A DNA stretch of 62,873 nucleotides from Actinomycetota bacterium (GCA_023489235.1 JAMDDE010000003.1:22555-85427); one strand, 5' to 3'; positions 1 to 62,873 are shown, counted from the first letter of the stretch. The notes: a model not told the origin generated them from the letters alone. Numbers and translations: made by a program.

Positions 1-93
1 CCCTTGGCTTGTGTCCATAGGGAGGAGATCCTTTTTGTCCAGAGAAGAACCACCCTTGCCATGAACTTCGAGCTATATGCAAATAAATCGTTG

Positions 94-110
94 TTGCAAC
101 TTTATTGCAA
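94..110. promoter_or_regulatory. Palindrome TTGCAA-N5-TTGCAA upstream of APC permease; possible operator
   Basis: TTGCAACTTTATTGCAA read directly; regulator unknown. Confidence 0.3.
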
Positions 111-170
111 TCACTGTTAAAATGCCTTCTTACTGCCGAAGCTTTCACGTCATGACACCGGGAGGGAGTT

Positions 171-1682
171 TTGCACGATCATGCTGACTCGAGGAGAGCT
201 GTTCACTCTGGGGTCATATCGCATGTAGGTACCGAGATACGAGGCGCAGAGAGAAAGCTCGAGCAGTTCTTTCACTTTGGAGACCTAGTACCCCTCGCTG
301 TTTCCAGTGTGGGACCGTTGTTCAGCATTGCCGCTACGGGTGGGGTCATGGCAGCTCAAGCAGGGTGGTATACTCTTCCGGCTATTGCGTTGATGGCTAT
401 CCCCTTCTTGATCAGTAGCCAGGTATTCAAGTTGCTCAACAGGCATTTCCCTCATGCAGGAGCCTCATATCATTGGTCGGCTCGGGTGATGGGGAAGGGC
501 ATGTCACGCTTTCAAGCTTGGGTACTGATCCTCGCCTACTTCACCTCCATTCCCCCCATTATCATTCCTGCGTCCAGTTATACTCTTCAGCTCATCGTTC
601 CCGGTTATCATCCCTCTGCAGCTGTGTCGCTCTTGGTGAGCACTTTCTGGACGGGATTTGCCCTCATTCCTTTGCTTGGTGGCTCCAAACCCACCGCACG
701 AATAACCCAGGTCTTCTTCTCCTTGGAAATGCTCTCATTGGTTGGTTTGACTGTGTTAGGCGTGATGGACTGGGGATCACTTCATGTGGGAGTGCACCCA
801 GGACCTCCCCCTTGGGGCGGCATATTGGTGGTCACTGTGATAGCGGCAACGATACTGGATGGGTGGGAGATCGACAGCTATGCTGCAGAAGAATCGAAAC
901 GACCCCATCAAGACCCAGGAAAGGCTGGAATTGTCGGGTCTTTGGTGGCTTTCGGCTTCTATGTCCTGCTTTATCCGCTCATACTGGGTGAAACTCCAAT
1001 GAACAGACTTGCTGGATCCAGTGACCCATTGGCAGTTTGGGGCCAACGTCTTTTTCCTCATGCACCGTGGTTGATCATAATTCCGATCCTTGCCTCTACT
1101 GCCGGAGGCCTGTGGCTCACCACCTACATACTGACCCGTGCACTGTTCGCCATGGGCAGGGAGAGGCTTATACCTAACAGCTTCGGAAGGCTCAACAAAA
1201 GATATGTCCCGAGTGTGGCCATAGTGACGAGTTTGGGTACAGCACTGGTTGTCACGGCAATTGAATTGTTCTTCAAGTCTCTCAGCGCGTTCTTTGGTCT
1301 AGTACTGTCTGCAGCAGGGTTCTTTCTAGTTGTGGAGTTCTTCTTTGATTCCTTGACAGCAACTGTCTTCTTGGTTCGAGCACACAGGGACTACTTACCC
1401 TCGGTACACGGTGCACCTTATTCGCATCGTCATCGTCTCATGCTCTGGGCATCCATACTTGCCAATCTTATGTTCGGATCCTTCATCGTTACTTTTTTCG
1501 TAGTAGGTCCGAAAGCTATCGGCAGTGACATAGATTGGGTTCTAGCAGCTAGTTTGGTAGCAGGTCTCCTGTTTACGTGGATCACGAGGAGAAGGGCTCA
1601 GTTGATATACGTGTTCCAAGCGCCAGATACTGACCAAGAGCCGCTGGCCGCACCGGTTGTAGGAGGAGTTTCTGATATATGA
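171..1682 (+). CDS. APC-family amino acid/polyamine permease
   Basis: About 12 hydrophobic segments; FPHAGASYHW and GWE..SYAAEE motifs; TTG start after GGAGG. Confidence 0.85.
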   Translation: MHDHADSRRAVHSGVISHVGTEIRGAERKLEQFFHFGDLVPLAVSSVGPLFSIAATGGVMAAQAGWYTLPAIALMAIPFLISSQVFKLLNRHFPHAGASYHWSARVMGKGMSRFQAWVLILAYFTSIPPIIIPASSYTLQLIVPGYHPSAAVSLLVSTFWTGFALIPLLGGSKPTARITQVFFSLEMLSLVGLTVLGVMDWGSLHVGVHPGPPPWGGILVVTVIAATILDGWEIDSYAAEESKRPHQDPGKAGIVGSLVAFGFYVLLYPLILGETPMNRLAGSSDPLAVWGQRLFPHAPWLIIIPILASTAGGLWLTTYILTRALFAMGRERLIPNSFGRLNKRYVPSVAIVTSLGTALVVTAIELFFKSLSAFFGLVLSAAGFFLVVEFFFDSLTATVFLVRAHRDYLPSVHGAPYSHRHRLMLWASILANLMFGSFIVTFFVVGPKAIGSDIDWVLAASLVAGLLFTWITRRRAQLIYVFQAPDTDQEPLAAPVVGGVSDI

Positions 1683-1777
1683 GCTGTGTCCTAGCTACTG
1701 AGATCACTTGGTGTTCAAAAGCATTGAGAGGTGTATGAAGTTGGCATACTCGAGTACGAACAGCAGCCCAAGCCTTC

Positions 1778-2530
1778 TCAGCTGATATCTCTTCTTGATG
1801 CTGCTATCCCTCCTGCAATGGCGAAAGCAAGGCAGTAGCCCGCGAATACCACCCCGCCGCTCCACATGGAGAGCAGGTGCGAGTTAGGGATGCTTGCGTC
1901 CACCAGTGCAGTTGACGACATACCCGGTAGCCATTTGGCTACGGAGGGAAGAAGGATAGCTACCAAGTTCTCTATGACAGCCAACCATGCCAAGGCAGCA
2001 ACGATAGCGGCTACTTGGTTGCGTATCAAAGCCCCGACTCCTACGCCTAGCAGGGAGTAAAGGGTCATAGCTGCTATAGAGCCGATTAGGACGGTGGCAA
2101 TACGATTTTCTTGAGGAGCAATGGCAATGTGATAGCTGTTCAACCATGGTATGGCCATTGCCAAAGTCAAGGCGGATGTGCATAGGGAGAATATGAATCC
2201 AATAACCCCCATGGTTATCAGTTTGGCTATGAGCACCCGTGATCTTCGCGGTTCCAATAGGTACGTTTGGCTCATGGTGCCGTGACGATACTCTCCTGCA
2301 AATACCAGTACTCCGAGCACAAGTAGAAATATTGACCCTCTTGAAGCTGCACCAATTAGGTCGCGCATGCCGCCAGAGGTCGTCAAGGCAAAAGCTGTAT
2401 GACTACGACTCAAGGTGGTTATGTCTACGGCAACCTCCAAAGCGGTGACTGCCAGAACAGCTATCAAGATACCGTACGTCATTCTTGTACTGCGCAATTT
2501 GATTAGTTCAGATATAACGAGATCTTTCAT
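1778..2530 (-). CDS. ABC-2 type transporter permease
   Basis: SELIKLRSTR start, GEYRHGT motif, 6 TM segments; overlaps ATPase stop. Confidence 0.88.
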   Translation of the reverse strand: MKDLVISELIKLRSTRMTYGILIAVLAVTALEVAVDITTLSRSHTAFALTTSGGMRDLIGAASRGSIFLLVLGVLVFAGEYRHGTMSQTYLLEPRRSRVLIAKLITMGVIGFIFSLCTSALTLAMAIPWLNSYHIAIAPQENRIATVLIGSIAAMTLYSLLGVGVGALIRNQVAAIVAALAWLAVIENLVAILLPSVAKWLPGMSSTALVDASIPNSHLLSMWSGGVVFAGYCLAFAIAGGIAASRRDIS

Positions 2531-3474
2531 GAGGTCCTCTCCGCTCCAGGGGTTGTTGGAGACGATTGCATGGTTGAGCCTTCGGATCCCGTAAGTTCCA
2601 GGAACACTTCTTCGAGGTTTGTTTGTTGGGCAACGAGCTCATGTAGCACGATTCCAGATGCAGATGCCAACTCGCCTAGTTCCCGTGGAGAGATGCCACG
2701 AGCAATGAGATGGCCGTTCCCTAGTGAAACAGTAGGTACCCCCTTGGCAGCTAGTACTGCAGTTAGCTGATCTAGTTGGGGAGTTACTACTCTAGTAGAG
2801 TGTTCATGAGAAGCGGTAAGCTCACCTACACCAGCTTGAGCAACCAATCTTCCTCCGGCAATTATTATTACTTCATCGGCAATTTGGGCTATCTCGGCTA
2901 GGACATGACTCGATATCAGGATAGACCTTCCTTGATTTGCAAGGTAGCGGAGCAAATTTCGTAGCCAGTGGATCCCTTCAGGATCCAATCCATTTGCAGG
3001 TTCGTCTAGGATGAGAATGGCAGGGTTGCCGAGTAGGGCAGCGGCTAATCCCAGGCGCTGACGCATACCTAGAGAGAATTTGCCTACTCGTCTGTCGGCT
3101 ACACCCTGGAGACCAACCAATTTCAGAGTCTGTCCTATGCGTTGGCTGGACAGTCCCCCTGCAGCTGCTATCCACCGCATGTGCTCCATAGCCGAACGAC
3201 CCGGGTGGAAGCTCGAAGTTTCCAAAACTGCTCCTACGTAACGTGCTGGAGTTCTCAGTTTGGTATAAGGTATTCCAGCTATAGTGGCAGAACCGCTTGT
3301 AGGACGAACCAACCCTAGCAACATCCGTAGGGTCGTAGACTTTCCTGCTCCGTTAGGGCCTAGAAAGCCTGTTATCTTACCACGACCCACCTGAAAGCTG
3401 AGGTTATCCACTGCTAGAACATCGCCAAATTTCTTGGTTAATTTCTCGGCGACAATAGCTGACTCAACCATCAT
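2527..3474 (-). CDS. ABC transporter ATP-binding protein (BcrA-like)
   Basis: GPNGAGKST Walker A, FSLGMRQR signature, ILDEP Walker B. Confidence 0.95.
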   Translation of the reverse strand: MMVESAIVAEKLTKKFGDVLAVDNLSFQVGRGKITGFLGPNGAGKSTTLRMLLGLVRPTSGSATIAGIPYTKLRTPARYVGAVLETSSFHPGRSAMEHMRWIAAAGGLSSQRIGQTLKLVGLQGVADRRVGKFSLGMRQRLGLAAALLGNPAILILDEPANGLDPEGIHWLRNLLRYLANQGRSILISSHVLAEIAQIADEVIIIAGGRLVAQAGVGELTASHEHSTRVVTPQLDQLTAVLAAKGVPTVSLGNGHLIARGISPRELGELASASGIVLHELVAQQTNLEEVFLELTGSEGSTMQSSPTTPGAERTS

Positions 3475-3528
3475 AGTTTACTATAGAACGCTGGAATGTA
3501 TGGATTCTTATTTTTGTCTGAGTAGGCT

Positions 3529-5328
3529 GTGGATGTGACCAAGATACGGGTTGCTCTGTGTCAAGTTAATACTGTTGTTGGAGATCTGGCTGGTAATACA
3601 GAACGAATCATTGATGCTGTGACCAGGGCAGAGGAGTTTGAAGCAGATGTAGTGGCTTTCCCTGAGTTGTCCATTACAGGGTATCCTCCTGAAGACCTCC
3701 TGCTGAAGCCGGGTTTTGTTCAAGATAATCTTTACTTTCTCGAACAGGTGGCTGCAGCTGTCAACTCATGTGCAGTAGTAGTTGGTTTTGTGGATTCTCC
3801 CAGGGAGGAGAGGAGTACTCCTTTGAGCAAGGGGTCGAGACAACCAATTTACAATGCTGCAGCTGTTTGTTCGAAGGGTGAAGTAGTGGGGGTATACCAC
3901 AAGCGTCTTCTACCCAACTATGGCGTATTCGATGAAAAGCGATACTTTGCTCAAGGCAAGGGTTTGTACACGCTATACAAACTAGAGGGCTCTCTCGTGG
4001 GCATTTCGATTTGCGAGGATCTATGGTTCCCGAATGGCCCTGTGTTGGCTCAGGCGAAGGGGGGTGCTTCATTGGTAATCAATATCAACGCTTCACCCTA
4101 TTCAGTTGGGAGACTAGCTGATCGCCTAGCCGTACTTCGCGAACGGGTTCAGGAAGCCAACTGTCACATTGCATATGTGAATCAAGTTGGCGGCCAGGAT
4201 GAGCTGGTCTTCGATGGAGGCTCGATGGTGGTCTCCCCATCTGGGGATATACTGGGCATCTCCCCTCAGTTCGAAGAGGATATGTTGGTTGTCGATCTCC
4301 ACCTAGAAGGTGGTAGTGCCAATGGACATCTGGATGCCTCCGCAGTACACCTGGTTGACCTGGGCGCATCCACCAGAGGGACTAAGGAACCTATTCTCAG
4401 AGGCATTGCCCCATCGGACAGAGGCATTGTCCCATCGCTCAGTAGGGAGGAAGAAATCTACAAAGCGCTGGTACTAGGCACGAAAGATTATGTTCGTAAG
4501 AATGGGTTCAAAGATGTGGTTATCGGGCTATCCGGTGGGATCGACTCTTCGCTGGTAGCTACCATTGCCACGGATGCCCTCGGAGCTCAACATGTTCATG
4601 GAGTAGCTATGCCCTCGAGGTACTCCAGCCAGGGATCTATAACCGATGCCCAGATTCTTGTTAAAAACCTTGGGATTGATCTTCACATTATTCCTATTGA
4701 ATCTGTTCATCAAATGTTTGCAGACGTGCTTGCCCCTGTGCTTGGTAATGCTCCTACTGGCCTTACCGATGAGAATTTGCAGTCTCGAATAAGGGGAATA
4801 ATTCTTATGGCTCTATCCAATGCTAACGGTTGGTTAGTGTTGACTACTGGTAATAAGAGTGAGTTAGCAACTGGATATTCAACTTTGTATGGTGATTCAG
4901 TAGGAGGATTTGGGGTAATAAAGGATGTACTTAAGACAGTTGTTTATAGCTTATGTAGGTATAGAAATTCTAAGGATGGTCGAGAAATTATTCCTGAGTC
5001 TATACTTTTAAAACCACCTTCTGCAGAGCTGAGAGAGGGGCAAATTGACGAGCAATCTCTCCCCCCGTATGATCTTCTCGATCCAGTACTTCAAGGATAT
5101 GTGGAGCAGGATCACACTGCGATAGAGCTAGTAGAACTTGGTTTTGATAGTAATTTGGTCCATGAAGTCGTACATCTAGTCGATTCAGCTGAGTACAAGA
5201 GGAGACAAATGCCTCCTGGAGTACGTATTACCATGAAAGCATTTGGCAAGGACCGTAGGATGCCGATAACTAATTTATATAAAGAACGTGCCCAGCTACA
5301 TACCTACGGTAAAGTCGAAAATAAATAG
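3529..5328 (+). CDS. nadE: Glutamine-dependent NAD+ synthetase
   Basis: Nitrilase domain (FPEL, ICED) plus GLSGGIDS, TGNKSE, PPSAEL. Confidence 0.96.
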   Translation: MDVTKIRVALCQVNTVVGDLAGNTERIIDAVTRAEEFEADVVAFPELSITGYPPEDLLLKPGFVQDNLYFLEQVAAAVNSCAVVVGFVDSPREERSTPLSKGSRQPIYNAAAVCSKGEVVGVYHKRLLPNYGVFDEKRYFAQGKGLYTLYKLEGSLVGISICEDLWFPNGPVLAQAKGGASLVININASPYSVGRLADRLAVLRERVQEANCHIAYVNQVGGQDELVFDGGSMVVSPSGDILGISPQFEEDMLVVDLHLEGGSANGHLDASAVHLVDLGASTRGTKEPILRGIAPSDRGIVPSLSREEEIYKALVLGTKDYVRKNGFKDVVIGLSGGIDSSLVATIATDALGAQHVHGVAMPSRYSSQGSITDAQILVKNLGIDLHIIPIESVHQMFADVLAPVLGNAPTGLTDENLQSRIRGIILMALSNANGWLVLTTGNKSELATGYSTLYGDSVGGFGVIKDVLKTVVYSLCRYRNSKDGREIIPESILLKPPSAELREGQIDEQSLPPYDLLDPVLQGYVEQDHTAIELVELGFDSNLVHEVVHLVDSAEYKRRQMPPGVRITMKAFGKDRRMPITNLYKERAQLHTYGKVENK

Positions 5329-5415
5329 ACCTATAAAATATTTTAATGCGAAGGGATAAATAGGGATGATAAATAACCTACCAACATTGTCGATAATTCT
5401 GCATGGATATACGGG

Positions 5416-6081
5416 ATGAAGCTTGCGAAAGAAGTTGCTTTCTTGGAGCTAGCATCTTTAATTGGTTCATGTTATTGGCTGGAGACGAGACTGTTCGAAT
5501 CTTGCGGAGTTTTGGCGCAGGTAGTTAATTCCCCGGCACTCTGCGCTCATCTTGATGCACAGAGCCGTCAACATGCTTGGCATGCCATGCTCTGGGAGGA
5601 GCAAATTCCAACTATTGCCGGCAAGGCACAACATGACTTTGTTCGGGCCCCTAACCAGGCAGTTGAACATGTTTTTCAACTTCTCGAGCATCAACGCCCT
5701 GTCAATAAAGAGGTATCCGGTACTGGAGAAAGGACCGGCGAACAAGGACCGAATGCTACTGAAGAGAATGGTGACCAAGCGATTCCATCCTCCCCTCGAT
5801 CGTTGTCAGCCCATGAGATAGCGATGGGGATGTATCGGGTAGTAGTTCCCCGTTTAATAACATCATATAATATTCTATATAAACATACATCCGATATTAC
5901 CGCTGCTTCTACCAAAAGGGTACTCCGGCTCATCCTTAGTGATGAGCTTGCTGGTTGGCAAGAGGGGGAGATGTTGGTGGAGCAGTTATTGTGCCAAGAG
6001 ACTGGAGAGACTGGGATGACGTTGGCTCGTCTCCAAGAACTGCTGGAGGTTCCTCTCACAGGAATCATTGGTCTATTATAA
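5416..6081 (+). CDS. Hypothetical protein, possibly ferritin-like helical bundle
   Basis: 221-aa helical ORF with HAWHA motif and RLILSDE; follows nadE. Confidence 0.6.
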   Translation: MKLAKEVAFLELASLIGSCYWLETRLFESCGVLAQVVNSPALCAHLDAQSRQHAWHAMLWEEQIPTIAGKAQHDFVRAPNQAVEHVFQLLEHQRPVNKEVSGTGERTGEQGPNATEENGDQAIPSSPRSLSAHEIAMGMYRVVVPRLITSYNILYKHTSDITAASTKRVLRLILSDELAGWQEGEMLVEQLLCQETGETGMTLARLQELLEVPLTGIIGLL

Positions 6082-6604
6082 TAGTATAATTACTGTAGAT
6101 AAGGAAAACTTAATATTTTAACCAAATGTAACAGTTTTGTGTTGACTTTATGTTGAATCATGTAAAAATATACTTATTGTATAGGTGAATTGCAGAGTGG
6201 TAGACGTGCTTGCCGATAGAACCTACAGATTGGATTTAGATCTATAGGCAAGAGAGGCGTCTTTGTGGACTGGGCGCTTGACTAGCACGTTACAATAATA
6301 GCTAAAGACATAGTGCAATGTTGACGAGATGTCAAGGTGGTATGCAGAGATACTTTTATGACGAGTCAAGGCATATAAAGTGAGGTTGAAACTACGAGTT
6401 ATGGTATCCCTGATAAGTGGGCATTAGGCGATCCAAAGTGCCAGGATTACTTATAGGAATGTCTTCAGAAGGGTGGAGCTACTAAGGCAGCACCTATATA
6501 GCAGCTGAACAAGGTAGCTCAAGCAAGGGAACCCAGTATCTCAAGCGCCGCAGATGCAAGTAACAGGTATGTAGGGCACACGGAGTGTATTGAAAGAGTG
6601 CTAT

Positions 6605-6645
6605 TAGCAGCTTGACATTGTGCAGCACTCGATGTTGAGCTGCTA
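6605..6645 (+). promoter_or_regulatory. 16-bp RNA hairpin in sigma factor leader
   Basis: 6605-6620 pairs with 6630-6645; the three non-Watson-Crick pairs are G-U on the + strand. Confidence 0.45.
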
Positions 6646-6706
6646 GGCAGAATGGGTTTGAACTGGACAGTAGGGAATAGGTTGGAGAAAGGGAAGCGAA
6701 CTGCAA

Positions 6707-7642
6707 GTGGCTAAGGAACGTATCGAGAGAGATGATGAAGATCTTGTTCGTCTTTATCTCACTGACATTGGTCAGTACCCTCTTCTCACCAAGGATGACG
6801 AGGTAAGACTGGCTCAAACCATAGAAGCAGGTTATGAAGCCGAAAGGGAGCTCAACGAATCCAAGGATCTTACTCCAGCGCGGCGTAGAGAGCTGAGGAG
6901 GAAGGTTAGGGCAGGTGAAGCTGCTCAGCAAAGCTTTGTGCAGTCCAACCTCAGGTTGGTGGTCTCTATTGCAAAGAAGTACCAAGCATCAGGGCTGCCT
7001 CTGCTCGACCTCATCCAAGAGGGAAATCTCGGCCTCATGCATGCAGTGGAAAAGTTCGACTGGAGAAAGGGATTCAAGTTCTCCACCTATGCTACATGGT
7101 GGATTCGCCAGGCTATTACGAGAGGAATAGCCAATACAGGAAGAACAATAAGACTCCCTGTGCATGCCGGAGATACTTTAGCGCGAGTCCAAAAGGCACA
7201 AGCTCGTCTCGAGCTGAAGCTTGGTCGTCCAGCTACTTTGATGGAATTGGGTGATGAGGTCGAGATGCCTGAGGACAAGCTAGTAGAAGCTCTGCGCTTT
7301 CGTGCTGAACCGCTGTCCCTGTCGGAGCCTCTCAGAGAAGATGGAGATGCAGAACTCGGGGATGTGGTGGAAGATCGTTCTGCCGAGTCTCCATTTGATA
7401 CTGCTGCAACGGCTCTCTTGCCAGAAGAGATCAGCAGACTCCTCTCACCTTTGGATGAGCGCGAGAGAGAGATACTGCGGCTGCGATTCGGTCTTGATCG
7501 TGGAGAGCCCAGGACACTAGAGGAAGTAGGAGAGCACTTCAATCTTACCCGGGAGCGTATACGCCAGATAGAGGCTAGAGCCATGTCGAAGCTCCGTCAT
7601 CCATCTAGCGACACTGGCGCGCGAGATTTGTTAACCGTGTGA
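6707..7642 (+). CDS. RNA polymerase sigma-70 factor, RpoD/SigA family, lacking region 1.1
   Basis: [45 protein letters not shown]. Confidence 0.95.
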
Positions 7643-7750
7643 GGAACTGTGCGCTACCTCGTCTCCTTCCCTGGCCTTCCAGCAGGGTTAATAGTGTGTT
7701 CATGTATTACGGCAGCACTTTGTTGTTCTCATGAAGTACGCTGTTGAACC

Positions 7751-7825
7751 ATGAAGAAGCTCTTGTTCCTAGCACTATTGGTAGCTCTTGGTTTGGTCGC
7801 AGCTAAGAGGTTGCGTTCCATCTGA
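7751..7825 (+). CDS. Small 24-aa membrane peptide MKKLLFLALLVALGLVAAKRLRSI (below ORF-track cutoff)
   Basis: ATG 7751 to TGA 7825; basic-hydrophobic-basic pattern resembling the N-terminus of actinobacterial DLW-39-type small proteins. Confidence 0.6.
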   Translation: MKKLLFLALLVALGLVAAKRLRSI

Positions 7826-8912
7826 GGCGATTGATGGCATAAGTTCTTGCTGCACCTATGGCAGATGTCAGAACGTTAGCCATAGGTGCAGCTGTATTCA
7901 GGGGTTTTGTTGTCCGAGCAAAATTGTTCGGGACCGTTCGGAAAGATGCTCGTTTCAATATCGAGCAGTTTTTGTCGTTTTGTGCTTGTTTCATGGGTGA
8001 TGCACGGAATCTCGGTGGGTTGGTCAGGTTGTGAGTGATGGTGGCAGTGTCAAACATACCGCCAATATGGAGAGACCTGTTAGGTTTCTGGGGTATCGGT
8101 AACTTTTCTAAAGGTTTGCTCCACTGTAAATTTGCCTGATGCTGTTGCAAGTAGCGCCATCCCCAAAAAATTATGCCTGTAGCTCCTACGAGGATGAATG
8201 CAGTTATAGCAGGTATTTTTGCGCCATGGTATCGGGTTTCCATCCTTACAGGATGAGTGAACTGCACAATTGGCCATCCTCGTTCCTTGGCTAGTTTGGC
8301 GAGTCCTTTCTCTGGATTGGCAGCAACTGGATGACCTACTACTTCGAGCATGGGCAAATCCGTAAGCGAGTCTGTGTAAGCATACGAATTGCTGAGGTCG
8401 ATATCCTTGGTCTCAGCTAAAGCCTGTATGGCCAATGCTTTGTTCTCTCCATGGGCAGAAAAGCTGAGCTTTCCTGTGTAGCGACCCTGCGTATCTATCT
8501 CTGCCCGGGACGCAATGCATCCATCCACGCCAAGATAAGTACCAAGTGGATGAACGATCTCCTCTGGAGAAGCCGATACTATATAGACCTGGCGATTCTG
8601 GCTTTTGTGCCAAGCAATTAGCTCAATTGCCTCTGCATAGGTAATAGGTTCGACTATATCTTCCAGGGCTTCACGCACTATTTGTTCTACCTGGGCCTGT
8701 TCCCAGCCCTGAGTAATAGCCAACATAGATTGCCTGATCTTCTCTAGGCGATCCTCACTGGCTCCGAACTGCAAGTACAGCATTTGGCCAAAGAGCATCC
8801 TCAAGATATGTCGACGATTTATTAAGCCACCGCGATAAAATGGCCTGCCAAATGCTGCTATAGACGCTTTAGCTATGATTGTTTTGTCTAAGTCGAAGAA
8901 CGCAGCTTCCAT
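7803..8912 (-). CDS. HAD-IB family hydrolase (Rv3661-like) with long atypical C-terminal extension
   Basis: AAFFDLDKT motif I, VSAS, AYTDSLTDLPML; TM helix near aa 235-253. Confidence 0.9.
   Translation of the reverse strand: MEAAFFDLDKTIIAKASIAAFGRPFYRGGLINRRHILRMLFGQMLYLQFGASEDRLEKIRQSMLAITQGWEQAQVEQIVREALEDIVEPITYAEAIELIAWHKSQNRQVYIVSASPEEIVHPLGTYLGVDGCIASRAEIDTQGRYTGKLSFSAHGENKALAIQALAETKDIDLSNSYAYTDSLTDLPMLEVVGHPVAANPEKGLAKLAKERGWPIVQFTHPVRMETRYHGAKIPAITAFILVGATGIIFWGWRYLQQHQANLQWSKPLEKLPIPQKPNRSLHIGGMFDTATITHNLTNPPRFRASPMKQAQNDKNCSILKRASFRTVPNNFARTTKPLNTAAPMANVLTSAIGAARTYAINRLRWNATS
7849..7892. terminator. 14-bp perfect inverted repeat; probable terminator between convergent genes
   Basis: GCTGCACCTATGGC (7849-7862) / GCCATAGGTGCAGC (7879-7892). 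Confidence 0.6.
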
Positions 8913-9205
8913 CTTGTGTGATCATAGAGTAGTTGGATGAGTCTATGTTAACCTGTTGATACCGAGTCAATCTGTTGATCTCGAATTGGTGATGTATGCG
9001 TGACTTGAGGTTTATCGTTGCAACCCGCTCCAGCTTGGAGCCTGGGCTCTGTAGCTTTGAGCTCGAAGCTGCAGAATGATGCAAGAGTTCAACTGGGCAT
9101 AGAACGACCAAGCGCTTGGGGAGTAACCTAGAGAGCAAGACCAGCCAGCCAGTAAACTTTGTCCAATGTCAAAAATAGGTTGTGAATAACAACGAACCCT
9201 GCCGT

Positions 9206-9233
9206 TGAAGGTACAGTTGTGAAGGTACAGTTG
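9206..9233. repeat. 14-bp tandem duplication just upstream of tRNA-Val
   Basis: TGAAGGTACAGTTG twice. Confidence 0.85.
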
Positions 9234-9249
9234 TATCGAGGCAGTATAA

Positions 9250-9322
9250 GGGCGTTTAGCTCAGTTGGTAGAGCAGCTGGCTTACAACCAGCAGGTCGTC
9301 GGTTCGAGTCCGGCAGCGCCCA
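9250..9322 (+). tRNA. tRNA-Val(TAC), CCA not encoded
   Basis: GGGCGTT/AGCGCCC acceptor stem, GCTGG-CTTACAA-CCAGC anticodon arm, GGTTCGAGTCC T arm. Confidence 0.96.
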
Positions 9323-9744
9323 CAAGCCCCTCTTAGTAGTCAGAAAGCTAGGTGTCGCTTGACCGTACTGGCAACGGTTTCCATAGCATCGACGCCACAG
9401 TAGGAGCCATGGCTGTTCGTGACTCGCTAGTTCGCATGAGCTAGCCTCCCTATTCTCACTAATACGAGTGCAAGGCGGGAATCCCGCAACTGCAGCCGTA
9501 GGTTTGTGCTCGCTTTTCTGGTCAACAAGGAGCTGCGATCATAGCTGGTGAGTTCCGCTCAGATTCGCTAAAACTCTATTCTGTACAGCAAGGATGCATT
9601 ATCAGCTCGAAGAGCGTATCCTAGCTCCGTTGGCTTTCAGCTTGATATCGTGCTAATGACGAATTACTATGCATCACGCCTAGACCGACTGCCGAATTGC
9701 CATATGGCAACGGCTTACTCCATCGAAGGGAGCATGTGATAGGG

Positions 9745-12096
9745 ATGACCAACCTCCTTGCCTCAGCCGGGGGGTACCAGGCGTTTATACTCAGTGGAGT
9801 TGACAAGGCCTGGCTGATCTTCGCGTTAGCTGCTGGTGCAGTGGGCTTGATAGTGGGCCTTATCCTCATGAAAGGGATACTGGCCTTTGATCAAGGGACC
9901 CAGACCATGCGAACGATCGCCCTGGCGATTCAAGAGGGAGCAGTAGCCTTTTTACGTCGTCAGTTCAAGACCATTCTGATTATTGTGGTTCCCTTGGCTA
10001 TATTGGTGTTCTTCACTGCTACTAAAGTGGTGGCACCACATGGGCGGATCGCGCTGACCTTTGCTCAGGTGGGTATATATAGAGTTATTGCCTTTCTCGC
10101 AGGAGCAGCTTCCTCAGGGATTACTGGCGTAGTGGGAATGAACTTGGCCGTTAGAGGTAATGTTCGCACTACGGCAGCAGCCCGGAGTGGCTCCATGAGA
10201 GATGCTTTGCGAGTTGCCTTCCGTACCGGAGGCATTACCGGAATGTTCTGTGTGGGGCTGGGGCTGCTTGGGGCTACGACAATAATGTTCATCTTCCAGA
10301 ACAGCGTGGCCGCGGTTCTGATTGGATTTGGTTTCGGAGCCTCTCTTCTCGCATTGTTCATGAGGATGGGAGGTGGCATTTTTACCAAGGCTGCCGACGT
10401 AGGTGCTGACTTAGTTGGCAAGGTTGAGGTAGGGATCCCTGAAGACGATCCGAGAAATGCTGCTACTATTGCCGACAACGTAGGCGATAATGTAGGCGAT
10501 TGCGCAGGAATGGCAGCTGACCTGTTCGAGTCCTACGAGATCACCATCATTGCGTCGCTCATACTTGGATATGCAGCATTCCGGTCAATCCATCTAAACC
10601 CTGCCCCAGCAGTTATCTATCCGCTCATTGTTCCGGCAATAGGCATACTGGCGTCTGTCATAGGAATTTATGTGGTGCGAGCACGAGATAAGGATCGCAC
10701 CGCCATGTCTGCCATCAACCGAGGCTTTGCTACGGCAGGTATATTGACGGTCATTGGAGCCCTCTTGGTGGCCGAATTCTACGTCCATGATCTCAAGGTT
10801 TTCTGGGCTGTATTGGCAGGGGTGATACTTGTTCAAGTGGCCAGTAGGATAACCGAACAGTTCACTTCTACAGAACGTTCACCTGTACGAGAGATTGCAG
10901 AAGCAGCCAGGACTGGCCCTGCTACTACTATTTTGTCGGGGATCAGCATAGGTCTGGAGTCTACCGTCTGGGCCATCATAGCTATAGCTATAGCTATAGC
11001 TGTTGCAGTAGGGCTAGGAGGAGGGAATATCGAGCTTTCCCTCTACCTTGTAGCACTCACCGGTATAGGAATGCTTTCCACGACCGGCATGGTGGTTTCC
11101 GAGGACAGCTTTGGTCCAGTTGCTGACAATGCAGCAGGAATAGCGGAGATGTCTGGAGAATTTGGTGGCCCGGCTGAAAGAGTTATGGTTGGGCTCGATG
11201 CAGTTGGTAATACTACTAAAGCGATCACCAAAGGAGTGGCTATAGGATCAGCAGTAATTGCTGCTGTAGCCCTGTTTGCTTCCTTTGTGGAAACCATAGG
11301 GTCGCAGCTCAACTTGCATGCTGTAGGTACCAAACTCTTCAATCTAGCTCAAACTCAGGTCAACCTAGCCAATCCAGTTATCTTCATAGGGCTGCTCATC
11401 GGGGGATCAGTACCTTTCTTGTTCTCCTCCCTGGCTATAAGGGCAGTGGGTAGGTCAGCAGGAACAGTCGTCCAAGAAGTGCGCAGGCAGTTTCGTGAGC
11501 ATCCTGGGATCATGGAAGGTACCGAGAAGCCGGAGTACGGTCGTGTAATCAGCATATGCACGGCTGCGGCTCAACGGGAGTTGGCTACCCCTGCTTTACT
11601 GGCCGTTTTGTCGCCTGTAATTGTGGGGTTCGGCATTGATTATCTGGCCCTTGGAGCCTTTCTTGCCGCGGCTATCCTCACAGGGCAGTTGATGGCGAAC
11701 TTCCTCTCCAATGGTGGAGGGGCATGGGACAATGCCAAGAAGTATATAGAAGATGGTCACGAGGGAGGCAAGGGGTCAGAGGCTCACAAGGCAGCGGTCA
11801 TAGGGGATACCGTTGGTGATCCGTTCAAAGACACGGCTGGTCCCGCTCTCAACCCATTGATCAAAGTGATGAACTTAGTGTCGCTGCTTATACTTCCTGC
11901 TGTAATCGTATTGCGCCACAATGATGCCGTCCGCTATCCAATTGCCATTGTCGCCTTGATCATTCTGCTTGGCGCGATAGCATTCTCCAAGAGGAAGACT
12001 CAGGGACTTGATGTTCCCGTGGAAGAAGTTGGTGGAGGAGTTGCTTCTGCAACTACGGGGGCTACTGCGATAGCTAAAGCGTCTGGAGCAGAATAG
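9745..12096 (+). CDS. hppA: Membrane ion-translocating pyrophosphatase, K+-independent type (probably H+-pumping)
   Basis: KAADVGADLVGKVE, DNVGDNVGD, GDTVGDPFKD; GNTTKA has Lys at the K+-determinant site; start 9736 or 9745. Confidence 0.93.
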   Translation: MTNLLASAGGYQAFILSGVDKAWLIFALAAGAVGLIVGLILMKGILAFDQGTQTMRTIALAIQEGAVAFLRRQFKTILIIVVPLAILVFFTATKVVAPHGRIALTFAQVGIYRVIAFLAGAASSGITGVVGMNLAVRGNVRTTAAARSGSMRDALRVAFRTGGITGMFCVGLGLLGATTIMFIFQNSVAAVLIGFGFGASLLALFMRMGGGIFTKAADVGADLVGKVEVGIPEDDPRNAATIADNVGDNVGDCAGMAADLFESYEITIIASLILGYAAFRSIHLNPAPAVIYPLIVPAIGILASVIGIYVVRARDKDRTAMSAINRGFATAGILTVIGALLVAEFYVHDLKVFWAVLAGVILVQVASRITEQFTSTERSPVREIAEAARTGPATTILSGISIGLESTVWAIIAIAIAIAVAVGLGGGNIELSLYLVALTGIGMLSTTGMVVSEDSFGPVADNAAGIAEMSGEFGGPAERVMVGLDAVGNTTKAITKGVAIGSAVIAAVALFASFVETIGSQLNLHAVGTKLFNLAQTQVNLANPVIFIGLLIGGSVPFLFSSLAIRAVGRSAGTVVQEVRRQFREHPGIMEGTEKPEYGRVISICTAAAQRELATPALLAVLSPVIVGFGIDYLALGAFLAAAILTGQLMANFLSNGGGAWDNAKKYIEDGHEGGKGSEAHKAAVIGDTVGDPFKDTAGPALNPLIKVMNLVSLLILPAVIVLRHNDAVRYPIAIVALIILLGAIAFSKRKTQGLDVPVEEVGGGVASATTGATAIAKASGAE

Positions 12097-12173
12097 CTCA
12101 TTGCGAGGTCACGCTCGAAGATCAGGTCATATCTTGCGTGGCCATAGTTGCAGGATGAGCTTTGGAGAGTAGG

Positions 12174-15068
12174 ATGCCAAAACCTGTAGTCATAGTGGAA
12201 TCTCCAGCAAAGGCAAGAACTATCTCAGGATTTTTGGGGGATGACTATGTTGTGGAGTCTTCTATAGGTCACATACGAGATTTGCCGCGGAATGCACAAG
12301 AAATACCCCAAGCGTACAGGAATGAGCCATGGGCGCGTCTTGGGGTTGATGTGGAGAGCGGCTTCAAACCCTTGTATGTAGTAGCTAAAGAGAAAAAGAC
12401 CCAGGTGAACAAGCTGAGAGCTCTTGTCAAGGAGGCAAGCGAAGTATACCTGGCGACAGACGAAGACCGCGAAGGTGAATCCATAGCCTGGCATCTCTTG
12501 GAGGTACTTGCTCCGAAGGTGCCGGTTAAACGCATGGTATTTCATGAGATAACGCCTACTGCCATTCAGCATGCTATAGAGAATTGGCGAGATCTCGACA
12601 GGCGCCTTGTTGATGCCCAAGAGGCCAGGAGAATACTGGACAGGCTTTATGGATACGAGTTATCGCCTGTACTGTGGAAGAAAGTCATGCCCAGACTCTC
12701 TGCTGGGAGGGTGCAGAGCGTGGCAACTCGCATGCTGGTCGAGCGGGAGCGTGCACGGATGCACTTCCGTTCTGCAACTTGGTGGAGTATCCAATGTCGT
12801 CTATCGACAGGAGGCTCTTCCACTCCTTCCGCTGTCTTGACGGAGACGCCAGTCAAACCTCCAGCAGTTGCATCCGATGGTCCTTCTAGCTCTCGGGAAC
12901 TGGATGCTGTTGACTCCGAAGACCCCCCTTCTTTCGTAGCTACAGTTGTTTCAGTTGAGGGCAGGAAAGTGGCCACAGGTAAAGATTTTTCCGATACCGG
13001 CGAGCTGAAAACCTCAGAAGGCCTGTTGCTCTTGGACCAGGTACTGTCTAGAGAAATTGTCGCCAAGCTGGAAAGAGCCAGTTTCGAAGTGTTACAGGTG
13101 ACAGAGAAGCCATACAAGAAAAGTCCTCCACCGCCGTTCATGACCTCTACGCTCCAACAAGAGGCAGGCCGCAAGCTGCGGTTCAGCGCTTCACGTACCA
13201 TGCAGGTAGCTCAACGACTTTATGAATTGGGTTATATAACCTATATGCGTACAGATTCAACCGCACTAGCAGACACTGCAGTTGAAGCATGTAGAAGAGA
13301 GATTCTTCAAGGATTTGGCCAGGAATACCTGCCTGCCTCCCCTCGACGCTATAAGAGCAAGGTCAAAAATGCTCAAGAAGCTCATGAAGCAATACGACCG
13401 GCTGGAGAAGAGTTTAGGTCGCCTGCTTCGGTAAGAGGATCCTTGAGCAATGACGAATACAAACTGTACGAGCTCATCTGGCAGCGCACTGTAGCTTCTC
13501 AAATGGCAGATGCCGTCGGCACCACCGCACAAGTGAGGATCAAGGCTGAACTTGATAGTTCCGATCGTTCAAATCCTCCTCACCATGGTTCTATACCCTA
13601 TGCAGAGCTAACCGCTTCTGGCAGGGTTGTCACTTTCCCAGGTTTCCTGAAGGCCTACCTTGTCTCCGAGGACAACACCGAGGATGATCAACCAGAGGAA
13701 CTCTCTCGTCTTCCCCGTTTGTCATCCGGGCAGCTGCTCGAGTTGGTCGATGCTCAACCTGAAGAGCACAGTACTCAACCACCACCTAGGTACACCGAAG
13801 CTTCGTTGGTGAAAGCACTCGAAGAGATGGGGGTAGGAAGACCCTCTACTTATGCAAGTATTATCGCTACTATTCAAGAGCGAGGCTATGTATGGAAAAA
13901 AGGGATGGCCCTTGTCCCTTCCTTTACAGCCTTTGCTGTCGTCGGCCTTCTGGAGCAGTACTTCCCTGAATTGGTCGACTATGGCTTCACTGCAAGCATG
14001 GAAGATGATCTTGACGAGATCGCTAGAGGGCGCAGGGAGATGGTGCCCTGGTTGGAGGCATTCTACTTTGGTGAGGAGCACCCACCCTCCACCTCACAAG
14101 AACATGATGGCGTCAGATACAAGGAAGCTGGAGATGGCAGCGCCAGGCGTATTTCGACTAAAGCTGGCTTGAAGACTGCTGTAGCAGAGCAGCTAGCCCT
14201 CATAGACGCACGTGATATCAACTCCATTCCTATCGGTACCGACAAGAATGGAGTTGATATCGTGGTCCGGGTTGGCCGATATGGCCCTTATCTCCAGAGA
14301 GGAGATGATCGCGCCCCTATACCGGATAACATATGTCCGGATGAGCTCACCGTTGAAGTTGCAGAGAGACTGCTGGACACCCCTTCCGAGGACAGAGTAT
14401 TAGGAACGGATCCAGCCACAGGTGAACTGGTTACCGTCAAGGCAGGACGGTTTGGTCCCTATGTTCAGCTTGGTGAAGGGGACCCAAGCAAGAAGAGCAA
14501 GCCCCGCACTGCTTCATTGCTCAAATCTATGAGCATGGAGAGCGTCACCTTGGAACAAGCGCTCTCCCTATTGGCTTTGCCAAGAGTATTAGGAACGGAT
14601 CCAGTCACAGGTGAAGAAATACTAGCAGCGAATGGAAGATTTGGTCCTTATCTCAAGAGGGGCAAGGAAACCCGTAGTCTTGATAGCGAGGAGGCTATCT
14701 TGACTATTGACCTGGATACAGCTATTCAGCTGTTTGCTCAGCCTAAATCAAGGTTAAATGCTCGAAGAAGCCAAGAACCATTGAAAGAGCTTGGTCCTGA
14801 TCCAGAGACGGGCATTACCATACTTTTAAAGGATGGGCGTTTTGGGCCGTACGTCACCGATGGGATAGTCAATGCCTCACTCCGTCGAGGCGATACAGTG
14901 GAGTCGTTAACCGCTGAGCGTGCCGCAGAGCTTCTAGCTGAGCGCCGTGCAGCCATTGCTCTCTCGCCTGATCGGTCTAGCAAGTCATCCAAGACTACTA
15001 AGGCTGCCAAGTCTACGAGTGCCAAGTCCAAGGCTGCTAAGTCCACAAGCCCCAAGTCCACGAGCTGA
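12174..15068 (+). CDS. topA: DNA topoisomerase I, actinobacterial type with C-terminal repeats and Lys-rich tail
   Basis: IVESPAKA, ATDEDREGE, SAGRVQS, ITYMRTDS, four GR(F/Y)GPY repeats. Confidence 0.97.
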   Translation: MPKPVVIVESPAKARTISGFLGDDYVVESSIGHIRDLPRNAQEIPQAYRNEPWARLGVDVESGFKPLYVVAKEKKTQVNKLRALVKEASEVYLATDEDREGESIAWHLLEVLAPKVPVKRMVFHEITPTAIQHAIENWRDLDRRLVDAQEARRILDRLYGYELSPVLWKKVMPRLSAGRVQSVATRMLVERERARMHFRSATWWSIQCRLSTGGSSTPSAVLTETPVKPPAVASDGPSSSRELDAVDSEDPPSFVATVVSVEGRKVATGKDFSDTGELKTSEGLLLLDQVLSREIVAKLERASFEVLQVTEKPYKKSPPPPFMTSTLQQEAGRKLRFSASRTMQVAQRLYELGYITYMRTDSTALADTAVEACRREILQGFGQEYLPASPRRYKSKVKNAQEAHEAIRPAGEEFRSPASVRGSLSNDEYKLYELIWQRTVASQMADAVGTTAQVRIKAELDSSDRSNPPHHGSIPYAELTASGRVVTFPGFLKAYLVSEDNTEDDQPEELSRLPRLSSGQLLELVDAQPEEHSTQPPPRYTEASLVKALEEMGVGRPSTYASIIATIQERGYVWKKGMALVPSFTAFAVVGLLEQYFPELVDYGFTASMEDDLDEIARGRREMVPWLEAFYFGEEHPPSTSQEHDGVRYKEAGDGSARRISTKAGLKTAVAEQLALIDARDINSIPIGTDKNGVDIVVRVGRYGPYLQRGDDRAPIPDNICPDELTVEVAERLLDTPSEDRVLGTDPATGELVTVKAGRFGPYVQLGEGDPSKKSKPRTASLLKSMSMESVTLEQALSLLALPRVLGTDPVTGEEILAANGRFGPYLKRGKETRSLDSEEAILTIDLDTAIQLFAQPKSRLNARRSQEPLKELGPDPETGITILLKDGRFGPYVTDGIVNASLRRGDTVESLTAERAAELLAERRAAIALSPDRSSKSSKTTKAAKSTSAKSKAAKSTSPKSTS

Positions 15069-15070
15069 GC

Positions 15071-15676
15071 ATGCTGCCAGGGAGGTTGATTGCCGTAGAG
15101 GGGGGAGAGGGATGCGGCAAGTCGACTCAGGCAAAGCTGTTGGCTCATGAGTTGAAGGCAGTGCTTTCCAGGGAACCAGGAGGGACTTCCGTAGGAGAAC
15201 GCATCAGGGGAATTCTTCTTGACAAAGCAAGTATCGAGTTGGTTCCACGCACTGAGCTACTCTTGTTACTGGCAGCAAGAGCTCAGCATGTAAATGAGGT
15301 CGTCTTGCCCGCGCTAAGAGCTGGGCGCTCGGTAGTCGTAGATAGGTTCAGTGGATCTACCCTTGCTTATCAAGGGTATGGTCGAGGCTTACCCTTGGAA
15401 GAGGTACGTTATATGGCAGAGTGGGCTGCCCATGGGCTCTGGCCCGATCTAAATATCCTCTTGGATGTGCCAGCGGATATTGCACATGCAAGGATGGGTG
15501 GTGATCTCGATCGCATGGAGGCACTGGGGGAAGAATTTCATCGGCGCGTACTCGATGGTTACCGTCGGCTGGCTCTGATGGACCCTGATAGGTGGGTAGT
15601 GATTGACGGCAGTGGGAGCGTTCAGGAAGTTGCCTCCTTGGTTAGGGATGCGGTGAAGGAGCGACTCTCCTTATGA
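15071..15676 (+). CDS. tmk: Thymidylate kinase
   Basis: EGGEGCGKST, REPGGT, DRFSGSTLAYQG. Confidence 0.95.
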   Translation: MLPGRLIAVEGGEGCGKSTQAKLLAHELKAVLSREPGGTSVGERIRGILLDKASIELVPRTELLLLLAARAQHVNEVVLPALRAGRSVVVDRFSGSTLAYQGYGRGLPLEEVRYMAEWAAHGLWPDLNILLDVPADIAHARMGGDLDRMEALGEEFHRRVLDGYRRLALMDPDRWVVIDGSGSVQEVASLVRDAVKERLSL

Positions 15677-15725
15677 ACCTCAGCAGTAAAACCCATTGTG
15701 CAGTACATGGATAGAGGTGCAGCTA

Positions 15726-16772
15726 ATGGGTGTCTTCGACCAGATAGTAGGTCAACACAGGGCCGTGGATATCTTGCAGGCATCTGCAAGGTCTCCTGTG
15801 CATGCGTACATGTTGTTAGGCCCTCCAGGGAGTGGAAAGCGAGATGCTGCAAGAGCATTTGCAGCTGCTCTGCTTTGCAGCCAAGGTGGTTGTGGCACTT
15901 GTGATGACTGCCGAGCTGCCTTAGCGGAAAACCACGTAGATCTGAGCGTTCATCGGAGAACCGGACAGTTCATCAGCGTGGAGGATGCTCGTGCCATTGG
16001 TCGAATTGGTGCTCGAAGACCAGTAAAGGGACTTCGGCAGGTAGTGGTTGTAGAAGATGTTCATCTGGCTGCTGCTGCAGCTCCAGCTCTTTTGAAATCC
16101 GTGGAAGAACCACCTGCTCGTACCGTCTATGTGCTGTTGGCCGACTGGTTGCCCTCACAGCTTGCTCCTCTCGCAAGTCGCTGCGTTATAGTTGAGTTCA
16201 CTCCTATACCAGAGGACGAGATGATCGATATCCTGGTTTCTCGAGGAGTGGATGGTTCATTGGCACGAGATATTGCCAAAGTTGCAGGTGGACGTTTGGA
16301 TCGAGCAGAGCTTTTAGTTGACGATCCTTCGTTCAGCTTGCGCTATCAGCTGTGGAGGTCAATTCCAGATCGCTTGGATGGTAGCGGTGCAACTATAGTG
16401 GGCTTGGCACGTGAGCTGCTGGATGCATGTGACCAGGCCATAGCCGTATTGAAAGCTCACCAAGCTGAAGAGATGACCAAGGCTCTGGAGAGGGCCGAGC
16501 AAATGGGAGCCTCTATTTCTGCAGCTACCAAGGAGATAGAGGATCGTCACCATCGTGAACAGCGTAAATGGCGAAATGATGAACTTCGCTTTGGTCTAGG
16601 AGTCTTGGCGGAGACATACGCCAACAGTCTGCGTACAATGGCTCATGCAAGATCAGGAAGAGTGCTGCAAGTCATAGAAGCGATCGATCAAGCCTCTCGT
16701 GCCTTGGTTCGTAATCCCAATGAGTCTTTGTTGTTGGAAGCTCTACTGGCACAGCTTACCCTGATCTCGTAG
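15726..16772 (+). CDS. holB: DNA polymerase III subunit delta'
   Basis: HAYMLLGPPGSGK, Zn motif C-x3-GCGTCDDC, LKSVEEP, SRC; follows tmk. Confidence 0.9.
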   Translation: MGVFDQIVGQHRAVDILQASARSPVHAYMLLGPPGSGKRDAARAFAAALLCSQGGCGTCDDCRAALAENHVDLSVHRRTGQFISVEDARAIGRIGARRPVKGLRQVVVVEDVHLAAAAAPALLKSVEEPPARTVYVLLADWLPSQLAPLASRCVIVEFTPIPEDEMIDILVSRGVDGSLARDIAKVAGGRLDRAELLVDDPSFSLRYQLWRSIPDRLDGSGATIVGLARELLDACDQAIAVLKAHQAEEMTKALERAEQMGASISAATKEIEDRHHREQRKWRNDELRFGLGVLAETYANSLRTMAHARSGRVLQVIEAIDQASRALVRNPNESLLLEALLAQLTLIS

Positions 16773-16836
16773 GATATTTTATGTCAGCTGGTTGGTGAGT
16801 TGATGGTTTGTGACCAAGTAAGTACTGTTTCAAGCT

Positions 16837-16866
16837 ATTCAGTGACACAACATTCAGTGGCACAAC
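16837..16866. repeat. 15-bp tandem duplication upstream of tRNA-Thr
   Basis: ATTCAGTGACACAAC / ATTCAGTGGCACAAC. Confidence 0.8.
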
Positions 16867-16881
16867 GGTTTAAGAGTTCTT

Positions 16882-16954
16882 GCCCGGGTAGCTCAGACGG
16901 CAGAGCAGCTCACTCGTAATGAGCAGGTCAAGGGTTCAAGTCCCTTCCCGGGCT
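16882..16954 (+). tRNA. tRNA-Thr(CGT), CCA not encoded
   Basis: GCCCGGG/CCCGGGC acceptor stem, GCTCA-CTCGTAA-TGAGC anticodon arm, GGTTCAAGTCC. Confidence 0.96.
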
Positions 16955-16974
16955 CTTCCCAGGTCGTGACCACA

Positions 16975-16995
16975 ATCCGCATCATGAATGCGGAT
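16975..16995. terminator. Hairpin between tRNA-Thr and convergent gene
   Basis: ATCCGCAT/ATGCGGAT inverted repeat. Confidence 0.5.
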
Positions 16996-18560
16996 CAAGA
17001 GCGCTCCAATATCGCATCTATGAGGTAGGGGCGTTGTTCAGCCATGGCTTTTTTGAGTTGGACTACGAACTCTTCTGCCGTGGTAGCTCTACCGGCTTCT
17101 ACTCCCAGCCCGTTAGCAATTGATACGAAATCGAGGTCGGGTGGAGACAGCTCCAACAAGTGATTGGCTATTGGCCCTGGACTTCCCCCGCCAAGTCGTG
17201 CAAGTTCGAATTTCAGGATTGCATATGAACGATTGTTCAATATAACCGTAACGACATCCAGCCCCTCTCTGGCCTGTGTCCACAGCGATTGGATGGTGTA
17301 CATAGCACTGCCGTCGGACTCCAGGCATAGCACCTTTCTATCAGGGCAGGCTACGCTTGCTCCTGTAGCCAGGGGAAGACCTTGCCCTATAGCACCGCCG
17401 GTCAAGCATAACCAGTCATGACGTGGCGCTCCAGCAGTGGCTTGGTAGACGAAGATGCCGCTAGTATTACCTTCGTCCGAGACGATCGCTCCTTCAGGGA
17501 GCAAAGCTCCGATAGCTTGAGCGACGGTTTCAGGAGTCAGCCTTCCAGTAGGTAGATCCATGTTGGAAGGTGGTTGCAAGGTTGCCGTAGCAGGATCTAG
17601 CCCTAAGGTCTCGGATATGGCCTCCAAGGCACCAGCCGGGTCTTCGTCAGCAGTGGCAAGAGTATGAACCGTACATCCTTCTGGAACCAAGTAGCTTGGC
17701 TTGTCCGGATAAGCGAAAAAAGATACTGGTGCTTTGGCTCCTACCAAGATGAGATGTCGAGTGCCGTCCAGCTGGGACATTGCTAGTTCACCTAGGTAAG
17801 CAAGACGTTCAAGAGCAGGAAGTCCTGTTCCCCGTTGTTGTTTGGCAGGTAGCATCTCACATAGGATTTTTGCTTTGAAGGAGTTGGCTATCCTGCTTGC
17901 TGCCAACAACCCTTTTTCCTCCAGGGCAGGACCACCAAGCAGCAGAGTGCAACTTTCACCAGATCTCAAGGCTTTGATGGTCTCCTCTAGTGCGTTCTCT
18001 TCCCACGCTGGTTTGACTTGGGTGGGGTTGTGCTCGATGGACGGTACTGTGGTTCCCGGGTGGTCTGTCCAAGTCAGGTCGGCTGACACTACCAAGGTTG
18101 CTACTCGTCCAGGGGCGCGAAGAGTGGCATTGTAAGCGGACATGGCATCCTCTACCAGATCCTCGGTTCGAAGAGACCTATGGAACCAGTTGGACACTGG
18201 TTTGGCCAAGCTGTCAATGTCCGTTTCCAACGGAGAATCATAGGGCTTGTGGTAGGTGGCATGGTCTCCTATAACGCATAGGAGAGGGGTACGAGCGCGA
18301 CGAGCGTTATGGAGATTAGCTATTCCATTGGCTAATCCAGGACCAAGATGTAGTACAACCAAGGCTGGTTTCTTGGTCATGCGTCCGTAACCATCTGCAG
18401 CACCAGTTGCTACACCTTCGAACAGTGCAAGGATCGGTCTTACTGTTGGTACTCGGTCAAAAGCCTGGACAAGGTAGATCTCTGAGGTGCCGGGATTGGT
18501 GAAGCACGTATCTACTCCGCAAGCAGTTAAAGCTCTTAATATGGATTCACCACCCCTCAT
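16995..18560 (-). CDS. ThDP-dependent enzyme (acetolactate synthase large subunit-like / decarboxylase)
   Basis: FTNPGTSE, GAADGYGR, ESDGSAMY...NN ThDP motif; start refined to ATG 18560. Confidence 0.88.
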   Translation of the reverse strand: MRGGESILRALTACGVDTCFTNPGTSEIYLVQAFDRVPTVRPILALFEGVATGAADGYGRMTKKPALVVLHLGPGLANGIANLHNARRARTPLLCVIGDHATYHKPYDSPLETDIDSLAKPVSNWFHRSLRTEDLVEDAMSAYNATLRAPGRVATLVVSADLTWTDHPGTTVPSIEHNPTQVKPAWEENALEETIKALRSGESCTLLLGGPALEEKGLLAASRIANSFKAKILCEMLPAKQQRGTGLPALERLAYLGELAMSQLDGTRHLILVGAKAPVSFFAYPDKPSYLVPEGCTVHTLATADEDPAGALEAISETLGLDPATATLQPPSNMDLPTGRLTPETVAQAIGALLPEGAIVSDEGNTSGIFVYQATAGAPRHDWLCLTGGAIGQGLPLATGASVACPDRKVLCLESDGSAMYTIQSLWTQAREGLDVVTVILNNRSYAILKFELARLGGGSPGPIANHLLELSPPDLDFVSIANGLGVEAGRATTAEEFVVQLKKAMAEQRPYLIDAILERS

Positions 18561-19977
18561 CGGACTGCTCCTTTGACTCGTCGTTCGTTCTTCCTGTTTC
18601 GTCTGGATCGAATATAACGCCAGGATTAAGGATGCCTTTGGGGTCGAACGCATCCTTTATCCTTCTCATCAAGGCTATCTTTACTGGATCCTCTAATGCC
18701 AGGAAGTACGCTTTTTTCTCTTTCCCAATGCCATGCTCTGCGGATATGGCACCACCAAGACGGATGCCTACACGAAAAGCAGCTTGGACGAGCTCATGCC
18801 TTTTGGTGACGTCCTCGAGGAATACAGACAGGTGGATATTGCCATCGCCGGCATGACCACATCCAGCTATCATTGCTCCTGATTCTCGAGCTAGTTGGGC
18901 TAGCTCTTCTATGTAAACGGGTATCGATGCTCGTGGCACCACTGCATCCATTATCTCCTGTGCCCCAAATGCCTTGGCCACGAAGAAAGCACTTTCGCGA
19001 GCCTCAATCAGTGAAGTAGCTGCTTTCTTGGGAAGTACGAACACGTCCATTGCCCCTAACCGGTCTAGTAGTTCAGCGAGAGCCTCTCCGTCTTCATCGA
19101 GGCGGGTAGAAGAGTTGCCTTCGAGGACGATGATCAGGTAGGCAAGGGCTTGTTGTTTGATCTCATCGGTTAGTCCTAGGTCCAACCCTACGCGTTCGGT
19201 AGTGGCTCTCATGGTCAGGTTGTCTATGTATTCAAGCAGCAGGGGGTCGACGCCAGTGGCGATGATGCTGGGCACTGCATTGGTGGCCTCCGATAACGTT
19301 TTGAAGGGAGCAAGCAAGGTATGAGAGTAAACAGGCCGTGGCTGCAAGGCAAGTGTTGCTTCAGTTACCAAGGCCAGAGTCCCTTCTGAGCCGATGATGA
19401 GCTGAGTGAGGTCATACCCGGAGGTGGCCTTGGTGAACTTTCCCCCTGTGACAATTATCTCTCCTGTCGACAGACAAGCTCTTAGTCCCAGCACGTTGTG
19501 GCGAGTCACCCCATACTTAATGGCACGCATCCCACCTGCATTGGTGGCTATGTTTCCTCCAATGGTTGCACCAAGCTCACCAGGGAATACCGGATAGGTT
19601 AATCCAACCTCAGCAGTGGCTTTGTCAAGCTCTGCAAGAGTTACTCCTGGCTGCACTACCGCTACATGATTAGGAATGTCGATCTCGACAATCTTGTTCA
19701 TGCGCTCGAAACTGATCAATACTCCGTTGGGTGGAGGCACAGATGCTCCAGAGAGTCCCGTTCCACTACCACGGGCAGTGATAGGGATGGAGTGCTCGTT
19801 GCAGAATGCCAACAAGGCTGACACCTCGGTTTCTTGAGTGGGGAATGCGACTACGGCTGGTTCGGAAGGGGGAATGCCCAGGGCTTCGTCGTGATAGTAG
19901 TCAGAGCTTACTGAATCGCCAGGAAGTATATTGTCCTTGCCTAGTATGCCTGCTAGAGAGTTGAACAACTTGTTCAT
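18547..19977 (-). CDS. FAD-linked oxidase, GlcD/D-lactate dehydrogenase family
   Basis: RGSGTGLSG, GGNIATNAGG, GSEGTL, GHAGDGNIH, EHGIG. Confidence 0.9.
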   Translation of the reverse strand: MNKLFNSLAGILGKDNILPGDSVSSDYYHDEALGIPPSEPAVVAFPTQETEVSALLAFCNEHSIPITARGSGTGLSGASVPPPNGVLISFERMNKIVEIDIPNHVAVVQPGVTLAELDKATAEVGLTYPVFPGELGATIGGNIATNAGGMRAIKYGVTRHNVLGLRACLSTGEIIVTGGKFTKATSGYDLTQLIIGSEGTLALVTEATLALQPRPVYSHTLLAPFKTLSEATNAVPSIIATGVDPLLLEYIDNLTMRATTERVGLDLGLTDEIKQQALAYLIIVLEGNSSTRLDEDGEALAELLDRLGAMDVFVLPKKAATSLIEARESAFFVAKAFGAQEIMDAVVPRASIPVYIEELAQLARESGAMIAGCGHAGDGNIHLSVFLEDVTKRHELVQAAFRVGIRLGGAISAEHGIGKEKKAYFLALEDPVKIALMRRIKDAFDPKGILNPGVIFDPDETGRTNDESKEQSDEGW

Positions 19978-20014
19978 TTACTAGTTCTACCTCTTTGTGG
20001 AGGAGAAGACTAGG

Positions 20015-20118
20015 CCTTTCCTGCTCCAGCAGGGTGGGACAGTAGTTCACCTCCCATTCCTCCATCTTCAGACCATCCTCCCCGACCTTTCCTGCTCCAG
20101 CAGGATGGGACGTAGTTC
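20015..20118. repeat. Two 33-34 bp palindromic direct repeats separated by 37 bp
   Basis: CCTTTCCTGCTCCAGCAGG(G/A)TGGGAC(A)GTAGTTC at 20015-20048 and 20086-20118. Confidence 0.8.
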
Positions 20119-20238
20119 TGGACTAGGTCTGGAGTGGTTCGAGAAGAGATGACCGAGTTCTCCTTGGCCAGGTTGTGGTGGTTCAGGTGGACAATGAAGG
20201 TTCATACACAGAAGGCAAGCTCATCAACAAATTTTTTA

Positions 20239-20279
20239 TTGCTTGCTTTTTACAGTGACATATACAATGTATTTTACAT
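20239..20279 (+). promoter_or_regulatory. Putative padR promoter with overlapping operator
   Basis: TTGCTT-N18-TACAAT; palindrome ATGTA-TTT-TACAT at 20267-20279. Confidence 0.45.
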
Positions 20280-20338
20280 ATATACTTGAAGTGTAGAAAT
20301 GATCGCATAACTATGAAGAAGGCAAAGAGGTTTTTAAG

Positions 20339-20758
20339 ATGAGAAGATCTGCGGGATGTTGCCCGGGAGCACCACCAAGATGTCGTTCGATGATTCGGCC
20401 CGGAGTATGGAGAGTTCGTGCCCGTGTCGAGAGATTCATTGAGCCTGCTATTCTGCTACTACTAGCTGAAGGATCAACTCACGGCTATGAGTTGGCGGCT
20501 GCATTGACCGACCTCATACCTGAGGGAGAGGTAGTTGATATGGGGAATCTTTATAGGTTGCTCAGAGGATTAGAGGCAGAGGGGTTGGTCGACTCCGTGT
20601 GGAGTGAAGAGGTCCCAGGGCCTACAAAACGTGTGTACGAACTTACCGAAGAAGGAAGACACTTATTGGATGATTGGTCAAGATCCCTCGAGAGTGCCTA
20701 TAGGACTATAGGAAGGTTCTTAGAACGTTACGAACATTACGTAAGGACCAAAGATTGA
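20339..20758 (+). CDS. PadR-family regulator with Cys-containing N-terminal arm
   Basis: THGYEL, NLYRLLRGLEAEGLV, KRVYELTEEGR. Confidence 0.9.
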   Translation: MRRSAGCCPGAPPRCRSMIRPGVWRVRARVERFIEPAILLLLAEGSTHGYELAAALTDLIPEGEVVDMGNLYRLLRGLEAEGLVDSVWSEEVPGPTKRVYELTEEGRHLLDDWSRSLESAYRTIGRFLERYEHYVRTKD

Positions 20759-20798
20759 AGGATTCGACACAGACAAACATAGAAAGGAGAAATATCAA

Positions 20799-21017
20799 AT
20801 GACTGGAATGCATGGGAGACATGGTGGTCATGGACATGGGAATTGTGGATGCGGCGGTGGCTGTGGATGCGGTCATCACGGCAGAGGACATTGGCATGAC
20901 GAAGAGGACTGGAGAGAGTCTTCTTTGCGAGAGAAGAAAGAAGACCTGGAGGAGTATCGGCGTAAACTAGAGGAAGAGTTGGCCGATGTCAGTACTCGTA
21001 TATCCCGACTGAGCTAG
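20799..21017 (+). CDS. Small His/Cys/Gly-rich protein with C-terminal coiled coil
   Basis: Strong AAAGGAG RBS; HGRHGGHGHGNCGCGGGCGCGHH followed by heptad helix. Confidence 0.85.
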   Translation: MTGMHGRHGGHGHGNCGCGGGCGCGHHGRGHWHDEEDWRESSLREKKEDLEEYRRKLEEELADVSTRISRLS

Positions 21018-21043
21018 TCTACTGAGCTAATCGGTTAATAATG

Positions 21044-21086
21044 AAGGTGCTCAGGCAGTTTCTACAAAGGAACTCCTGAGCACCTT
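21044..21086. terminator. Rho-independent terminator
   Basis: AAGGTGCTCAGG/CCTGAGCACCTT stem between convergent genes. Confidence 0.75.
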
Positions 21087-21143
21087 TGTGGGCGAGGATG
21101 GCGCTCTGTCGAGTTCATTTGAATGCGCGAGTGGCCCGACCGT

Positions 21144-21815
21144 TCACTTAGTGGGATGGTACAACCACCTTAGCCATTCCATGTCACCTTGCAGCTCGAG
21201 ACGACGTTCCAATACCTTGTTACCAATTGCTTGGCTGCGGTGATGGGCAATGGCAACTCTTTGAGTTGGCCTGTGCACTTTTATGACCACATCTATGTCG
21301 TCGGGATTGCGCCCTACGAAGGTAGTGCCGAGCTCATTGTTCAGCTGGTTGGCTATGGCTGTGGGTATCGTCCAGGAAAGAACTGGGAGGTCGAGTTCTT
21401 TTGCTGCTGTCAGCGTGGCTTGGGTGACGATGCTGTGATCTGGATGACCAGTAACCCCACCTTCGTCGAAGGTTAGCAAGAGACTCGCCTTAACTTCCCT
21501 ACTCAGTTCAATAATATGGTTGGCCAGCTCACTTATGGGCACAGAGGCAAGTCCACCATCTGGGTAAGCTAACAATCGCGTTTTGCTGACTTGTAGTACA
21601 GAGGTAGCTTCTTGCAGTTCTTTGGCACGTATTCGTGCAAGGTCTCCCTCGCCCTTCTTGAGTGTTGAGGCTTCACCATGAGTGAAGCAGAGCACTGAGG
21701 TCATAGCTCCAGACTGCACGAACTCATACAGGATGGCTCCTAGACCAAAGCACTCATCATCTGGATGAGCAGAGACCGATAGCACCGATGTAGCTGTAGG
21801 CAGTTTACCGTTCAC
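21144..21815 (-). CDS. PIG-L/LmbE family deacetylase
   Basis: AHPDDE, THGEA, GHPDH, HRSQ motifs. Confidence 0.9.
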   Translation of the reverse strand: MNGKLPTATSVLSVSAHPDDECFGLGAILYEFVQSGAMTSVLCFTHGEASTLKKGEGDLARIRAKELQEATSVLQVSKTRLLAYPDGGLASVPISELANHIIELSREVKASLLLTFDEGGVTGHPDHSIVTQATLTAAKELDLPVLSWTIPTAIANQLNNELGTTFVGRNPDDIDVVIKVHRPTQRVAIAHHRSQAIGNKVLERRLELQGDMEWLRWLYHPTK

Positions 21816-22057
21816 ACGTTTGCTTCTCCGTTATAGGAGTACCGTTCGTATCGCTTCCTATCGTTCGTATAGTTCATATTGCTCGTTTGCAGCAAAATCT
21901 AGGGCTAAGTAATATGAAAAATATTCAGCTCGACTCCTTGAAGCTCTACCCAACAATTGCATACCTTGTAATTTAGTTTTTTAATTATCCGGGCCGTTGA
22001 GCCCCGGCCACACAAAGACAACTTTGAAGCTCCAAGAAGTAGCTGTATACTATATAA

Positions 22058-23215
22058 CTAACTGAGCCAGCGTTTTAGAAAGTACTTCTCGAAAGCAACT
22101 TTCCCCAGGTGCCACTGTATACCTGGCTGATAGAGTACGAAACTCGGCTCTCCTTCGGTATAAAGATTTCCATTAGCGAAACCAGCTTTATTACCACCGA
22201 TTTCTAGAAAACAAGCTCCCTTTCCAGTGAAAAGTTTTTCCTCACGATTGTGATGAAGGTCACGTGCTATCCGCGTTGCCACCACTTTAGCTTCTGCTTC
22301 CGCGAATACTCCTGCTTTAGGCACCATCTTCCCACCTCCTATTGGAATTTGGGTTACATCACCAATCGCGTATACTCCTGGTTGGGATGTGGACATAGTG
22401 AACTTGTTCACCGGTAGGTAACCACTCTCTGCCTCTAAGCCGGATCCAGCTAATGCATTGGGGGCCGTGTGGACAGGTATGCCAAGTATGATATCGGGAT
22501 TCCATTCTGTGCCATTGGAAAGAATGACCTTACTATCACGACTATCTAGTTTGTCAACGGTTATAGAGTGATACAGCTCAATACCCCTCTCAGCTAGCAT
22601 AGATGATATCTGCTCACCTATAGCTGGACCTGCAGTTGGCATGGGGTAGGGTTCTGGGGTGTAGACTCGAATCTCGGATCCCTTTCGTACTCCTCGTTTA
22701 CGAAGTATGTCATCTGCCAAGAAGGCTGCTTCGTAAGGTGCAGCAGGACATTTGTAAGGAAGGCTGGAGATCACTACCGCAACCCTCTTGACACCTCCCC
22801 TCCGTAGGCTTGCACCAGCGGATAGCGCCCCTTCCAATGTAAAGATGTTATGTGCAATCTCCTTGAACCCAGGAAGTCGTTCTGGCGCCAAGGCTGCACC
22901 AAGCGCAATTACCAACTGGTCGTAACCGAGCGCCCCCGAAGAGGTATACACAGTAGCAGAGGTGGTATCGATAGAGTTCACCTCTGCTTCGAGTATCTCG
23001 ATTCCTCGTTTGCGAAGGACTCGAATGTCCTTTTGGACCTGAGAGGGTGTACGATTTCCAGCCATGAGCCAGAGTAAAGAAGGCCCAAAAGTGTAAATAG
23101 GCTCACGCTCTATTATTATAATCCTATCTGAGGCATTTAGTTTCTTGCGAAGCTCCTTTGCGGTTACAATCCCGCCGGTCCCCCCTCCCAAGATAACCGT
23201 TGTGTTATATATCAT
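22058..23215 (-). CDS. Sulfide:quinone oxidoreductase / flavocytochrome c sulfide dehydrogenase-like flavoprotein
   Basis: GGGTGG, YKCPAAPYE, AIGD, PKAGVFA, GACFLE redox cysteines. Confidence 0.8.
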   Translation of the reverse strand: MIYNTTVILGGGTGGIVTAKELRKKLNASDRIIIIEREPIYTFGPSLLWLMAGNRTPSQVQKDIRVLRKRGIEILEAEVNSIDTTSATVYTSSGALGYDQLVIALGAALAPERLPGFKEIAHNIFTLEGALSAGASLRRGGVKRVAVVISSLPYKCPAAPYEAAFLADDILRKRGVRKGSEIRVYTPEPYPMPTAGPAIGEQISSMLAERGIELYHSITVDKLDSRDSKVILSNGTEWNPDIILGIPVHTAPNALAGSGLEAESGYLPVNKFTMSTSQPGVYAIGDVTQIPIGGGKMVPKAGVFAEAEAKVVATRIARDLHHNREEKLFTGKGACFLEIGGNKAGFANGNLYTEGEPSFVLYQPGIQWHLGKVAFEKYFLKRWLS

Positions 23216-23254
23216 TTCAGCTCCCTGCGATCGTTGTTTTTGTAAACCTAGGCT

Positions 23255-23605
23255 TCAAAAACTTATGATTTTGTCTGCCCATAGAGTCCAATCTGCCACT
23301 TCCTCCAAGCTTGATCTCCTGGCTGCTGGTAGAAGCATCTCATCAGTTATGCCTCTTGCATCCATACAAGTCCCGCAGCAGCATATCTCGGCCCCATGAC
23401 GGACCGTTGACTCTAACATTCGATCAAGTCGGTAGTAACCGTTGGGTAGTTGGTGTCCCCGGATGGCACAACCGACGGCATCCCCAAAGAGAAATATGCG
23501 CACCTCTGTCTCTTCTCGTCGGGATAGGGCTCCAGCGAGACGTATACCGTTGTAGGCACGCTCTGTTCCGTAAGGGGGATCGTGCAGAATGAACAGTATC
23601 TTCAT
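23255..23605 (-). CDS. DsrE/YchN-family sulfur relay protein
   Basis: PPYGTERAY, GDAV, CGTCMDARG. Confidence 0.88.
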   Translation of the reverse strand: MKILFILHDPPYGTERAYNGIRLAGALSRREETEVRIFLFGDAVGCAIRGHQLPNGYYRLDRMLESTVRHGAEICCCGTCMDARGITDEMLLPAARRSSLEEVADWTLWADKIISF

Positions 23606-24294
23606 GGTTGCGCTCCTAGAGACACAGGAAGGTTAGCCATACGCCATTCAGGAAGGCCGTCTATCAACCGCCTGACATGGAAGCCATGACTGCGTAGTAT
23701 CTCCATTGCTTGTGGAGCAAGCACACAGTGCGGTCCTCGGCAGTAAGCTACGATCTCCTTATCTTTGTCCAGATTGACCAGCTGTTCGTTGATCGTCTCC
23801 AAGGGCATAGAGAGTGCTCCTTTTATATGGGCTGCTACATATTCTTCAACCGGTCGTACGTCGATGATCACTGCATCGTCGTTCTCGATTAGCTGCAATA
23901 GCTCGTCGTGGCTCACCAATATTGTCCTGTCATCACTGTTGAATACCTCTGTAAGAATCTCTTTCACCTCTGCTAGGTGAGTGCTGGCGAGTTGTCGTAG
24001 CGAAGCAAGACATTTGGCAACATCCTCTCCCGAGAGGCGATAGATAATCTTGGTGCCTTGTCGATGTGACGCAACTAGTCGTGCTTGTCGAAGTACCTGA
24101 AGATGAGAGGAAGTGGTGGTCATGCTCATGTTGGCAGCTCGAGCTAGAGATTCTACTTCCCTTGGAGTTTGGTCTAACAGCTCGAGCAGTTCTATCCGAT
24201 GTGGATTGGCAAGAGCTTTGGCGATGCGAGCGAACTGTTCATAGAGAGCTACTTGGGTGTAAGTATCAGTATTATCTACTTCTCCAAAGATCAT
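23602..24294 (-). CDS. ArsR/SmtB regulator fused to rhodanese domain
   Basis: ALANPHRIELL, SSHLQVLR; DVRP..EY..HI.GA, YCRGPHC. Confidence 0.92.
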   Translation of the reverse strand: MIFGEVDNTDTYTQVALYEQFARIAKALANPHRIELLELLDQTPREVESLARAANMSMTTTSSHLQVLRQARLVASHRQGTKIIYRLSGEDVAKCLASLRQLASTHLAEVKEILTEVFNSDDRTILVSHDELLQLIENDDAVIIDVRPVEEYVAAHIKGALSMPLETINEQLVNLDKDKEIVAYCRGPHCVLAPQAMEILRSHGFHVRRLIDGLPEWRMANLPVSLGAQP

Positions 24295-24298
24295 TGGA
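24283..24298. promoter_or_regulatory. Putative ArsR operator overlapping the arsR start codon
   Basis: TCCAAAGATCATTGGA near-perfect palindrome. Confidence 0.5.
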
Positions 24299-24581
24299 AT
24301 AACATATCACACATTGACCAATAACAAATTTTTCTAATCAATGAAGTATTTGAGTAACTCACAGTGCAGCTTCTTCCTATCACTTGAGCACGTTCCCTTA
24401 TAGTCCCACCCACCCCTATAGTTCCTATAAGGCCCTGGGGAGCTGTAAGTGGAGGCTGATGACCAAGATGGTTCCCTGACCAATGTCTTTGCATGAGAAA
24501 CCGGTGCCAACTCCTCCCACGACGCCTCTATCCAGAGATAAACTAAAGAACGTACCTATGCGAACAGGGGGTTCAAGCCAT

Positions 24582-25355
24582 ATGCAGTTCAACTACATAA
24601 TCGTCGATCGTGATGGGCCGTTCATCACCATCACTATGAATCGACCGGAGCGTCGTAACGCCTTGTCACTGGCGCATATGCAAGAGTTGTTGGAGGCATT
24701 CAGACAAGCGGGGGAGAGTGATGCACGAGGAGTAATGCTGGCTGGTAACGGCCCAGTGTTCTCAGCCGGTCATGACTTTGCCGATATGGTCGGTTCCGAT
24801 TTTGCAGCCATGCGCGAACTACTCACTACCTGCACCGAGCTGATGACCACGATGCAGAGGATTCCCCAGCCAGTGTTGGCCAAGGTTCATGGTTTGGCAA
24901 CCGCGGCAGGCTGTCAACTCGTTGCTTCTGCCGATCTAGCTGTAGCCTCCGAAAACGCAGGGTTTGCAACTCCAGGTGGCAAAGGAGGCTGGTTCTGTCA
25001 TACCCCTATGGTGGCAGTAGCGCGTTCCATTGGGCGTAAGCGAGCCCTTGAGATGGCTATGTGTGGTGATCCAATTGATGCACGTACCGCTTATGAGTGG
25101 GGTTTGGTGAACAGAGTCGTTCCTCCCGAGGAACTGGATGCGGCGAGCTTGGAGTTATTGGAGCGTGCTACCAGAGGAAGTGCTTTATCCAAGGCAATTG
25201 GCAAGCAAACTCTCTATGCTCAGATGGAGATGCCTCAACCTCATGCCTATGCCTATGCAGTCGACATCATGGCAGGAAGCAGTCAGACGGCAGATGCTCA
25301 GGAAGGGATGGCCTCTTTTCTGGAGAAACGTCCAGCTAAATGGGTTAACCGTTGA
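24582..25355 (+). CDS. Enoyl-CoA hydratase/isomerase (crotonase) family
   Basis: FSAGHDF, ATAAGCQLVA, WFCHTP; start refined to MQFNY. Confidence 0.9.
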   Translation: MQFNYIIVDRDGPFITITMNRPERRNALSLAHMQELLEAFRQAGESDARGVMLAGNGPVFSAGHDFADMVGSDFAAMRELLTTCTELMTTMQRIPQPVLAKVHGLATAAGCQLVASADLAVASENAGFATPGGKGGWFCHTPMVAVARSIGRKRALEMAMCGDPIDARTAYEWGLVNRVVPPEELDAASLELLERATRGSALSKAIGKQTLYAQMEMPQPHAYAYAVDIMAGSSQTADAQEGMASFLEKRPAKWVNR

Positions 25356-25404
25356 ATCAGACCTATCGAACCTGTAAGACACCTCCCTTCATCATCAGTA
25401 AACC

Positions 25405-26988
25405 TTGGATCTTTTCTTCGAACCTCTAACTCCCATATCGTTTCTCCAGCGCTCTGGCGAGGTTTTTGCTGACCGTATTGGCGTGATCGACGGCGAGCGA
25501 CGCTTCAGTTATGGAGAGTTCTACGAGCGTTGTAGGCGCTTAGCCGGAGCTCTCTCTGCAATGGGGGCGAGAGACGGTGAGCGTGTTGCCGTGCTGGCTC
25601 CTAACACCCATATGATGCTCGAAGCACACTATGGCGTGCCCATGGCCTCAGCTGTATTGGTTACTCTCAACACTCGTCTCAACACAGTTGAGCTCTCAGG
25701 AATCATAGAGCATTCCGGAGCCAACTACTTGTTGTACGACAGCGCCTTTAAAGAAAAAGCAGTTGAGATAGCTGACCGTTTGAAGACTGCTCGCGGAATT
25801 CGTTTGACTACGATCGAAGCAGGAAGCGATAATCGTACAAATCGTACAAGCCAGTACGAGGACCTGCTAGCTTCATCCCAGAGAGTAGAGACGCTGCCGG
25901 AGGTGGATGAAAGGGGTCTCCTATCCATTAACTACACTAGCGGTACGACCGGTGAGCCAAAAGGAGTCATGTACCACTACCGAGGTGCTTACCTTCAAGC
26001 TCTTTCTTTGGTCGCGCATACCAAGTTGGACGAAAGCTCAGTCATGCTGTGGACTTTGCCTATGTTCCACTGCAATGGTTGGTGCTTTACTTGGGCAGTT
26101 ACGGCCGCTGGAGCTACGCATGTGTGCATGAGGCGGCCGGATCCGTGGGAGGCATGGAGGTTGATACGCTCAGAAGGGGTCACTCACCTTTGTGGTGCCC
26201 CAACAGTCCTTTCGTCTCTGGCCAATGATTCTAACGCTGCCAAACAAGATCGCATGCTCAAGGTGTTTACGGGAGGAGCTCCGCCCTCTCCCTCTTTGTT
26301 GGAACAGTTGAGCTCTCTTGGAATTGAAGTGACTCACTCCTACGGGTTGACAGAGACATTTGGCCCTATCCTCATCTGCCAATGGAGGCCCGAGTGGGAT
26401 GATCTTCCAGTTGCCGAACAAGCTCGCCTGAAAGCTCGTCAAGGTGTAGCCCACCTAGCGGCAGTTCCACCGCGAGTGATCGACAGGGAGGGAAATGATG
26501 TACCTGCGGATGGCAAGAGCATTGGCGAGATAGTAGTGCGCGGAAACGTTGTTATGCGAGGTTATTACCGTAACCATGAAGCCACTGTCAAAGCAGCTCC
26601 TGATGGATGGTTTCGCACTGGCGACCTAGCTGTAGTACATCCCGATGGCTACATAGAGATACGTGATCGCTCTAAAGATATAATAATATCAGGGGGTGAG
26701 AACATAGCCTCCATAGAGGTTGAGCAGATACTTGCGAGCCATCCGGCTGTGTTGGAAGCAGCAGTTGTAGCTGCTCCCGATGTCCACTGGGGGGAGATCC
26801 CAGTGGCTTATGTAACCTTGCGTCCTGGTGAACATGTCTCCGAAGAGGACCTGATAGCTTATGCTCGTCAAAGGATGGCTCATTTCAAGGTTCCTAAACG
26901 GGTAGTGTTCGGGGATTTACCCAAGAACTCTACTGGCAAGATTTTGAAACACGAACTACGGCAGCGCTTATGGCAAGCACTTCAATAA
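25405..26988 (+). CDS. Acyl-CoA synthetase / AMP-binding ligase
   Basis: YTSGTTGEPKG, YGLTET, FRTGD, PKNSTGK. Confidence 0.93.
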   Translation: MDLFFEPLTPISFLQRSGEVFADRIGVIDGERRFSYGEFYERCRRLAGALSAMGARDGERVAVLAPNTHMMLEAHYGVPMASAVLVTLNTRLNTVELSGIIEHSGANYLLYDSAFKEKAVEIADRLKTARGIRLTTIEAGSDNRTNRTSQYEDLLASSQRVETLPEVDERGLLSINYTSGTTGEPKGVMYHYRGAYLQALSLVAHTKLDESSVMLWTLPMFHCNGWCFTWAVTAAGATHVCMRRPDPWEAWRLIRSEGVTHLCGAPTVLSSLANDSNAAKQDRMLKVFTGGAPPSPSLLEQLSSLGIEVTHSYGLTETFGPILICQWRPEWDDLPVAEQARLKARQGVAHLAAVPPRVIDREGNDVPADGKSIGEIVVRGNVVMRGYYRNHEATVKAAPDGWFRTGDLAVVHPDGYIEIRDRSKDIIISGGENIASIEVEQILASHPAVLEAAVVAAPDVHWGEIPVAYVTLRPGEHVSEEDLIAYARQRMAHFKVPKRVVFGDLPKNSTGKILKHELRQRLWQALQ

Positions 26989-28445
26989 GGAAGTTAGTGG
27001 TGGTCAACAGAGCTTTTCTGGATGCTCTGGTTGCAGCACTTCTTGAATACGGGTATCGGGTGCTGGGGCCAGTGTTCCAGAATGGCTCTATCGTGATCGA
27101 TGACCTCACTTCAACTGCAGATATGCCGGTGGGATGGACCGACGAGCAGTCCCCTGGCAACTATCGACTGTGCCACTCAGCTGATGGCCAATTGTTTGGT
27201 TGGACAGTGAGCCCTGCTTCTCCCAAGGCGCTGCTGTTTCCTCCTCGTGTCACTGTTTGGCAGAGAGGAGCTGGGAGAGATGATTTTTCTGTTCCTTTTG
27301 CCCAACCGGTAGCTATAACAGGTGCAACCAAATCAGCCATATCAACTGTATCCAAACCACAGAGCACTGGATCGACTGGGAAGGTGCTGTCGGATACTGA
27401 GTTGACCTTCTCAGCTTCAGGGACCACTCATTTCAACCCTCGGTCAAACAGAGACGACCGACACCTTCTGGCTCTAGTTGGGATACGCCCTTGTGAAGCA
27501 GCTGCCCTTGAAATCAATGATGCGGTTTTTATGAAGGGGAGTTTCCCAGACCCCTTCTACTGTGAGCGGAGAAGCGACATGTTCTTACTTGTAGCCGAAT
27601 GTGCCTCTTCAAACGCCAGTTGTTTCTGTGACTCGATGGGCGCGGGTCCAGGCATAGATAGCGGTTTCGATCTTGCTGTTACTGAGATGCTCGACGAGGA
27701 TGGAGAGTACTCATACTTTCTCAGGATCGGCTCGCAACGAGGGGAAGAGCTTTTCACTGTAGCTGTCGAGCAGGCTTCCAGTATTGGAGTCGGCACTGAT
27801 CCCAGTATTGAACCCAGCACTGGGATGGATAGAGGCGAAGGGGACGGAAAGGATATCCCAACTTTTGTCGAGTTATCGGACTTGTCCAACTCTGTATCCC
27901 AGAGTACCTCCATGCAACGAGCCTCTTGTTCCTTGAACTATTCGCTCGAAGAAGTGCTGGCTAAAAGGGATGCACAACTACAGCATGCCAAGGAGCTTCA
28001 AGTGGGAATGCATCCGAGGGTAGCGGAGTTGCTTCGGAGGAACTTGGATCACCCTATCTTCACGGATATCGCTGGTCGTTGCCTTGCCTGTGGCAATTGC
28101 ACCTCGGTCTGTCCAACCTGTTTCTGCTCTGATGTAGTGGACAAGAATGATATGCACGGCGCCATATCCAGAGAGCGTAGTTGGTCCTCCTGTTTCAACG
28201 CGGCCCACTCAGAGCTGCACGGTCAGCCAGTTAGGCACTCTGTAGCTTCACGGTACAGGCAATGGCTTACTCACAAGTTTTCAAATTGGTATGATCAATT
28301 TGGCACTTCAGGTTGTGTTGGATGTGGCCGATGCATTACGTGGTGCCCGGTCGGCATAGATGTTCGCCAAGAGGTTGCCGGGATTGCTTCTGACGCTGAC
28401 ATGAAAGGCGATATGCAAAGCACAGGAAGTCATGGTCCATCATGA
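26970..28445 (+). CDS. Group 3b [NiFe]-hydrogenase (sulfhydrogenase) beta subunit, 4Fe-4S, with two insertions
   Basis: CLACGNCTSVCPTCFC and GCVGCGRCITWCP; GIRPCE. Confidence 0.9.
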   Translation: MASTSIRKLVVVNRAFLDALVAALLEYGYRVLGPVFQNGSIVIDDLTSTADMPVGWTDEQSPGNYRLCHSADGQLFGWTVSPASPKALLFPPRVTVWQRGAGRDDFSVPFAQPVAITGATKSAISTVSKPQSTGSTGKVLSDTELTFSASGTTHFNPRSNRDDRHLLALVGIRPCEAAALEINDAVFMKGSFPDPFYCERRSDMFLLVAECASSNASCFCDSMGAGPGIDSGFDLAVTEMLDEDGEYSYFLRIGSQRGEELFTVAVEQASSIGVGTDPSIEPSTGMDRGEGDGKDIPTFVELSDLSNSVSQSTSMQRASCSLNYSLEEVLAKRDAQLQHAKELQVGMHPRVAELLRRNLDHPIFTDIAGRCLACGNCTSVCPTCFCSDVVDKNDMHGAISRERSWSSCFNAAHSELHGQPVRHSVASRYRQWLTHKFSNWYDQFGTSGCVGCGRCITWCPVGIDVRQEVAGIASDADMKGDMQSTGSHGPS

Positions 28446-28915
28446 GAGATCTTCCTATGGATGTACTTATCTCCCGTCATCCGTTGCTGGCCGGTCTTCC
28501 CAATGACATTCTCCTACTCCTTGCAGGCTGTGCGCGCAATGTCCCCTTTCACGCAGGCACCCTTCTCTTATCAGAAGGCGATACCGCTGATACCTTTTAC
28601 CTGATTCGTCGGGGGAGAGTGGGTATAGAAGTACACGATCCTCGGCGTGGAAGGGTGGTAGTGGAGACCGTAGGCCCAGGAAGCGTTGTAGGGTGGTCTT
28701 GGCTGTTCCCTCCCTATAGATGGCATTTCGATGCCCGCGCCATTGACGAGGTGGGTACGATAGCCCTGGATGGAGCTTGTCTGCGTACAAAGGCCGAAGC
28801 CGACCCTGTTGTAGGCTATGAGCTGATGAAACGCCTCTCGAACGTGCTGTTGGAACGTCTCCAGGCCACCAGAGTGAGATTACTTGATCTGTATGGTGAC
28901 GGAAAAGTCAGTTGA
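28442..28915 (+). CDS. Stand-alone cyclic nucleotide-binding (Crp-like) domain protein, no HTH
   Basis: EGDTADTFYLIRRGRV, GWSWLFPPYRW; ATGA overlap. Confidence 0.88.
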   Translation: MRDLPMDVLISRHPLLAGLPNDILLLLAGCARNVPFHAGTLLLSEGDTADTFYLIRRGRVGIEVHDPRRGRVVVETVGPGSVVGWSWLFPPYRWHFDARAIDEVGTIALDGACLRTKAEADPVVGYELMKRLSNVLLERLQATRVRLLDLYGDGKVS

Positions 28916-29792
28916 GCCTTTTAGAGGGCCAATTCCGGAGTCTGGAAGTCGCCACCCTCTGTTGCCTACTCCTTATAGGGTGGTAAAGCGGGTAGTAGAA
29001 ACCGACACTGTAGTCACCTTATTCTTGGAGGCATTGGAGGGGGGTAATTTAACCTTTCGTCCTGGTCAGTTCAATATGCTCACTGCTTTTGGGGTTGGGG
29101 AGATCGCTGTATCGATCAGCGGTGACCCCCTTGATGGAGGTCCTATCCGGCATACCATCGCTAGCGTGGGGGCGGTGAGCCACGCTCTATGCTCACTTAG
29201 GGTTGGGAGCCTAGTAGGTGTGCGTGGTCCATTCGGTAACGGCTGGGACCTTACTGGTGTCACTGGTATGGCTGGCTCGGCCACCCAGGACGTGGTTGTA
29301 GTGGCTGGTGGTGTCGGCTTAGCTCCTTTGAGACCTGCCGTATTGGAACTGTTGAAGATGAAGGAGGAAGGCAGGGGGCGTGTTGTTGTCTTGATAGGCT
29401 CCCGTTCACCCGATCAAGTACTGTTCAAGGAGGAATTGGACGTCTGGCGCACCAGAGGTGCACATGTGGAGGTGACAGTTGATCGTGCAGATGCCTCCTG
29501 GAGGGGGAGCGTAGGAGTGGTTACCTCTTTGATCAGCAGTGCACCATTTGACCCCCATGATGCATTTTCCCTCGTATGTGGGCCAGAGGTGATGATGCGG
29601 TTCACTGCTAGGGCATTATTGGACAAAGGGATGCACGAGGATAAGATCCAACTCTCCTTGGAAAGGAACATGCAATGCGGCATTGGATGGTGTGGCCACT
29701 GTCAGCTCGGCCCTTATCTGCTCTGTCGGGACGGCCCCGTTTTCCCCTATGGCGGAAGGTTGGCCGAATTGCTTGCCAAGCGTGAGCTTTGA
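28893..29792 (+). CDS. Group 3b hydrogenase gamma subunit (FAD/NAD(P)-binding, 2Fe-2S)
   Basis: PGQFNML, RGPFGNGW, AGGVGLAP, MQCGIGWCGHC...CRDGP. Confidence 0.92.
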   Translation: MVTEKSVEPFRGPIPESGSRHPLLPTPYRVVKRVVETDTVVTLFLEALEGGNLTFRPGQFNMLTAFGVGEIAVSISGDPLDGGPIRHTIASVGAVSHALCSLRVGSLVGVRGPFGNGWDLTGVTGMAGSATQDVVVVAGGVGLAPLRPAVLELLKMKEEGRGRVVVLIGSRSPDQVLFKEELDVWRTRGAHVEVTVDRADASWRGSVGVVTSLISSAPFDPHDAFSLVCGPEVMMRFTARALLDKGMHEDKIQLSLERNMQCGIGWCGHCQLGPYLLCRDGPVFPYGGRLAELLAKREL

Positions 29793-29804
29793 GGAGGTGA
29801 CCCA

Positions 29805-30653
29805 GTGGACATGGATAGGACTTCAACGGAAGGTGCTCGCCCACGTGTGGCAATATGGAAGCTGGCCTCCTGCGATGGATGCCAGCTCTCCCTATTGGAT
29901 CTGGAAGATGAACTACTCACTCTTGCTGATGTAGTTGACCTAGCTCATTTCACTGAGATGTCCAGGACTGATCTTGGGGGTCCATATGATCTGTCTTTCA
30001 TAGAGGGATCGGTGACCACCCCTCGAGACGAGGTACTGGTAGGAGAGGTACGCCAGATCTCTAGACGGCTAATTGCCATAGGTGCCTGTGCCGTTGCAGG
30101 AGGGATTCAATCCTTGCGCAACTATGCACCACCGGGCGAGTACTCGAGTGCTGTGTACGCACACCCCGAGTACCTGAGTTACTTGGATACTTCTATGCCG
30201 GTTTCGGCCTATGTAAAAGTTGATCTAGAGCTGCATGGCTGCCCGGTGGACCGCTATCAGCTCATGGAGGTCATCTCTGCCGAGTTGGTAAGCAGAAAGC
30301 CCGTGCTCCCTGCTTTCAGCGTGTGCCAGGAGTGCAAGGCAAGAGGTACGGTTTGCCTGCTCGTGTCCAAGAAGGAGCAGTGCCTTGGTCCTGTGACACG
30401 AGCGGGATGCGGCGCTATCTGTCCTGCTAGTGGTCGAGGATGTTACGGATGTTTTGGTCCTCAGGAGGCAGCCAATCCATCATCTTTGTCCATGCGATTT
30501 ATTGCTGACGGTGCAAGCTCTCTTCGTTTGTGGCACCTCTTCCATACCTTCAATTCTGCAGCTCCACCATTTTCCAAGGAGGGATTGAGATATCGCGATT
30601 CGGCCAGTTCGCATGAGGTCGAAGGTGTAGGAGGAGCCAGTTGTGACTCATAA
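29805..30653 (+). CDS. Group 3b hydrogenase small (delta) subunit
   Basis: SCDGCQ, GACA, GCP, VCQEC, CLGP, GCYGC. Confidence 0.92.
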   Translation: MDMDRTSTEGARPRVAIWKLASCDGCQLSLLDLEDELLTLADVVDLAHFTEMSRTDLGGPYDLSFIEGSVTTPRDEVLVGEVRQISRRLIAIGACAVAGGIQSLRNYAPPGEYSSAVYAHPEYLSYLDTSMPVSAYVKVDLELHGCPVDRYQLMEVISAELVSRKPVLPAFSVCQECKARGTVCLLVSKKEQCLGPVTRAGCGAICPASGRGCYGCFGPQEAANPSSLSMRFIADGASSLRLWHLFHTFNSAAPPFSKEGLRYRDSASSHEVEGVGGASCDS

Positions 30654-31977
30654 CCACCATGAAGAACGAGTATTCTCCATCGATGGGCTGGCCAGGGTGG
30701 AAGGAGAGGGATCGCTGCATTTGCGCTTGAGGAATGACCATGTTGAACAGGTGTCCCTGGAGATCTTCGAGCCACCTCGTTTTTTCGAGGCATTCTTGCG
30801 AGGTAGGGACTTCACTGAGGTTCCTGACATAACCGCTCGTATATGCGGGATATGTCCAGTTGCCTATCAGTTGAGTTCTACTGCGGCAATGGAGAGCGCT
30901 TGTGGAGTGGAGGTTTCCCAGCAAGTGGCAGCGGCCAGAAGGTTGTTGTACTGCGGAGAGTGGCTACAGAGCCATGCTCTGCATGTCTATCTCCTGCATG
31001 CCCCTGATTTCTTCGGGGTTGATGATGCTGTCCAGCTGGCTCGTCTGGATAGAGAGGCAGTGGAAAGAGGGCTGCGCATCAAGCGAACGGGTAATTTGAT
31101 CATGGAAACCATAGGTGGTAGGGCGGTGCACCCGGTGAATGTAGCGGTTGGTGGTTTTCATAGATCTCCTACCAGGTCAGAGGTCATATCACTAGCTGAG
31201 CCGCTCCGCAGGGCTTTGGATGATGCATTGGATACGGTCGACTGGGTGAGTAGCTTCGACTTCCCAGAACTGGAAAGGGAGTATCTCTTTGTTGCCTTGC
31301 GAGGAAACGGCAGCTACCCGATGGAATCAGGGAATGTAGCTTTGGGGGAAGGTCTTCAAGTAACCGCCAGGGATTTCGAGGCGCTAGTCATCGAAGAACA
31401 GGTGGAGTACTCTACGGCTTTGCATGCTCGCTTGAAGGGTGCTGCTGGCGATGGCTCTTATCTAACTGGACCGTTAGCCCGTTTTGCACTCAATGCAGAC
31501 CTGCTCACCCCGCTTGCTCGTCAGGCAGCCCATTCAGCAGGGATGGGAGCTACGACCGCCGAAGCTCTCTCTAGGTGTAATAACCCGTTCCGTTCGATTA
31601 TCGTGCGAGCCATTGAAATGGTTTTCGCTTGCGAGGAAGGGTTACGGTTAGTGGAGTCGTATGAGCCGCCTGATCCCCCAGCTGTTACCGTGGAGCCTAG
31701 GGCGGGTACGGGCGTAGGGATTACCGAGGCTCCTAGAGGACTTCTGCTCCATCGTTACGATATAGACGAGAGAGGTATCATACAGATGGCGCGTATAGTG
31801 CCTCCTACCTCGCAGAACCAATCGACCATTGAATCAGATCTAGTCGCAGTGGCACAAGAAGGAATTCAGCTCTCCGATGAGGAGTTGGGGTGGCGACTGG
31901 AACAAGCGGTGCGCAATCATGATCCTTGCATATCTTGTTCGGCTCACTTCCTGAATGTCACCTTGGAGCGAGGATGA
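30643..31977 (+). CDS. Group 3b [NiFe]-hydrogenase large (alpha) subunit
   Basis: RVEGEG, L1 RICGICPVAY, EAPRG, L2 DPCISCSAH plus short cleavable tail. Confidence 0.95.
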   Translation: MTHNHHEERVFSIDGLARVEGEGSLHLRLRNDHVEQVSLEIFEPPRFFEAFLRGRDFTEVPDITARICGICPVAYQLSSTAAMESACGVEVSQQVAAARRLLYCGEWLQSHALHVYLLHAPDFFGVDDAVQLARLDREAVERGLRIKRTGNLIMETIGGRAVHPVNVAVGGFHRSPTRSEVISLAEPLRRALDDALDTVDWVSSFDFPELEREYLFVALRGNGSYPMESGNVALGEGLQVTARDFEALVIEEQVEYSTALHARLKGAAGDGSYLTGPLARFALNADLLTPLARQAAHSAGMGATTAEALSRCNNPFRSIIVRAIEMVFACEEGLRLVESYEPPDPPAVTVEPRAGTGVGITEAPRGLLLHRYDIDERGIIQMARIVPPTSQNQSTIESDLVAVAQEGIQLSDEELGWRLEQAVRNHDPCISCSAHFLNVTLERG

Positions 31978-32477
31978 GTTCGATGATGGGGGGTTGTGAG
32001 GTTTATGGGTCGGTAGCCTTGGCTGGTGTTGGCAACCCCTACCGCCACGATGACGGTATAGGTTGTACCGTGACTGCTCTAGCCGCCGATGCATGTGCTG
32101 AACTCTACTATCTGGGATCATTTCTGCAGCCTATCGATTTGCTAGGCAGATGGAATACCACTCAGGAGGTGGTATTGGTTGATGCAATGTGTTCAGGGGC
32201 TACGCCGGGGTCGATCATCGAAGTCGAGATCGACACAGCTGAATTCATTTCTTCTATCGTTCATCGGAGCATCTCCCGGCCACCTCTGTCGAGCAGTCAT
32301 GGCCTAGGGATTCTAGAGGCTCTATCCATTGCTAGGGAGCTAGATGTACTACCAGCTCGTTTGCTGCTCATAGGTATAGAGGGCGCTGATTTCTCGGAAG
32401 GGGTTGGATTGAGCGAGGAAGTGAAAAAAAGCATACCCCAGGCCGTTGATCTAATCGTTTCTTTGGTCAGGAGATGA
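31974..32477 (+). CDS. Hydrogenase maturation protease
   Basis: GVGNPYRHDDGIG, VDA, SSHG; ATGA overlap with large subunit. Confidence 0.9.
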   Translation: MSSMMGGCEVYGSVALAGVGNPYRHDDGIGCTVTALAADACAELYYLGSFLQPIDLLGRWNTTQEVVLVDAMCSGATPGSIIEVEIDTAEFISSIVHRSISRPPLSSSHGLGILEALSIARELDVLPARLLLIGIEGADFSEGVGLSEEVKKSIPQAVDLIVSLVRR

Positions 32478-32483
32478 AATTGG

Positions 32484-32732
32484 ATGTGCATCAGTCGTTT
32501 CTACCAAGTCATATCCGTCAAGGGGAGCGAGCAATTGGTTGTCAATGACCTGTCGGGACGAGAGTCTTTGCTGTCCATGTTGGCTTGGACTGGTGAGCTG
32601 CCCAGTCAAGGCGATTGGATTGTTGCTCACAGTGGGTATGCATTGAACAAGGTTGATCGAACGGAGGCGGAGGTGGCAGTCAAGGAGTGGAGGCAAGCTG
32701 TAGCTATGCTCGGGGAGCAGACGGAACGATGA
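32484..32732 (+). CDS. hypC: HypC/HupF-family chaperone, divergent
   Basis: Met-Cys start, GDWIVAHSGYA; lacks usual MCxxxP proline. Confidence 0.78.
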   Translation: MCISRFYQVISVKGSEQLVVNDLSGRESLLSMLAWTGELPSQGDWIVAHSGYALNKVDRTEAEVAVKEWRQAVAMLGEQTER

Positions 32733-33733
32733 AAGTTTGGGAGAGACGTGCGGATGACTCCAGCTGGGGCGAAAAGCAACTTGGCACTCGTCGTGAAGAA
32801 CGATCTGGATTGCTACTTGCTTCTACAACTGCCCTGATAAGTGGCGTAGCGATTTTCGTGGACAGCTACGGGACCAAAGATTTTTCTTACCCGACTGTTT
32901 ACACTACGGCTAAGAATCTGGTAGCAGCTTTGTTGCTCTGTCTCTTCGTAGCGATCATGACATGGAGAAGACGTCAAGGCAGCAGCTTTGCTCCGGTAGC
33001 AACTCGTGGTGACGACAGGACGAAGGCTGTCTCGAGCCGTATACAACTTTTGTTCGGTTGCGCCTATGTGGGGATTGTAGGGGGAGGACTCGCCTTTGTC
33101 GCTTTCTTCGATGGTCTGTCGCGTACGCCACCTCTTCTAGCTGGATTCGAGCACGATACCTTGGTGGTCTGGGTGGCAATCATGGCCTTTGCATTTCTGG
33201 GCGAGCGACTGTCTCGTTGGAACATGGTTGCTATAGCTGTGTTGGTCGCTGGATCAGTGCTCGCAGGAGGAGGTGTTGGGCACTTGACTCTAGGGAGGGG
33301 GAGCCTGCTCATATTAGCAGCTACGGTAGCTTGGTCCATTGAGGTGGTGGTATCCAAGCGACTATTGAGATGGATAACCCCGACCGCTTTGGGCGCTGTG
33401 CGCATGGGAGTTGGTACTGTAGTGCTCTTTGGATATCTGGCTTACAGAGGGTACTTTGACTCCTTGTTTAGCATCGACAGTACTCAGCTGCTGTGGGCTA
33501 CTCTCACGGGCATGCTCCTGGCTGGCTATGTTGCTACATGGCTGGCTGCCCTGAAGCGTTCTCGGGCAGTGGACGTCACCTCTGTGCTGGTGGCTTCTGT
33601 CGTCGTAACGGCAGCGCTCTCTGCCCTCGATGGACATGTCCTGCACGCTCCCAGAATAGGAGGGTTAGTACTGGTTGCTCTGGGAGTAGGGGCAACCCTA
33701 TGGCTTCGAACACGACATAGGAGCATTGCATGA
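32729..33733 (+). CDS. EamA/DMT family transporter
   Basis: About 10 TM segments, FLGERL motif; ATGA overlaps on both sides. Confidence 0.85.
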   Translation: MKVWERRADDSSWGEKQLGTRREERSGLLLASTTALISGVAIFVDSYGTKDFSYPTVYTTAKNLVAALLLCLFVAIMTWRRRQGSSFAPVATRGDDRTKAVSSRIQLLFGCAYVGIVGGGLAFVAFFDGLSRTPPLLAGFEHDTLVVWVAIMAFAFLGERLSRWNMVAIAVLVAGSVLAGGGVGHLTLGRGSLLILAATVAWSIEVVVSKRLLRWITPTALGAVRMGVGTVVLFGYLAYRGYFDSLFSIDSTQLLWATLTGMLLAGYVATWLAALKRSRAVDVTSVLVASVVVTAALSALDGHVLHAPRIGGLVLVALGVGATLWLRTRHRSIA

Positions 33734-34566
33734 CCAGATCGCGGATGCAGACCCCATACTTATACCACGGGAGAGATCTCAGCGGTCCAGCTCGTTGGCC
33801 AGGTGGCCAACGAGTGCCCGGCCCTCTCCTGTTTGCTTGGTATGCTCACCCGCCCAACCAGCTAGGCTACTGTGGGCCAGCTGATCGTCATGCCTTTTCA
33901 GAGGCAACTTTTGATGGAGGGGATGTCAACGCTTTGGCACATATGGCGGTTGAATTCGATGGTGCCCTTCCATACCTTCGCCTAATTGCTGGGTGCAACG
34001 GTATAGATGACTTCTTGGCCTACAAAGTAGTGGAAGCCTATTGGGTTGGCAATGATCTGTTGAATCGGGTTAATCGTCAAGCGATGATAGCCATGGCTAG
34101 AGAGAGGCTTTCCGTGTTGGCAGGTTCGCGAGTACACATGCTGCTTGCTGCGGCAATGAGAGGCGTGGTTCACCACTCCTTTCATGTCTTGGCAGTTTAT
34201 CCATGGATCGGCCTACTGCGTTCTGGGATTAGAGAGCCATCCCTCAAAGTGATGGATAGTTGTCGAATTAGTTGGGGAAGAGTCGTTGCATTGCAAGGTG
34301 ACACTGCATTGGTCTCTCGTCGCCCTCTTTCCTTCGACGGTAACCACCTGTTGCTTGGCGAGGCGCAACTTTTCTCGGCTCGCTTCAGTACGACCAGAGC
34401 GTTGCTCTTCGATCGCCTCCTGGAAGGAGATACGGTATCGTTGCACTGGGGATGGGTATGTGATCGTCTGGAACCTCCTGCCCTCGCTTGGCTCAAGAGA
34501 TGTACGGAGATGAACCTCCGTGCAGTGAACGCTATACCAGCACCGGATCATCTGGTAGGTTCCTGA
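33730..34566 (+). CDS. DUF6390-family protein
   Basis: YAHPPNQLGYCGP, VVEAYWVGN, HHSFHV, CRISWG, SLHWGWVC. Confidence 0.8.
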   Translation: MTRSRMQTPYLYHGRDLSGPARWPGGQRVPGPLLFAWYAHPPNQLGYCGPADRHAFSEATFDGGDVNALAHMAVEFDGALPYLRLIAGCNGIDDFLAYKVVEAYWVGNDLLNRVNRQAMIAMARERLSVLAGSRVHMLLAAAMRGVVHHSFHVLAVYPWIGLLRSGIREPSLKVMDSCRISWGRVVALQGDTALVSRRPLSFDGNHLLLGEAQLFSARFSTTRALLFDRLLEGDTVSLHWGWVCDRLEPPALAWLKRCTEMNLRAVNAIPAPDHLVGS

Positions 34567-34734
34567 CCATGCTGGTGGCTTCTATCATCGGCTTTCCTGA
34601 TCTCGCCCTTTGACCAGATCAACTAGCAGTATCATCTTCCCCTTTTCTCCAGGATGCGTTAGGTGTTGGTTCGGCAGTTGTAGACTGCAAGCTAAGGGGG
34701 CGTTACTAGAAGGCAGGGAGAGGAGCAGGTTCAA

Positions 34735-34971
34735 GTGGATGTGAGAATTGGCATTGTCCAGACTGCCAAGGAAATCGATGTGGAGGTTGGAGACAGTGTA
34801 GACCGAGAAGAGCTGGTTGCCTCTATCGAGAGCGCCCTGGCCAACCAAGAAGGAGTCATGTGGCTGACGGACAAACGCGGAAGACGGGTTGGAGTCCCGG
34901 TCAATAAACTTGCTTATGTAGAGATCGGGCCTCGCAGCGAGGAACGCCGCGTTGGCTTTGGAGCCCCTTGA
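34735..34971 (+). CDS. DUF3107 family protein
   Basis: MDVRIGI...LTDKRGRRVGVP..KLAYVEIG...VGF. Confidence 0.88.
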   Translation: MDVRIGIVQTAKEIDVEVGDSVDREELVASIESALANQEGVMWLTDKRGRRVGVPVNKLAYVEIGPRSEERRVGFGAP

Positions 34972-35042
34972 GCCTTTAAGTTGAGACAACGAGCAGGTTG
35001 CACTCTTTTTATTCTTGGGCTGGTCTTATCGAGGACGCGTAG

Positions 35043-36008
35043 GTGAACGAAGTAGCTCACGAACTGGATCTCCTGGAGCACAAGTTGCTTTTTGTAACCG
35101 GTAAAGGTGGGGTAGGGAAAACTACCATCTCGACGGCCCTGGCTCTATTGGCTGCCAAGCGAGGCAAACGGACACTGCTTTGCGATGTGGATGCCAAAGG
35201 GGACATATCAGCCTTCTTCGAACAGTCTCCCTTGACATTTACGCCGAGAGAGATCGAGAAGGGCCTTTTTGCTATGGCCATGGATACGGAGGCTTCTTTG
35301 CGGGAGTACTTGCATCTCTATGCCAAGGTTCCTCTGCTGGGTTCCATAGGGCCCCTGGCCAAGATCTTTGACTTCGTGGCTACTGCTGCTCCTGGTGTCA
35401 AGGAAATCTTGGTAGTAGGCAAACTTTGTTGGGAGGTCAAGGAACGCCATTACGACCTCATCGTGGTCGATGCAGCAGCGAGTGGCCATATAGTAAGCCA
35501 GTTGATGGCTCCAGCAGCTATCAACTCATTGGTCAAGGTAGGGCTGATCAGGTCTCAGACCGACTGGATGCTGGAGATCCTAGCCGATCCCCTGAGGACA
35601 GCCTTGGCTATAGTGGCCACTCCTGAGGAGATGCCGGTTGCAGAGAGCATAGAGCTGGTAGAGAGAGTGGCTTCCGAAACCCCTGTATCCCTGTCCGCCG
35701 TGATCGTGAACAGGGTGCTTCCTGAACTCTTCGGCAACAAGGAGGAAGAAGTATTCGAAGCCATCTGCGAGCGTGAAAGAATGGCTGAGCTCAATCGCCT
35801 GCTGGACGGTGACGTTGCTCCCGTTATGGAAGCCGCTAGATTGGCAGTGACCATGCGCAGGACGCGAGCGGCTCACTTGGAACGATTGAAGCAAGCATTA
35901 GGCAACCAAGTTCCGATGCTGATGATACCAGAGTTGTTCACGAGGACTATGGGTAGACGAAGCATTACTCAGGTTGCTATGGCCTGTGGGGAGGAGCTTG
36001 GCTATTGA
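35043..36008 (+). CDS. ArsA/Get3-like ATPase (actinobacterial pair, first member)
   Basis: GKGGVGKTT deviant Walker A; single domain. Confidence 0.88.
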   Translation: MNEVAHELDLLEHKLLFVTGKGGVGKTTISTALALLAAKRGKRTLLCDVDAKGDISAFFEQSPLTFTPREIEKGLFAMAMDTEASLREYLHLYAKVPLLGSIGPLAKIFDFVATAAPGVKEILVVGKLCWEVKERHYDLIVVDAAASGHIVSQLMAPAAINSLVKVGLIRSQTDWMLEILADPLRTALAIVATPEEMPVAESIELVERVASETPVSLSAVIVNRVLPELFGNKEEEVFEAICERERMAELNRLLDGDVAPVMEAARLAVTMRRTRAAHLERLKQALGNQVPMLMIPELFTRTMGRRSITQVAMACGEELGY

Positions 36009-37252
36009 CCCAGAAAAGACCCAAGGAGACGACATCCTCTTCAGGAAGGGAGAGGCAGGAAGCCAGTTCTTCTCGTCATTCGTTCGTTCCCCCGGCAAGA
36101 GAGGGAAGCCTTTTGGCCAAATTAATTGCATCTCACGAGATAGTCATAGCCTGTGGACCAGGAGGAGTGGGGAAGACCACTACAGCGGCTGCTCTTGGGC
36201 TCATGGCATCCTTGGCTGATCGCGGACGGGTATTAGTGCTGACCGTGGATCCCGCCAAGAGGTTGGCCTCAGCGCTTGGTCTGAGTGGGGTAGGCAATGA
36301 AGAGCATCGGGTTCCAGATGACGTTCTTTGGACGGCAGGGCTGGCTCCTAGGGGAGAGCTATGGGTGGCCATGTTGGACACCAAGGAATCCTGGGATTCC
36401 TTGGTCCATCGCTACGCCCCTGACGAGAAGACAGCATCAAGGATACTTGCTAATCCCTTGTACCAAAATATCTCCGGTCAGTTCGTACAGAGCCATGATT
36501 ACATAGCCATGGAAAGGCTTTACGACATTCACTTGGAAGGCAGGTACGATCTCATCGTTATCGACACCCCCCCAAGTCGTAACGCACTCGATTTCCTTTC
36601 TGCTCCTCAAAGGATGGCAGATTTCTTTTCCAGTCGATTCCTACGTTGGCTGGTGATACCCTATCGTTCTCGCTTGTTGAATATTGCTTCACGTCCCTTT
36701 TACCAGGTAGCGGATCGTGTTCTGGGTACCCAGTTCCTCTCGGACATATCAGAGTTCTTCATGCTTTTCCAAGCGATGTATGAGGGATTCGTACAGCGAG
36801 CAGAGGCGGTCAAGAAGTTACTCAAGGATGACCGGACTACTTTCATAGTAGTAAGCACCTTGGAGCCAGCGCCAGCGAGGGAGGCTGAGCTGTTCGTCCA
36901 AGAACTTTCCAGACGAGAGCTGGATCTAGGGGCGGTTGTCTTGAACAAAGTTCTACCCAGTTATTTGCGTGATCCGCATGCCAACAAGATCGCTGAACGC
37001 ATGAGGCGCGATGCTCCTACCTTGGCTGCCAAGCTTTCCTTGCCGGTTGGTTATGCAGAGCATGCCGATAGGGTGCTTACCGAGGTGGCGGAGAGTTTCT
37101 CCAACTTCTCTATCGTTGCGTATAGAGAGGCGGCACAGAAAGAAGGACTTGGGAACTATTCGGATATCATTGCTTCTGTGCCGTTTTTCGATACCGATAT
37201 ATTTGATTTAGCTGGGCTTGCTCGGCTCGGTGAACGTCTTTTTGATCGGTGA
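36005..37252 (+). CDS. ArsA/Get3-like ATPase (second member)
   Basis: GPGGVGKTT, TVDPAKRLA, DTPPSR. Confidence 0.88.
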   Translation: MTQKRPKETTSSSGRERQEASSSRHSFVPPAREGSLLAKLIASHEIVIACGPGGVGKTTTAAALGLMASLADRGRVLVLTVDPAKRLASALGLSGVGNEEHRVPDDVLWTAGLAPRGELWVAMLDTKESWDSLVHRYAPDEKTASRILANPLYQNISGQFVQSHDYIAMERLYDIHLEGRYDLIVIDTPPSRNALDFLSAPQRMADFFSSRFLRWLVIPYRSRLLNIASRPFYQVADRVLGTQFLSDISEFFMLFQAMYEGFVQRAEAVKKLLKDDRTTFIVVSTLEPAPAREAELFVQELSRRELDLGAVVLNKVLPSYLRDPHANKIAERMRRDAPTLAAKLSLPVGYAEHADRVLTEVAESFSNFSIVAYREAAQKEGLGNYSDIIASVPFFDTDIFDLAGLARLGERLFDR

Positions 37253-37255
37253 GCG

Positions 37256-38155
37256 TTGTCCATCATGATCGATTGTCATGTTCATATCTGGCCTCATGGA
37301 AGTGGAACCAGCTTTCCTGTGGAGAAGACCCTGGAGAAGTACTGTGAGCAAGCTGCTGCAGTTGGGATTGAAGAGTTGGCAATTACCGAGCACTTGTTTC
37401 GCTTCGTGCAAGCCATTCCTCTCCTGGAGCGAGCCTGGACTGCAGAGGAACCCTCTCCTCTCTTGGAGGACATGCATACCTATTGGCGTACACATGCCAC
37501 AGCTGATTTGGATGCCTACGTAACTGCAGTAGAGATGGCCAAAGCCAGAGGAATGCCTGTCCTCTTGGGGCTGGAGGTGGACTACTATCCTGCTCTGATG
37601 GATGCGGTAGGTGAACTCCTCTCCGGATATCCCTTCGACGTCCTGCTCGGTTCCGTTCACTGGCTAGGTTCGTGGCGTTTCGACGACTTGGACAGCAAGT
37701 TGTCCATGGACGTATGGGATCATGTTCAGTTGGACGAGGCATACGAGAGATATGTGGCGGCAGTTGAAGAGCTTGCTTCCAGCCATGTCTGTGATGTACT
37801 TGCTCATCTCGATTTGATAAAAGTCACAGCCAGAGTTCCCGAGGATCTGTCTTGGGTGCACAATCGTCTGGCGGACGCAGCCTTTATGAATGGGATGACC
37901 GTAGAGGTGTCCTCTGCTGGATGGAGGAAGCCAATTGCCGAACAGTATCCGTGCTCATCTCTGCTCGAGTTGTTGGCAGAGAAAGGAGTGCCAGTGACCA
38001 CTGCTTCGGATGCTCATGATCCCTCCGTGGTCGGCCATGGCTTCGACAAGCTCTTTCGACTACTCGAGGGGGCGGGATATACCCATGAGAATACCTTTCG
38101 TCGACGTTCACCTCTAGCTGTACCTTTGGAAGCTGCATCTTTGGAGAAGAGGTAG
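37256..38155 (+). CDS. PHP-domain phosphatase (HisJ/HisK histidinol-phosphatase-like)
   Basis: DCHVH, ITEH, GLEVDY, GSVH, SDAH. Confidence 0.85.
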   Translation: MSIMIDCHVHIWPHGSGTSFPVEKTLEKYCEQAAAVGIEELAITEHLFRFVQAIPLLERAWTAEEPSPLLEDMHTYWRTHATADLDAYVTAVEMAKARGMPVLLGLEVDYYPALMDAVGELLSGYPFDVLLGSVHWLGSWRFDDLDSKLSMDVWDHVQLDEAYERYVAAVEELASSHVCDVLAHLDLIKVTARVPEDLSWVHNRLADAAFMNGMTVEVSSAGWRKPIAEQYPCSSLLELLAEKGVPVTTASDAHDPSVVGHGFDKLFRLLEGAGYTHENTFRRRSPLAVPLEAASLEKR

Positions 38156-38161
38156 AGGACC

Positions 38162-39778
38162 TTGCCTGGAGAAATGGCGCTGGATCGGACTGATCTAGAT
38201 ACTCGAGCCATAGGTCATCTACAACGCCTTATGGGGTCGTGGGGCATACTTGCCGATCTCTCCTTCGCTGATCTGGTTTTGCTGGTGCCAGTGAGAGGGA
38301 CTGCCAACAAGCGTCTATTGGTACTTGGCCAGATAAGGCCGTCCACCTCCCAAACCGTAATCCCTGATGATCTAGTTGGAGACGAAGTCGAAGGGGAAGG
38401 GTGGGATGCGGCAGTGGAGGCACTCGGTGCTGGTAGTTTGTGTGAATGTTCGCTCCGCCTGCCGAGAGGGGACGAAGACGTTTACGCCCAGATGATTCCC
38501 GTAAGGTTCCGAGGTAGCCCAATCGCAGTTCTTGCCCGAGTTCTCCCGCTCGCCTCCAGGCCCAGCGAGGACGGCGGGGATAGTGGCACCTCCAGGTTGT
38601 TGCGTTCGGTGGCGTTAGGACGCCGTGAAGGACGGCTGGAGCGTGTCTATCAGGATCTTTCCGAGAAGCTCATAGCTATGGTAGCTGATGGCGTGTTCCC
38701 CTTTCCCATCGAGGATGTGCCGGTAGAGGAAGCTCCGAGGGTCGGGGATGGGCTGGTCGTGGTCGACAGATTTGGACGAGCCAGCTATGCATCGCCTAAT
38801 GCGGTTAACGCTCTGCATCGCTTAGGTGTTTACAGTGACATAACCGGCAAAAGACTTTCCGAACTTGGTGTCGAAGATGCTGCTGTTCAACGCTCCTTGA
38901 ACGCGGGCCTGCCGGTCATAGAGGAGGTGGAGCGCAAGCGAGGGGTCATAGTCCTCTTGCACTGTATACCACTTATCAGTCATCATGAAGTGACAGGTGC
39001 TCTCGTGCTGTTGCGTGACGTCACCGATCTGCGGCGCTTAGGTCGGCTGTTGCTCTCCAAGGATGCAGCAATTCGAGAGGTGCATCATAGAGTGAAGAAT
39101 AACTTGCAAACCATCTCCTCCTTGCTCAGTTTGCAGGCCCGTCGCTTGAGCCCCGGGGAAGGCAAGGAAGCTCTGCGAGAGGCAGAAAGACGTGTTCGCT
39201 CAATTGCTCTTGTTCATGAAATCCTTTCGCGAGATCCAGGCGAACAAGTGCCCTTTGATGAAATTGTTGCTTCACTGGTCAAAATGGCTGAAGACAGCAT
39301 AGTGTCCTCGGATGCTATTGCAATTCGAGTGCATGGTACGGCCGGGGAGCTTGATGCCGATATAGCAACTCCGTTGGCCCTTGTGGTTGCTGAACTGATC
39401 CAGAATGCTATAGAACATGCTTTTCCGGTAAGGAACGGACACGATGCAAGTGGGACAGGTACGGGGAACCAGGATATTCAGGGATCGTCTAGTTCCCATG
39501 ACACAGATGAGGCGCTTGCAGCAAGAGATTTCATAGGACATGTAGATGTCCTCTTGGATAGAGAGGACGATACTCTCATCTTGTTGGTTGAGGATGACGG
39601 GATAGGATTGCCCCCAGACTTCGATATAGCCACTTCGAAAAGCCTGGGCCTGTCCATAGTCAGGGACTTGGTCTCCAGCCAGCTAGGGGGGAAGATAGAA
39701 ATGTGTTCCAAACAGGAGCATGCTTCCGGAACAAAAGTCAGGATCAGCGTACCGCTAGAGCATGAAGCTTTCTCGTAG
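38162..39778 (+). CDS. pdtaS: Cytoplasmic sensor histidine kinase PdtaS-like (GAF-PAS-HisKA_2)
   Basis: LADLSFADL, REVHHRVKNNLQ, DDGIG, SLGL; convergent with whiB1 as in mycobacteria. Confidence 0.88.
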   Translation: MPGEMALDRTDLDTRAIGHLQRLMGSWGILADLSFADLVLLVPVRGTANKRLLVLGQIRPSTSQTVIPDDLVGDEVEGEGWDAAVEALGAGSLCECSLRLPRGDEDVYAQMIPVRFRGSPIAVLARVLPLASRPSEDGGDSGTSRLLRSVALGRREGRLERVYQDLSEKLIAMVADGVFPFPIEDVPVEEAPRVGDGLVVVDRFGRASYASPNAVNALHRLGVYSDITGKRLSELGVEDAAVQRSLNAGLPVIEEVERKRGVIVLLHCIPLISHHEVTGALVLLRDVTDLRRLGRLLLSKDAAIREVHHRVKNNLQTISSLLSLQARRLSPGEGKEALREAERRVRSIALVHEILSRDPGEQVPFDEIVASLVKMAEDSIVSSDAIAIRVHGTAGELDADIATPLALVVAELIQNAIEHAFPVRNGHDASGTGTGNQDIQGSSSSHDTDEALAARDFIGHVDVLLDREDDTLILLVEDDGIGLPPDFDIATSKSLGLSIVRDLVSSQLGGKIEMCSKQEHASGTKVRISVPLEHEAFS

Positions 39779-39983
39779 ATGGATATGACGTATCAATCGA
39801 AACAACCTGCTTACCAATACTGTCTACTCCTACATTAGATGCAAGATGAACCTCCCGTAGAGTGATCTCGTACTTTTACGGATGGGATACCCTTTCCCAA
39901 AAGTAACAAAATAAGTAATAAAATATTTTCAGGTTCGCAAAACGACGACTTATAGTGCACGCCGGATCATTAGTTGCAAGATC

Positions 39984-40283
39984 CTATGAGGCTCGTGAGG
40001 CCTGTCTTTGCTGGGACAAACGAGCTTTCCTGATCTTGCGCCTCTCTTCCTCAGAGGTTCCTCCCCATATGCCTGATTCTTGGTTAGTGGCTAGAGCGAA
40101 CTCAAGACAAGGTACTTGAGCTTCGCAGGATTTGCATACACCCTTAGCTGCCTCGATCTGTTCTATAGCTGGACCCGTAGTGCCTACAGGGAAGAAAAGA
40201 TCTGGCTGAGTGCTCTTACAGGCTGCTAACTGACGCCAATCATCAGCATCCCACTCGACGGAGCGGTTCCACATCAGGGCCAC
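39984..40283 (-). CDS. whiB1: WhiB1-like Fe-S transcription factor
   Basis: AAC...DLFFPVGTTGPA...CKSC...C, GIWGG; GTG start at 40283 with GGAG RBS. Confidence 0.88.
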   Translation of the reverse strand: MALMWNRSVEWDADDWRQLAACKSTQPDLFFPVGTTGPAIEQIEAAKGVCKSCEAQVPCLEFALATNQESGIWGGTSEEERRKIRKARLSQQRQASRAS

Positions 40284-40667
40284 ATCAACTCCTTGGACAT
40301 GTGAAAATATGTACGGTATTTCTTCTACATGCACCACCTGCAGCATTGAATCCAACAGATGGTGCAAAAACCGATAACATACTCCAACTCAAATTGTTTG
40401 TCACACAACGATACTTAGAAGAGTAAACTATTTCATTTATTGTTGCAAGCTATTTTTGCAAATATCTTTAAATACTCCCCTCATATTAGGGATAATGTAG
40501 TTCACATCTATAGATGGCCTATCACTTTAGGTGTTATCCAAGGTGCAGGTGTTATCTAAAGCACAGAGATATGTTTCTTTGGCATCACTGATACATATAC
40601 CTGATAGCAACGAGGACCTAGGTTGTCCAAGGTGTGTCGAGATGATTCCCTGGTTAATCAACGATCA

Positions 40668-40979
40668 TTAGGTATCTTTGGACCTTCTCCACCATTTACG
40701 TCGTGGGCCATGCCGTTTGCTAGGGGCTCCATTACCTCTGAACTGTTCCGAGGGAGTCTTTCTCTCTAAAGGAGCAACCAGATGAGGGAGGTCATTGATC
40801 AGTGAATACAGTTCAGTTAATCCTTGTGCTGCAAGTGCCCGCTTCACCCTTTCGGTCAGCTCCTCGAAGCTCAGCCTTCCTTGGGCGAAGTGTTCATGGA
40901 GCAGGGAGATGAACCATTCCCTGTCGGCATCAGAGGCACGCGGACCGTTGGAAGGACCCTCAGACGTAGAAGAAGCCAC
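40668..40979 (-). CDS. DUF1707 (SHOCT-like) domain protein
   Basis: RASDADRE...GRLSFEELTER...DLP. Confidence 0.85.
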   Translation of the reverse strand: MASSTSEGPSNGPRASDADREWFISLLHEHFAQGRLSFEELTERVKRALAAQGLTELYSLINDLPHLVAPLERKTPSEQFRGNGAPSKRHGPRRKWWRRSKDT

Positions 40980-41025
40980 AGAAGTTAGTATCTCGCATTC
41001 ATGAAGGTTGCGGGATACTCGATGC

Positions 41026-42141
41026 TTATATGCCTATGTGTTGGGCTATAAGCTCTCGATGGTAAGTAGGATTACCCAAGAGCAGCTCGGATGATTTGGC
41101 GCGTTTGTAGTAGAGATGAGCATCATGTTCCCAAGTGAATCCGATACCTCCATGAATTTGGATGTTGTCTGCAGCGGCACTGAAATAAGCTTCCGAACAG
41201 TATGCTTTTGCTAAGCTTGCTGCTACGGGTAGTTCTGGGGAGTCCTCAGCGGCACACCAACCAGCGTAGTAGGCAGCGGATCGAGCCGACTCGACTCGGA
41301 GCAGCATATCTGCACATTTGTGCTTTATTGCCTGGAAACTTCCTATGGGTCTACCAAACTGAACGCGAGTCTTGGCGTATTCTACGCTCATCTCCAAGCA
41401 ACGTTGGGCTCCTCCTACTTGCTCTGCAGAGAGGGCAATAGCAGCCAACTGCAACGTCTGTTCCAGGATGGCCTCCCCAGCGCCCTCATTGCCGATTAGA
41501 TATGCAGGAGTTTCCGAGAACTCCAGTCGTGCTTGTTTCCTGGTTTGATCCATGGTTGCCAAAGGGGTTCTTCTCAGCCCTGGAGCACTGCTGTCCACGG
41601 CGAACAAACTGACACCCACCGGAGTAAGCGCAGTTACCAGGAGAAGATCGGCTGTATGGCCATCTATCACGAAGTTCTTGTGTCCGTTCAAGACATAGTG
41701 GTCGTGGTAGTGGTGAGCTTGTGTAGAAATACGACTGGGATTCCAGTCGCCACTATCCTCACAAAATGCCAAAGTGGCTATAGTACTTCCTGCCGCAATG
41801 CCTGGGAGATAGGTTGACTTGGCGTTGTCATCATTGCTTGCCAGCAAGGCATTAGCGGCAAGGGCTACGGTAGAGAAGTAAGGAGCACAGAGAAGCACCC
41901 TCCCCATCTCTTCGAAGACTATGGTGAGCTCTGCATAACCGAATCCAGCTCCTCCGTACTCTTCGGGGATGATCATGGACTGGAGTCCTAGCTGATTTGC
42001 CATTTGGTTCCAGACCTCAAGGTTGTATCCCCTTTCGTCTTCCATCAACCTGCGCACCTCTTGTGGAGGGGATTTGTCTTCGAAGAACCGATGGATGGAT
42101 CGCCTGAGCTCCTCTTGTTCGTCACTAAAGGTGAAATTCAT
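41026..42141 (-). CDS. Acyl-CoA dehydrogenase (FadE-like)
   Basis: PEEYGGAG, RVQFGRPIGSFQAIKH, QIHGGIGFTWE. Confidence 0.93.
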   Translation of the reverse strand: MNFTFSDEQEELRRSIHRFFEDKSPPQEVRRLMEDERGYNLEVWNQMANQLGLQSMIIPEEYGGAGFGYAELTIVFEEMGRVLLCAPYFSTVALAANALLASNDDNAKSTYLPGIAAGSTIATLAFCEDSGDWNPSRISTQAHHYHDHYVLNGHKNFVIDGHTADLLLVTALTPVGVSLFAVDSSAPGLRRTPLATMDQTRKQARLEFSETPAYLIGNEGAGEAILEQTLQLAAIALSAEQVGGAQRCLEMSVEYAKTRVQFGRPIGSFQAIKHKCADMLLRVESARSAAYYAGWCAAEDSPELPVAASLAKAYCSEAYFSAAADNIQIHGGIGFTWEHDAHLYYKRAKSSELLLGNPTYHRELIAQHIGI

Positions 42142-42251
42142 GAATGCCTCCTTATTTCATGTTACTCAGTAGTGTATGTCGGCACAGCTAAGAGCTATAC
42201 GATGGTAGTCAGGTTGCTCCGTTAAGAACTGATAGTTGAGGAAGGTCAGCG

Positions 42252-42890
42252 ATGCAGTACGAAGATGCCGTCTTTCATAGCTCCCCCGCGGTGCTTGTCT
42301 ACAAGTTCGTAGTTGGCCCTTTTGACAATAACGTGTATGTAGTCCAAAGTAAGGTCAGCGGGGGAAGCGTACTTATTGATGCTGCAGCTGAACCTAAGCG
42401 ACTTGTGGACATCTGTCGCGACCTGAGGGTAACTGCTGTATTACAGACTCATGGGCATGCAGATCATATCCAAGCAGTCCCAGAGCTACGTAGGGCAGGC
42501 TTCCGGGTTGGTATTGGTTCAGGTGATGCAGACAGGCTGCCGAATGAGCACGATTGGATCATTGATGATGGCGAGTTGATCGACATTGGGGGAGGAGTAG
42601 AGTTGGAGGCTATCCATACCCCTGGCCATACGCCAGGATCCCTATGCTTTTTGCTCGTTGACGGACAGAGGGCAGCGGACATACTCTTCAGTGGAGATAC
42701 CCTTTTCCCAGGAGGTCCGGGCAACACATCTCTAGCGGGTGGGGACTTCGCGACAATTATTGAATCCATACGAACCCGTCTATTTGCCAGAATGCCAGAA
42801 AGCACACTTGTTCTTCCAGGACACGGTGTACATACAACTATAGGTACGGAACGCCCTCATCTCACTGAGTGGATCGCAAGAGGTTGGTGA
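42252..42890 (+). CDS. MBL-fold metallo-hydrolase (glyoxalase II-like)
   Basis: THGHADH, TPGHTPG, GDTLF, PGHG. Confidence 0.92.
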   Translation: MQYEDAVFHSSPAVLVYKFVVGPFDNNVYVVQSKVSGGSVLIDAAAEPKRLVDICRDLRVTAVLQTHGHADHIQAVPELRRAGFRVGIGSGDADRLPNEHDWIIDDGELIDIGGGVELEAIHTPGHTPGSLCFLLVDGQRAADILFSGDTLFPGGPGNTSLAGGDFATIIESIRTRLFARMPESTLVLPGHGVHTTIGTERPHLTEWIARGW

Positions 42891-43082
42891 TTGCCCATCT
42901 TGTCCTCCGGAGAAGCTGTCTCTATGTTCACGGAGTCGCCCTCTTATTGTAAGAGGTTGGATATCGTCTATACTCTCCTTAGACAAATAACTATCATAAG
43001 TGCTGGCCAGGATGGAAGGTTCAAGACGATCGTGAATGTAGATGTCGCCTCCTTTATCCTCTTTAATGGGAACATTTAGACA

Positions 43083-43622
43083 ATGGCTAAAGAGGTCGCT
43101 GATAATGTGCCTGATGAGCCGTTATTTCCCGGCGCTAGTCAGTGGGAAGAAGCTCTTGCTGCAGAGTTTGCTGAGCATGTGCGTGAAGAGAAGGAGTTCC
43201 TACAGGCTTACAGAGAGTTAGCTGATAAGGCACCCCCGTTCATAAGCTATGTATTGAGGCTCATCTTGGAGGATGAAGCCCGTCACCATAAGATCTTTTT
43301 GGAGATGTCCAATGCCTTGCAGGCGGATATTACCTGGGAGCCCATCTCTCCAGTCGTACCCCGAGTAGAGTGGGGCGTCTTGGAGCGCAGGGAACTCGAT
43401 GCCATTAAATCCTTGTTGGACAAGACCGAGGAATTCATCTTTGGAGAGAAGGAGGAGGTTGACAAGCTTGTGCGCTTACGAAAGGACCTCCGCTCTGTCC
43501 GGGAAGTGACTTTGTGGCCTTTGCTCGTAGAGTGGATCGAGAGGGATACCGTGGAACACATCAAGGCACTTGAACTCGTACGAGATCACCTAAAACGCGT
43601 TCTCAAGTCATATTCCGACTGA
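43083..43622 (+). CDS. Ferritin/rubrerythrin-like helical protein
   Basis: DEARHH and DTVEH ExxH-like motifs in a four-helix pattern. Confidence 0.65.
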   Translation: MAKEVADNVPDEPLFPGASQWEEALAAEFAEHVREEKEFLQAYRELADKAPPFISYVLRLILEDEARHHKIFLEMSNALQADITWEPISPVVPRVEWGVLERRELDAIKSLLDKTEEFIFGEKEEVDKLVRLRKDLRSVREVTLWPLLVEWIERDTVEHIKALELVRDHLKRVLKSYSD

Positions 43623-44171
43623 ACGAATCGCACTTCGACCGAACGTTGATCCAGGCTCTTCTATATACATAGCTTCGACTACCTCTGCGCCCTTTGTCTT
43701 TAGAATCCATAGTGAGCCTTTGGCGCTCAATATCTGGCTGAACGTGATGACCTTGGATTGAGCTAGCTCGGTTAGCATCCCAGTTATCACGTCTCCATGA
43801 CTACAAGCAACGACAGAGAGAGAACGACTTTCACCTTCTGTCAGCTCTTGACCGTTTCTTTCTTGAGTTGCATTCTGCCAGTTGACCAATGCATGAAGAG
43901 CTTTAAGCGGATCGCTTCCCTCTGCCAAGAAAGATACTACTTCAAAAGGTACTCTCTTTGTTTTCCTCGCCAGAGGAGCAACTGTATCACGGCATCTCAA
44001 AGCAGGAGAAGACAGGATAGCCTTGATGCTCGCACTGGCCAAAGCCTCAGCAACTCCCTGAGCCTGTTTCAACCCTTTAGGAGTAAGTGGTCGCTCTATA
44101 TCTTCGCCATGCCACTTCTCTCTATCCACTGCCTTGGCATGACGTAGTAGGTAGATGGTTCTCATGCTCAT
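43608..44171 (-). CDS. SixA-like histidine phosphatase
   Basis: LLRHAKA, RPLT, SSPALRC, CSHG. Confidence 0.88.
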   Translation of the reverse strand: MSMRTIYLLRHAKAVDREKWHGEDIERPLTPKGLKQAQGVAEALASASIKAILSSPALRCRDTVAPLARKTKRVPFEVVSFLAEGSDPLKALHALVNWQNATQERNGQELTEGESRSLSVVACSHGDVITGMLTELAQSKVITFSQILSAKGSLWILKTKGAEVVEAMYIEEPGSTFGRSAIRSVGI

Positions 44172-46147
44172 ACTCTCATCTGTTCCCAGGTTACTTGAAG
44201 ATCATGGAAGATGGATGGCCATCTCTTTCGTGCCGAGAGATCTCGTTTTTCCTCTTGTCGGTGGAGTAAGCGAGCAAGGGATGCAGTAGCAGGATCAAGG
44301 CCATACTCCTTGGCTGCTTCGGCCAGATGAGCCCGAGCTACCACTGAATCGTGTTGTTCGCCCAACGAATCCTGAAGTTTGGTAGCAATCTTGATGATTT
44401 TTTTCATGTCGAGGGCGGTCAAAGGAGCGCATGCTTCGAGCAAGTACCTGAATCTCTTGGTTGCTATACGGAGGTTGTGCAGTTCGTTGTCGGCTGAGTT
44501 AGCAGATAGACCTTTGGCCAGGTGCTCTAGCTCATGCCAGGCCGCTGATAGTACTCGGTCTATTCGAACTGGTAGTTCGAAAGCATCATCCTCCTGAGAG
44601 TTCCAGTGGTCGCTGACGCCTGGGTTGTACCCAATGGGCCCTTGGGTTTCCGTCCGAGAGTGGATCATTGCAAGTGTCCATAGTATCTCCAGGAGTTCAA
44701 GGAAGCGGTCGCTGTTGCGAGCTCTGCGCAAAGCCCGTAGCAGGTTTTCCCTCGTATGTTCGAACGGAAGAACTATTTGATCGAAAGCTCCGTCCACCTC
44801 TGCGGCAATTGTTTCCCTATCCTCCTGAAGGTGAGTTATCAGTACGTCGATATCCCGGACTGCTCCCAACTGTCTTCCATACCACCGTAGGGTGCTCAAG
44901 GATGACCTGATAGGAGCGGTATATCCGCTGACTTTGAGCAATCGAGCAGTCGAGCGTATGCGACGCAAGGATACACGGCATTTGTGCAAGTGTTCCGGAT
45001 TAGTGTCATAGAGGACGCCAATGTCGTTGGCCAGGAAGGTGAGCGCTGCTGTGGCTAAGGCTGATTCAAGAACATCCGATATAGAAGGATCGTGGCCTTT
45101 ATACCTCCCTTTCCTGTCATCAAAGTGATCGGCTTTGGTTGGATAGGTTGGGTACAGGTCTCCACTTTGCCCTTGTTTGGTGAGTCCCTTGCGATATGTT
45201 ACTTTTCTTTGGGTTACTGGTAATGGCTCTATAAGATTTTTGGGTAGTTGTTTAAACGCTCGAAGAGTTGATCTAAGTTCTTGAAGTATATAATAATCTT
45301 TACTATGCGTATTATTATCAAGCCTTTTATCCTTTATTACTTGCACGAGTAAAGGGTCACTCCAGAGTTTGTTGATTAATTGCCATATCGGCTTGTTAAA
45401 AGATGAGTCAATGGCATTCTTTGGGAGTGTATCGAGAGGTAGTAGATGGTAATTGGTTTTAATAATAGTATTGTTTAGTTCAGTCGATATATCTTCTAAT
45501 ATGCGATAATCACATGTTAAATATAGAAGATCATCACTCCAGATAAGCTTAGATGAGGTATGGTTATATGCCTCGAGTTGCAAGGCACCTACGAATATTC
45601 TATTCCCTTTAAAACGTATGTATACTTGTTCTGATTTCTTTGTAATGCAAAAGATTGGCCTCAGCATCTCGTTGAATATGCGGCCAGCTAAAGCATCATT
45701 GAACTGAGCGGGTGGATGTCGTGGAATAGATTGATCTAACGTGCTTTTTATATAAATATGAAGAGGTCCTTCATTGAACAAGTTGGGTATTTTTTCTGTA
45801 TAAAGGTGCCATCCGCTTGTAGTATCAAGGTAGAGAATAGTTAGCCACTGATAAGTCAAAGCTAACTTAGTCGTATCATAGAAACAAACAGTAGTCTGTA
45901 GGCTAATTGGTGTAGGGAGGACTGAACCAGCAGATAGAGCATCGGCAATTTCTTGAATGTTTGGTTTGCCGGCATCGCCAGAAGCTTCTAGTAGGATTGT
46001 TGTCATCTCGGTGCCGTGAACTGTTGGGAACGAATCCAGTCCTTCTTCACCGTTTGGATCATCGCGCCTTTCATGCCTCTTGCCAATCATGCCTTTTCTT
46101 TCTAAATTTCTCCCCCCAGGCGTCTCTCCCAGGAAAGGCAGGAGCAC
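44168..46147 (-). CDS. CHAD-domain polyphosphate-binding protein with degenerate N-terminal CYTH-like region (start uncertain)
   Basis: HKCRVSLRRIRS, LGAVRDIDV, HNLRIATKRFRY, QDSLGEQHD. Confidence 0.82.
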   Translation of the reverse strand: MLLPFLGETPGGRNLERKGMIGKRHERRDDPNGEEGLDSFPTVHGTEMTTILLEASGDAGKPNIQEIADALSAGSVLPTPISLQTTVCFYDTTKLALTYQWLTILYLDTTSGWHLYTEKIPNLFNEGPLHIYIKSTLDQSIPRHPPAQFNDALAGRIFNEMLRPIFCITKKSEQVYIRFKGNRIFVGALQLEAYNHTSSKLIWSDDLLYLTCDYRILEDISTELNNTIIKTNYHLLPLDTLPKNAIDSSFNKPIWQLINKLWSDPLLVQVIKDKRLDNNTHSKDYYILQELRSTLRAFKQLPKNLIEPLPVTQRKVTYRKGLTKQGQSGDLYPTYPTKADHFDDRKGRYKGHDPSISDVLESALATAALTFLANDIGVLYDTNPEHLHKCRVSLRRIRSTARLLKVSGYTAPIRSSLSTLRWYGRQLGAVRDIDVLITHLQEDRETIAAEVDGAFDQIVLPFEHTRENLLRALRRARNSDRFLELLEILWTLAMIHSRTETQGPIGYNPGVSDHWNSQEDDAFELPVRIDRVLSAAWHELEHLAKGLSANSADNELHNLRIATKRFRYLLEACAPLTALDMKKIIKIATKLQDSLGEQHDSVVARAHLAEAAKEYGLDPATASLARLLHRQEEKRDLSARKRWPSIFHDLQVTWEQMRV

Positions 46148-46293
46148 AAAGATGGAGCCAAGTACCGAGCCCCACCTTTGTGCTCATCTCGTTTCTTCTC
46201 TTAGAGGCGGCCTGCTGGTCGTATACTGCTCATTATCTCATCTTCACTCGTGAACCGCCCTGTCCTTGGGATGGAAGTTGCCATTGTTTCTGC

Positions 46294-47724
46294 TCATCCA
46301 AAGCTAGCTTCGGCTAAAGTAGCAGATGGGGCCAGAGAGTCCTCAGCGGACACCTCTCCCATTGCTCGTCTTGCTGGTTCAGGCAGGACTAAAGTGACCA
46401 AGAAGCCAATGGCAGAGAAGACCGCGGTGATGATCAAGGTTCCGCTCAGTCCTAAGTCCTTGGAGAGGATGGGGAACAGGTAAACCCCGATAAAGGCTCC
46501 TACTTTTGCCACTCCAGCTGATATTCCATGACCTGTGGTGCGCATGCTGGTAGGGAATACCTCGGCAGAGAGCACGAATGTAGTTGTATTGGGTCCAAAC
46601 TCTGCGAAGAAATAGCTTATTCCGTAGATGATGAGGAATGGAGCCACAACTGTGGTGAGCTTGGGGACCACTCCTATGACGAGAAATGCTAGACCCATTA
46701 GAGGGAAACCTATGAGCTGCAAACGACGGTGACCGATACGATCCATCAGCCACGCAGCTAGAAAATATCCTGGAACAGCTGCTATGAGGAATACCAACAG
46801 GGAGAGGGCGAGGGTTTCGGTCAGAGGGTGCTTTCCTGCACCAAGGACACTTTTTACCACCAAAGGAGTGGATACGGCATTGCCGTAGTATGCGTAATCG
46901 AAGAGGAACCAGCTGCCGGCAGTCCCGATGAGGTAGAGGAGATACTGCTTGTTGGCCAGGAATGCTTTGAGGCCCATACGCCTCGGCACTTCAGCTATGA
47001 CCTCATCCAGACTGACCGCACCATCGGAGTAAGTGGTCAATTCTGTAATTGCCTTGGACACGCGTCCTTTCACTTTGGACTCGTATCGCGGTGATTCCGG
47101 CATGCGTCTGCGGAAATAGACTACCGACAGAGCTGGGAGAGCACCCAAGCCAAGCATCAGTCGCCAGGCTATGTTGGCAGGCATCCCCGTGGATAACAGT
47201 ATTAGTCCTACTATTGGGCCAGCAACCAACCCTAGAGCTTGCATGGAGAAAACTAAGCCAACTAGCTTGCCTCGATCTTTCCGATTGGCATACTCACTCA
47301 TGAGCACTGCACTTACTGGATAGTCGCCACCTATACCTATACCCAGCAAAAAGCGAAATGCAATTAGAGATGCAAAGTTCCAAGAAAATGCACTTGCTGC
47401 AGCACCAATAACCATCAGTACTGCTTCAAGTCCGTATATACGCTTCCTTCCGAATATATCAGCTATTCTGCCAAATAAAAAGGCACCTACAAATGCTGAT
47501 ATAAGCGTCATTGAGTTAATCAAACCAGTTTCAGCACTGGTCAAATGCCATTGTTTAGTAATTAATACTGTAGCGGTTCCTATGATGAAGAGATCGTAGG
47601 CATCGGTAAAAAATCCCATGCCAGCAGTGATCATAGCACGTAGATGAAATAAACTTAGAGGTGTTTCATCTAGAGCTTGACTTATAGTAGATCGCCCTAT
47701 TGATGATCTATTATTACTTTCCAT
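46294..47724 (-). CDS. MFS phosphate:H+ symporter (Pho84/PHS-like)
   Basis: GMGFFTDAYDLF, GIGGDYPVSA, FGPNTTTF, RTTGHGISA. Confidence 0.88.
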   Translation of the reverse strand: MESNNRSSIGRSTISQALDETPLSLFHLRAMITAGMGFFTDAYDLFIIGTATVLITKQWHLTSAETGLINSMTLISAFVGAFLFGRIADIFGRKRIYGLEAVLMVIGAAASAFSWNFASLIAFRFLLGIGIGGDYPVSAVLMSEYANRKDRGKLVGLVFSMQALGLVAGPIVGLILLSTGMPANIAWRLMLGLGALPALSVVYFRRRMPESPRYESKVKGRVSKAITELTTYSDGAVSLDEVIAEVPRRMGLKAFLANKQYLLYLIGTAGSWFLFDYAYYGNAVSTPLVVKSVLGAGKHPLTETLALSLLVFLIAAVPGYFLAAWLMDRIGHRRLQLIGFPLMGLAFLVIGVVPKLTTVVAPFLIIYGISYFFAEFGPNTTTFVLSAEVFPTSMRTTGHGISAGVAKVGAFIGVYLFPILSKDLGLSGTLIITAVFSAIGFLVTLVLPEPARRAMGEVSAEDSLAPSATLAEASFG

Positions 47725-47772
47725 TGATTATTGCAACTCCTTTTCATATGATTATTGCAACTCCTTTTCATA
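47725..47772. repeat. Exact 24-bp tandem duplication containing the transporter RBS
   Basis: TGATTATTGCAACTCCTTTTCATA twice (AAAAGGAG on minus strand). Confidence 0.9.
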
Positions 47773-48082
47773 TTTTTACTATGAGTCATCTAGGTAATAC
47801 TTGCTACAGTATCTGCATAATTCTCTCCAAGTTATTGTCATATACTTGCTGTTCATTTACCAACATAACCTTGGCAAACGCAGTTGAATTGCAGTGGAAC
47901 TATAGGTAAACGATAGGAGAAGTTTTAATGAATTGTTCTGATACTAAAGTGCAGTAGGTAGGCTAACTATTTTCATTCACCATCCGCATCAATGAACCAC
48001 TCCGATTAACCCGGACATCTCGTCGAGCATCAAGCAGTTGCAGCGATTACGGTATAGATCAGAGTGCTTGGAGGAGAGACCT

Positions 48083-48586
48083 TTGTCCACATCGAATAGT
48101 ACCGGTAAGCAAGTATCCACTTCTCGGGCAGTCTCTGTCTACACCGATGGGGCTTGCATTGGCAACCCGGGTCCAGGAGGCTGGGCCTGGGCGGCTCCCC
48201 AGGGCATGTTTGCCTCTGGTTTCGAAGAAATGACTACTAACCAGCGCATGGAGGTTCGAGCAGTACTGGAGGCATTGTCAACCCATGATGGACGAGTGGT
48301 GATAGTAAGCGATTCAGCCTATGTGGTCAACTGTTTTCGTCAGCGTTGGTGGATTGGCTGGAAAGCACGTGGTTGGCGAAACGCGAAAGGACAACCAGTT
48401 GCCAACCAAGATCTCTGGCGTCCCCTCATCGAGCTCGTAGAGGCCCGTGGACTTGATCAAGTGGTATTTCGCTGGGTGAAGGGACATTCAGGCGATCCTA
48501 TGAATGAGTTGGTGGACAAGTTGGCCACTGAGGCAGCACTCGAGCAGAGGTGTCGAAAGGGATTGTTGCAAGAGATAGCGACATGA
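48083..48586 (+). CDS. rnhA: Ribonuclease HI
   Basis: YTDGACIGNPGPGGW, TTNQRME, SDS, WVKGH, NELVD; TTG after GGAGGAG. Confidence 0.92.
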   Translation: MSTSNSTGKQVSTSRAVSVYTDGACIGNPGPGGWAWAAPQGMFASGFEEMTTNQRMEVRAVLEALSTHDGRVVIVSDSAYVVNCFRQRWWIGWKARGWRNAKGQPVANQDLWRPLIELVEARGLDQVVFRWVKGHSGDPMNELVDKLATEAALEQRCRKGLLQEIAT

Positions 48587-48674
48587 ACAAACCCCTTCGC
48601 CTTTTCTACAGTCTTTTGCTGGGGTTATACCTTCAGTTGGCAGATATCGCTTTCTGTAGTTAATGTTCGCGAGC

Positions 48675-49442
48675 ATGCAGATAAATGGAGTAGCAGCAAT
48701 TGTCAGTGGAGGTGCTTCTGGGCTAGGAGCTGCCACGGTCAGACGTCTTCACGAGGAGGGAGCTGTTTGCGTCATATTGGATAGGGATGCAGAACGGGCT
48801 AAAGCACTGGCAGAGGAGCTAGGTGGAGGAACTACATTTCTTGCTGGTGATGTGGCTGACCCAGAAGTGGTTTCCGATGCGGTAGAACGTGCTGCCAACA
48901 GTGCTGCATTGCGCATAGCAGTTAACTGTGCTGGGATCGGCTGGGCTGGCCGCGTGGTCAACAGAGATGGTACCCCCCATGATCTCGAGGTGTTCCGTCA
49001 AGTGATCAACGTGAACCTCATCGGTACCTTCAATGTGATGCGTTTAGCTGCTGCAGCAATGTCGAAAACCGACCCCTTGGAGGACGGCGAGCGTGGTGTG
49101 ATCGTCAATACCGCTTCAGTTGCTGCCTTTGAAGGACAGATAGGGCAAATTGCCTACTCTGCTTCCAAGGGAGGGATAGTAGGCATGACCGTACCTGCCG
49201 CCAGGGATTTGTCTCCCGTGGGCATAAGGGTTCTTACCATTGCACCAGGTCTAATGGATACTCCATTGCTAGGGCTTTTGCCAGAGGAGCAGCGTCAGGC
49301 TCTAGGCGCAGGAGTTTTGTTCCCAAAGCGACTTGGTTACCCTGCTGAGTATGCCCAGCTGGTAGTGAGTCTTTGCGAGAACCCCTATCTCAATGCTGAT
49401 GTCATCCGATTGGATGGTGGTCTACGGATGCCTCCTAAGTAA
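48675..49442 (+). CDS. SDR, type II 3-hydroxyacyl-CoA dehydrogenase-like
   Basis: [25 protein letters not shown]. Confidence 0.92.
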
Positions 49443-49569
49443 ACTCATGGTCGTAGACTGTATTGAGTTGCACCTAGAGTAGTTGTCAGTTGCCTGACAA
49501 TAGTCGGGATCCCTTGGCTTTAACCGTGGGGAGTGTCAATGTGGCCTTGGAACCATCGAGGAGGGCAGA

Positions 49570-50421
49570 GTGATCATCGACCGCATGAGCACAAAGGTAC
49601 ATAGGGTAAACAGCGATGATGGGACCTGTTTATATGTCTTGGAGGGTGGCAATCCCGATGGAATGCCGATTCTCTTCATTCACGGCTATTCTCAGAATCA
49701 TCTCTGTTTTTTCAAACAGTTCAACTCCGAACTCCTTTCGAGGTTCAGACTGATAGCCTTCGATCTACGTGGCCACGGCTACTCTGAAACTCCTGACGAA
49801 GACAGCTGCAAGTCTGCTATTTCATGGGCATCCGATTTGAAGGCTGTAATCGATGCCTTGGGTCTGGAAAAGGTCGTTGCAGTCGCCTGGTCATATGGTG
49901 GATTGGTGCTCTGTGATTACATTGCCACCTATGGTGAAGACAGATTAGCCGCCATCAACTTGGTAGGAGCCAATACCGAGATCGGCGACTCGTTGATGCC
50001 ATATCTGAGTGCACCTTTCTTGGCTGTCATGCCTGCTCTTCTCTCCAATGACGTAACTAGGTCATCTTCGGGAGTTAAGGAGCTCATTGCTTTGCTTACT
50101 GCATCCGCGCTCCCCGATGAACTGTTCTATCTGCTTCTCGGTTACAACATGGCTGTTTCACCCAAGGTAAGGGCCGCCATGGTCATGCGATCTGTCAATC
50201 ACGATGCAACCTTGGCCAACCTATCCGTTCCAGTTCTGGTAAGCCATGGAGAAGATGACAATGTCGTCCTGAAGCCACTTGCAGATCACCACCTCTCCCT
50301 CCTGCAAAACGGTAGTGCTTCCTTCTATCCAGGTGCAGGTCACTCTCCGTTCATGGAGGCAGAGCAACGCTTCGATGCAGACCTTGCCGAGTTGGTAACT
50401 TCAGTCAATCCTGAGGTATGA
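49570..50421 (+). CDS. Alpha/beta hydrolase (non-heme chloroperoxidase-like)
   Basis: FIHG, DLRGHG, AWSYGG nucleophile elbow, GHSPF. Confidence 0.9.
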   Translation: MIIDRMSTKVHRVNSDDGTCLYVLEGGNPDGMPILFIHGYSQNHLCFFKQFNSELLSRFRLIAFDLRGHGYSETPDEDSCKSAISWASDLKAVIDALGLEKVVAVAWSYGGLVLCDYIATYGEDRLAAINLVGANTEIGDSLMPYLSAPFLAVMPALLSNDVTRSSSGVKELIALLTASALPDELFYLLLGYNMAVSPKVRAAMVMRSVNHDATLANLSVPVLVSHGEDDNVVLKPLADHHLSLLQNGSASFYPGAGHSPFMEAEQRFDADLAELVTSVNPEV

Positions 50422-51262
50422 GGGAGATAATGTCTTTCCGTATCCGCTCCGTGACTTCTCCTGGACAACGAGGGACTTCCCAGCCGTCAATTGAAGAAAT
50501 AGGTTGGACATAACGGAGAGAGGAGGTAAGAAACGCTTCCTCCAGCTCTCCTCCTGTTGTTTGCAGGATGCTGCCTGGGATGTCCTCTTGACGGACAGGA
50601 TGACGGGATATGACCAGGTCGCGAATGACTCCGGCTAGGCAACCACTGGACAGGGGAGGGGTTAGAATCTCTCCGCCTATGACCACGAATATATTGGACC
50701 CAGTGCCTTCACATAGATTTCCTGCTGTGTTGAGGAAGACTGCTTCGTCAGCCCCTCTCTGCCTGGCCCATGCCGAGCTCACTACATTCTCCGCATAGGA
50801 AGTAGTTTTGAGGCCAGCCAGAACCCCTCTCTCGTTCCTCGGCCAGGGAGCAATGGCCACCCGCGAGGCATCCTTTGGGATGAGGAGCTGGGTATGAGCT
50901 ACTATCACCAACGGCTTTGACACTCCCCGGGGTGAAGACAAAGGGCCTTCTCCTGCCGTAACCGTTATTCTCACTGCGGCCTCGGATAGCTGGTTGGCTT
51001 CCACGACCGCCATCAAAGCTTGACGCACGAGATCTACATCTATGGGCTCAAGGCCAATTCCCTCGGCTGATCTGACTAATCGAGCAAGGTGGCTATCCAG
51101 GGCAAATGGTTTTCCCTTGTGTACGGCCAACGATTCGAACACCCCATCTCCTGTTAGAAAACCGTGATCGAACACCGATATGCAGGCCTTGTTTGCATCA
51201 ATGAGCCCATCTCCTACCCAAACAACAGACATTCCACTTACCTCCAGATCATGGGGCATCAT
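50405..51262 (-). CDS. PLP-dependent aminotransferase class IV (IlvE/PabC-like)
   Basis: DHGFLTGDGVFE, KTTSY, EGTGSN, LAGVIR. Confidence 0.9.
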   Translation of the reverse strand: MMPHDLEVSGMSVVWVGDGLIDANKACISVFDHGFLTGDGVFESLAVHKGKPFALDSHLARLVRSAEGIGLEPIDVDLVRQALMAVVEANQLSEAAVRITVTAGEGPLSSPRGVSKPLVIVAHTQLLIPKDASRVAIAPWPRNERGVLAGLKTTSYAENVVSSAWARQRGADEAVFLNTAGNLCEGTGSNIFVVIGGEILTPPLSSGCLAGVIRDLVISRHPVRQEDIPGSILQTTGGELEEAFLTSSLRYVQPISSIDGWEVPRCPGEVTERIRKDIISLIPQD

Positions 51263-51416
51263 TCAGCACTACTAGTGGCCTTCGCTGCGAGCCCTCGCCT
51301 CTCATAGCGAGAAACGCGAACGCCGTCCGGTTCAATAGTAGGCCGTTCTAGATGCTTGACATCATTTCCACGATTAAAGTCAGAGGCTTGCGGGATGCAT
51401 TACGATTATTCGAGAA

Positions 51417-51974
51417 CTAAGCTAACCACTCTGGTGCAGCGGCTAATAAGTACTTGCTCACAGCAAGGCAACGTTCGAACACATCGCAGAGGAGTGCTTC
51501 GCCAGCAAGCACCTTGGCTAGTGAGATTTGCAACTTTGCAACAATGGAGAGGCGCCTTTCCGGTCCATCCGTTGCAGAAGCAAAGGAGTCTATTGCGGAA
51601 ACCTCCAGAGGAAGTTCGATGCCTCCTATCCCTGCCAGGTCAACAGCTAGCAGCAGAAGGTCCGGACCTTTTGGCAGTGGAGGTAAAGCCCAGGTGAACG
51701 TCAAAGGGAAGAAGAATTTGTCTGGTGGATCGGAGTCATCGGGCAGCTCCATAACAGTGTCTTCAAAAGCTAGCAGTGTTCTCGGATCTACGTCTAGAGC
51801 CAAGTGCAAGTCCAATGGCCCGCCACATCCTTCTTCTGGATGAAGGTCGACCTCCCAGACCTGACGAAGAGAGTAGGTCTCTACGAAATGCCTCTCATCA
51901 TGCACATGAAAACCATGGTCAACAGCGTGGTCTTTGATCTCGGCCACATACCCAGCCACATCTATTACGGCCAT
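51417..51974 (-). CDS. Hypothetical protein
   Basis: 185-aa acidic, His-rich ORF filling the gap between convergent/divergent neighbours. Confidence 0.65.
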   Translation of the reverse strand: MAVIDVAGYVAEIKDHAVDHGFHVHDERHFVETYSLRQVWEVDLHPEEGCGGPLDLHLALDVDPRTLLAFEDTVMELPDDSDPPDKFFFPLTFTWALPPLPKGPDLLLLAVDLAGIGGIELPLEVSAIDSFASATDGPERRLSIVAKLQISLAKVLAGEALLCDVFERCLAVSKYLLAAAPEWLA

Positions 51975-52068
51975 ACATCTAAGCCTAGTTACTTGGATCC
52001 AGTAAACCCAAAACAGAACTTAAAGTAGTGCAAGACATTGCACGGCATGTCTCTGCTAGCGTGCAAGT

Positions 52069-52809
52069 GTGGATATTGCCGCGATAAGAGGTCTGCTGAA
52101 CAGAGCGGCAGATGCTGTAAAGACTGCGTTAGGGGAATTGACGGACTGGGGATTGGCTGGGACTCGTCCCGGTCAATACAAGAGCGATCTCGTTGCCGAT
52201 AAGGTTGCTTGTGAGATACTTCTCAACGGGGGCCTTGGAATCTTGAGCGAGGAATCTGGAGCTCACAACCCAGATGCCGACATTGTCGTGGTGTTGGATC
52301 CCCTTGATGGCTCTACCAATGCTTCAAGAGGCCTGCCCTGGTATGCTATTAGTCTTTGTGCCATGGATAGCAGTGGACCATTGGTATCTTTGGTGGTCAA
52401 TCTAGCTACGGGGCGACGTTATGAGGCTGTCAGAGATCAGGGTGCATTCAGAGATGGGCGAGCAATTGAAGCGTCACATTGCGCGAAGGTGGACGAGGCA
52501 ATAGTGGGCTTCTCCGGATACCCCGATCACTATATGGGGTGGAGTCAATTCCGAGCTCTAGGAGCTGCTGCTTTAGATCTATGTGCTGTGGCCGAGGGGG
52601 CTATGGATGCTTATGTGGTAGCACAGCGTACCTCCCTTTCCATCTGGGACTATATGGGTGGCTTATTGATCTGCCGAGAGGCAGGGGCTCATGTTGCTGA
52701 TGCGAATGGGCGAGGACTCATCACCCGTGATCTAGCTGTGCGACGCCGTCCTATTGCTGCAGCGAGTGCTGAACTATTGAGTCATTTGTTGGCTTCCTGT
52801 TCTGCTTGA
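52069..52809 (+). CDS. Inositol monophosphatase family protein
   Basis: SEE, DPLDGSTN, WDYMGG. Confidence 0.9.
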   Translation: MDIAAIRGLLNRAADAVKTALGELTDWGLAGTRPGQYKSDLVADKVACEILLNGGLGILSEESGAHNPDADIVVVLDPLDGSTNASRGLPWYAISLCAMDSSGPLVSLVVNLATGRRYEAVRDQGAFRDGRAIEASHCAKVDEAIVGFSGYPDHYMGWSQFRALGAAALDLCAVAEGAMDAYVVAQRTSLSIWDYMGGLLICREAGAHVADANGRGLITRDLAVRRRPIAAASAELLSHLLASCSA

Positions 52810-52879
52810 AGCTTGGTTGAGCCACTCTAATGATGTTGGCCAGTAGCGATCAGCCATGAAGATGATTTTTCAGTAACTT

Positions 52880-52950
52880 TTAGCAAACACCGCCTATCCA
52901 TCCCGTCCCTTTAGGGCCGGGATGGATAGGCGGTCGGGCCGAAGGCCCGA
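52880..52950. mobile_element. IS200/IS605 subterminal hairpin (probable left end, TTAG target)
   Basis: 17-bp arms 52889-52905/52918-52934 around CCCTTTAGGG, second hairpin 52934-52950, just downstream of tnpA. Confidence 0.6.
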
Positions 52951-52952
52951 TG

Positions 52953-53320
52953 TCAAGTGGGTCGATCTTGTGACTCGATATATCGTTTCAGAACATCAAG
53001 TGGAGCACCACCCACGTACGCTACGAAATACGAAGGTGACCAAAGATGCCGCCCCATGCGTGCCTTGCGTATCTCAATGGGGAAGCGTTGCCGTAGGCAA
53101 CGTGAGCTACGTCTTTCATCATGTTGACCAAGCAAGATAGTGAACAGATGGTGGGAACGCCACTAGTGCGTGTAGGTGGTCGGACTCACCATTGAACTTT
53201 AGTAGTCGCCCTCCTTGTTCTTCGCAGGCCTCTCTTATAGTTGCTTCACATGTTTCGAGCATCGGATTCGTGAATACCTTGGGCGATACTTGGGAGTAAA
53301 CACCAAATGAGCCTGGAGAG
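52953..53320 (-). pseudogene. tnpA: IS200/IS605 Y1 transposase remnant, disrupted and 5'-truncated
   Basis: LQAHLVFTPKYR near 53283-53318 and LWSPSYF..VGGAPL...RYIE.Q at C-terminus; no continuous ORF. Confidence 0.88.
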
Positions 53321-53327
53321 CATATCT

Positions 53328-54750
53328 GGCTCTACGCGATCAGGCGTGGGGAGCGTCCCCGTATTCTTGTTGTTTGACGAGTTTCCCATTTAACTCCGGA
53401 ATGCAGCAAAAGGCCTACGCGATAGTTGTCGAAGTTCCGAAATCCATGGCCTATTCTGCGGATTTTCTCAGTGATGAGGTTCTGGGCCTCAAGCGGTCCA
53501 GTTGAGATTTAGGTCACATGGAAGTTGAGGATCTGTTCCTCCCAGCGAGAGATAGTCCTCGATAAGCGGTGAGCTCAACTACGTCTGCTTGAGCTCGTAG
53601 CTGTAAAACTCTTGGAGTCGGGAATATGCCTTTGTCAGGGTTTCTGCGACCTACACCTCATAGAGGAGTTTCTTGGCCAAGATACAAGCTGCTACCTCTC
53701 CGTCTGGATCCCCTTTTACAAGACAGGCGAGGAGCTTTCCAACTTGGCGCTCGGTTAATCGCTCCCACCCCCTTAACATAAGACGTCTGGTGCGATAAAG
53801 GGGGTCAAGCTTGCGCCCCCGGTGGCCCAGTACGGACTGGCTGGAGCTTGTTAAGCGACATTATCCACCATGGCTTGGTAAGCCTTAGCGCGTGGAAGTG
53901 GTCCACGGTAACGGTGACGTCGGGGAGGACTCCAAGGATGCCTCGGAGGTACCCAATATGGGGATCTATGGCCACTGCCTCGATCCGCTGGCGCCAGGCA
54001 GGGGGTCTCTCGGTAAGCCAGGAGGCAACCTCGTCTGCGGTTCTTCCTCTCATGACATCGAGGAGCTCTCCGGTGGCGATGTCGAGGAAAATTCTGGCAT
54101 AGAGGCTGTGGTGGTGCTTGCTGGCAGAGGCCACCTTGTGGCTGTCGATGCCTAGGGCACTTATCCCCTGGATGCGCCCTTAATCATCTACTAGGGGCTT
54201 TCCGTGACGTCGCACACATTCCATGGCACATGCCCAGCTGACCCCGAACTCTTTGGCCACCTGGGCGATACTGTGGCCATCCTCGCCCACTCTGCGACAG
54301 ATCTCCTTCGCTGCCCTGGCGGTGAGGGACCCTTCTACCTCGGGTGCTCCTCGGTGAAGCTCTTGGCCCCACAGTCAAGGTTCCTACAGATCCACCGGCG
54401 CTTTTTCCACACAAGGCGTACTGGCGCTCTACCAAAGGGCAGGTCTCTTATCTGGACTTCGCTTCTACCATGCGCAGTGCCTTGACTTCGAAGCTAGGAC
54501 AGCTGGCCTCATCGGCACTCGTCTCCAGAAGTATCCACACCTCACCGTCCTCTTTTGTCTGGGATAACACGAGAAATCCCCCCATGCCAAGCAGTGCGGT
54601 TGGGTCTTCACTATGGTAACTTATGCCCTGCGTCCTTTCGTTTCTCGTTGCTCGTAACAACAAGAATTGGGGATGCAGGGCCCCCTAGTGGTGGATACCT
54701 ATGAGCGCGTCACCGATCTAGCGCCTACCCACGCCGGAACGCGAAGAGCC
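53328..54750 (-). mobile_element. ISL3-family IS (1423 bp), transposase pseudogenized
   Basis: Terminal IRs GGCTCTACGCGATCAGGCGTGGG / GGCTCTTCGCGTTCCGGCGTGGG (3 mismatches); fragments VAIDP, VDHFH, GFRNFDNYR in separate frames; no target duplication. Confidence 0.9.
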
Positions 54751-55136
54751 ACATTAGCCGAATCCACTGGAGTATCTGTTCTTAACAATGAGCTATATCC
54801 GGTTGATATTCCAGAATCATCCACTAAGTTTGGAGAACTTATCTCTCTTACCAAACAAGAGGTATTCAACACTTGTACGATCCTTTGGAGTGCAGAATTG
54901 TTATTACGTATGCATAGGCATGATAAAGAGGCAGATGATTTACTAAGCGTATTCGAACTCATAGAGGGGAGGCTAATCTCTTGAATTTTATCAAGCTTAA
55001 TTTTCCTAATTTCATCTATTTGTAATAAGCTTAATATGTAGAATTGGTTTATAAGTAAGATTAAAATAATATACAATAAATTTGATAAGCAAAGCGGTAA
55101 CGAGCAAAGTGGGGGCTTGTACTTTTGTTTGCATAT

Positions 55137-55150
55137 TATGTATTTACATA
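55137..55150. promoter_or_regulatory. Palindrome TATGTA-TT-TACATA overlapping a TACAAT -10 upstream of FDH
   Basis: Read directly; regulator unknown. Confidence 0.4.
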
Positions 55151-55262
55151 CAATCTTAGTGCAGCCCCTATCTTTGCGCTTTCTAGGATACAGTATTGTA
55201 CAACTCGACTTTCTCCGATAATCTCAGAGTATCGGGATTGAGTTGCGGCCAGGGGGGAGAGT

Positions 55263-57455
55263 TTGGTAAAGCGAAATAACTCCAATGCATACCTGAATCA
55301 ACAGCTAGCCGAGATCGTTAATCGATATCCCCAAAAAGAGAGTCAATTACTCCCCTTACTTCAAGATGTCCAAAGAGAGTTTGGTTATATTGACGATCCA
55401 GCCATCGAGCTCATTGCCAATCATCTGAACATTTCTCAAGCTGAGGTGTTCGGTGTCATTACCTTCTACAATGACTTTCGTAGAGAGCCTGGAGGGGACT
55501 GTCGCGTACGAATATGTCGAGCTGAAGCTTGCCAATCCATGGGTGCCGAGACCTTGATAACCCATGCCAAAGCCACACTGGGCTTAGAGTTCGGGGAGAC
55601 GACCTCAGATGGACGAATTAGTCTGGATCAGGTATTTTGCCTTGGCAATTGCGCTTTGGCCCCAACGGTGATGATAGATGGGCGAGTGATTGGCAGAGTG
55701 GATCCGGAACGCTTCGATCACTTGCTAGCACGTCTGTCACGGCAACCATCGATACCAGGGAATCTCCGCTCTAGAACACCAGATGGCCTTGACCGATACT
55801 TGTCACAGCTTTCAGCTTCGGTAAGTAGCAAGATTGCTGTTCTGACGGAGCTTGCCATTAGATCAGGGAGTGAATCTTCAGAGCCGATCGAGGTGTTCAT
55901 CCCATCTGACAGCGCCGCGTGTTCAATGGGCGCTGACGAGGTAGCTACAGCTATCGAGAAGTTAGCTTCAGCTACGGGAGAAAACGTAAAGATCGTACGC
56001 ACTGGATCACGAGGAATGCTATGGCTCGAGCCATTGGTCGAAGTCATGACAGAAGCAGGTCGCATTGCTTATGGGCCAGTTGCTGTAAGTGATGTTCCCA
56101 CTTTACTGAGCTCCGGATTTCTTGAAGGTGCTCGAAACCATCGACTCTGCTTGGGCTCACCGGATGAGCTTCCATTCCTGGCCAACCAGACCCGCATCAG
56201 CTTTGGTCGGGTGGGAGTGAACGATCCGTTGTCATTCGAAGAGTTTGCAGCACACGGTGGTCTGACAGGGCTCACATCTGCCCTGGAGATGAGCCAGGAG
56301 GATATAGTCACCGAGATAACCAAGTCAGGCCTCCGAGGGCGCGGGGGTGCTGGTTTCCCAACAGGGATCAAATGGAAGACGGTGCTCGATGTGTCTTCAC
56401 AGTTCAAGTACGTGTGCTGCAATGCTGACGAAGGGGATAGCGGGACATACGCCGATCGCATGCTCATGGAGGGAGATCCGCTCTTGCTAATCGAGGGCAT
56501 GGTGATCGCCGGCATAGCTGTTGGGGCGGAGAAGGGATTCGTCTACATCCGTTCGGAGTACCCCCGTGCAGTGTCAATGATGAAATCAGCTGTCCAGGTA
56601 GCTTATGAGGCAGGTTTGTTGGGAGATTCCGTGCTTGGCTCCTCGTTCTCCTTCGATCTGGAGATCCGGGTTGGCTCAGGTTCCTACGTATGCGGAGAAG
56701 AAACAGCTATGTTGGAGAGCATCGAGGGGCGACGAGGGATGGTGCGCACCAAGCCCCCAGTACCAGCGGTGCAAGGTCTTTTTGGTTGTCCAACGGTAGT
56801 CAACAATGTGCTCTCATTGGCTGCAGTACCTTGGATCATCGCCAATGGTCACGAGGCCTATCGCGACCTTGGAACGGAGCGTTCGTCTGGAACGCAAGTC
56901 TTCCAGTTATCGGGCAATGTACGACATGGAGGGATCGTGGAGATTCCCTTTGGTATCACCCTTGGGGAGCTGGTCGAGGGTTACGGTAACGGTACGGCTA
57001 GTGGTCGACCAATTGGTGCAGTTCAAATTGGTGGGCCACTGGGTGCTTACCTCCCGCCGAGCAAGTTCGATCTACCCATGGACTACGAGTCGTTGGTTGC
57101 TGCTGGTGGCATGCTCGGCCATGGAGGTCTCGTGGTTTTCGACGATACGGTAGAGCTGGGAAGGATGGCTCGCTTTGCCATGGAGTTCTGCGCTGAAGAG
57201 TCGTGTGGTAAGTGCACTCCGTGCAGAGTTGGATCCGTGCGCGGAATGGAGGTCCTGGACCGGATCGGCAGAGGAGAAGATCAAGAGGCCAACTTTGCTC
57301 TGCTGGATGATCTCTGCGAAACGATGGCGGAGGCTTCGCTTTGTGCCATGGGGGCACTGACTCCTATGCCAATAAAAAGTATCCTCAGGTACTTTCCAGA
57401 AAGTTTACATAACGGGGCTTCCAGGGACGGGGCTTCAAGAGGAGATCTTGGGTGA
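55263..57455 (+). CDS. NAD-dependent formate dehydrogenase FdsG-FdsB fusion (NuoE-like + NuoF-like)
   Basis: CRAEAC...CLGNC 2Fe-2S; GLRGRGGAGFP, NADEGD, CGEET, SCGKCTPCR. Confidence 0.9.
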   Translation: MVKRNNSNAYLNQQLAEIVNRYPQKESQLLPLLQDVQREFGYIDDPAIELIANHLNISQAEVFGVITFYNDFRREPGGDCRVRICRAEACQSMGAETLITHAKATLGLEFGETTSDGRISLDQVFCLGNCALAPTVMIDGRVIGRVDPERFDHLLARLSRQPSIPGNLRSRTPDGLDRYLSQLSASVSSKIAVLTELAIRSGSESSEPIEVFIPSDSAACSMGADEVATAIEKLASATGENVKIVRTGSRGMLWLEPLVEVMTEAGRIAYGPVAVSDVPTLLSSGFLEGARNHRLCLGSPDELPFLANQTRISFGRVGVNDPLSFEEFAAHGGLTGLTSALEMSQEDIVTEITKSGLRGRGGAGFPTGIKWKTVLDVSSQFKYVCCNADEGDSGTYADRMLMEGDPLLLIEGMVIAGIAVGAEKGFVYIRSEYPRAVSMMKSAVQVAYEAGLLGDSVLGSSFSFDLEIRVGSGSYVCGEETAMLESIEGRRGMVRTKPPVPAVQGLFGCPTVVNNVLSLAAVPWIIANGHEAYRDLGTERSSGTQVFQLSGNVRHGGIVEIPFGITLGELVEGYGNGTASGRPIGAVQIGGPLGAYLPPSKFDLPMDYESLVAAGGMLGHGGLVVFDDTVELGRMARFAMEFCAEESCGKCTPCRVGSVRGMEVLDRIGRGEDQEANFALLDDLCETMAEASLCAMGALTPMPIKSILRYFPESLHNGASRDGASRGDLG

Positions 57456-60400
57456 TGACCAAGGGTGGGGACCGCAAAGCAGTGATGACAAGAGTGGGGG
57501 GACTATGGAAAGAAATAGATCTAGCTACTCCAGCGCCTGAGTCACATTTCGGTGAGCCATTGGAAGATGTTGCTGTAGAGATAGATGGGATATCTGTCGT
57601 TGTTGCTCAAGGTACCTCTGTTCTAAGAGCTGCAGCTCTGGCAGGTATTGATATCCCCAGGCTATGCGCTACGGATACCCTAAGGGCCTTTGGCTCTTGT
57701 CGACTGTGCCTCGTAGAGATCGAGGGCCTGTCGGGTACTCCAGCATCCTGTACAACTCCGGTTCGTCCTGGCATGAAGGTTAAGACGCAGACCGCTCGGC
57801 TTGCTCGACTCAGACGCCAAGTCATGGAACTGTACATCTCTGACCACCCCCTTGACTGTTTGACCTGTGCCGCCAATGGCGACTGTGAGCTGCAGAGAGT
57901 TGCTGGTTCCGTTGGTCTTCGGGAGGTCCGCTATGGCTATGCAGGAGCTAATCACCTTGGCGATGAGAGAGATGAATCAAATCCATACTTCACCTTTGAT
58001 CCGAGCAAGTGCATAGTTTGTTCTCGTTGTATCCGCGCTTGCGAGGAGATACAGGGCAGTTTTGCCCTTGCACTCAAGGACAGGGGCTTTGCCTCGAGAG
58101 TTTCTCCAGGTCCGAAAGGGAAATTCTTCGACTCTGAATGTGTTTCCTGTGGTGCTTGCGTGCAGACTTGTCCAACTGGTTCCCTCGAAGAAAAATCAGT
58201 GATTGAACTCGGGATACCTCAGAGGACAGTGGTTACGACCTGTGGCTACTGCGGCGTAGGTTGTTCGTTCAAGGCTGAGCTCAAAGGAGATGAGCTCGTA
58301 CGAATGGTCCCCTACAAAGATGGTGCTGCCAACAATGGTCACTCCTGTGTTAAGGGTCGTTTTGCATGGGGATATGTCAACCATAAAGACAGAGTCCTTA
58401 AACCGGCCATACGAGAGAACATCACCGATCCATGGCAGGAGGTTTCTTTCGAAGAGGCCATCGAATTTACAGCCAAACGATTACTGGATATCCAGGGGCG
58501 TTATGGTGTGGGTTCCATTGGTGGTATTACCTCTTCTCGGTGCACGAATGAGGAGGTATACGTTGTACAGAAATTAGTACGAGCGGCATTTGGCAACAAC
58601 AATGTGGATACTTGCGCCCGAGTATGCCACTCCCCTACAGGATTTGGACTTAAACAAAGCTTTGGCACCTCGGCTGGGACTCAAGATTTCGCCTCGGTTG
58701 AATATGCCGATCTGATCATGGTTATAGGTGCCAACCCAACGGAAGCTCACCCCGTATTTGCTTCTAGGATAAAGCGGAGATTACGCAGCGGAGCGAGGTT
58801 GATCGTGGTAGATCCTCGAACTACTGATCTAGTGAGAAGTCCTCACATCCAAGCTAGCTGCCATCTACAGCTTCGTCCGGGGAGCAATGTGGCTCTTGTC
58901 AACTCGATGGCACATGTTGTAGTCACCGAAGGGCTTGTAGATAAGACGTTCATAGAAGAGCGTTGCGACTGGGACGACTTCGTCAAGTGGAGACAGTTCA
59001 TAACCTCTGATGAGTACAGTCCAGAGGTCACTGAAGCAATTACAGGGGTGCCTGCTGATCAGGTTCGCGAGGCAGCTAGATTGTACGCTACTGCAACCAA
59101 TAGTGCCATCTACTATGGCTTAGGAGTCACTGAGCATAGCCAGGGGTCTACTACGGTCATCGGATTGGCCAATTTGGCTATGGCTACGGGAAATATAGGA
59201 AGGGCAGGAGTAGGCGTTAATCCTCTTAGGGGCCAGAACAATGTTCAAGGATCAAGCGACATGGGATCTTTCCCGCACGAATTCCCTGGTTACCGTCATG
59301 TTGGTGATGAGGCTGTCCGGAGTGTTTTCGAGAGAGCATGGGGACGTGAGCTTGATCCTGAGCCCGGGCTGCGGATTCCGAACATGTTCGATGCTGCTCT
59401 CGAAGGGAGTTTCAAAGCTCTGTTCATCCAAGGAGAGGATCTCGCTCAGTCCGATCCCAACTCTCACCATGTGAGGGAGGCTCTAGCCAGTTTGGAGCTG
59501 TGCGTAGTTCAAGATCTTTTCCTGAATGAGACGTCGGCTTTTGCACATGTATTTTTGCCTGGAACTTCTTTCCTGGAGAAAGACGGTACGTTCACCAATG
59601 CCGAACGTCGTATCAACAGGGTCAGGCCAGTGATGCCGCCCAGGAGTGGTAAGCATGAGTGGGAGATTGTCTGTGAGCTGGCCACCGCTATGGGTTACCC
59701 TATGCGCTACGATGACGCAAGTCAGATAATGGATGAGATCGCTGCACTGACACCTAGTTTTGCAGGAGTCTCCTTCGCCAAGCTAGACGAGCTCGGTAGT
59801 TTGCAGTGGCCGTGCAACGATGCGGCACCAAAAGGAACACCGATCATGCATGTGAATGGGTTTGTGCGGGGTAAAGGTAAGTTCGTAGAAACTCCCTTTG
59901 TTCCCACTGAGGAGCGTACAACCAAAGCAGCTGAGGGGCATCCCCTACTGCTGACCACAGGACGTACCCTTGTTCAATATAACGTGGGGACCCAGACCCG
60001 TCGAACTGAAAACATACGCTGGTATCCTGAGGACGTCCTCCAAATCAATCCTCTTGATGCAGCAGAGCGCGGGGTGAAAGATGGAGACTTGGTACTCGTA
60101 GAGAGTAGGATAAACAAGACTCGTCTTCGTGCACAGTGTACTGAGAGGGTTCCTCCTGGAGTAGTTTATACTACTTTTCATCACCCGGTAACCAACACCA
60201 ACTCGTTGACTACAGAGCTATCGGACTGGGCAACCAACTGTCCTGAGTACAAAGTCACTGCGGTGAGAGTAGTAAAGGTGAGTTCATCCGAACCTATAGC
60301 TGTTCCTACACCTGCTGAGCTCATGCTTGGGCGACAGGAGAGAGTGCCGAGAGGAAGCATCGATGCAAGTGCAAGTCTTAGTACAAGCCGTCCAGACATT

Positions 60401-60628
60401 GTGAGGATGGCCAATCAAATTGCCGCCAATTTCCAGCACTATCCATTCGATAAGGCTGTGGAGGCAGTAAGGGATCACTTGAAAATGTTCTGGGCCCCTT
60501 CAATGCGATCCATTCTTCTCGGTATTCTGGGTGAACTGAATGAACAAGAACTGAATGCACAAGGCATTGCTCCACTCGTGATTGCTGCCGGAAAGAAGTT
60601 GCGCAGCGAGCATCGTGATCTTGGATGA
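57452..60628 (+). CDS. Formate dehydrogenase alpha subunit (FdsA, Mo-bis-MGD, Cys ligand) with fused C-terminal FdsD-like domain
   Basis: Fe-S motifs, CGYCGVGC, CARVCH, LRGQNNVQG, CPEYKVTAV; then RMANQIAANF...HLKMFWAPSMR. Confidence 0.92.
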   Translation: MMTKGGDRKAVMTRVGGLWKEIDLATPAPESHFGEPLEDVAVEIDGISVVVAQGTSVLRAAALAGIDIPRLCATDTLRAFGSCRLCLVEIEGLSGTPASCTTPVRPGMKVKTQTARLARLRRQVMELYISDHPLDCLTCAANGDCELQRVAGSVGLREVRYGYAGANHLGDERDESNPYFTFDPSKCIVCSRCIRACEEIQGSFALALKDRGFASRVSPGPKGKFFDSECVSCGACVQTCPTGSLEEKSVIELGIPQRTVVTTCGYCGVGCSFKAELKGDELVRMVPYKDGAANNGHSCVKGRFAWGYVNHKDRVLKPAIRENITDPWQEVSFEEAIEFTAKRLLDIQGRYGVGSIGGITSSRCTNEEVYVVQKLVRAAFGNNNVDTCARVCHSPTGFGLKQSFGTSAGTQDFASVEYADLIMVIGANPTEAHPVFASRIKRRLRSGARLIVVDPRTTDLVRSPHIQASCHLQLRPGSNVALVNSMAHVVVTEGLVDKTFIEERCDWDDFVKWRQFITSDEYSPEVTEAITGVPADQVREAARLYATATNSAIYYGLGVTEHSQGSTTVIGLANLAMATGNIGRAGVGVNPLRGQNNVQGSSDMGSFPHEFPGYRHVGDEAVRSVFERAWGRELDPEPGLRIPNMFDAALEGSFKALFIQGEDLAQSDPNSHHVREALASLELCVVQDLFLNETSAFAHVFLPGTSFLEKDGTFTNAERRINRVRPVMPPRSGKHEWEIVCELATAMGYPMRYDDASQIMDEIAALTPSFAGVSFAKLDELGSLQWPCNDAAPKGTPIMHVNGFVRGKGKFVETPFVPTEERTTKAAEGHPLLLTTGRTLVQYNVGTQTRRTENIRWYPEDVLQINPLDAAERGVKDGDLVLVESRINKTRLRAQCTERVPPGVVYTTFHHPVTNTNSLTTELSDWATNCPEYKVTAVRVVKVSSSEPIAVPTPAELMLGRQERVPRGSIDASASLSTSRPDIVRMANQIAANFQHYPFDKAVEAVRDHLKMFWAPSMRSILLGILGELNEQELNAQGIAPLVIAAGKKLRSEHRDLG

Positions 60629-60657
60629 TTCAATGCATGTCTCATATTACGTTGTAG

Positions 60658-62118
60658 TTATTCCTGGCGGTATCCGCAGTTGCGGTATCTGTAATAGCGG
60701 TATTTGTAGCTGTTTAGTGCAGGACTCCATCTGATCACGGCAATTGCAGTGCTCATCAACCATAGTGAAAGTGTTGCGATATCGGCTACTTTTCCTAGAC
60801 CCCTTATCCCACTCGACATAGTGATATGCCCGATAATGGAAGTGCCCAGAGCGTAAACTCCCATCGAGAAAGTAGGAGGCCAAGGTGGAGGCTCATACTG
60901 TTCATCCGGGGAGTTGCTAGCCAAGTCGATTTCACTTGAATGGTTCAAATGATTTGGATGATTAAAGTCGTTAGGTATTGCAGCAATGCGCATCTTGCCC
61001 AGCAAGCTGATAATTAGCGACTGTGAAGTGTTCAGTATTTTCTTACCTATCCAGACGCTGCTGACCAACAGAATAGGTATCATGATTAGGCTGGCTATAC
61101 ACCATATACCAATGCTTGTATCTGTACTGATACGAATCAGGATGGAGTTAATCCCCAACCAGCGAATAGCATCGATATGATTGACATTTGGGGCGGTATG
61201 CAAAGAGGTAGTAAGCAAAGATCCTCCTGTTCCCGCAGCTAGTCCACCACAACCTGCAACAATCCACCAGGAAGAAAGAGGGCGCCGAGGGAGGCCAGAA
61301 CGCGTGATGCGCAAGGTGGATATCGCTAACAAGTACAGGTATCCCAATACGCCTAGCAACCAGAGCAAGAAAGCGAGAGTAGCCACTTCTGGATGAGCTG
61401 ATTTCAATGCTCTTTTGGCGATAGTCGATAGTCCAAGAGCAATGGATAGCAATGCTGCTGGAGCGAGAAACCATTTACCGTTTGCCCTATGTGCTGTCTC
61501 GTCTGGCTCGGTCGTTGGCGTGGATCTCTCGTTATCTCTGGGTTCGTCGTTGAGTCCCGCTCTCGCATCCCTTGGAATGAGTTTGTCTGATGCCTCGGAG
61601 GATATGGCTATACGGTTGTCAATAGTATTAGAAGATTTAGGATGGTACAGCCAACGACCAAGCGGTATGACTGCCATCTCTATCACAGTGACCAACGAGG
61701 CGGCACTTAGAGCAGTAATAGCGCCTACGGTGCTTATATGCAAAGAGATCAATCCTATGGAGATCACAGCCAATCCTATTGGGATCGTGAAAAGTCCAAA
61801 CCGGGCGTGACGTGGGCCTAGAGAGGCTGATACAAAGCCGTATTTACCCCCTATAGGCCAGTGGTCTTTGGCTCTTGAGAACCAAGTTAGGTTAAATGGT
61901 CGGTATTTGAGTAGAACTGCCCATCCCCCAGCCAATGCGAGTACGACAGTTTGAGTGAGCGCAAGGGCCAGAAGTGGAATGGCTAGAGGTGATAGTGATC
62001 CTGCGCTGGCACGGCTGGCCGCTGCTGTTGTCGCCATGATGGCAGCGAAAGGCATTGGCTCTCTCGCCCTGTAGTTACGTGCGTGCTTTGTTGATGCAGT
62101 GACACTGCTCCTGTTCAA
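60658..62118 (-). CDS. Multi-pass membrane protein, probably divergent TDT/SLAC1 family
   Basis: FAAIMAT N-terminal and WPPTFSMGVYA C-terminal motifs, about 10 TM segments, long loop insertions. Confidence 0.55.
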   Translation of the reverse strand: MNRSSVTASTKHARNYRAREPMPFAAIMATTAAASRASAGSLSPLAIPLLALALTQTVVLALAGGWAVLLKYRPFNLTWFSRAKDHWPIGGKYGFVSASLGPRHARFGLFTIPIGLAVISIGLISLHISTVGAITALSAASLVTVIEMAVIPLGRWLYHPKSSNTIDNRIAISSEASDKLIPRDARAGLNDEPRDNERSTPTTEPDETAHRANGKWFLAPAALLSIALGLSTIAKRALKSAHPEVATLAFLLWLLGVLGYLYLLAISTLRITRSGLPRRPLSSWWIVAGCGGLAAGTGGSLLTTSLHTAPNVNHIDAIRWLGINSILIRISTDTSIGIWCIASLIMIPILLVSSVWIGKKILNTSQSLIISLLGKMRIAAIPNDFNHPNHLNHSSEIDLASNSPDEQYEPPPWPPTFSMGVYALGTSIIGHITMSSGIRGLGKVADIATLSLWLMSTAIAVIRWSPALNSYKYRYYRYRNCGYRQE

Positions 62119-62873
62119 CTAGAAACCCTGTTGCGTCTCGACCACTGCTTGCTCGTACTCATGATGACGTTGAGCCAAACCTACGAACAACGCTAGGACG
62201 AGCAGACCAGCGGATAATCCAAGTCCCAGACGAATTCCTCCAGATGTGTCTGAAAGGATCCCCGCTAGTATAGGTCCGATGCACTGACCCAAGGCAAAGG
62301 CTACAGTAAGGGCGGCTATTCCCGCTGTCCAGTGGTCAGGTGGAAGTGAGCGTCTCGCTACGGTTGTAACTGCGGTAACAACTGCCAAGAAAGAAGCACC
62401 AAAGAGGAGTGCCGAGCTGAATGCTGCTAGAGGAAGATGAGACAGCAGCGGAAGTGAGGCACCCACGGATAGAACTCCTAGCACAAGTCCCACTCCACGT
62501 CCTGATCGCAAGCGCCCAAGTAGTGGCCCCCAGGCAAAGGCAAAGGCAAATCCAGCCATCCCCAAAGTAGTCCAAAAGAGGGTGATTTCCAGGGTAGTTG
62601 CTCCGTAGTGCACCAAGAAAGCAACGATAAAGGTCATGTATGCTATATAGCCAGCGCCAAAGAGAGCATAGGCAAACAATGTAGGGACAATGTTGCTGAA
62701 AGAGGGTCTTTGATGGCTGCTCGGGAGTGCTGCTTCAGTGGCACGACAGAGAGAAGAGGCCTTGGCCAGGAATATGAAGCTGATTGCTCCTAGGAAGCCT
62801 AAGGCTAGCCATCCAATCCGCCAACCATCTCCCGTTCCCCCTAAGTTGAGAAGTGCTGGCACGAGAAGTCCAG
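62119..62873 (-). CDS. YbfB/YjiJ-like MFS transporter, 5' end outside window
   Basis: YALFGAGYIAYMTF, FALGQCIGP. Confidence 0.8.
   Translation of the reverse strand, partial: GLLVPALLNLGGTGDGWRIGWLALGFLGAISFIFLAKASSLCRATEAALPSSHQRPSFSNIVPTLFAYALFGAGYIAYMTFIVAFLVHYGATTLEITLFWTTLGMAGFAFAFAWGPLLGRLRSGRGVGLVLGVLSVGASLPLLSHLPLAAFSSALLFGASFLAVVTAVTTVARRSLPPDHWTAGIAALTVAFALGQCIGPILAGILSDTSGGIRLGLGLSAGLLVLALFVGLAQRHHEYEQAVVETQQGF

Follow-up and report, generated by a model that had tools for sequence, protein, structure and literature searches.

DUF6390 proteins carry a HypC-like domain and probably assist in the maturation of [NiFe]-hydrogenases

DUF6390 is probably an overlooked helper in the building of hydrogenases. 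Its C-terminal domain resembles HypC in both fold and sequence profile, a set of its Cys and His residues is conserved throughout the family, and its gene is found in the neighbourhood of several types of [NiFe]-hydrogenases. The HypC-like tail and the siting of the gene beside maturation genes in many soil bacteria led us to this view. HypC/HybG/HupF (PF01455) is the chaperone that carries the Fe(CN)2CO unit in [NiFe]-hydrogenase maturation. No publication on the DUF6390 family, including any genetics or experiment on one of its members, was found in the literature searched.

Organization of the hydrogenase operon

The window, i.e. the whole 63-kb stretch of DNA that was analysed, contains a hydrogenase operon that comprises the following genes.

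26970..28445, + strand: beta-type hydrogenase subunit (4Fe-4S dicluster, sulfhydrogenase HydB/ShyB-like); Pfam Fer4_22 3.5e-31; best NCBIfam models ShyB/HydB, under their cut-offs
28442..28915, + strand: cyclic-nucleotide-binding domain protein, within the structural operon; Pfam cNMP_binding 2.2e-12
28884..29792, + strand: gamma-type hydrogenase subunit (FAD/NAD(P)-binding, Fe-S); Pfam NAD_binding_1 and DHODB_Fe-S_bind; NCBIfam cytochrome-c3 hydrogenase gamma / ShyC-like
29805..30653, + strand: [NiFe]-hydrogenase small (delta) subunit; Pfam Oxidored_q6 4.9e-20; NCBIfam HydD/ShyD-like
30643..31977, + strand: [NiFe]-hydrogenase large (alpha) subunit, group 3b-type; Pfam NiFeSe_Hases 1.9e-28; NCBIfam ShyA 3.2e-81 and HydA 1.4e-69, both under cut-off
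31974..32477, + strand: hydrogenase maturation endopeptidase; Pfam HycI 1.7e-10; TIGR00072 83.1 bits, over the cut-off of 47.45; ATGA overlap between its start codon and the stop of the large subunit
32484..32732, + strand: divergent HypC, 82 aa; Pfam HupF_HypC (PF01455) 4.3e-8, 33.6 bits for a cut-off of 28.5; TIGR00074 30.9 bits, under the cut-off of 48
32729..33733, + strand: EamA/DMT-family membrane transporter; Pfam EamA 5.9e-24, two stretches; ATGA overlap at each side
33730..34566, + strand: DUF6390 protein, 278 aa, proposed HypC-superfamily maturation factor; Pfam PF19927 1e-76

For each of the four structural subunits, the top-ranking NCBIfam model was a sulfhydrogenase one (Shy/Hyd), in every case under its equivalog cut-off; '3b-type' is used here as a putative designation. 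A homologue of the cyclic-nucleotide-binding protein was present in 43 of the 44 3b-type loci described below. As read from the translation, the large subunit has the motifs RICGIC and DPCISCSAH and a C-terminal tail of 9 residues for the protease. The 3' end of the operon runs in the order large subunit, protease, HypC, EamA, DUF6390. Three ATGA overlaps (large subunit/protease, HypC/EamA and EamA/DUF6390) were confirmed by the gene coordinates, in agreement with the four-gene operon end described in an earlier note on this DNA; the junction between protease and HypC is a 6-nt gap.

The HypC encoded in the window reads MCISRF...GDWIVAHSGYAL. The motif MCxxxP, with Pro at position 6, is found at the N-terminus of HypC. 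The translation bore out that the window's protein keeps Met-Cys at residues 1-2 and the His of GDWIVAH (His49) and has lost this Pro, Phe being present at position 6. Pro6 was found in 2 of the 43 HypCs of 3b-type loci versus all 26 of those in 1h-type loci; its loss is a clade trait.

The C-terminal domain of DUF6390 resembles HypC

DUF6390 matched the profile PF19927 with 258.1 bits (cut-off 25; E 1e-76) over profile positions 3-240 of 244. A full-length AlphaFold2 model (mean pLDDT 81.5, pTM 0.83) displayed a helical N-terminal domain followed by a barrel (181-246) and a helix (249-267), which delimit two domains.

33817..34260, + strand: N-terminal all-helical domain (residues about 30-177), from the AF2 secondary structure; holds C48 (YCGP) and H149/H152 (HHSFH)
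34261..34530, + strand: C-terminal HypC-like OB barrel plus helix (residues 178-267), from hhalign, the domain model and Foldseek; holds C178, H239 and C244

The strings YCGP, HHSFH, CRISWGRV and GDTVSLHWGWVC were all found in the translation. Among 202 family sequences, C178, H239 and C244 were conserved in all 202, H149 in 201, C48 in 200 and H152 in 186. The candidate metal ligands previously pointed out in the N-terminal part are thus present, C48 and H149 being (nearly) invariant, and C48 is located in a low-confidence loop of the model. A structure search of the Atlas with the N-terminal domain returned only DUF6390 clusters above TM 0.5, and neither structure searches nor a profile search of the PDB revealed any likeness of this domain to HypD.

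The proposal that DUF6390 carries its own HypC-like domain was supported by several comparisons of its C-terminal third. Alignment of the DUF6390 C-terminal alignment with a HypC alignment by hhalign gave a probability of 90.1% (E 1.6e-6, score 37.8) and paired C178 with Cys2 of HypC, H239 with the HypC His, and GDxVSLHW with GDWVxVHxG. The top score among 32 controls (2 reversed and 30 column-shuffled alignments) was 14.3, none of them coming near the real value. A model of the domain only (pLDDT 89.4) consisted of strands (6-71) and a helix (74-92), and a Foldseek search with it against 350,542 PDB chains placed HypC chains of T. kodakarensis at ranks 1-4, with modest E-values of 3.7e-3 to 8.4e-3 and TM by target of 0.60-0.84 (3vyr_A, E 3.7e-3; 2z1c_B, E 5.0e-3 and TM 0.70; 3vyt_A/3vys_A, TM 0.84); 3vyu_A came at rank 22 with an rmsd of 2.1 A. 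E stayed above 0.001 for every match of this search, and HypC was closely followed by OB folds of ribosomal uS17. When 61 isolated C-terminal domains were compared with Pfam, PF01455 was the commonest non-self match (9 of 61, best E 0.014, sub-threshold), no member coming near its cut-off of 28.5 bits. HypC was absent among the 50 matches listed for the full-length model and from a profile search of PDB sequences with DUF6390, and hhalign with a less diverse full-length alignment gave a probability of only 14%.

One explanation of these data would be a generic OB-fold similarity, DUF6390 being non-homologous to HypC and having another role, e.g. a regulatory one. The Foldseek E-values of only about 4e-3, the nearly equal scores of the uS17 folds and the sub-threshold Pfam matches of single sequences are what this explanation would predict. 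Yet, it does not account well for a profile-profile probability of 90%, with the Cys and the His aligned and no control coming near, for HypC chains occupying the first four Foldseek ranks, or for the fact that 65 of the 79 loci with a DUF6390 ORF have a true HypC gene next to it. We therefore consider it very improbable.

The idea that DUF6390 partners HypC was assessed by predicting their complex, using alignments of our own. The score of 0.44 was above that of the best control (0.06), with a contact agreement between runs of at least 63% and a partner pLDDT of at least 82, but this counts as weak support by the tool's calibration: of 80 solved complexes, 58 attained the mark, as did 2 of 110 mismatched pairs, and those attaining it with a score <=0.60 comprised only 7 of these 80 complexes plus both passing mismatches.

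DUF6390 genes accompany hydrogenase and maturation genes

We analysed the neighbourhood of DUF6390 in the 80 top-ranking stretches of genome out of 597 or more that matched. Sixty-seven of these 80 loci lie in hydrogenase clusters, 44 of group 3b-type and 23 of group 1h-type, which, together with two plasmid hyp operons, substantiates the link between DUF6390 and [NiFe]-hydrogenase genes. In these clusters, DUF6390 usually comes directly after a dedicated HypC and a protease: HypC was found within 1.3 kb in 40/43 3b-type and 20/23 1h-type loci, and the protease within 2.5 kb in 36/43 and 21/23, respectively. An overlap of 4 or 8 nt with the upstream HypC or EamA gene was observed in 13 loci. 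In 13 of the 80 loci, no hydrogenase structural gene was found within 10 kb; 5 of these end early upstream and 5 have an adjacent HypC. Three loci (L032, L038 and L040) contained none of the hydrogenase-linked families searched for.

The order hypF-hypC-hypD-hypE-DUF6390 was found in three loci (L049, L072 and L060). A Mycobacterium plasmid has hypD-DUF6390 beside a Huc-like cluster, and a Sulfobacillus plasmid has hypFCDE-tatA-DUF6390 beside a cytochrome-b-linked hydrogenase. Copies of this kind close hypFCDE operons, the plasmid-borne ones being associated with a 2a-like cluster and with a group 1 cluster of the membrane-bound type. The structural-operon and hyp-operon copies of one genome belong to different, well-supported clades. 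According to the record titles, the hosts are Actinomycetota, Chloroflexota, Dormiibacterota and Sulfobacillus, mostly aerobic soil lineages.

Possible role of DUF6390

On balance, we favour the view that DUF6390 belongs to the HypC superfamily and is an auxiliary, two-domain protein of [NiFe]-hydrogenase maturation, with a Cys/His site and acting in addition to HypCDEF. The C-terminal domain (about 178-267) would provide a HypC-type OB barrel plus helix bearing the signature Cys (C178) and His (H239) of HypC and the added C244, and the helical domain (about 30-177) would contribute the invariant C48 and H149. The putative site formed by both domains may hold iron, possibly as the Fe(CN)2CO unit or a precursor of it; alternatively, it may serve to grip the apo-large subunit. 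The DUF6390 gene is translationally coupled, directly or via EamA, to a dedicated HypC paralogue and to the endopeptidase at the operon 3' end, and a second paralogue closes hypFCDE operons. The protein would act with this neighbouring HypC, besides the HypCDEF set encoded elsewhere.

A broader version, to which we give clearly less credence, is that DUF6390 is an unrecognised general maturation factor (an extra 'Hyp') for the hydrogenases of Actinomycetota, Chloroflexota and their relatives, including the atmospheric-H2-scavenging Hhy/Huc types. Its single-chain Cys3His2 site, made of a HypC-derived and a new helical domain, would then supply the Fe(CN)2CO iron or carry the shielded cofactor. 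If true, this would give a handle on the source of the active-site iron and on the survival of the cofactor during assembly in air.

We considered the possibility that DUF6390 acts as a metal-free holdase, its HypC-like domain only docking the unprocessed large subunit, which would be kept open or shielded from O2 until nickel has been inserted and the subunit cleaved; the Cys and His residues would be structural or used for docking. HypC-family proteins bind the large-subunit precursor, and such a function would fit the aerobic soil lineages of most hosts as well as the position of DUF6390 at the ends of structural operons, where it is coupled to an endopeptidase and to a dedicated HypC. However, five invariant Cys/His positions spread over both domains are what one would sooner expect of a site that binds a metal or a cluster, and the second paralogue is found in hypFCDE operons, distant from structural genes, which makes a pure holdase rather unlikely. 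We regard as less probable again, and indeed doubtful, that DUF6390 is a metal hand-over protein, transferring to HypC/HypD or HypA/HypB the Fe or Ni received from a neighbouring transporter, which would be EamA in 3b-type loci and an ABC importer in 1h-type loci. EamA adjoins DUF6390 in 37/43 3b-type loci, an ABC ATPase is present within 1.2 kb in 12/23 1h-type loci, and EamA+DUF6390 fusions exist (8 of 11 longer matches, plus P0068), P0121 and P0068 spanning the whole DUF6390 profile. Yet, the substrate of the ABC system is not assignable because all its NCBIfam matches are under cut-off, no established metal substrate is known for the EamA family, and there is no adjacent transporter in six of the 3b-type loci or in either plasmid locus. 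Since EamA adjoins DUF6390 in 0/23 1h-type loci, it is an optional add-on, i.e. a lineage-specific insert present only in 3b-type clusters and not a core part. All the fusions are assembly-derived singletons, and a frameshift where two genes overlap could have produced them artefactually.

The protease-HypC-EamA-DUF6390 module had been presented in the earlier note as a candidate non-canonical system, and it might in principle be self-sufficient, replacing HypD/E/F in this organism. The claimed absence of hypA/B/D/E/F from the 63 kb was borne out: a Pfam scan of 12 + 43 ORF translations of the window disclosed none of them, and no match in the window was obtained with HypB and HypF HMMs, with HypD and HypE phmmer queries, or with eight HypA/B/D/E/F queries taken from two plasmids (phmmer and tblastn). 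These searches covered the window. HypB or HypF was found within 10 kb in none of the 44 3b-type loci, which could be taken in favour of a self-sufficient module but also indicates that an operon without neighbouring hyp genes is the rule in this clade. Several observations argue against self-sufficiency. DUF6390 shares an operon with hypF, hypC, hypD and hypE in five or more loci from other lineages; as it ends or adjoins hypF-hypC-hypD-hypE there, it accompanies the canonical machinery, so that the 'non-canonical' label does not hold and an auxiliary role is indicated. The large subunit in the window keeps the standard active-site Cys motifs, which, from established knowledge, implies a standard Fe(CN)2CO site. 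Finally, no protein of the module resembles HypE or HypF in carbamoyl or cyanide chemistry (Pfam, NCBIfam). A self-sufficient module is accordingly the least probable of these explanations, and we retain the auxiliary role proposed above.

Comparison with known systems

With HypC/HybG/HupF, the C-terminal domain of DUF6390 shares the barrel-plus-helix topology, the aligned essential Cys and His, and the association with genes for the endopeptidase, the Hyp proteins and the structural subunits. HypC proteins are small single domains (about 70-110 aa by the norm used here), in which the Cys is residue 2 and is free after Met removal. In DUF6390, in contrast, a helical domain of ~150 residues precedes the barrel, and the Cys stands at position 178 in a two-domain protein of 278 aa; being internal, it cannot provide the free N-terminal Cys of HypC. 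Moreover, the barrel has an insertion of ~16 residues and an extra invariant Cys (C244), and all members are under the Pfam cut-off for HypC.

In aerobic Proteobacteria, HupF/HoxL is an extra HypC paralogue that works with the scaffold HupK/HoxV, a large-subunit-like protein. The likeness to this system resides in an additional HypC-type protein whose gene accompanies the structural genes of hydrogenases assembled under O2, besides the canonical HypC of the hyp operon, and 1h-type loci display such a two-HypC layout. Unlike HupK/HoxV, however, the N-terminal domain of DUF6390 matches no known fold, and the family occurs in the Actinomycetota, Chloroflexota, Dormiibacterota and Sulfobacillus listed above, not in proteobacterial systems.

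In the HypC-HypD complex (PDB 3vyr and related entries), the Cys of the OB domain and a Cys of the second module hold the iron unit. DUF6390 may offer an analogous set in a single chain (C178/H239/C244 plus C48/H149). Yet, its N-terminal domain showed no likeness to HypD in the above searches, the protein lacks the HypD-type [4Fe-4S] motif set, and operons holding DUF6390 still have hypD.

A 236-aa 'HypC/HybG/HupF family' protein from a Mycobacterium plasmid (L081:10070-10780) is likewise a longer chain that ends in a HypC domain (PF01455, residues 187-235). Its N-terminal part shows no likeness to DUF6390 (hhalign probability 0.3%, only the GD..VH stretch being matched), but the genes of the two proteins share one Mycobacterium plasmid hyp operon.

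The hydrogenase operon

The hydrogenase genes are organized as a single, tightly packed operon of nine genes on the + strand (26970-34566), with the following assignments.

Genes of the hydrogenase operon, as assigned with Pfam and NCBIfam
26970-28445, +, 4Fe-4S beta-type subunit
28442-28915, +, cyclic-nucleotide-binding protein
28884-29792, +, FAD/NAD(P) gamma-type subunit
29805-30653, +, [NiFe]-hydrogenase small subunit
30643-31977, +, [NiFe]-hydrogenase large subunit
31974-32477, +, maturation endopeptidase
32484-32732, +, HypC, 82 aa
32729-33733, +, EamA transporter
33730-34566, +, DUF6390

The best NCBIfam matches of the four structural subunits were sulfhydrogenase (group 3b) models, yet they remained under the equivalog cut-offs. 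As judged from its translation, the large subunit retains the RICGIC and DPCISCSAH motifs as well as a short C-terminal tail, and should therefore require the normal cofactor and cleavage. The beta-type subunit (26970-28445, +), with 491 aa, is about 100 residues longer than its relatives (median, 394 aa) and has Ser/Thr/Gly-rich stretches ahead of its Fer4_22 domain (residues 370-463).

The sequence readings of the earlier note on the operon proved right throughout. ATGA overlaps were seen at the three junctions large subunit/protease, HypC/EamA and EamA/DUF6390, and HypC has kept Cys2 and the conserved His and lost the proline of the MCxxxP motif, position 6 being a Phe. The reported absence of hypA, hypB, hypD, hypE and hypF from the 63 kb was confirmed by Pfam scans of 12 + 43 ORF translations of the 62,873-base window, by HypB and HypF HMMs and HypD and HypE phmmer queries against its six-frame ORFs of at least 50 aa, and by eight further Hyp queries run with phmmer or tblastn, all of which were negative. 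A promoter/terminator scan 3' of the operon returned no site.

The C-terminal domain of DUF6390 is probably homologous to HypC

The earlier note had also proposed that the tail of DUF6390 resembles HypC. An AlphaFold2 model of the protein (91 homologues; mean pLDDT 81.5, pTM 0.83) has a first, helical domain that extends to residue 178, followed by a barrel of seven strands (181-246) and then by a long helix (249-267). With the full-length protein, the family profile gave only three chance-level matches among PDB sequences (E 0.39-0.86), none of them HypC, and Foldseek found only ribosomal uS17/eS11 OB folds among the top 50 matches listed. When a low-diversity full-length alignment was compared by hhalign with an alignment of 43 HypC members from related loci, the probability was 14%, with the register already Cys-on-Cys.

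The comparison was repeated with an alignment of greater diversity that was restricted to the C-terminal domain (61 sequences, window residues 176-278 as first row), and hhalign then gave a probability of 90.1% (E 1.6e-6, score 37.8). In this register, C178 of DUF6390 falls on Cys2 of HypC, GDTVSLHWGWV falls on GDWIVAHSGYA, and the helix that follows pairs with the HypC helix. The controls (two reversed and 30 column-shuffled alignments) scored at most 14.3, as compared with 37.8 for the real one. When the domain was modelled alone (pLDDT 89.4) and searched with Foldseek against 350,542 PDB chains, the four best matches were Thermococcus kodakarensis HypC, free or in HypCD/HypCDE complexes (E 3.7e-3 to 8.4e-3, TM by target 0.60-0.84); uS17 chains ranked directly after them, and no match reached E 0.001. 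Furthermore, in a Pfam scan of the 61 isolated domains (E up to 10), HupF_HypC was the commonest family after DUF6390 itself (9/61, best E 0.014). Taken jointly, these results provide good support for the homology of the C-terminal domain to HypC. The domain does stand outside the HypC family proper on two counts, its Cys being internal and none of the sequences reaching the family cut-off.

Invariant residues and the N-terminal domain

Conservation was assessed on 202 sequences, namely the locus ORFs with an HMM score >250, the window protein and family proteins of 240-300 aa. Five Cys/His residues are nearly invariant: C48 (200), H149 (201), C178 (202), H239 (202) and C244 (202); H152 (186/202) and C89 (145/202) are less conserved. 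C48 belongs to a PPNxLGYCGP stretch, where the model is of low confidence (pLDDT <50 at 42-45). This pattern of conservation suggests a metal site joint to both domains. In an Atlas search for look-alikes of the N-terminal domain, only DUF6390 clusters were found above TM 0.5, with no usable feature match. We considered the possibility that the two domains also occur split or alone, since 34 database matches are short. The eight that were inspected seem to be fragments, either truncated or frameshifted, rather than free domains, and for these the possibility was rejected.

Genomic neighbourhoods of the family

The DUF6390 family has 4747 database matches at E ≤0.001, and at least 597 stretches of species-representative genomes match it. 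We analyzed the 80 best of these at least 597 loci, with flanks of up to 10 kb per side; ORFs were clustered, the 45 most widespread clusters were named with Pfam, and HMMs built from them were mapped on the six-frame ORFs.

Among these 80 best loci, 44 are 3b-type and share the gene order of the window, including one (L025) whose contig ends inside the DUF6390 ORF. Among the 43 loci in which this ORF is complete, 40 have HypC at no more than 1.3 kb, 36 have the protease at no more than 2.5 kb, and 37 have EamA next to DUF6390. HypB and HypF were found inside none of the 44 loci, indicating that an operon with no hyp genes nearby, as in the window, is typical of the clade. The gene for the cyclic-nucleotide-binding protein (28442-28915, +), which sits between those for the beta and gamma subunits, has a homologue in 43 of the 44, so that its product would seem to be a conserved subunit of the 3b lineage, either regulatory or additional.

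Another 23 of the 80 best loci are 1h-type, a label (Hhy) that rests on gene layout and not on a hydrogenase classifier: HypB, a small subunit with NiFe_hyd_SSU_C, a large subunit of about 600 aa, a NifU-like protein, DUF5947, DUF6084, protease, HypC and DUF6390. Group 1h (Hhy) clusters are laid out in this way, with conserved hypotheticals of the hhaABC type, of which bioRxiv 10.1101/457697 makes mention. Twenty of these loci have HypC within 1.3 kb and 21 have the protease within 2.5 kb, and EamA adjoins DUF6390 in none of the 23. A divergent ABC importer adjoins it in 12 (e.g. L049:10777-14571, - strand), in which a binding protein is combined with a permease of double length and an ATPase that carries a TOBE domain; its identification as a ferric-iron system was dropped, all NCBIfam matches being under cut-off. 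Between DUF6084 and the protease, 1h-type clusters also contain a 507-aa ORF (L049:7363-8886; cluster present in 19 loci), a candidate gene in high-GC DNA with no Pfam or NCBIfam match.

The other 13 loci include five that are truncated on the upstream side and five in which HypC is a direct neighbour. In L032, L038 and L040, the search for hydrogenase-linked families found none of them. DUF6390 overlaps the upstream HypC or EamA gene by 4 or 8 nt in 13 loci.

EamA is confined, among the 80 best loci, to the 3b-type lineage. Eight of the 11 longer DUF6390 matches carry EamA and DUF6390, and the proteins P0068 and P0121 are full-length fusions; several longer forms, which cover part of the DUF6390 profile only, may be assembly or frameshift artefacts. 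The proposal of the earlier note that EamA carries a 'metal or thiol' for DUF6390 is a guess. As to the divergent HypC, Pro6 is absent in 41 of 43 HypCs of 3b-type loci versus 0 of 26 in 1h-type loci, so that its loss is the mark of a separate line of HypCs dedicated to 3b-type loci rather than of decay in this genome.

Paralogues and hyp operons

Some genomes encode two DUF6390 paralogues, one following protease-HypC and the other ending a hypF-hypC-hypD-hypE operon, as observed in L049 (19552-20283) and L072 (19536-20273); in L060 (8981-9733) the second paralogue is in tandem with the first copy. DUF6390 is directly upstream of hypF in L043 and L052. On a Mycobacterium plasmid, a Huc-like cluster is followed by hypF, HypC, a 236-aa HypC-domain protein, SIS, hypE, HypC, hypD and DUF6390, and on a Sulfobacillus acidophilus plasmid hypF-C-D-E, tatA and DUF6390 stand beside a cytochrome-b-linked hydrogenase with HypA/HypB. 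The presence of hypD, hypE and hypF in the same operons elsewhere indicates that DUF6390 adds to the canonical maturation pathway and does not substitute for it, so that the non-canonical system envisaged in the earlier note was not upheld.

The 236-aa protein of the Mycobacterium plasmid (L081:10070-10780), whose last ~50 residues align with the HypC profile starting at its position 8, was considered as a bearer of the DUF6390 N-terminal domain. Both proteins are long chains ending in a HypC domain, but their N-terminal parts are unrelated, and this candidate was rejected.

A tree of DUF6390 was built from 62 rows, 23 of the 85 ORFs being omitted because their N-terminus was not matched by the trimming pattern. 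The window falls within a clade with good support, in which 28 of the 29 rows are 3b-type, and the structural-operon and hyp-operon copies from one genome fall in different clades. Context labels change 12 times on the tree, as compared with a mean of 23.8 after shuffling (0/200 shuffles as low); since relatives have both label and taxonomy in common, all that follows from this clustering is an old age of the paralogues.

Possible role of DUF6390

In DUF6390, a domain derived from HypC, in which both signature residues are kept, is joined to a new helical domain, and the protein is encoded with HypC, protease or hypFCDE in at least four phyla and for more than one class of hydrogenase. We infer that it would act, together with the adjoining HypC, at the iron-cofactor or large-subunit step. 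In the canonical pathway, Cys2 of HypC and a Cys of HypD together hold Fe(CN)2CO; by analogy, the five invariant Cys/His from the two domains of DUF6390 would form one metal site.

Complex prediction with our own alignments gave window HypC and DUF6390 a score of 0.44 (best control, 0.06); in the calibration, 58 of the 80 solved complexes attained the mark, as did 2 of the 110 mismatched pairs, scores of 0.60 or less comprising only 7 of those 80 complexes and both passing mismatches. The runs agreed in at least 63% of contacts, with a partner pLDDT of at least 82. These models hint weakly at a binding of HypC to DUF6390.

We regard DUF6390 as a probable HypC-superfamily maturation factor of new architecture. 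[NiFe]-hydrogenase maturation is held to be a well-mapped six-protein pathway, known mainly from E. coli, Ralstonia and Thermococcus. The DUF6390 family is large and comes after a dedicated HypC, or ends hypFCDE, in lineages with atmospheric-H2-consuming hydrogenases. Should DUF6390 prove necessary, the maturation schemes drawn for Hhy, for Huc and for the actinobacterial 3b enzymes would be incomplete, and heterologous production of those O2-insensitive enzymes may need its gene. The Pfam family also gains a testable functional assignment.

In the literature searched, no paper names DUF6390, and nothing relevant was found on HypC-like hydrogenase proteins of unassigned role. Unnamed hypothetical genes figure in the actinobacterial hydrogenase clusters of PMC6883350, PMC13332983, bioRxiv 10.1101/457697 and PMC2799521; in the passages compared, none could be tied to DUF6390, whose gene may be among those in figure S1 of PMC6883350.

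Other features of the window

Directly downstream of the operon, 35043-37252 (+) encodes two ArsA/Get3-type ATPases, the best models of which are mycobacterial BagA and BagB, under cut-off; next come genes for a PHP histidinol-phosphatase-like protein and for a histidine kinase of the PdtaS type. No link of these genes to the hydrogenase is evident. A sulfur-handling trio at 22058-24294 (-) comprises an ArsR-HTH/rhodanese fusion, DsrE and a pyridine-nucleotide-disulfide oxidoreductase. At 55263-60628 (+), an NAD-linked formate-dehydrogenase-like pair consists of a fused NuoE-NuoF-type protein and a 1058-aa molybdopterin subunit with a C-terminal FdsD domain. Finally, a short ISL3-family transposase fragment of 109 aa at 53805-54134 (-), which covers profile positions 9-90 of 240, is probably a remnant.
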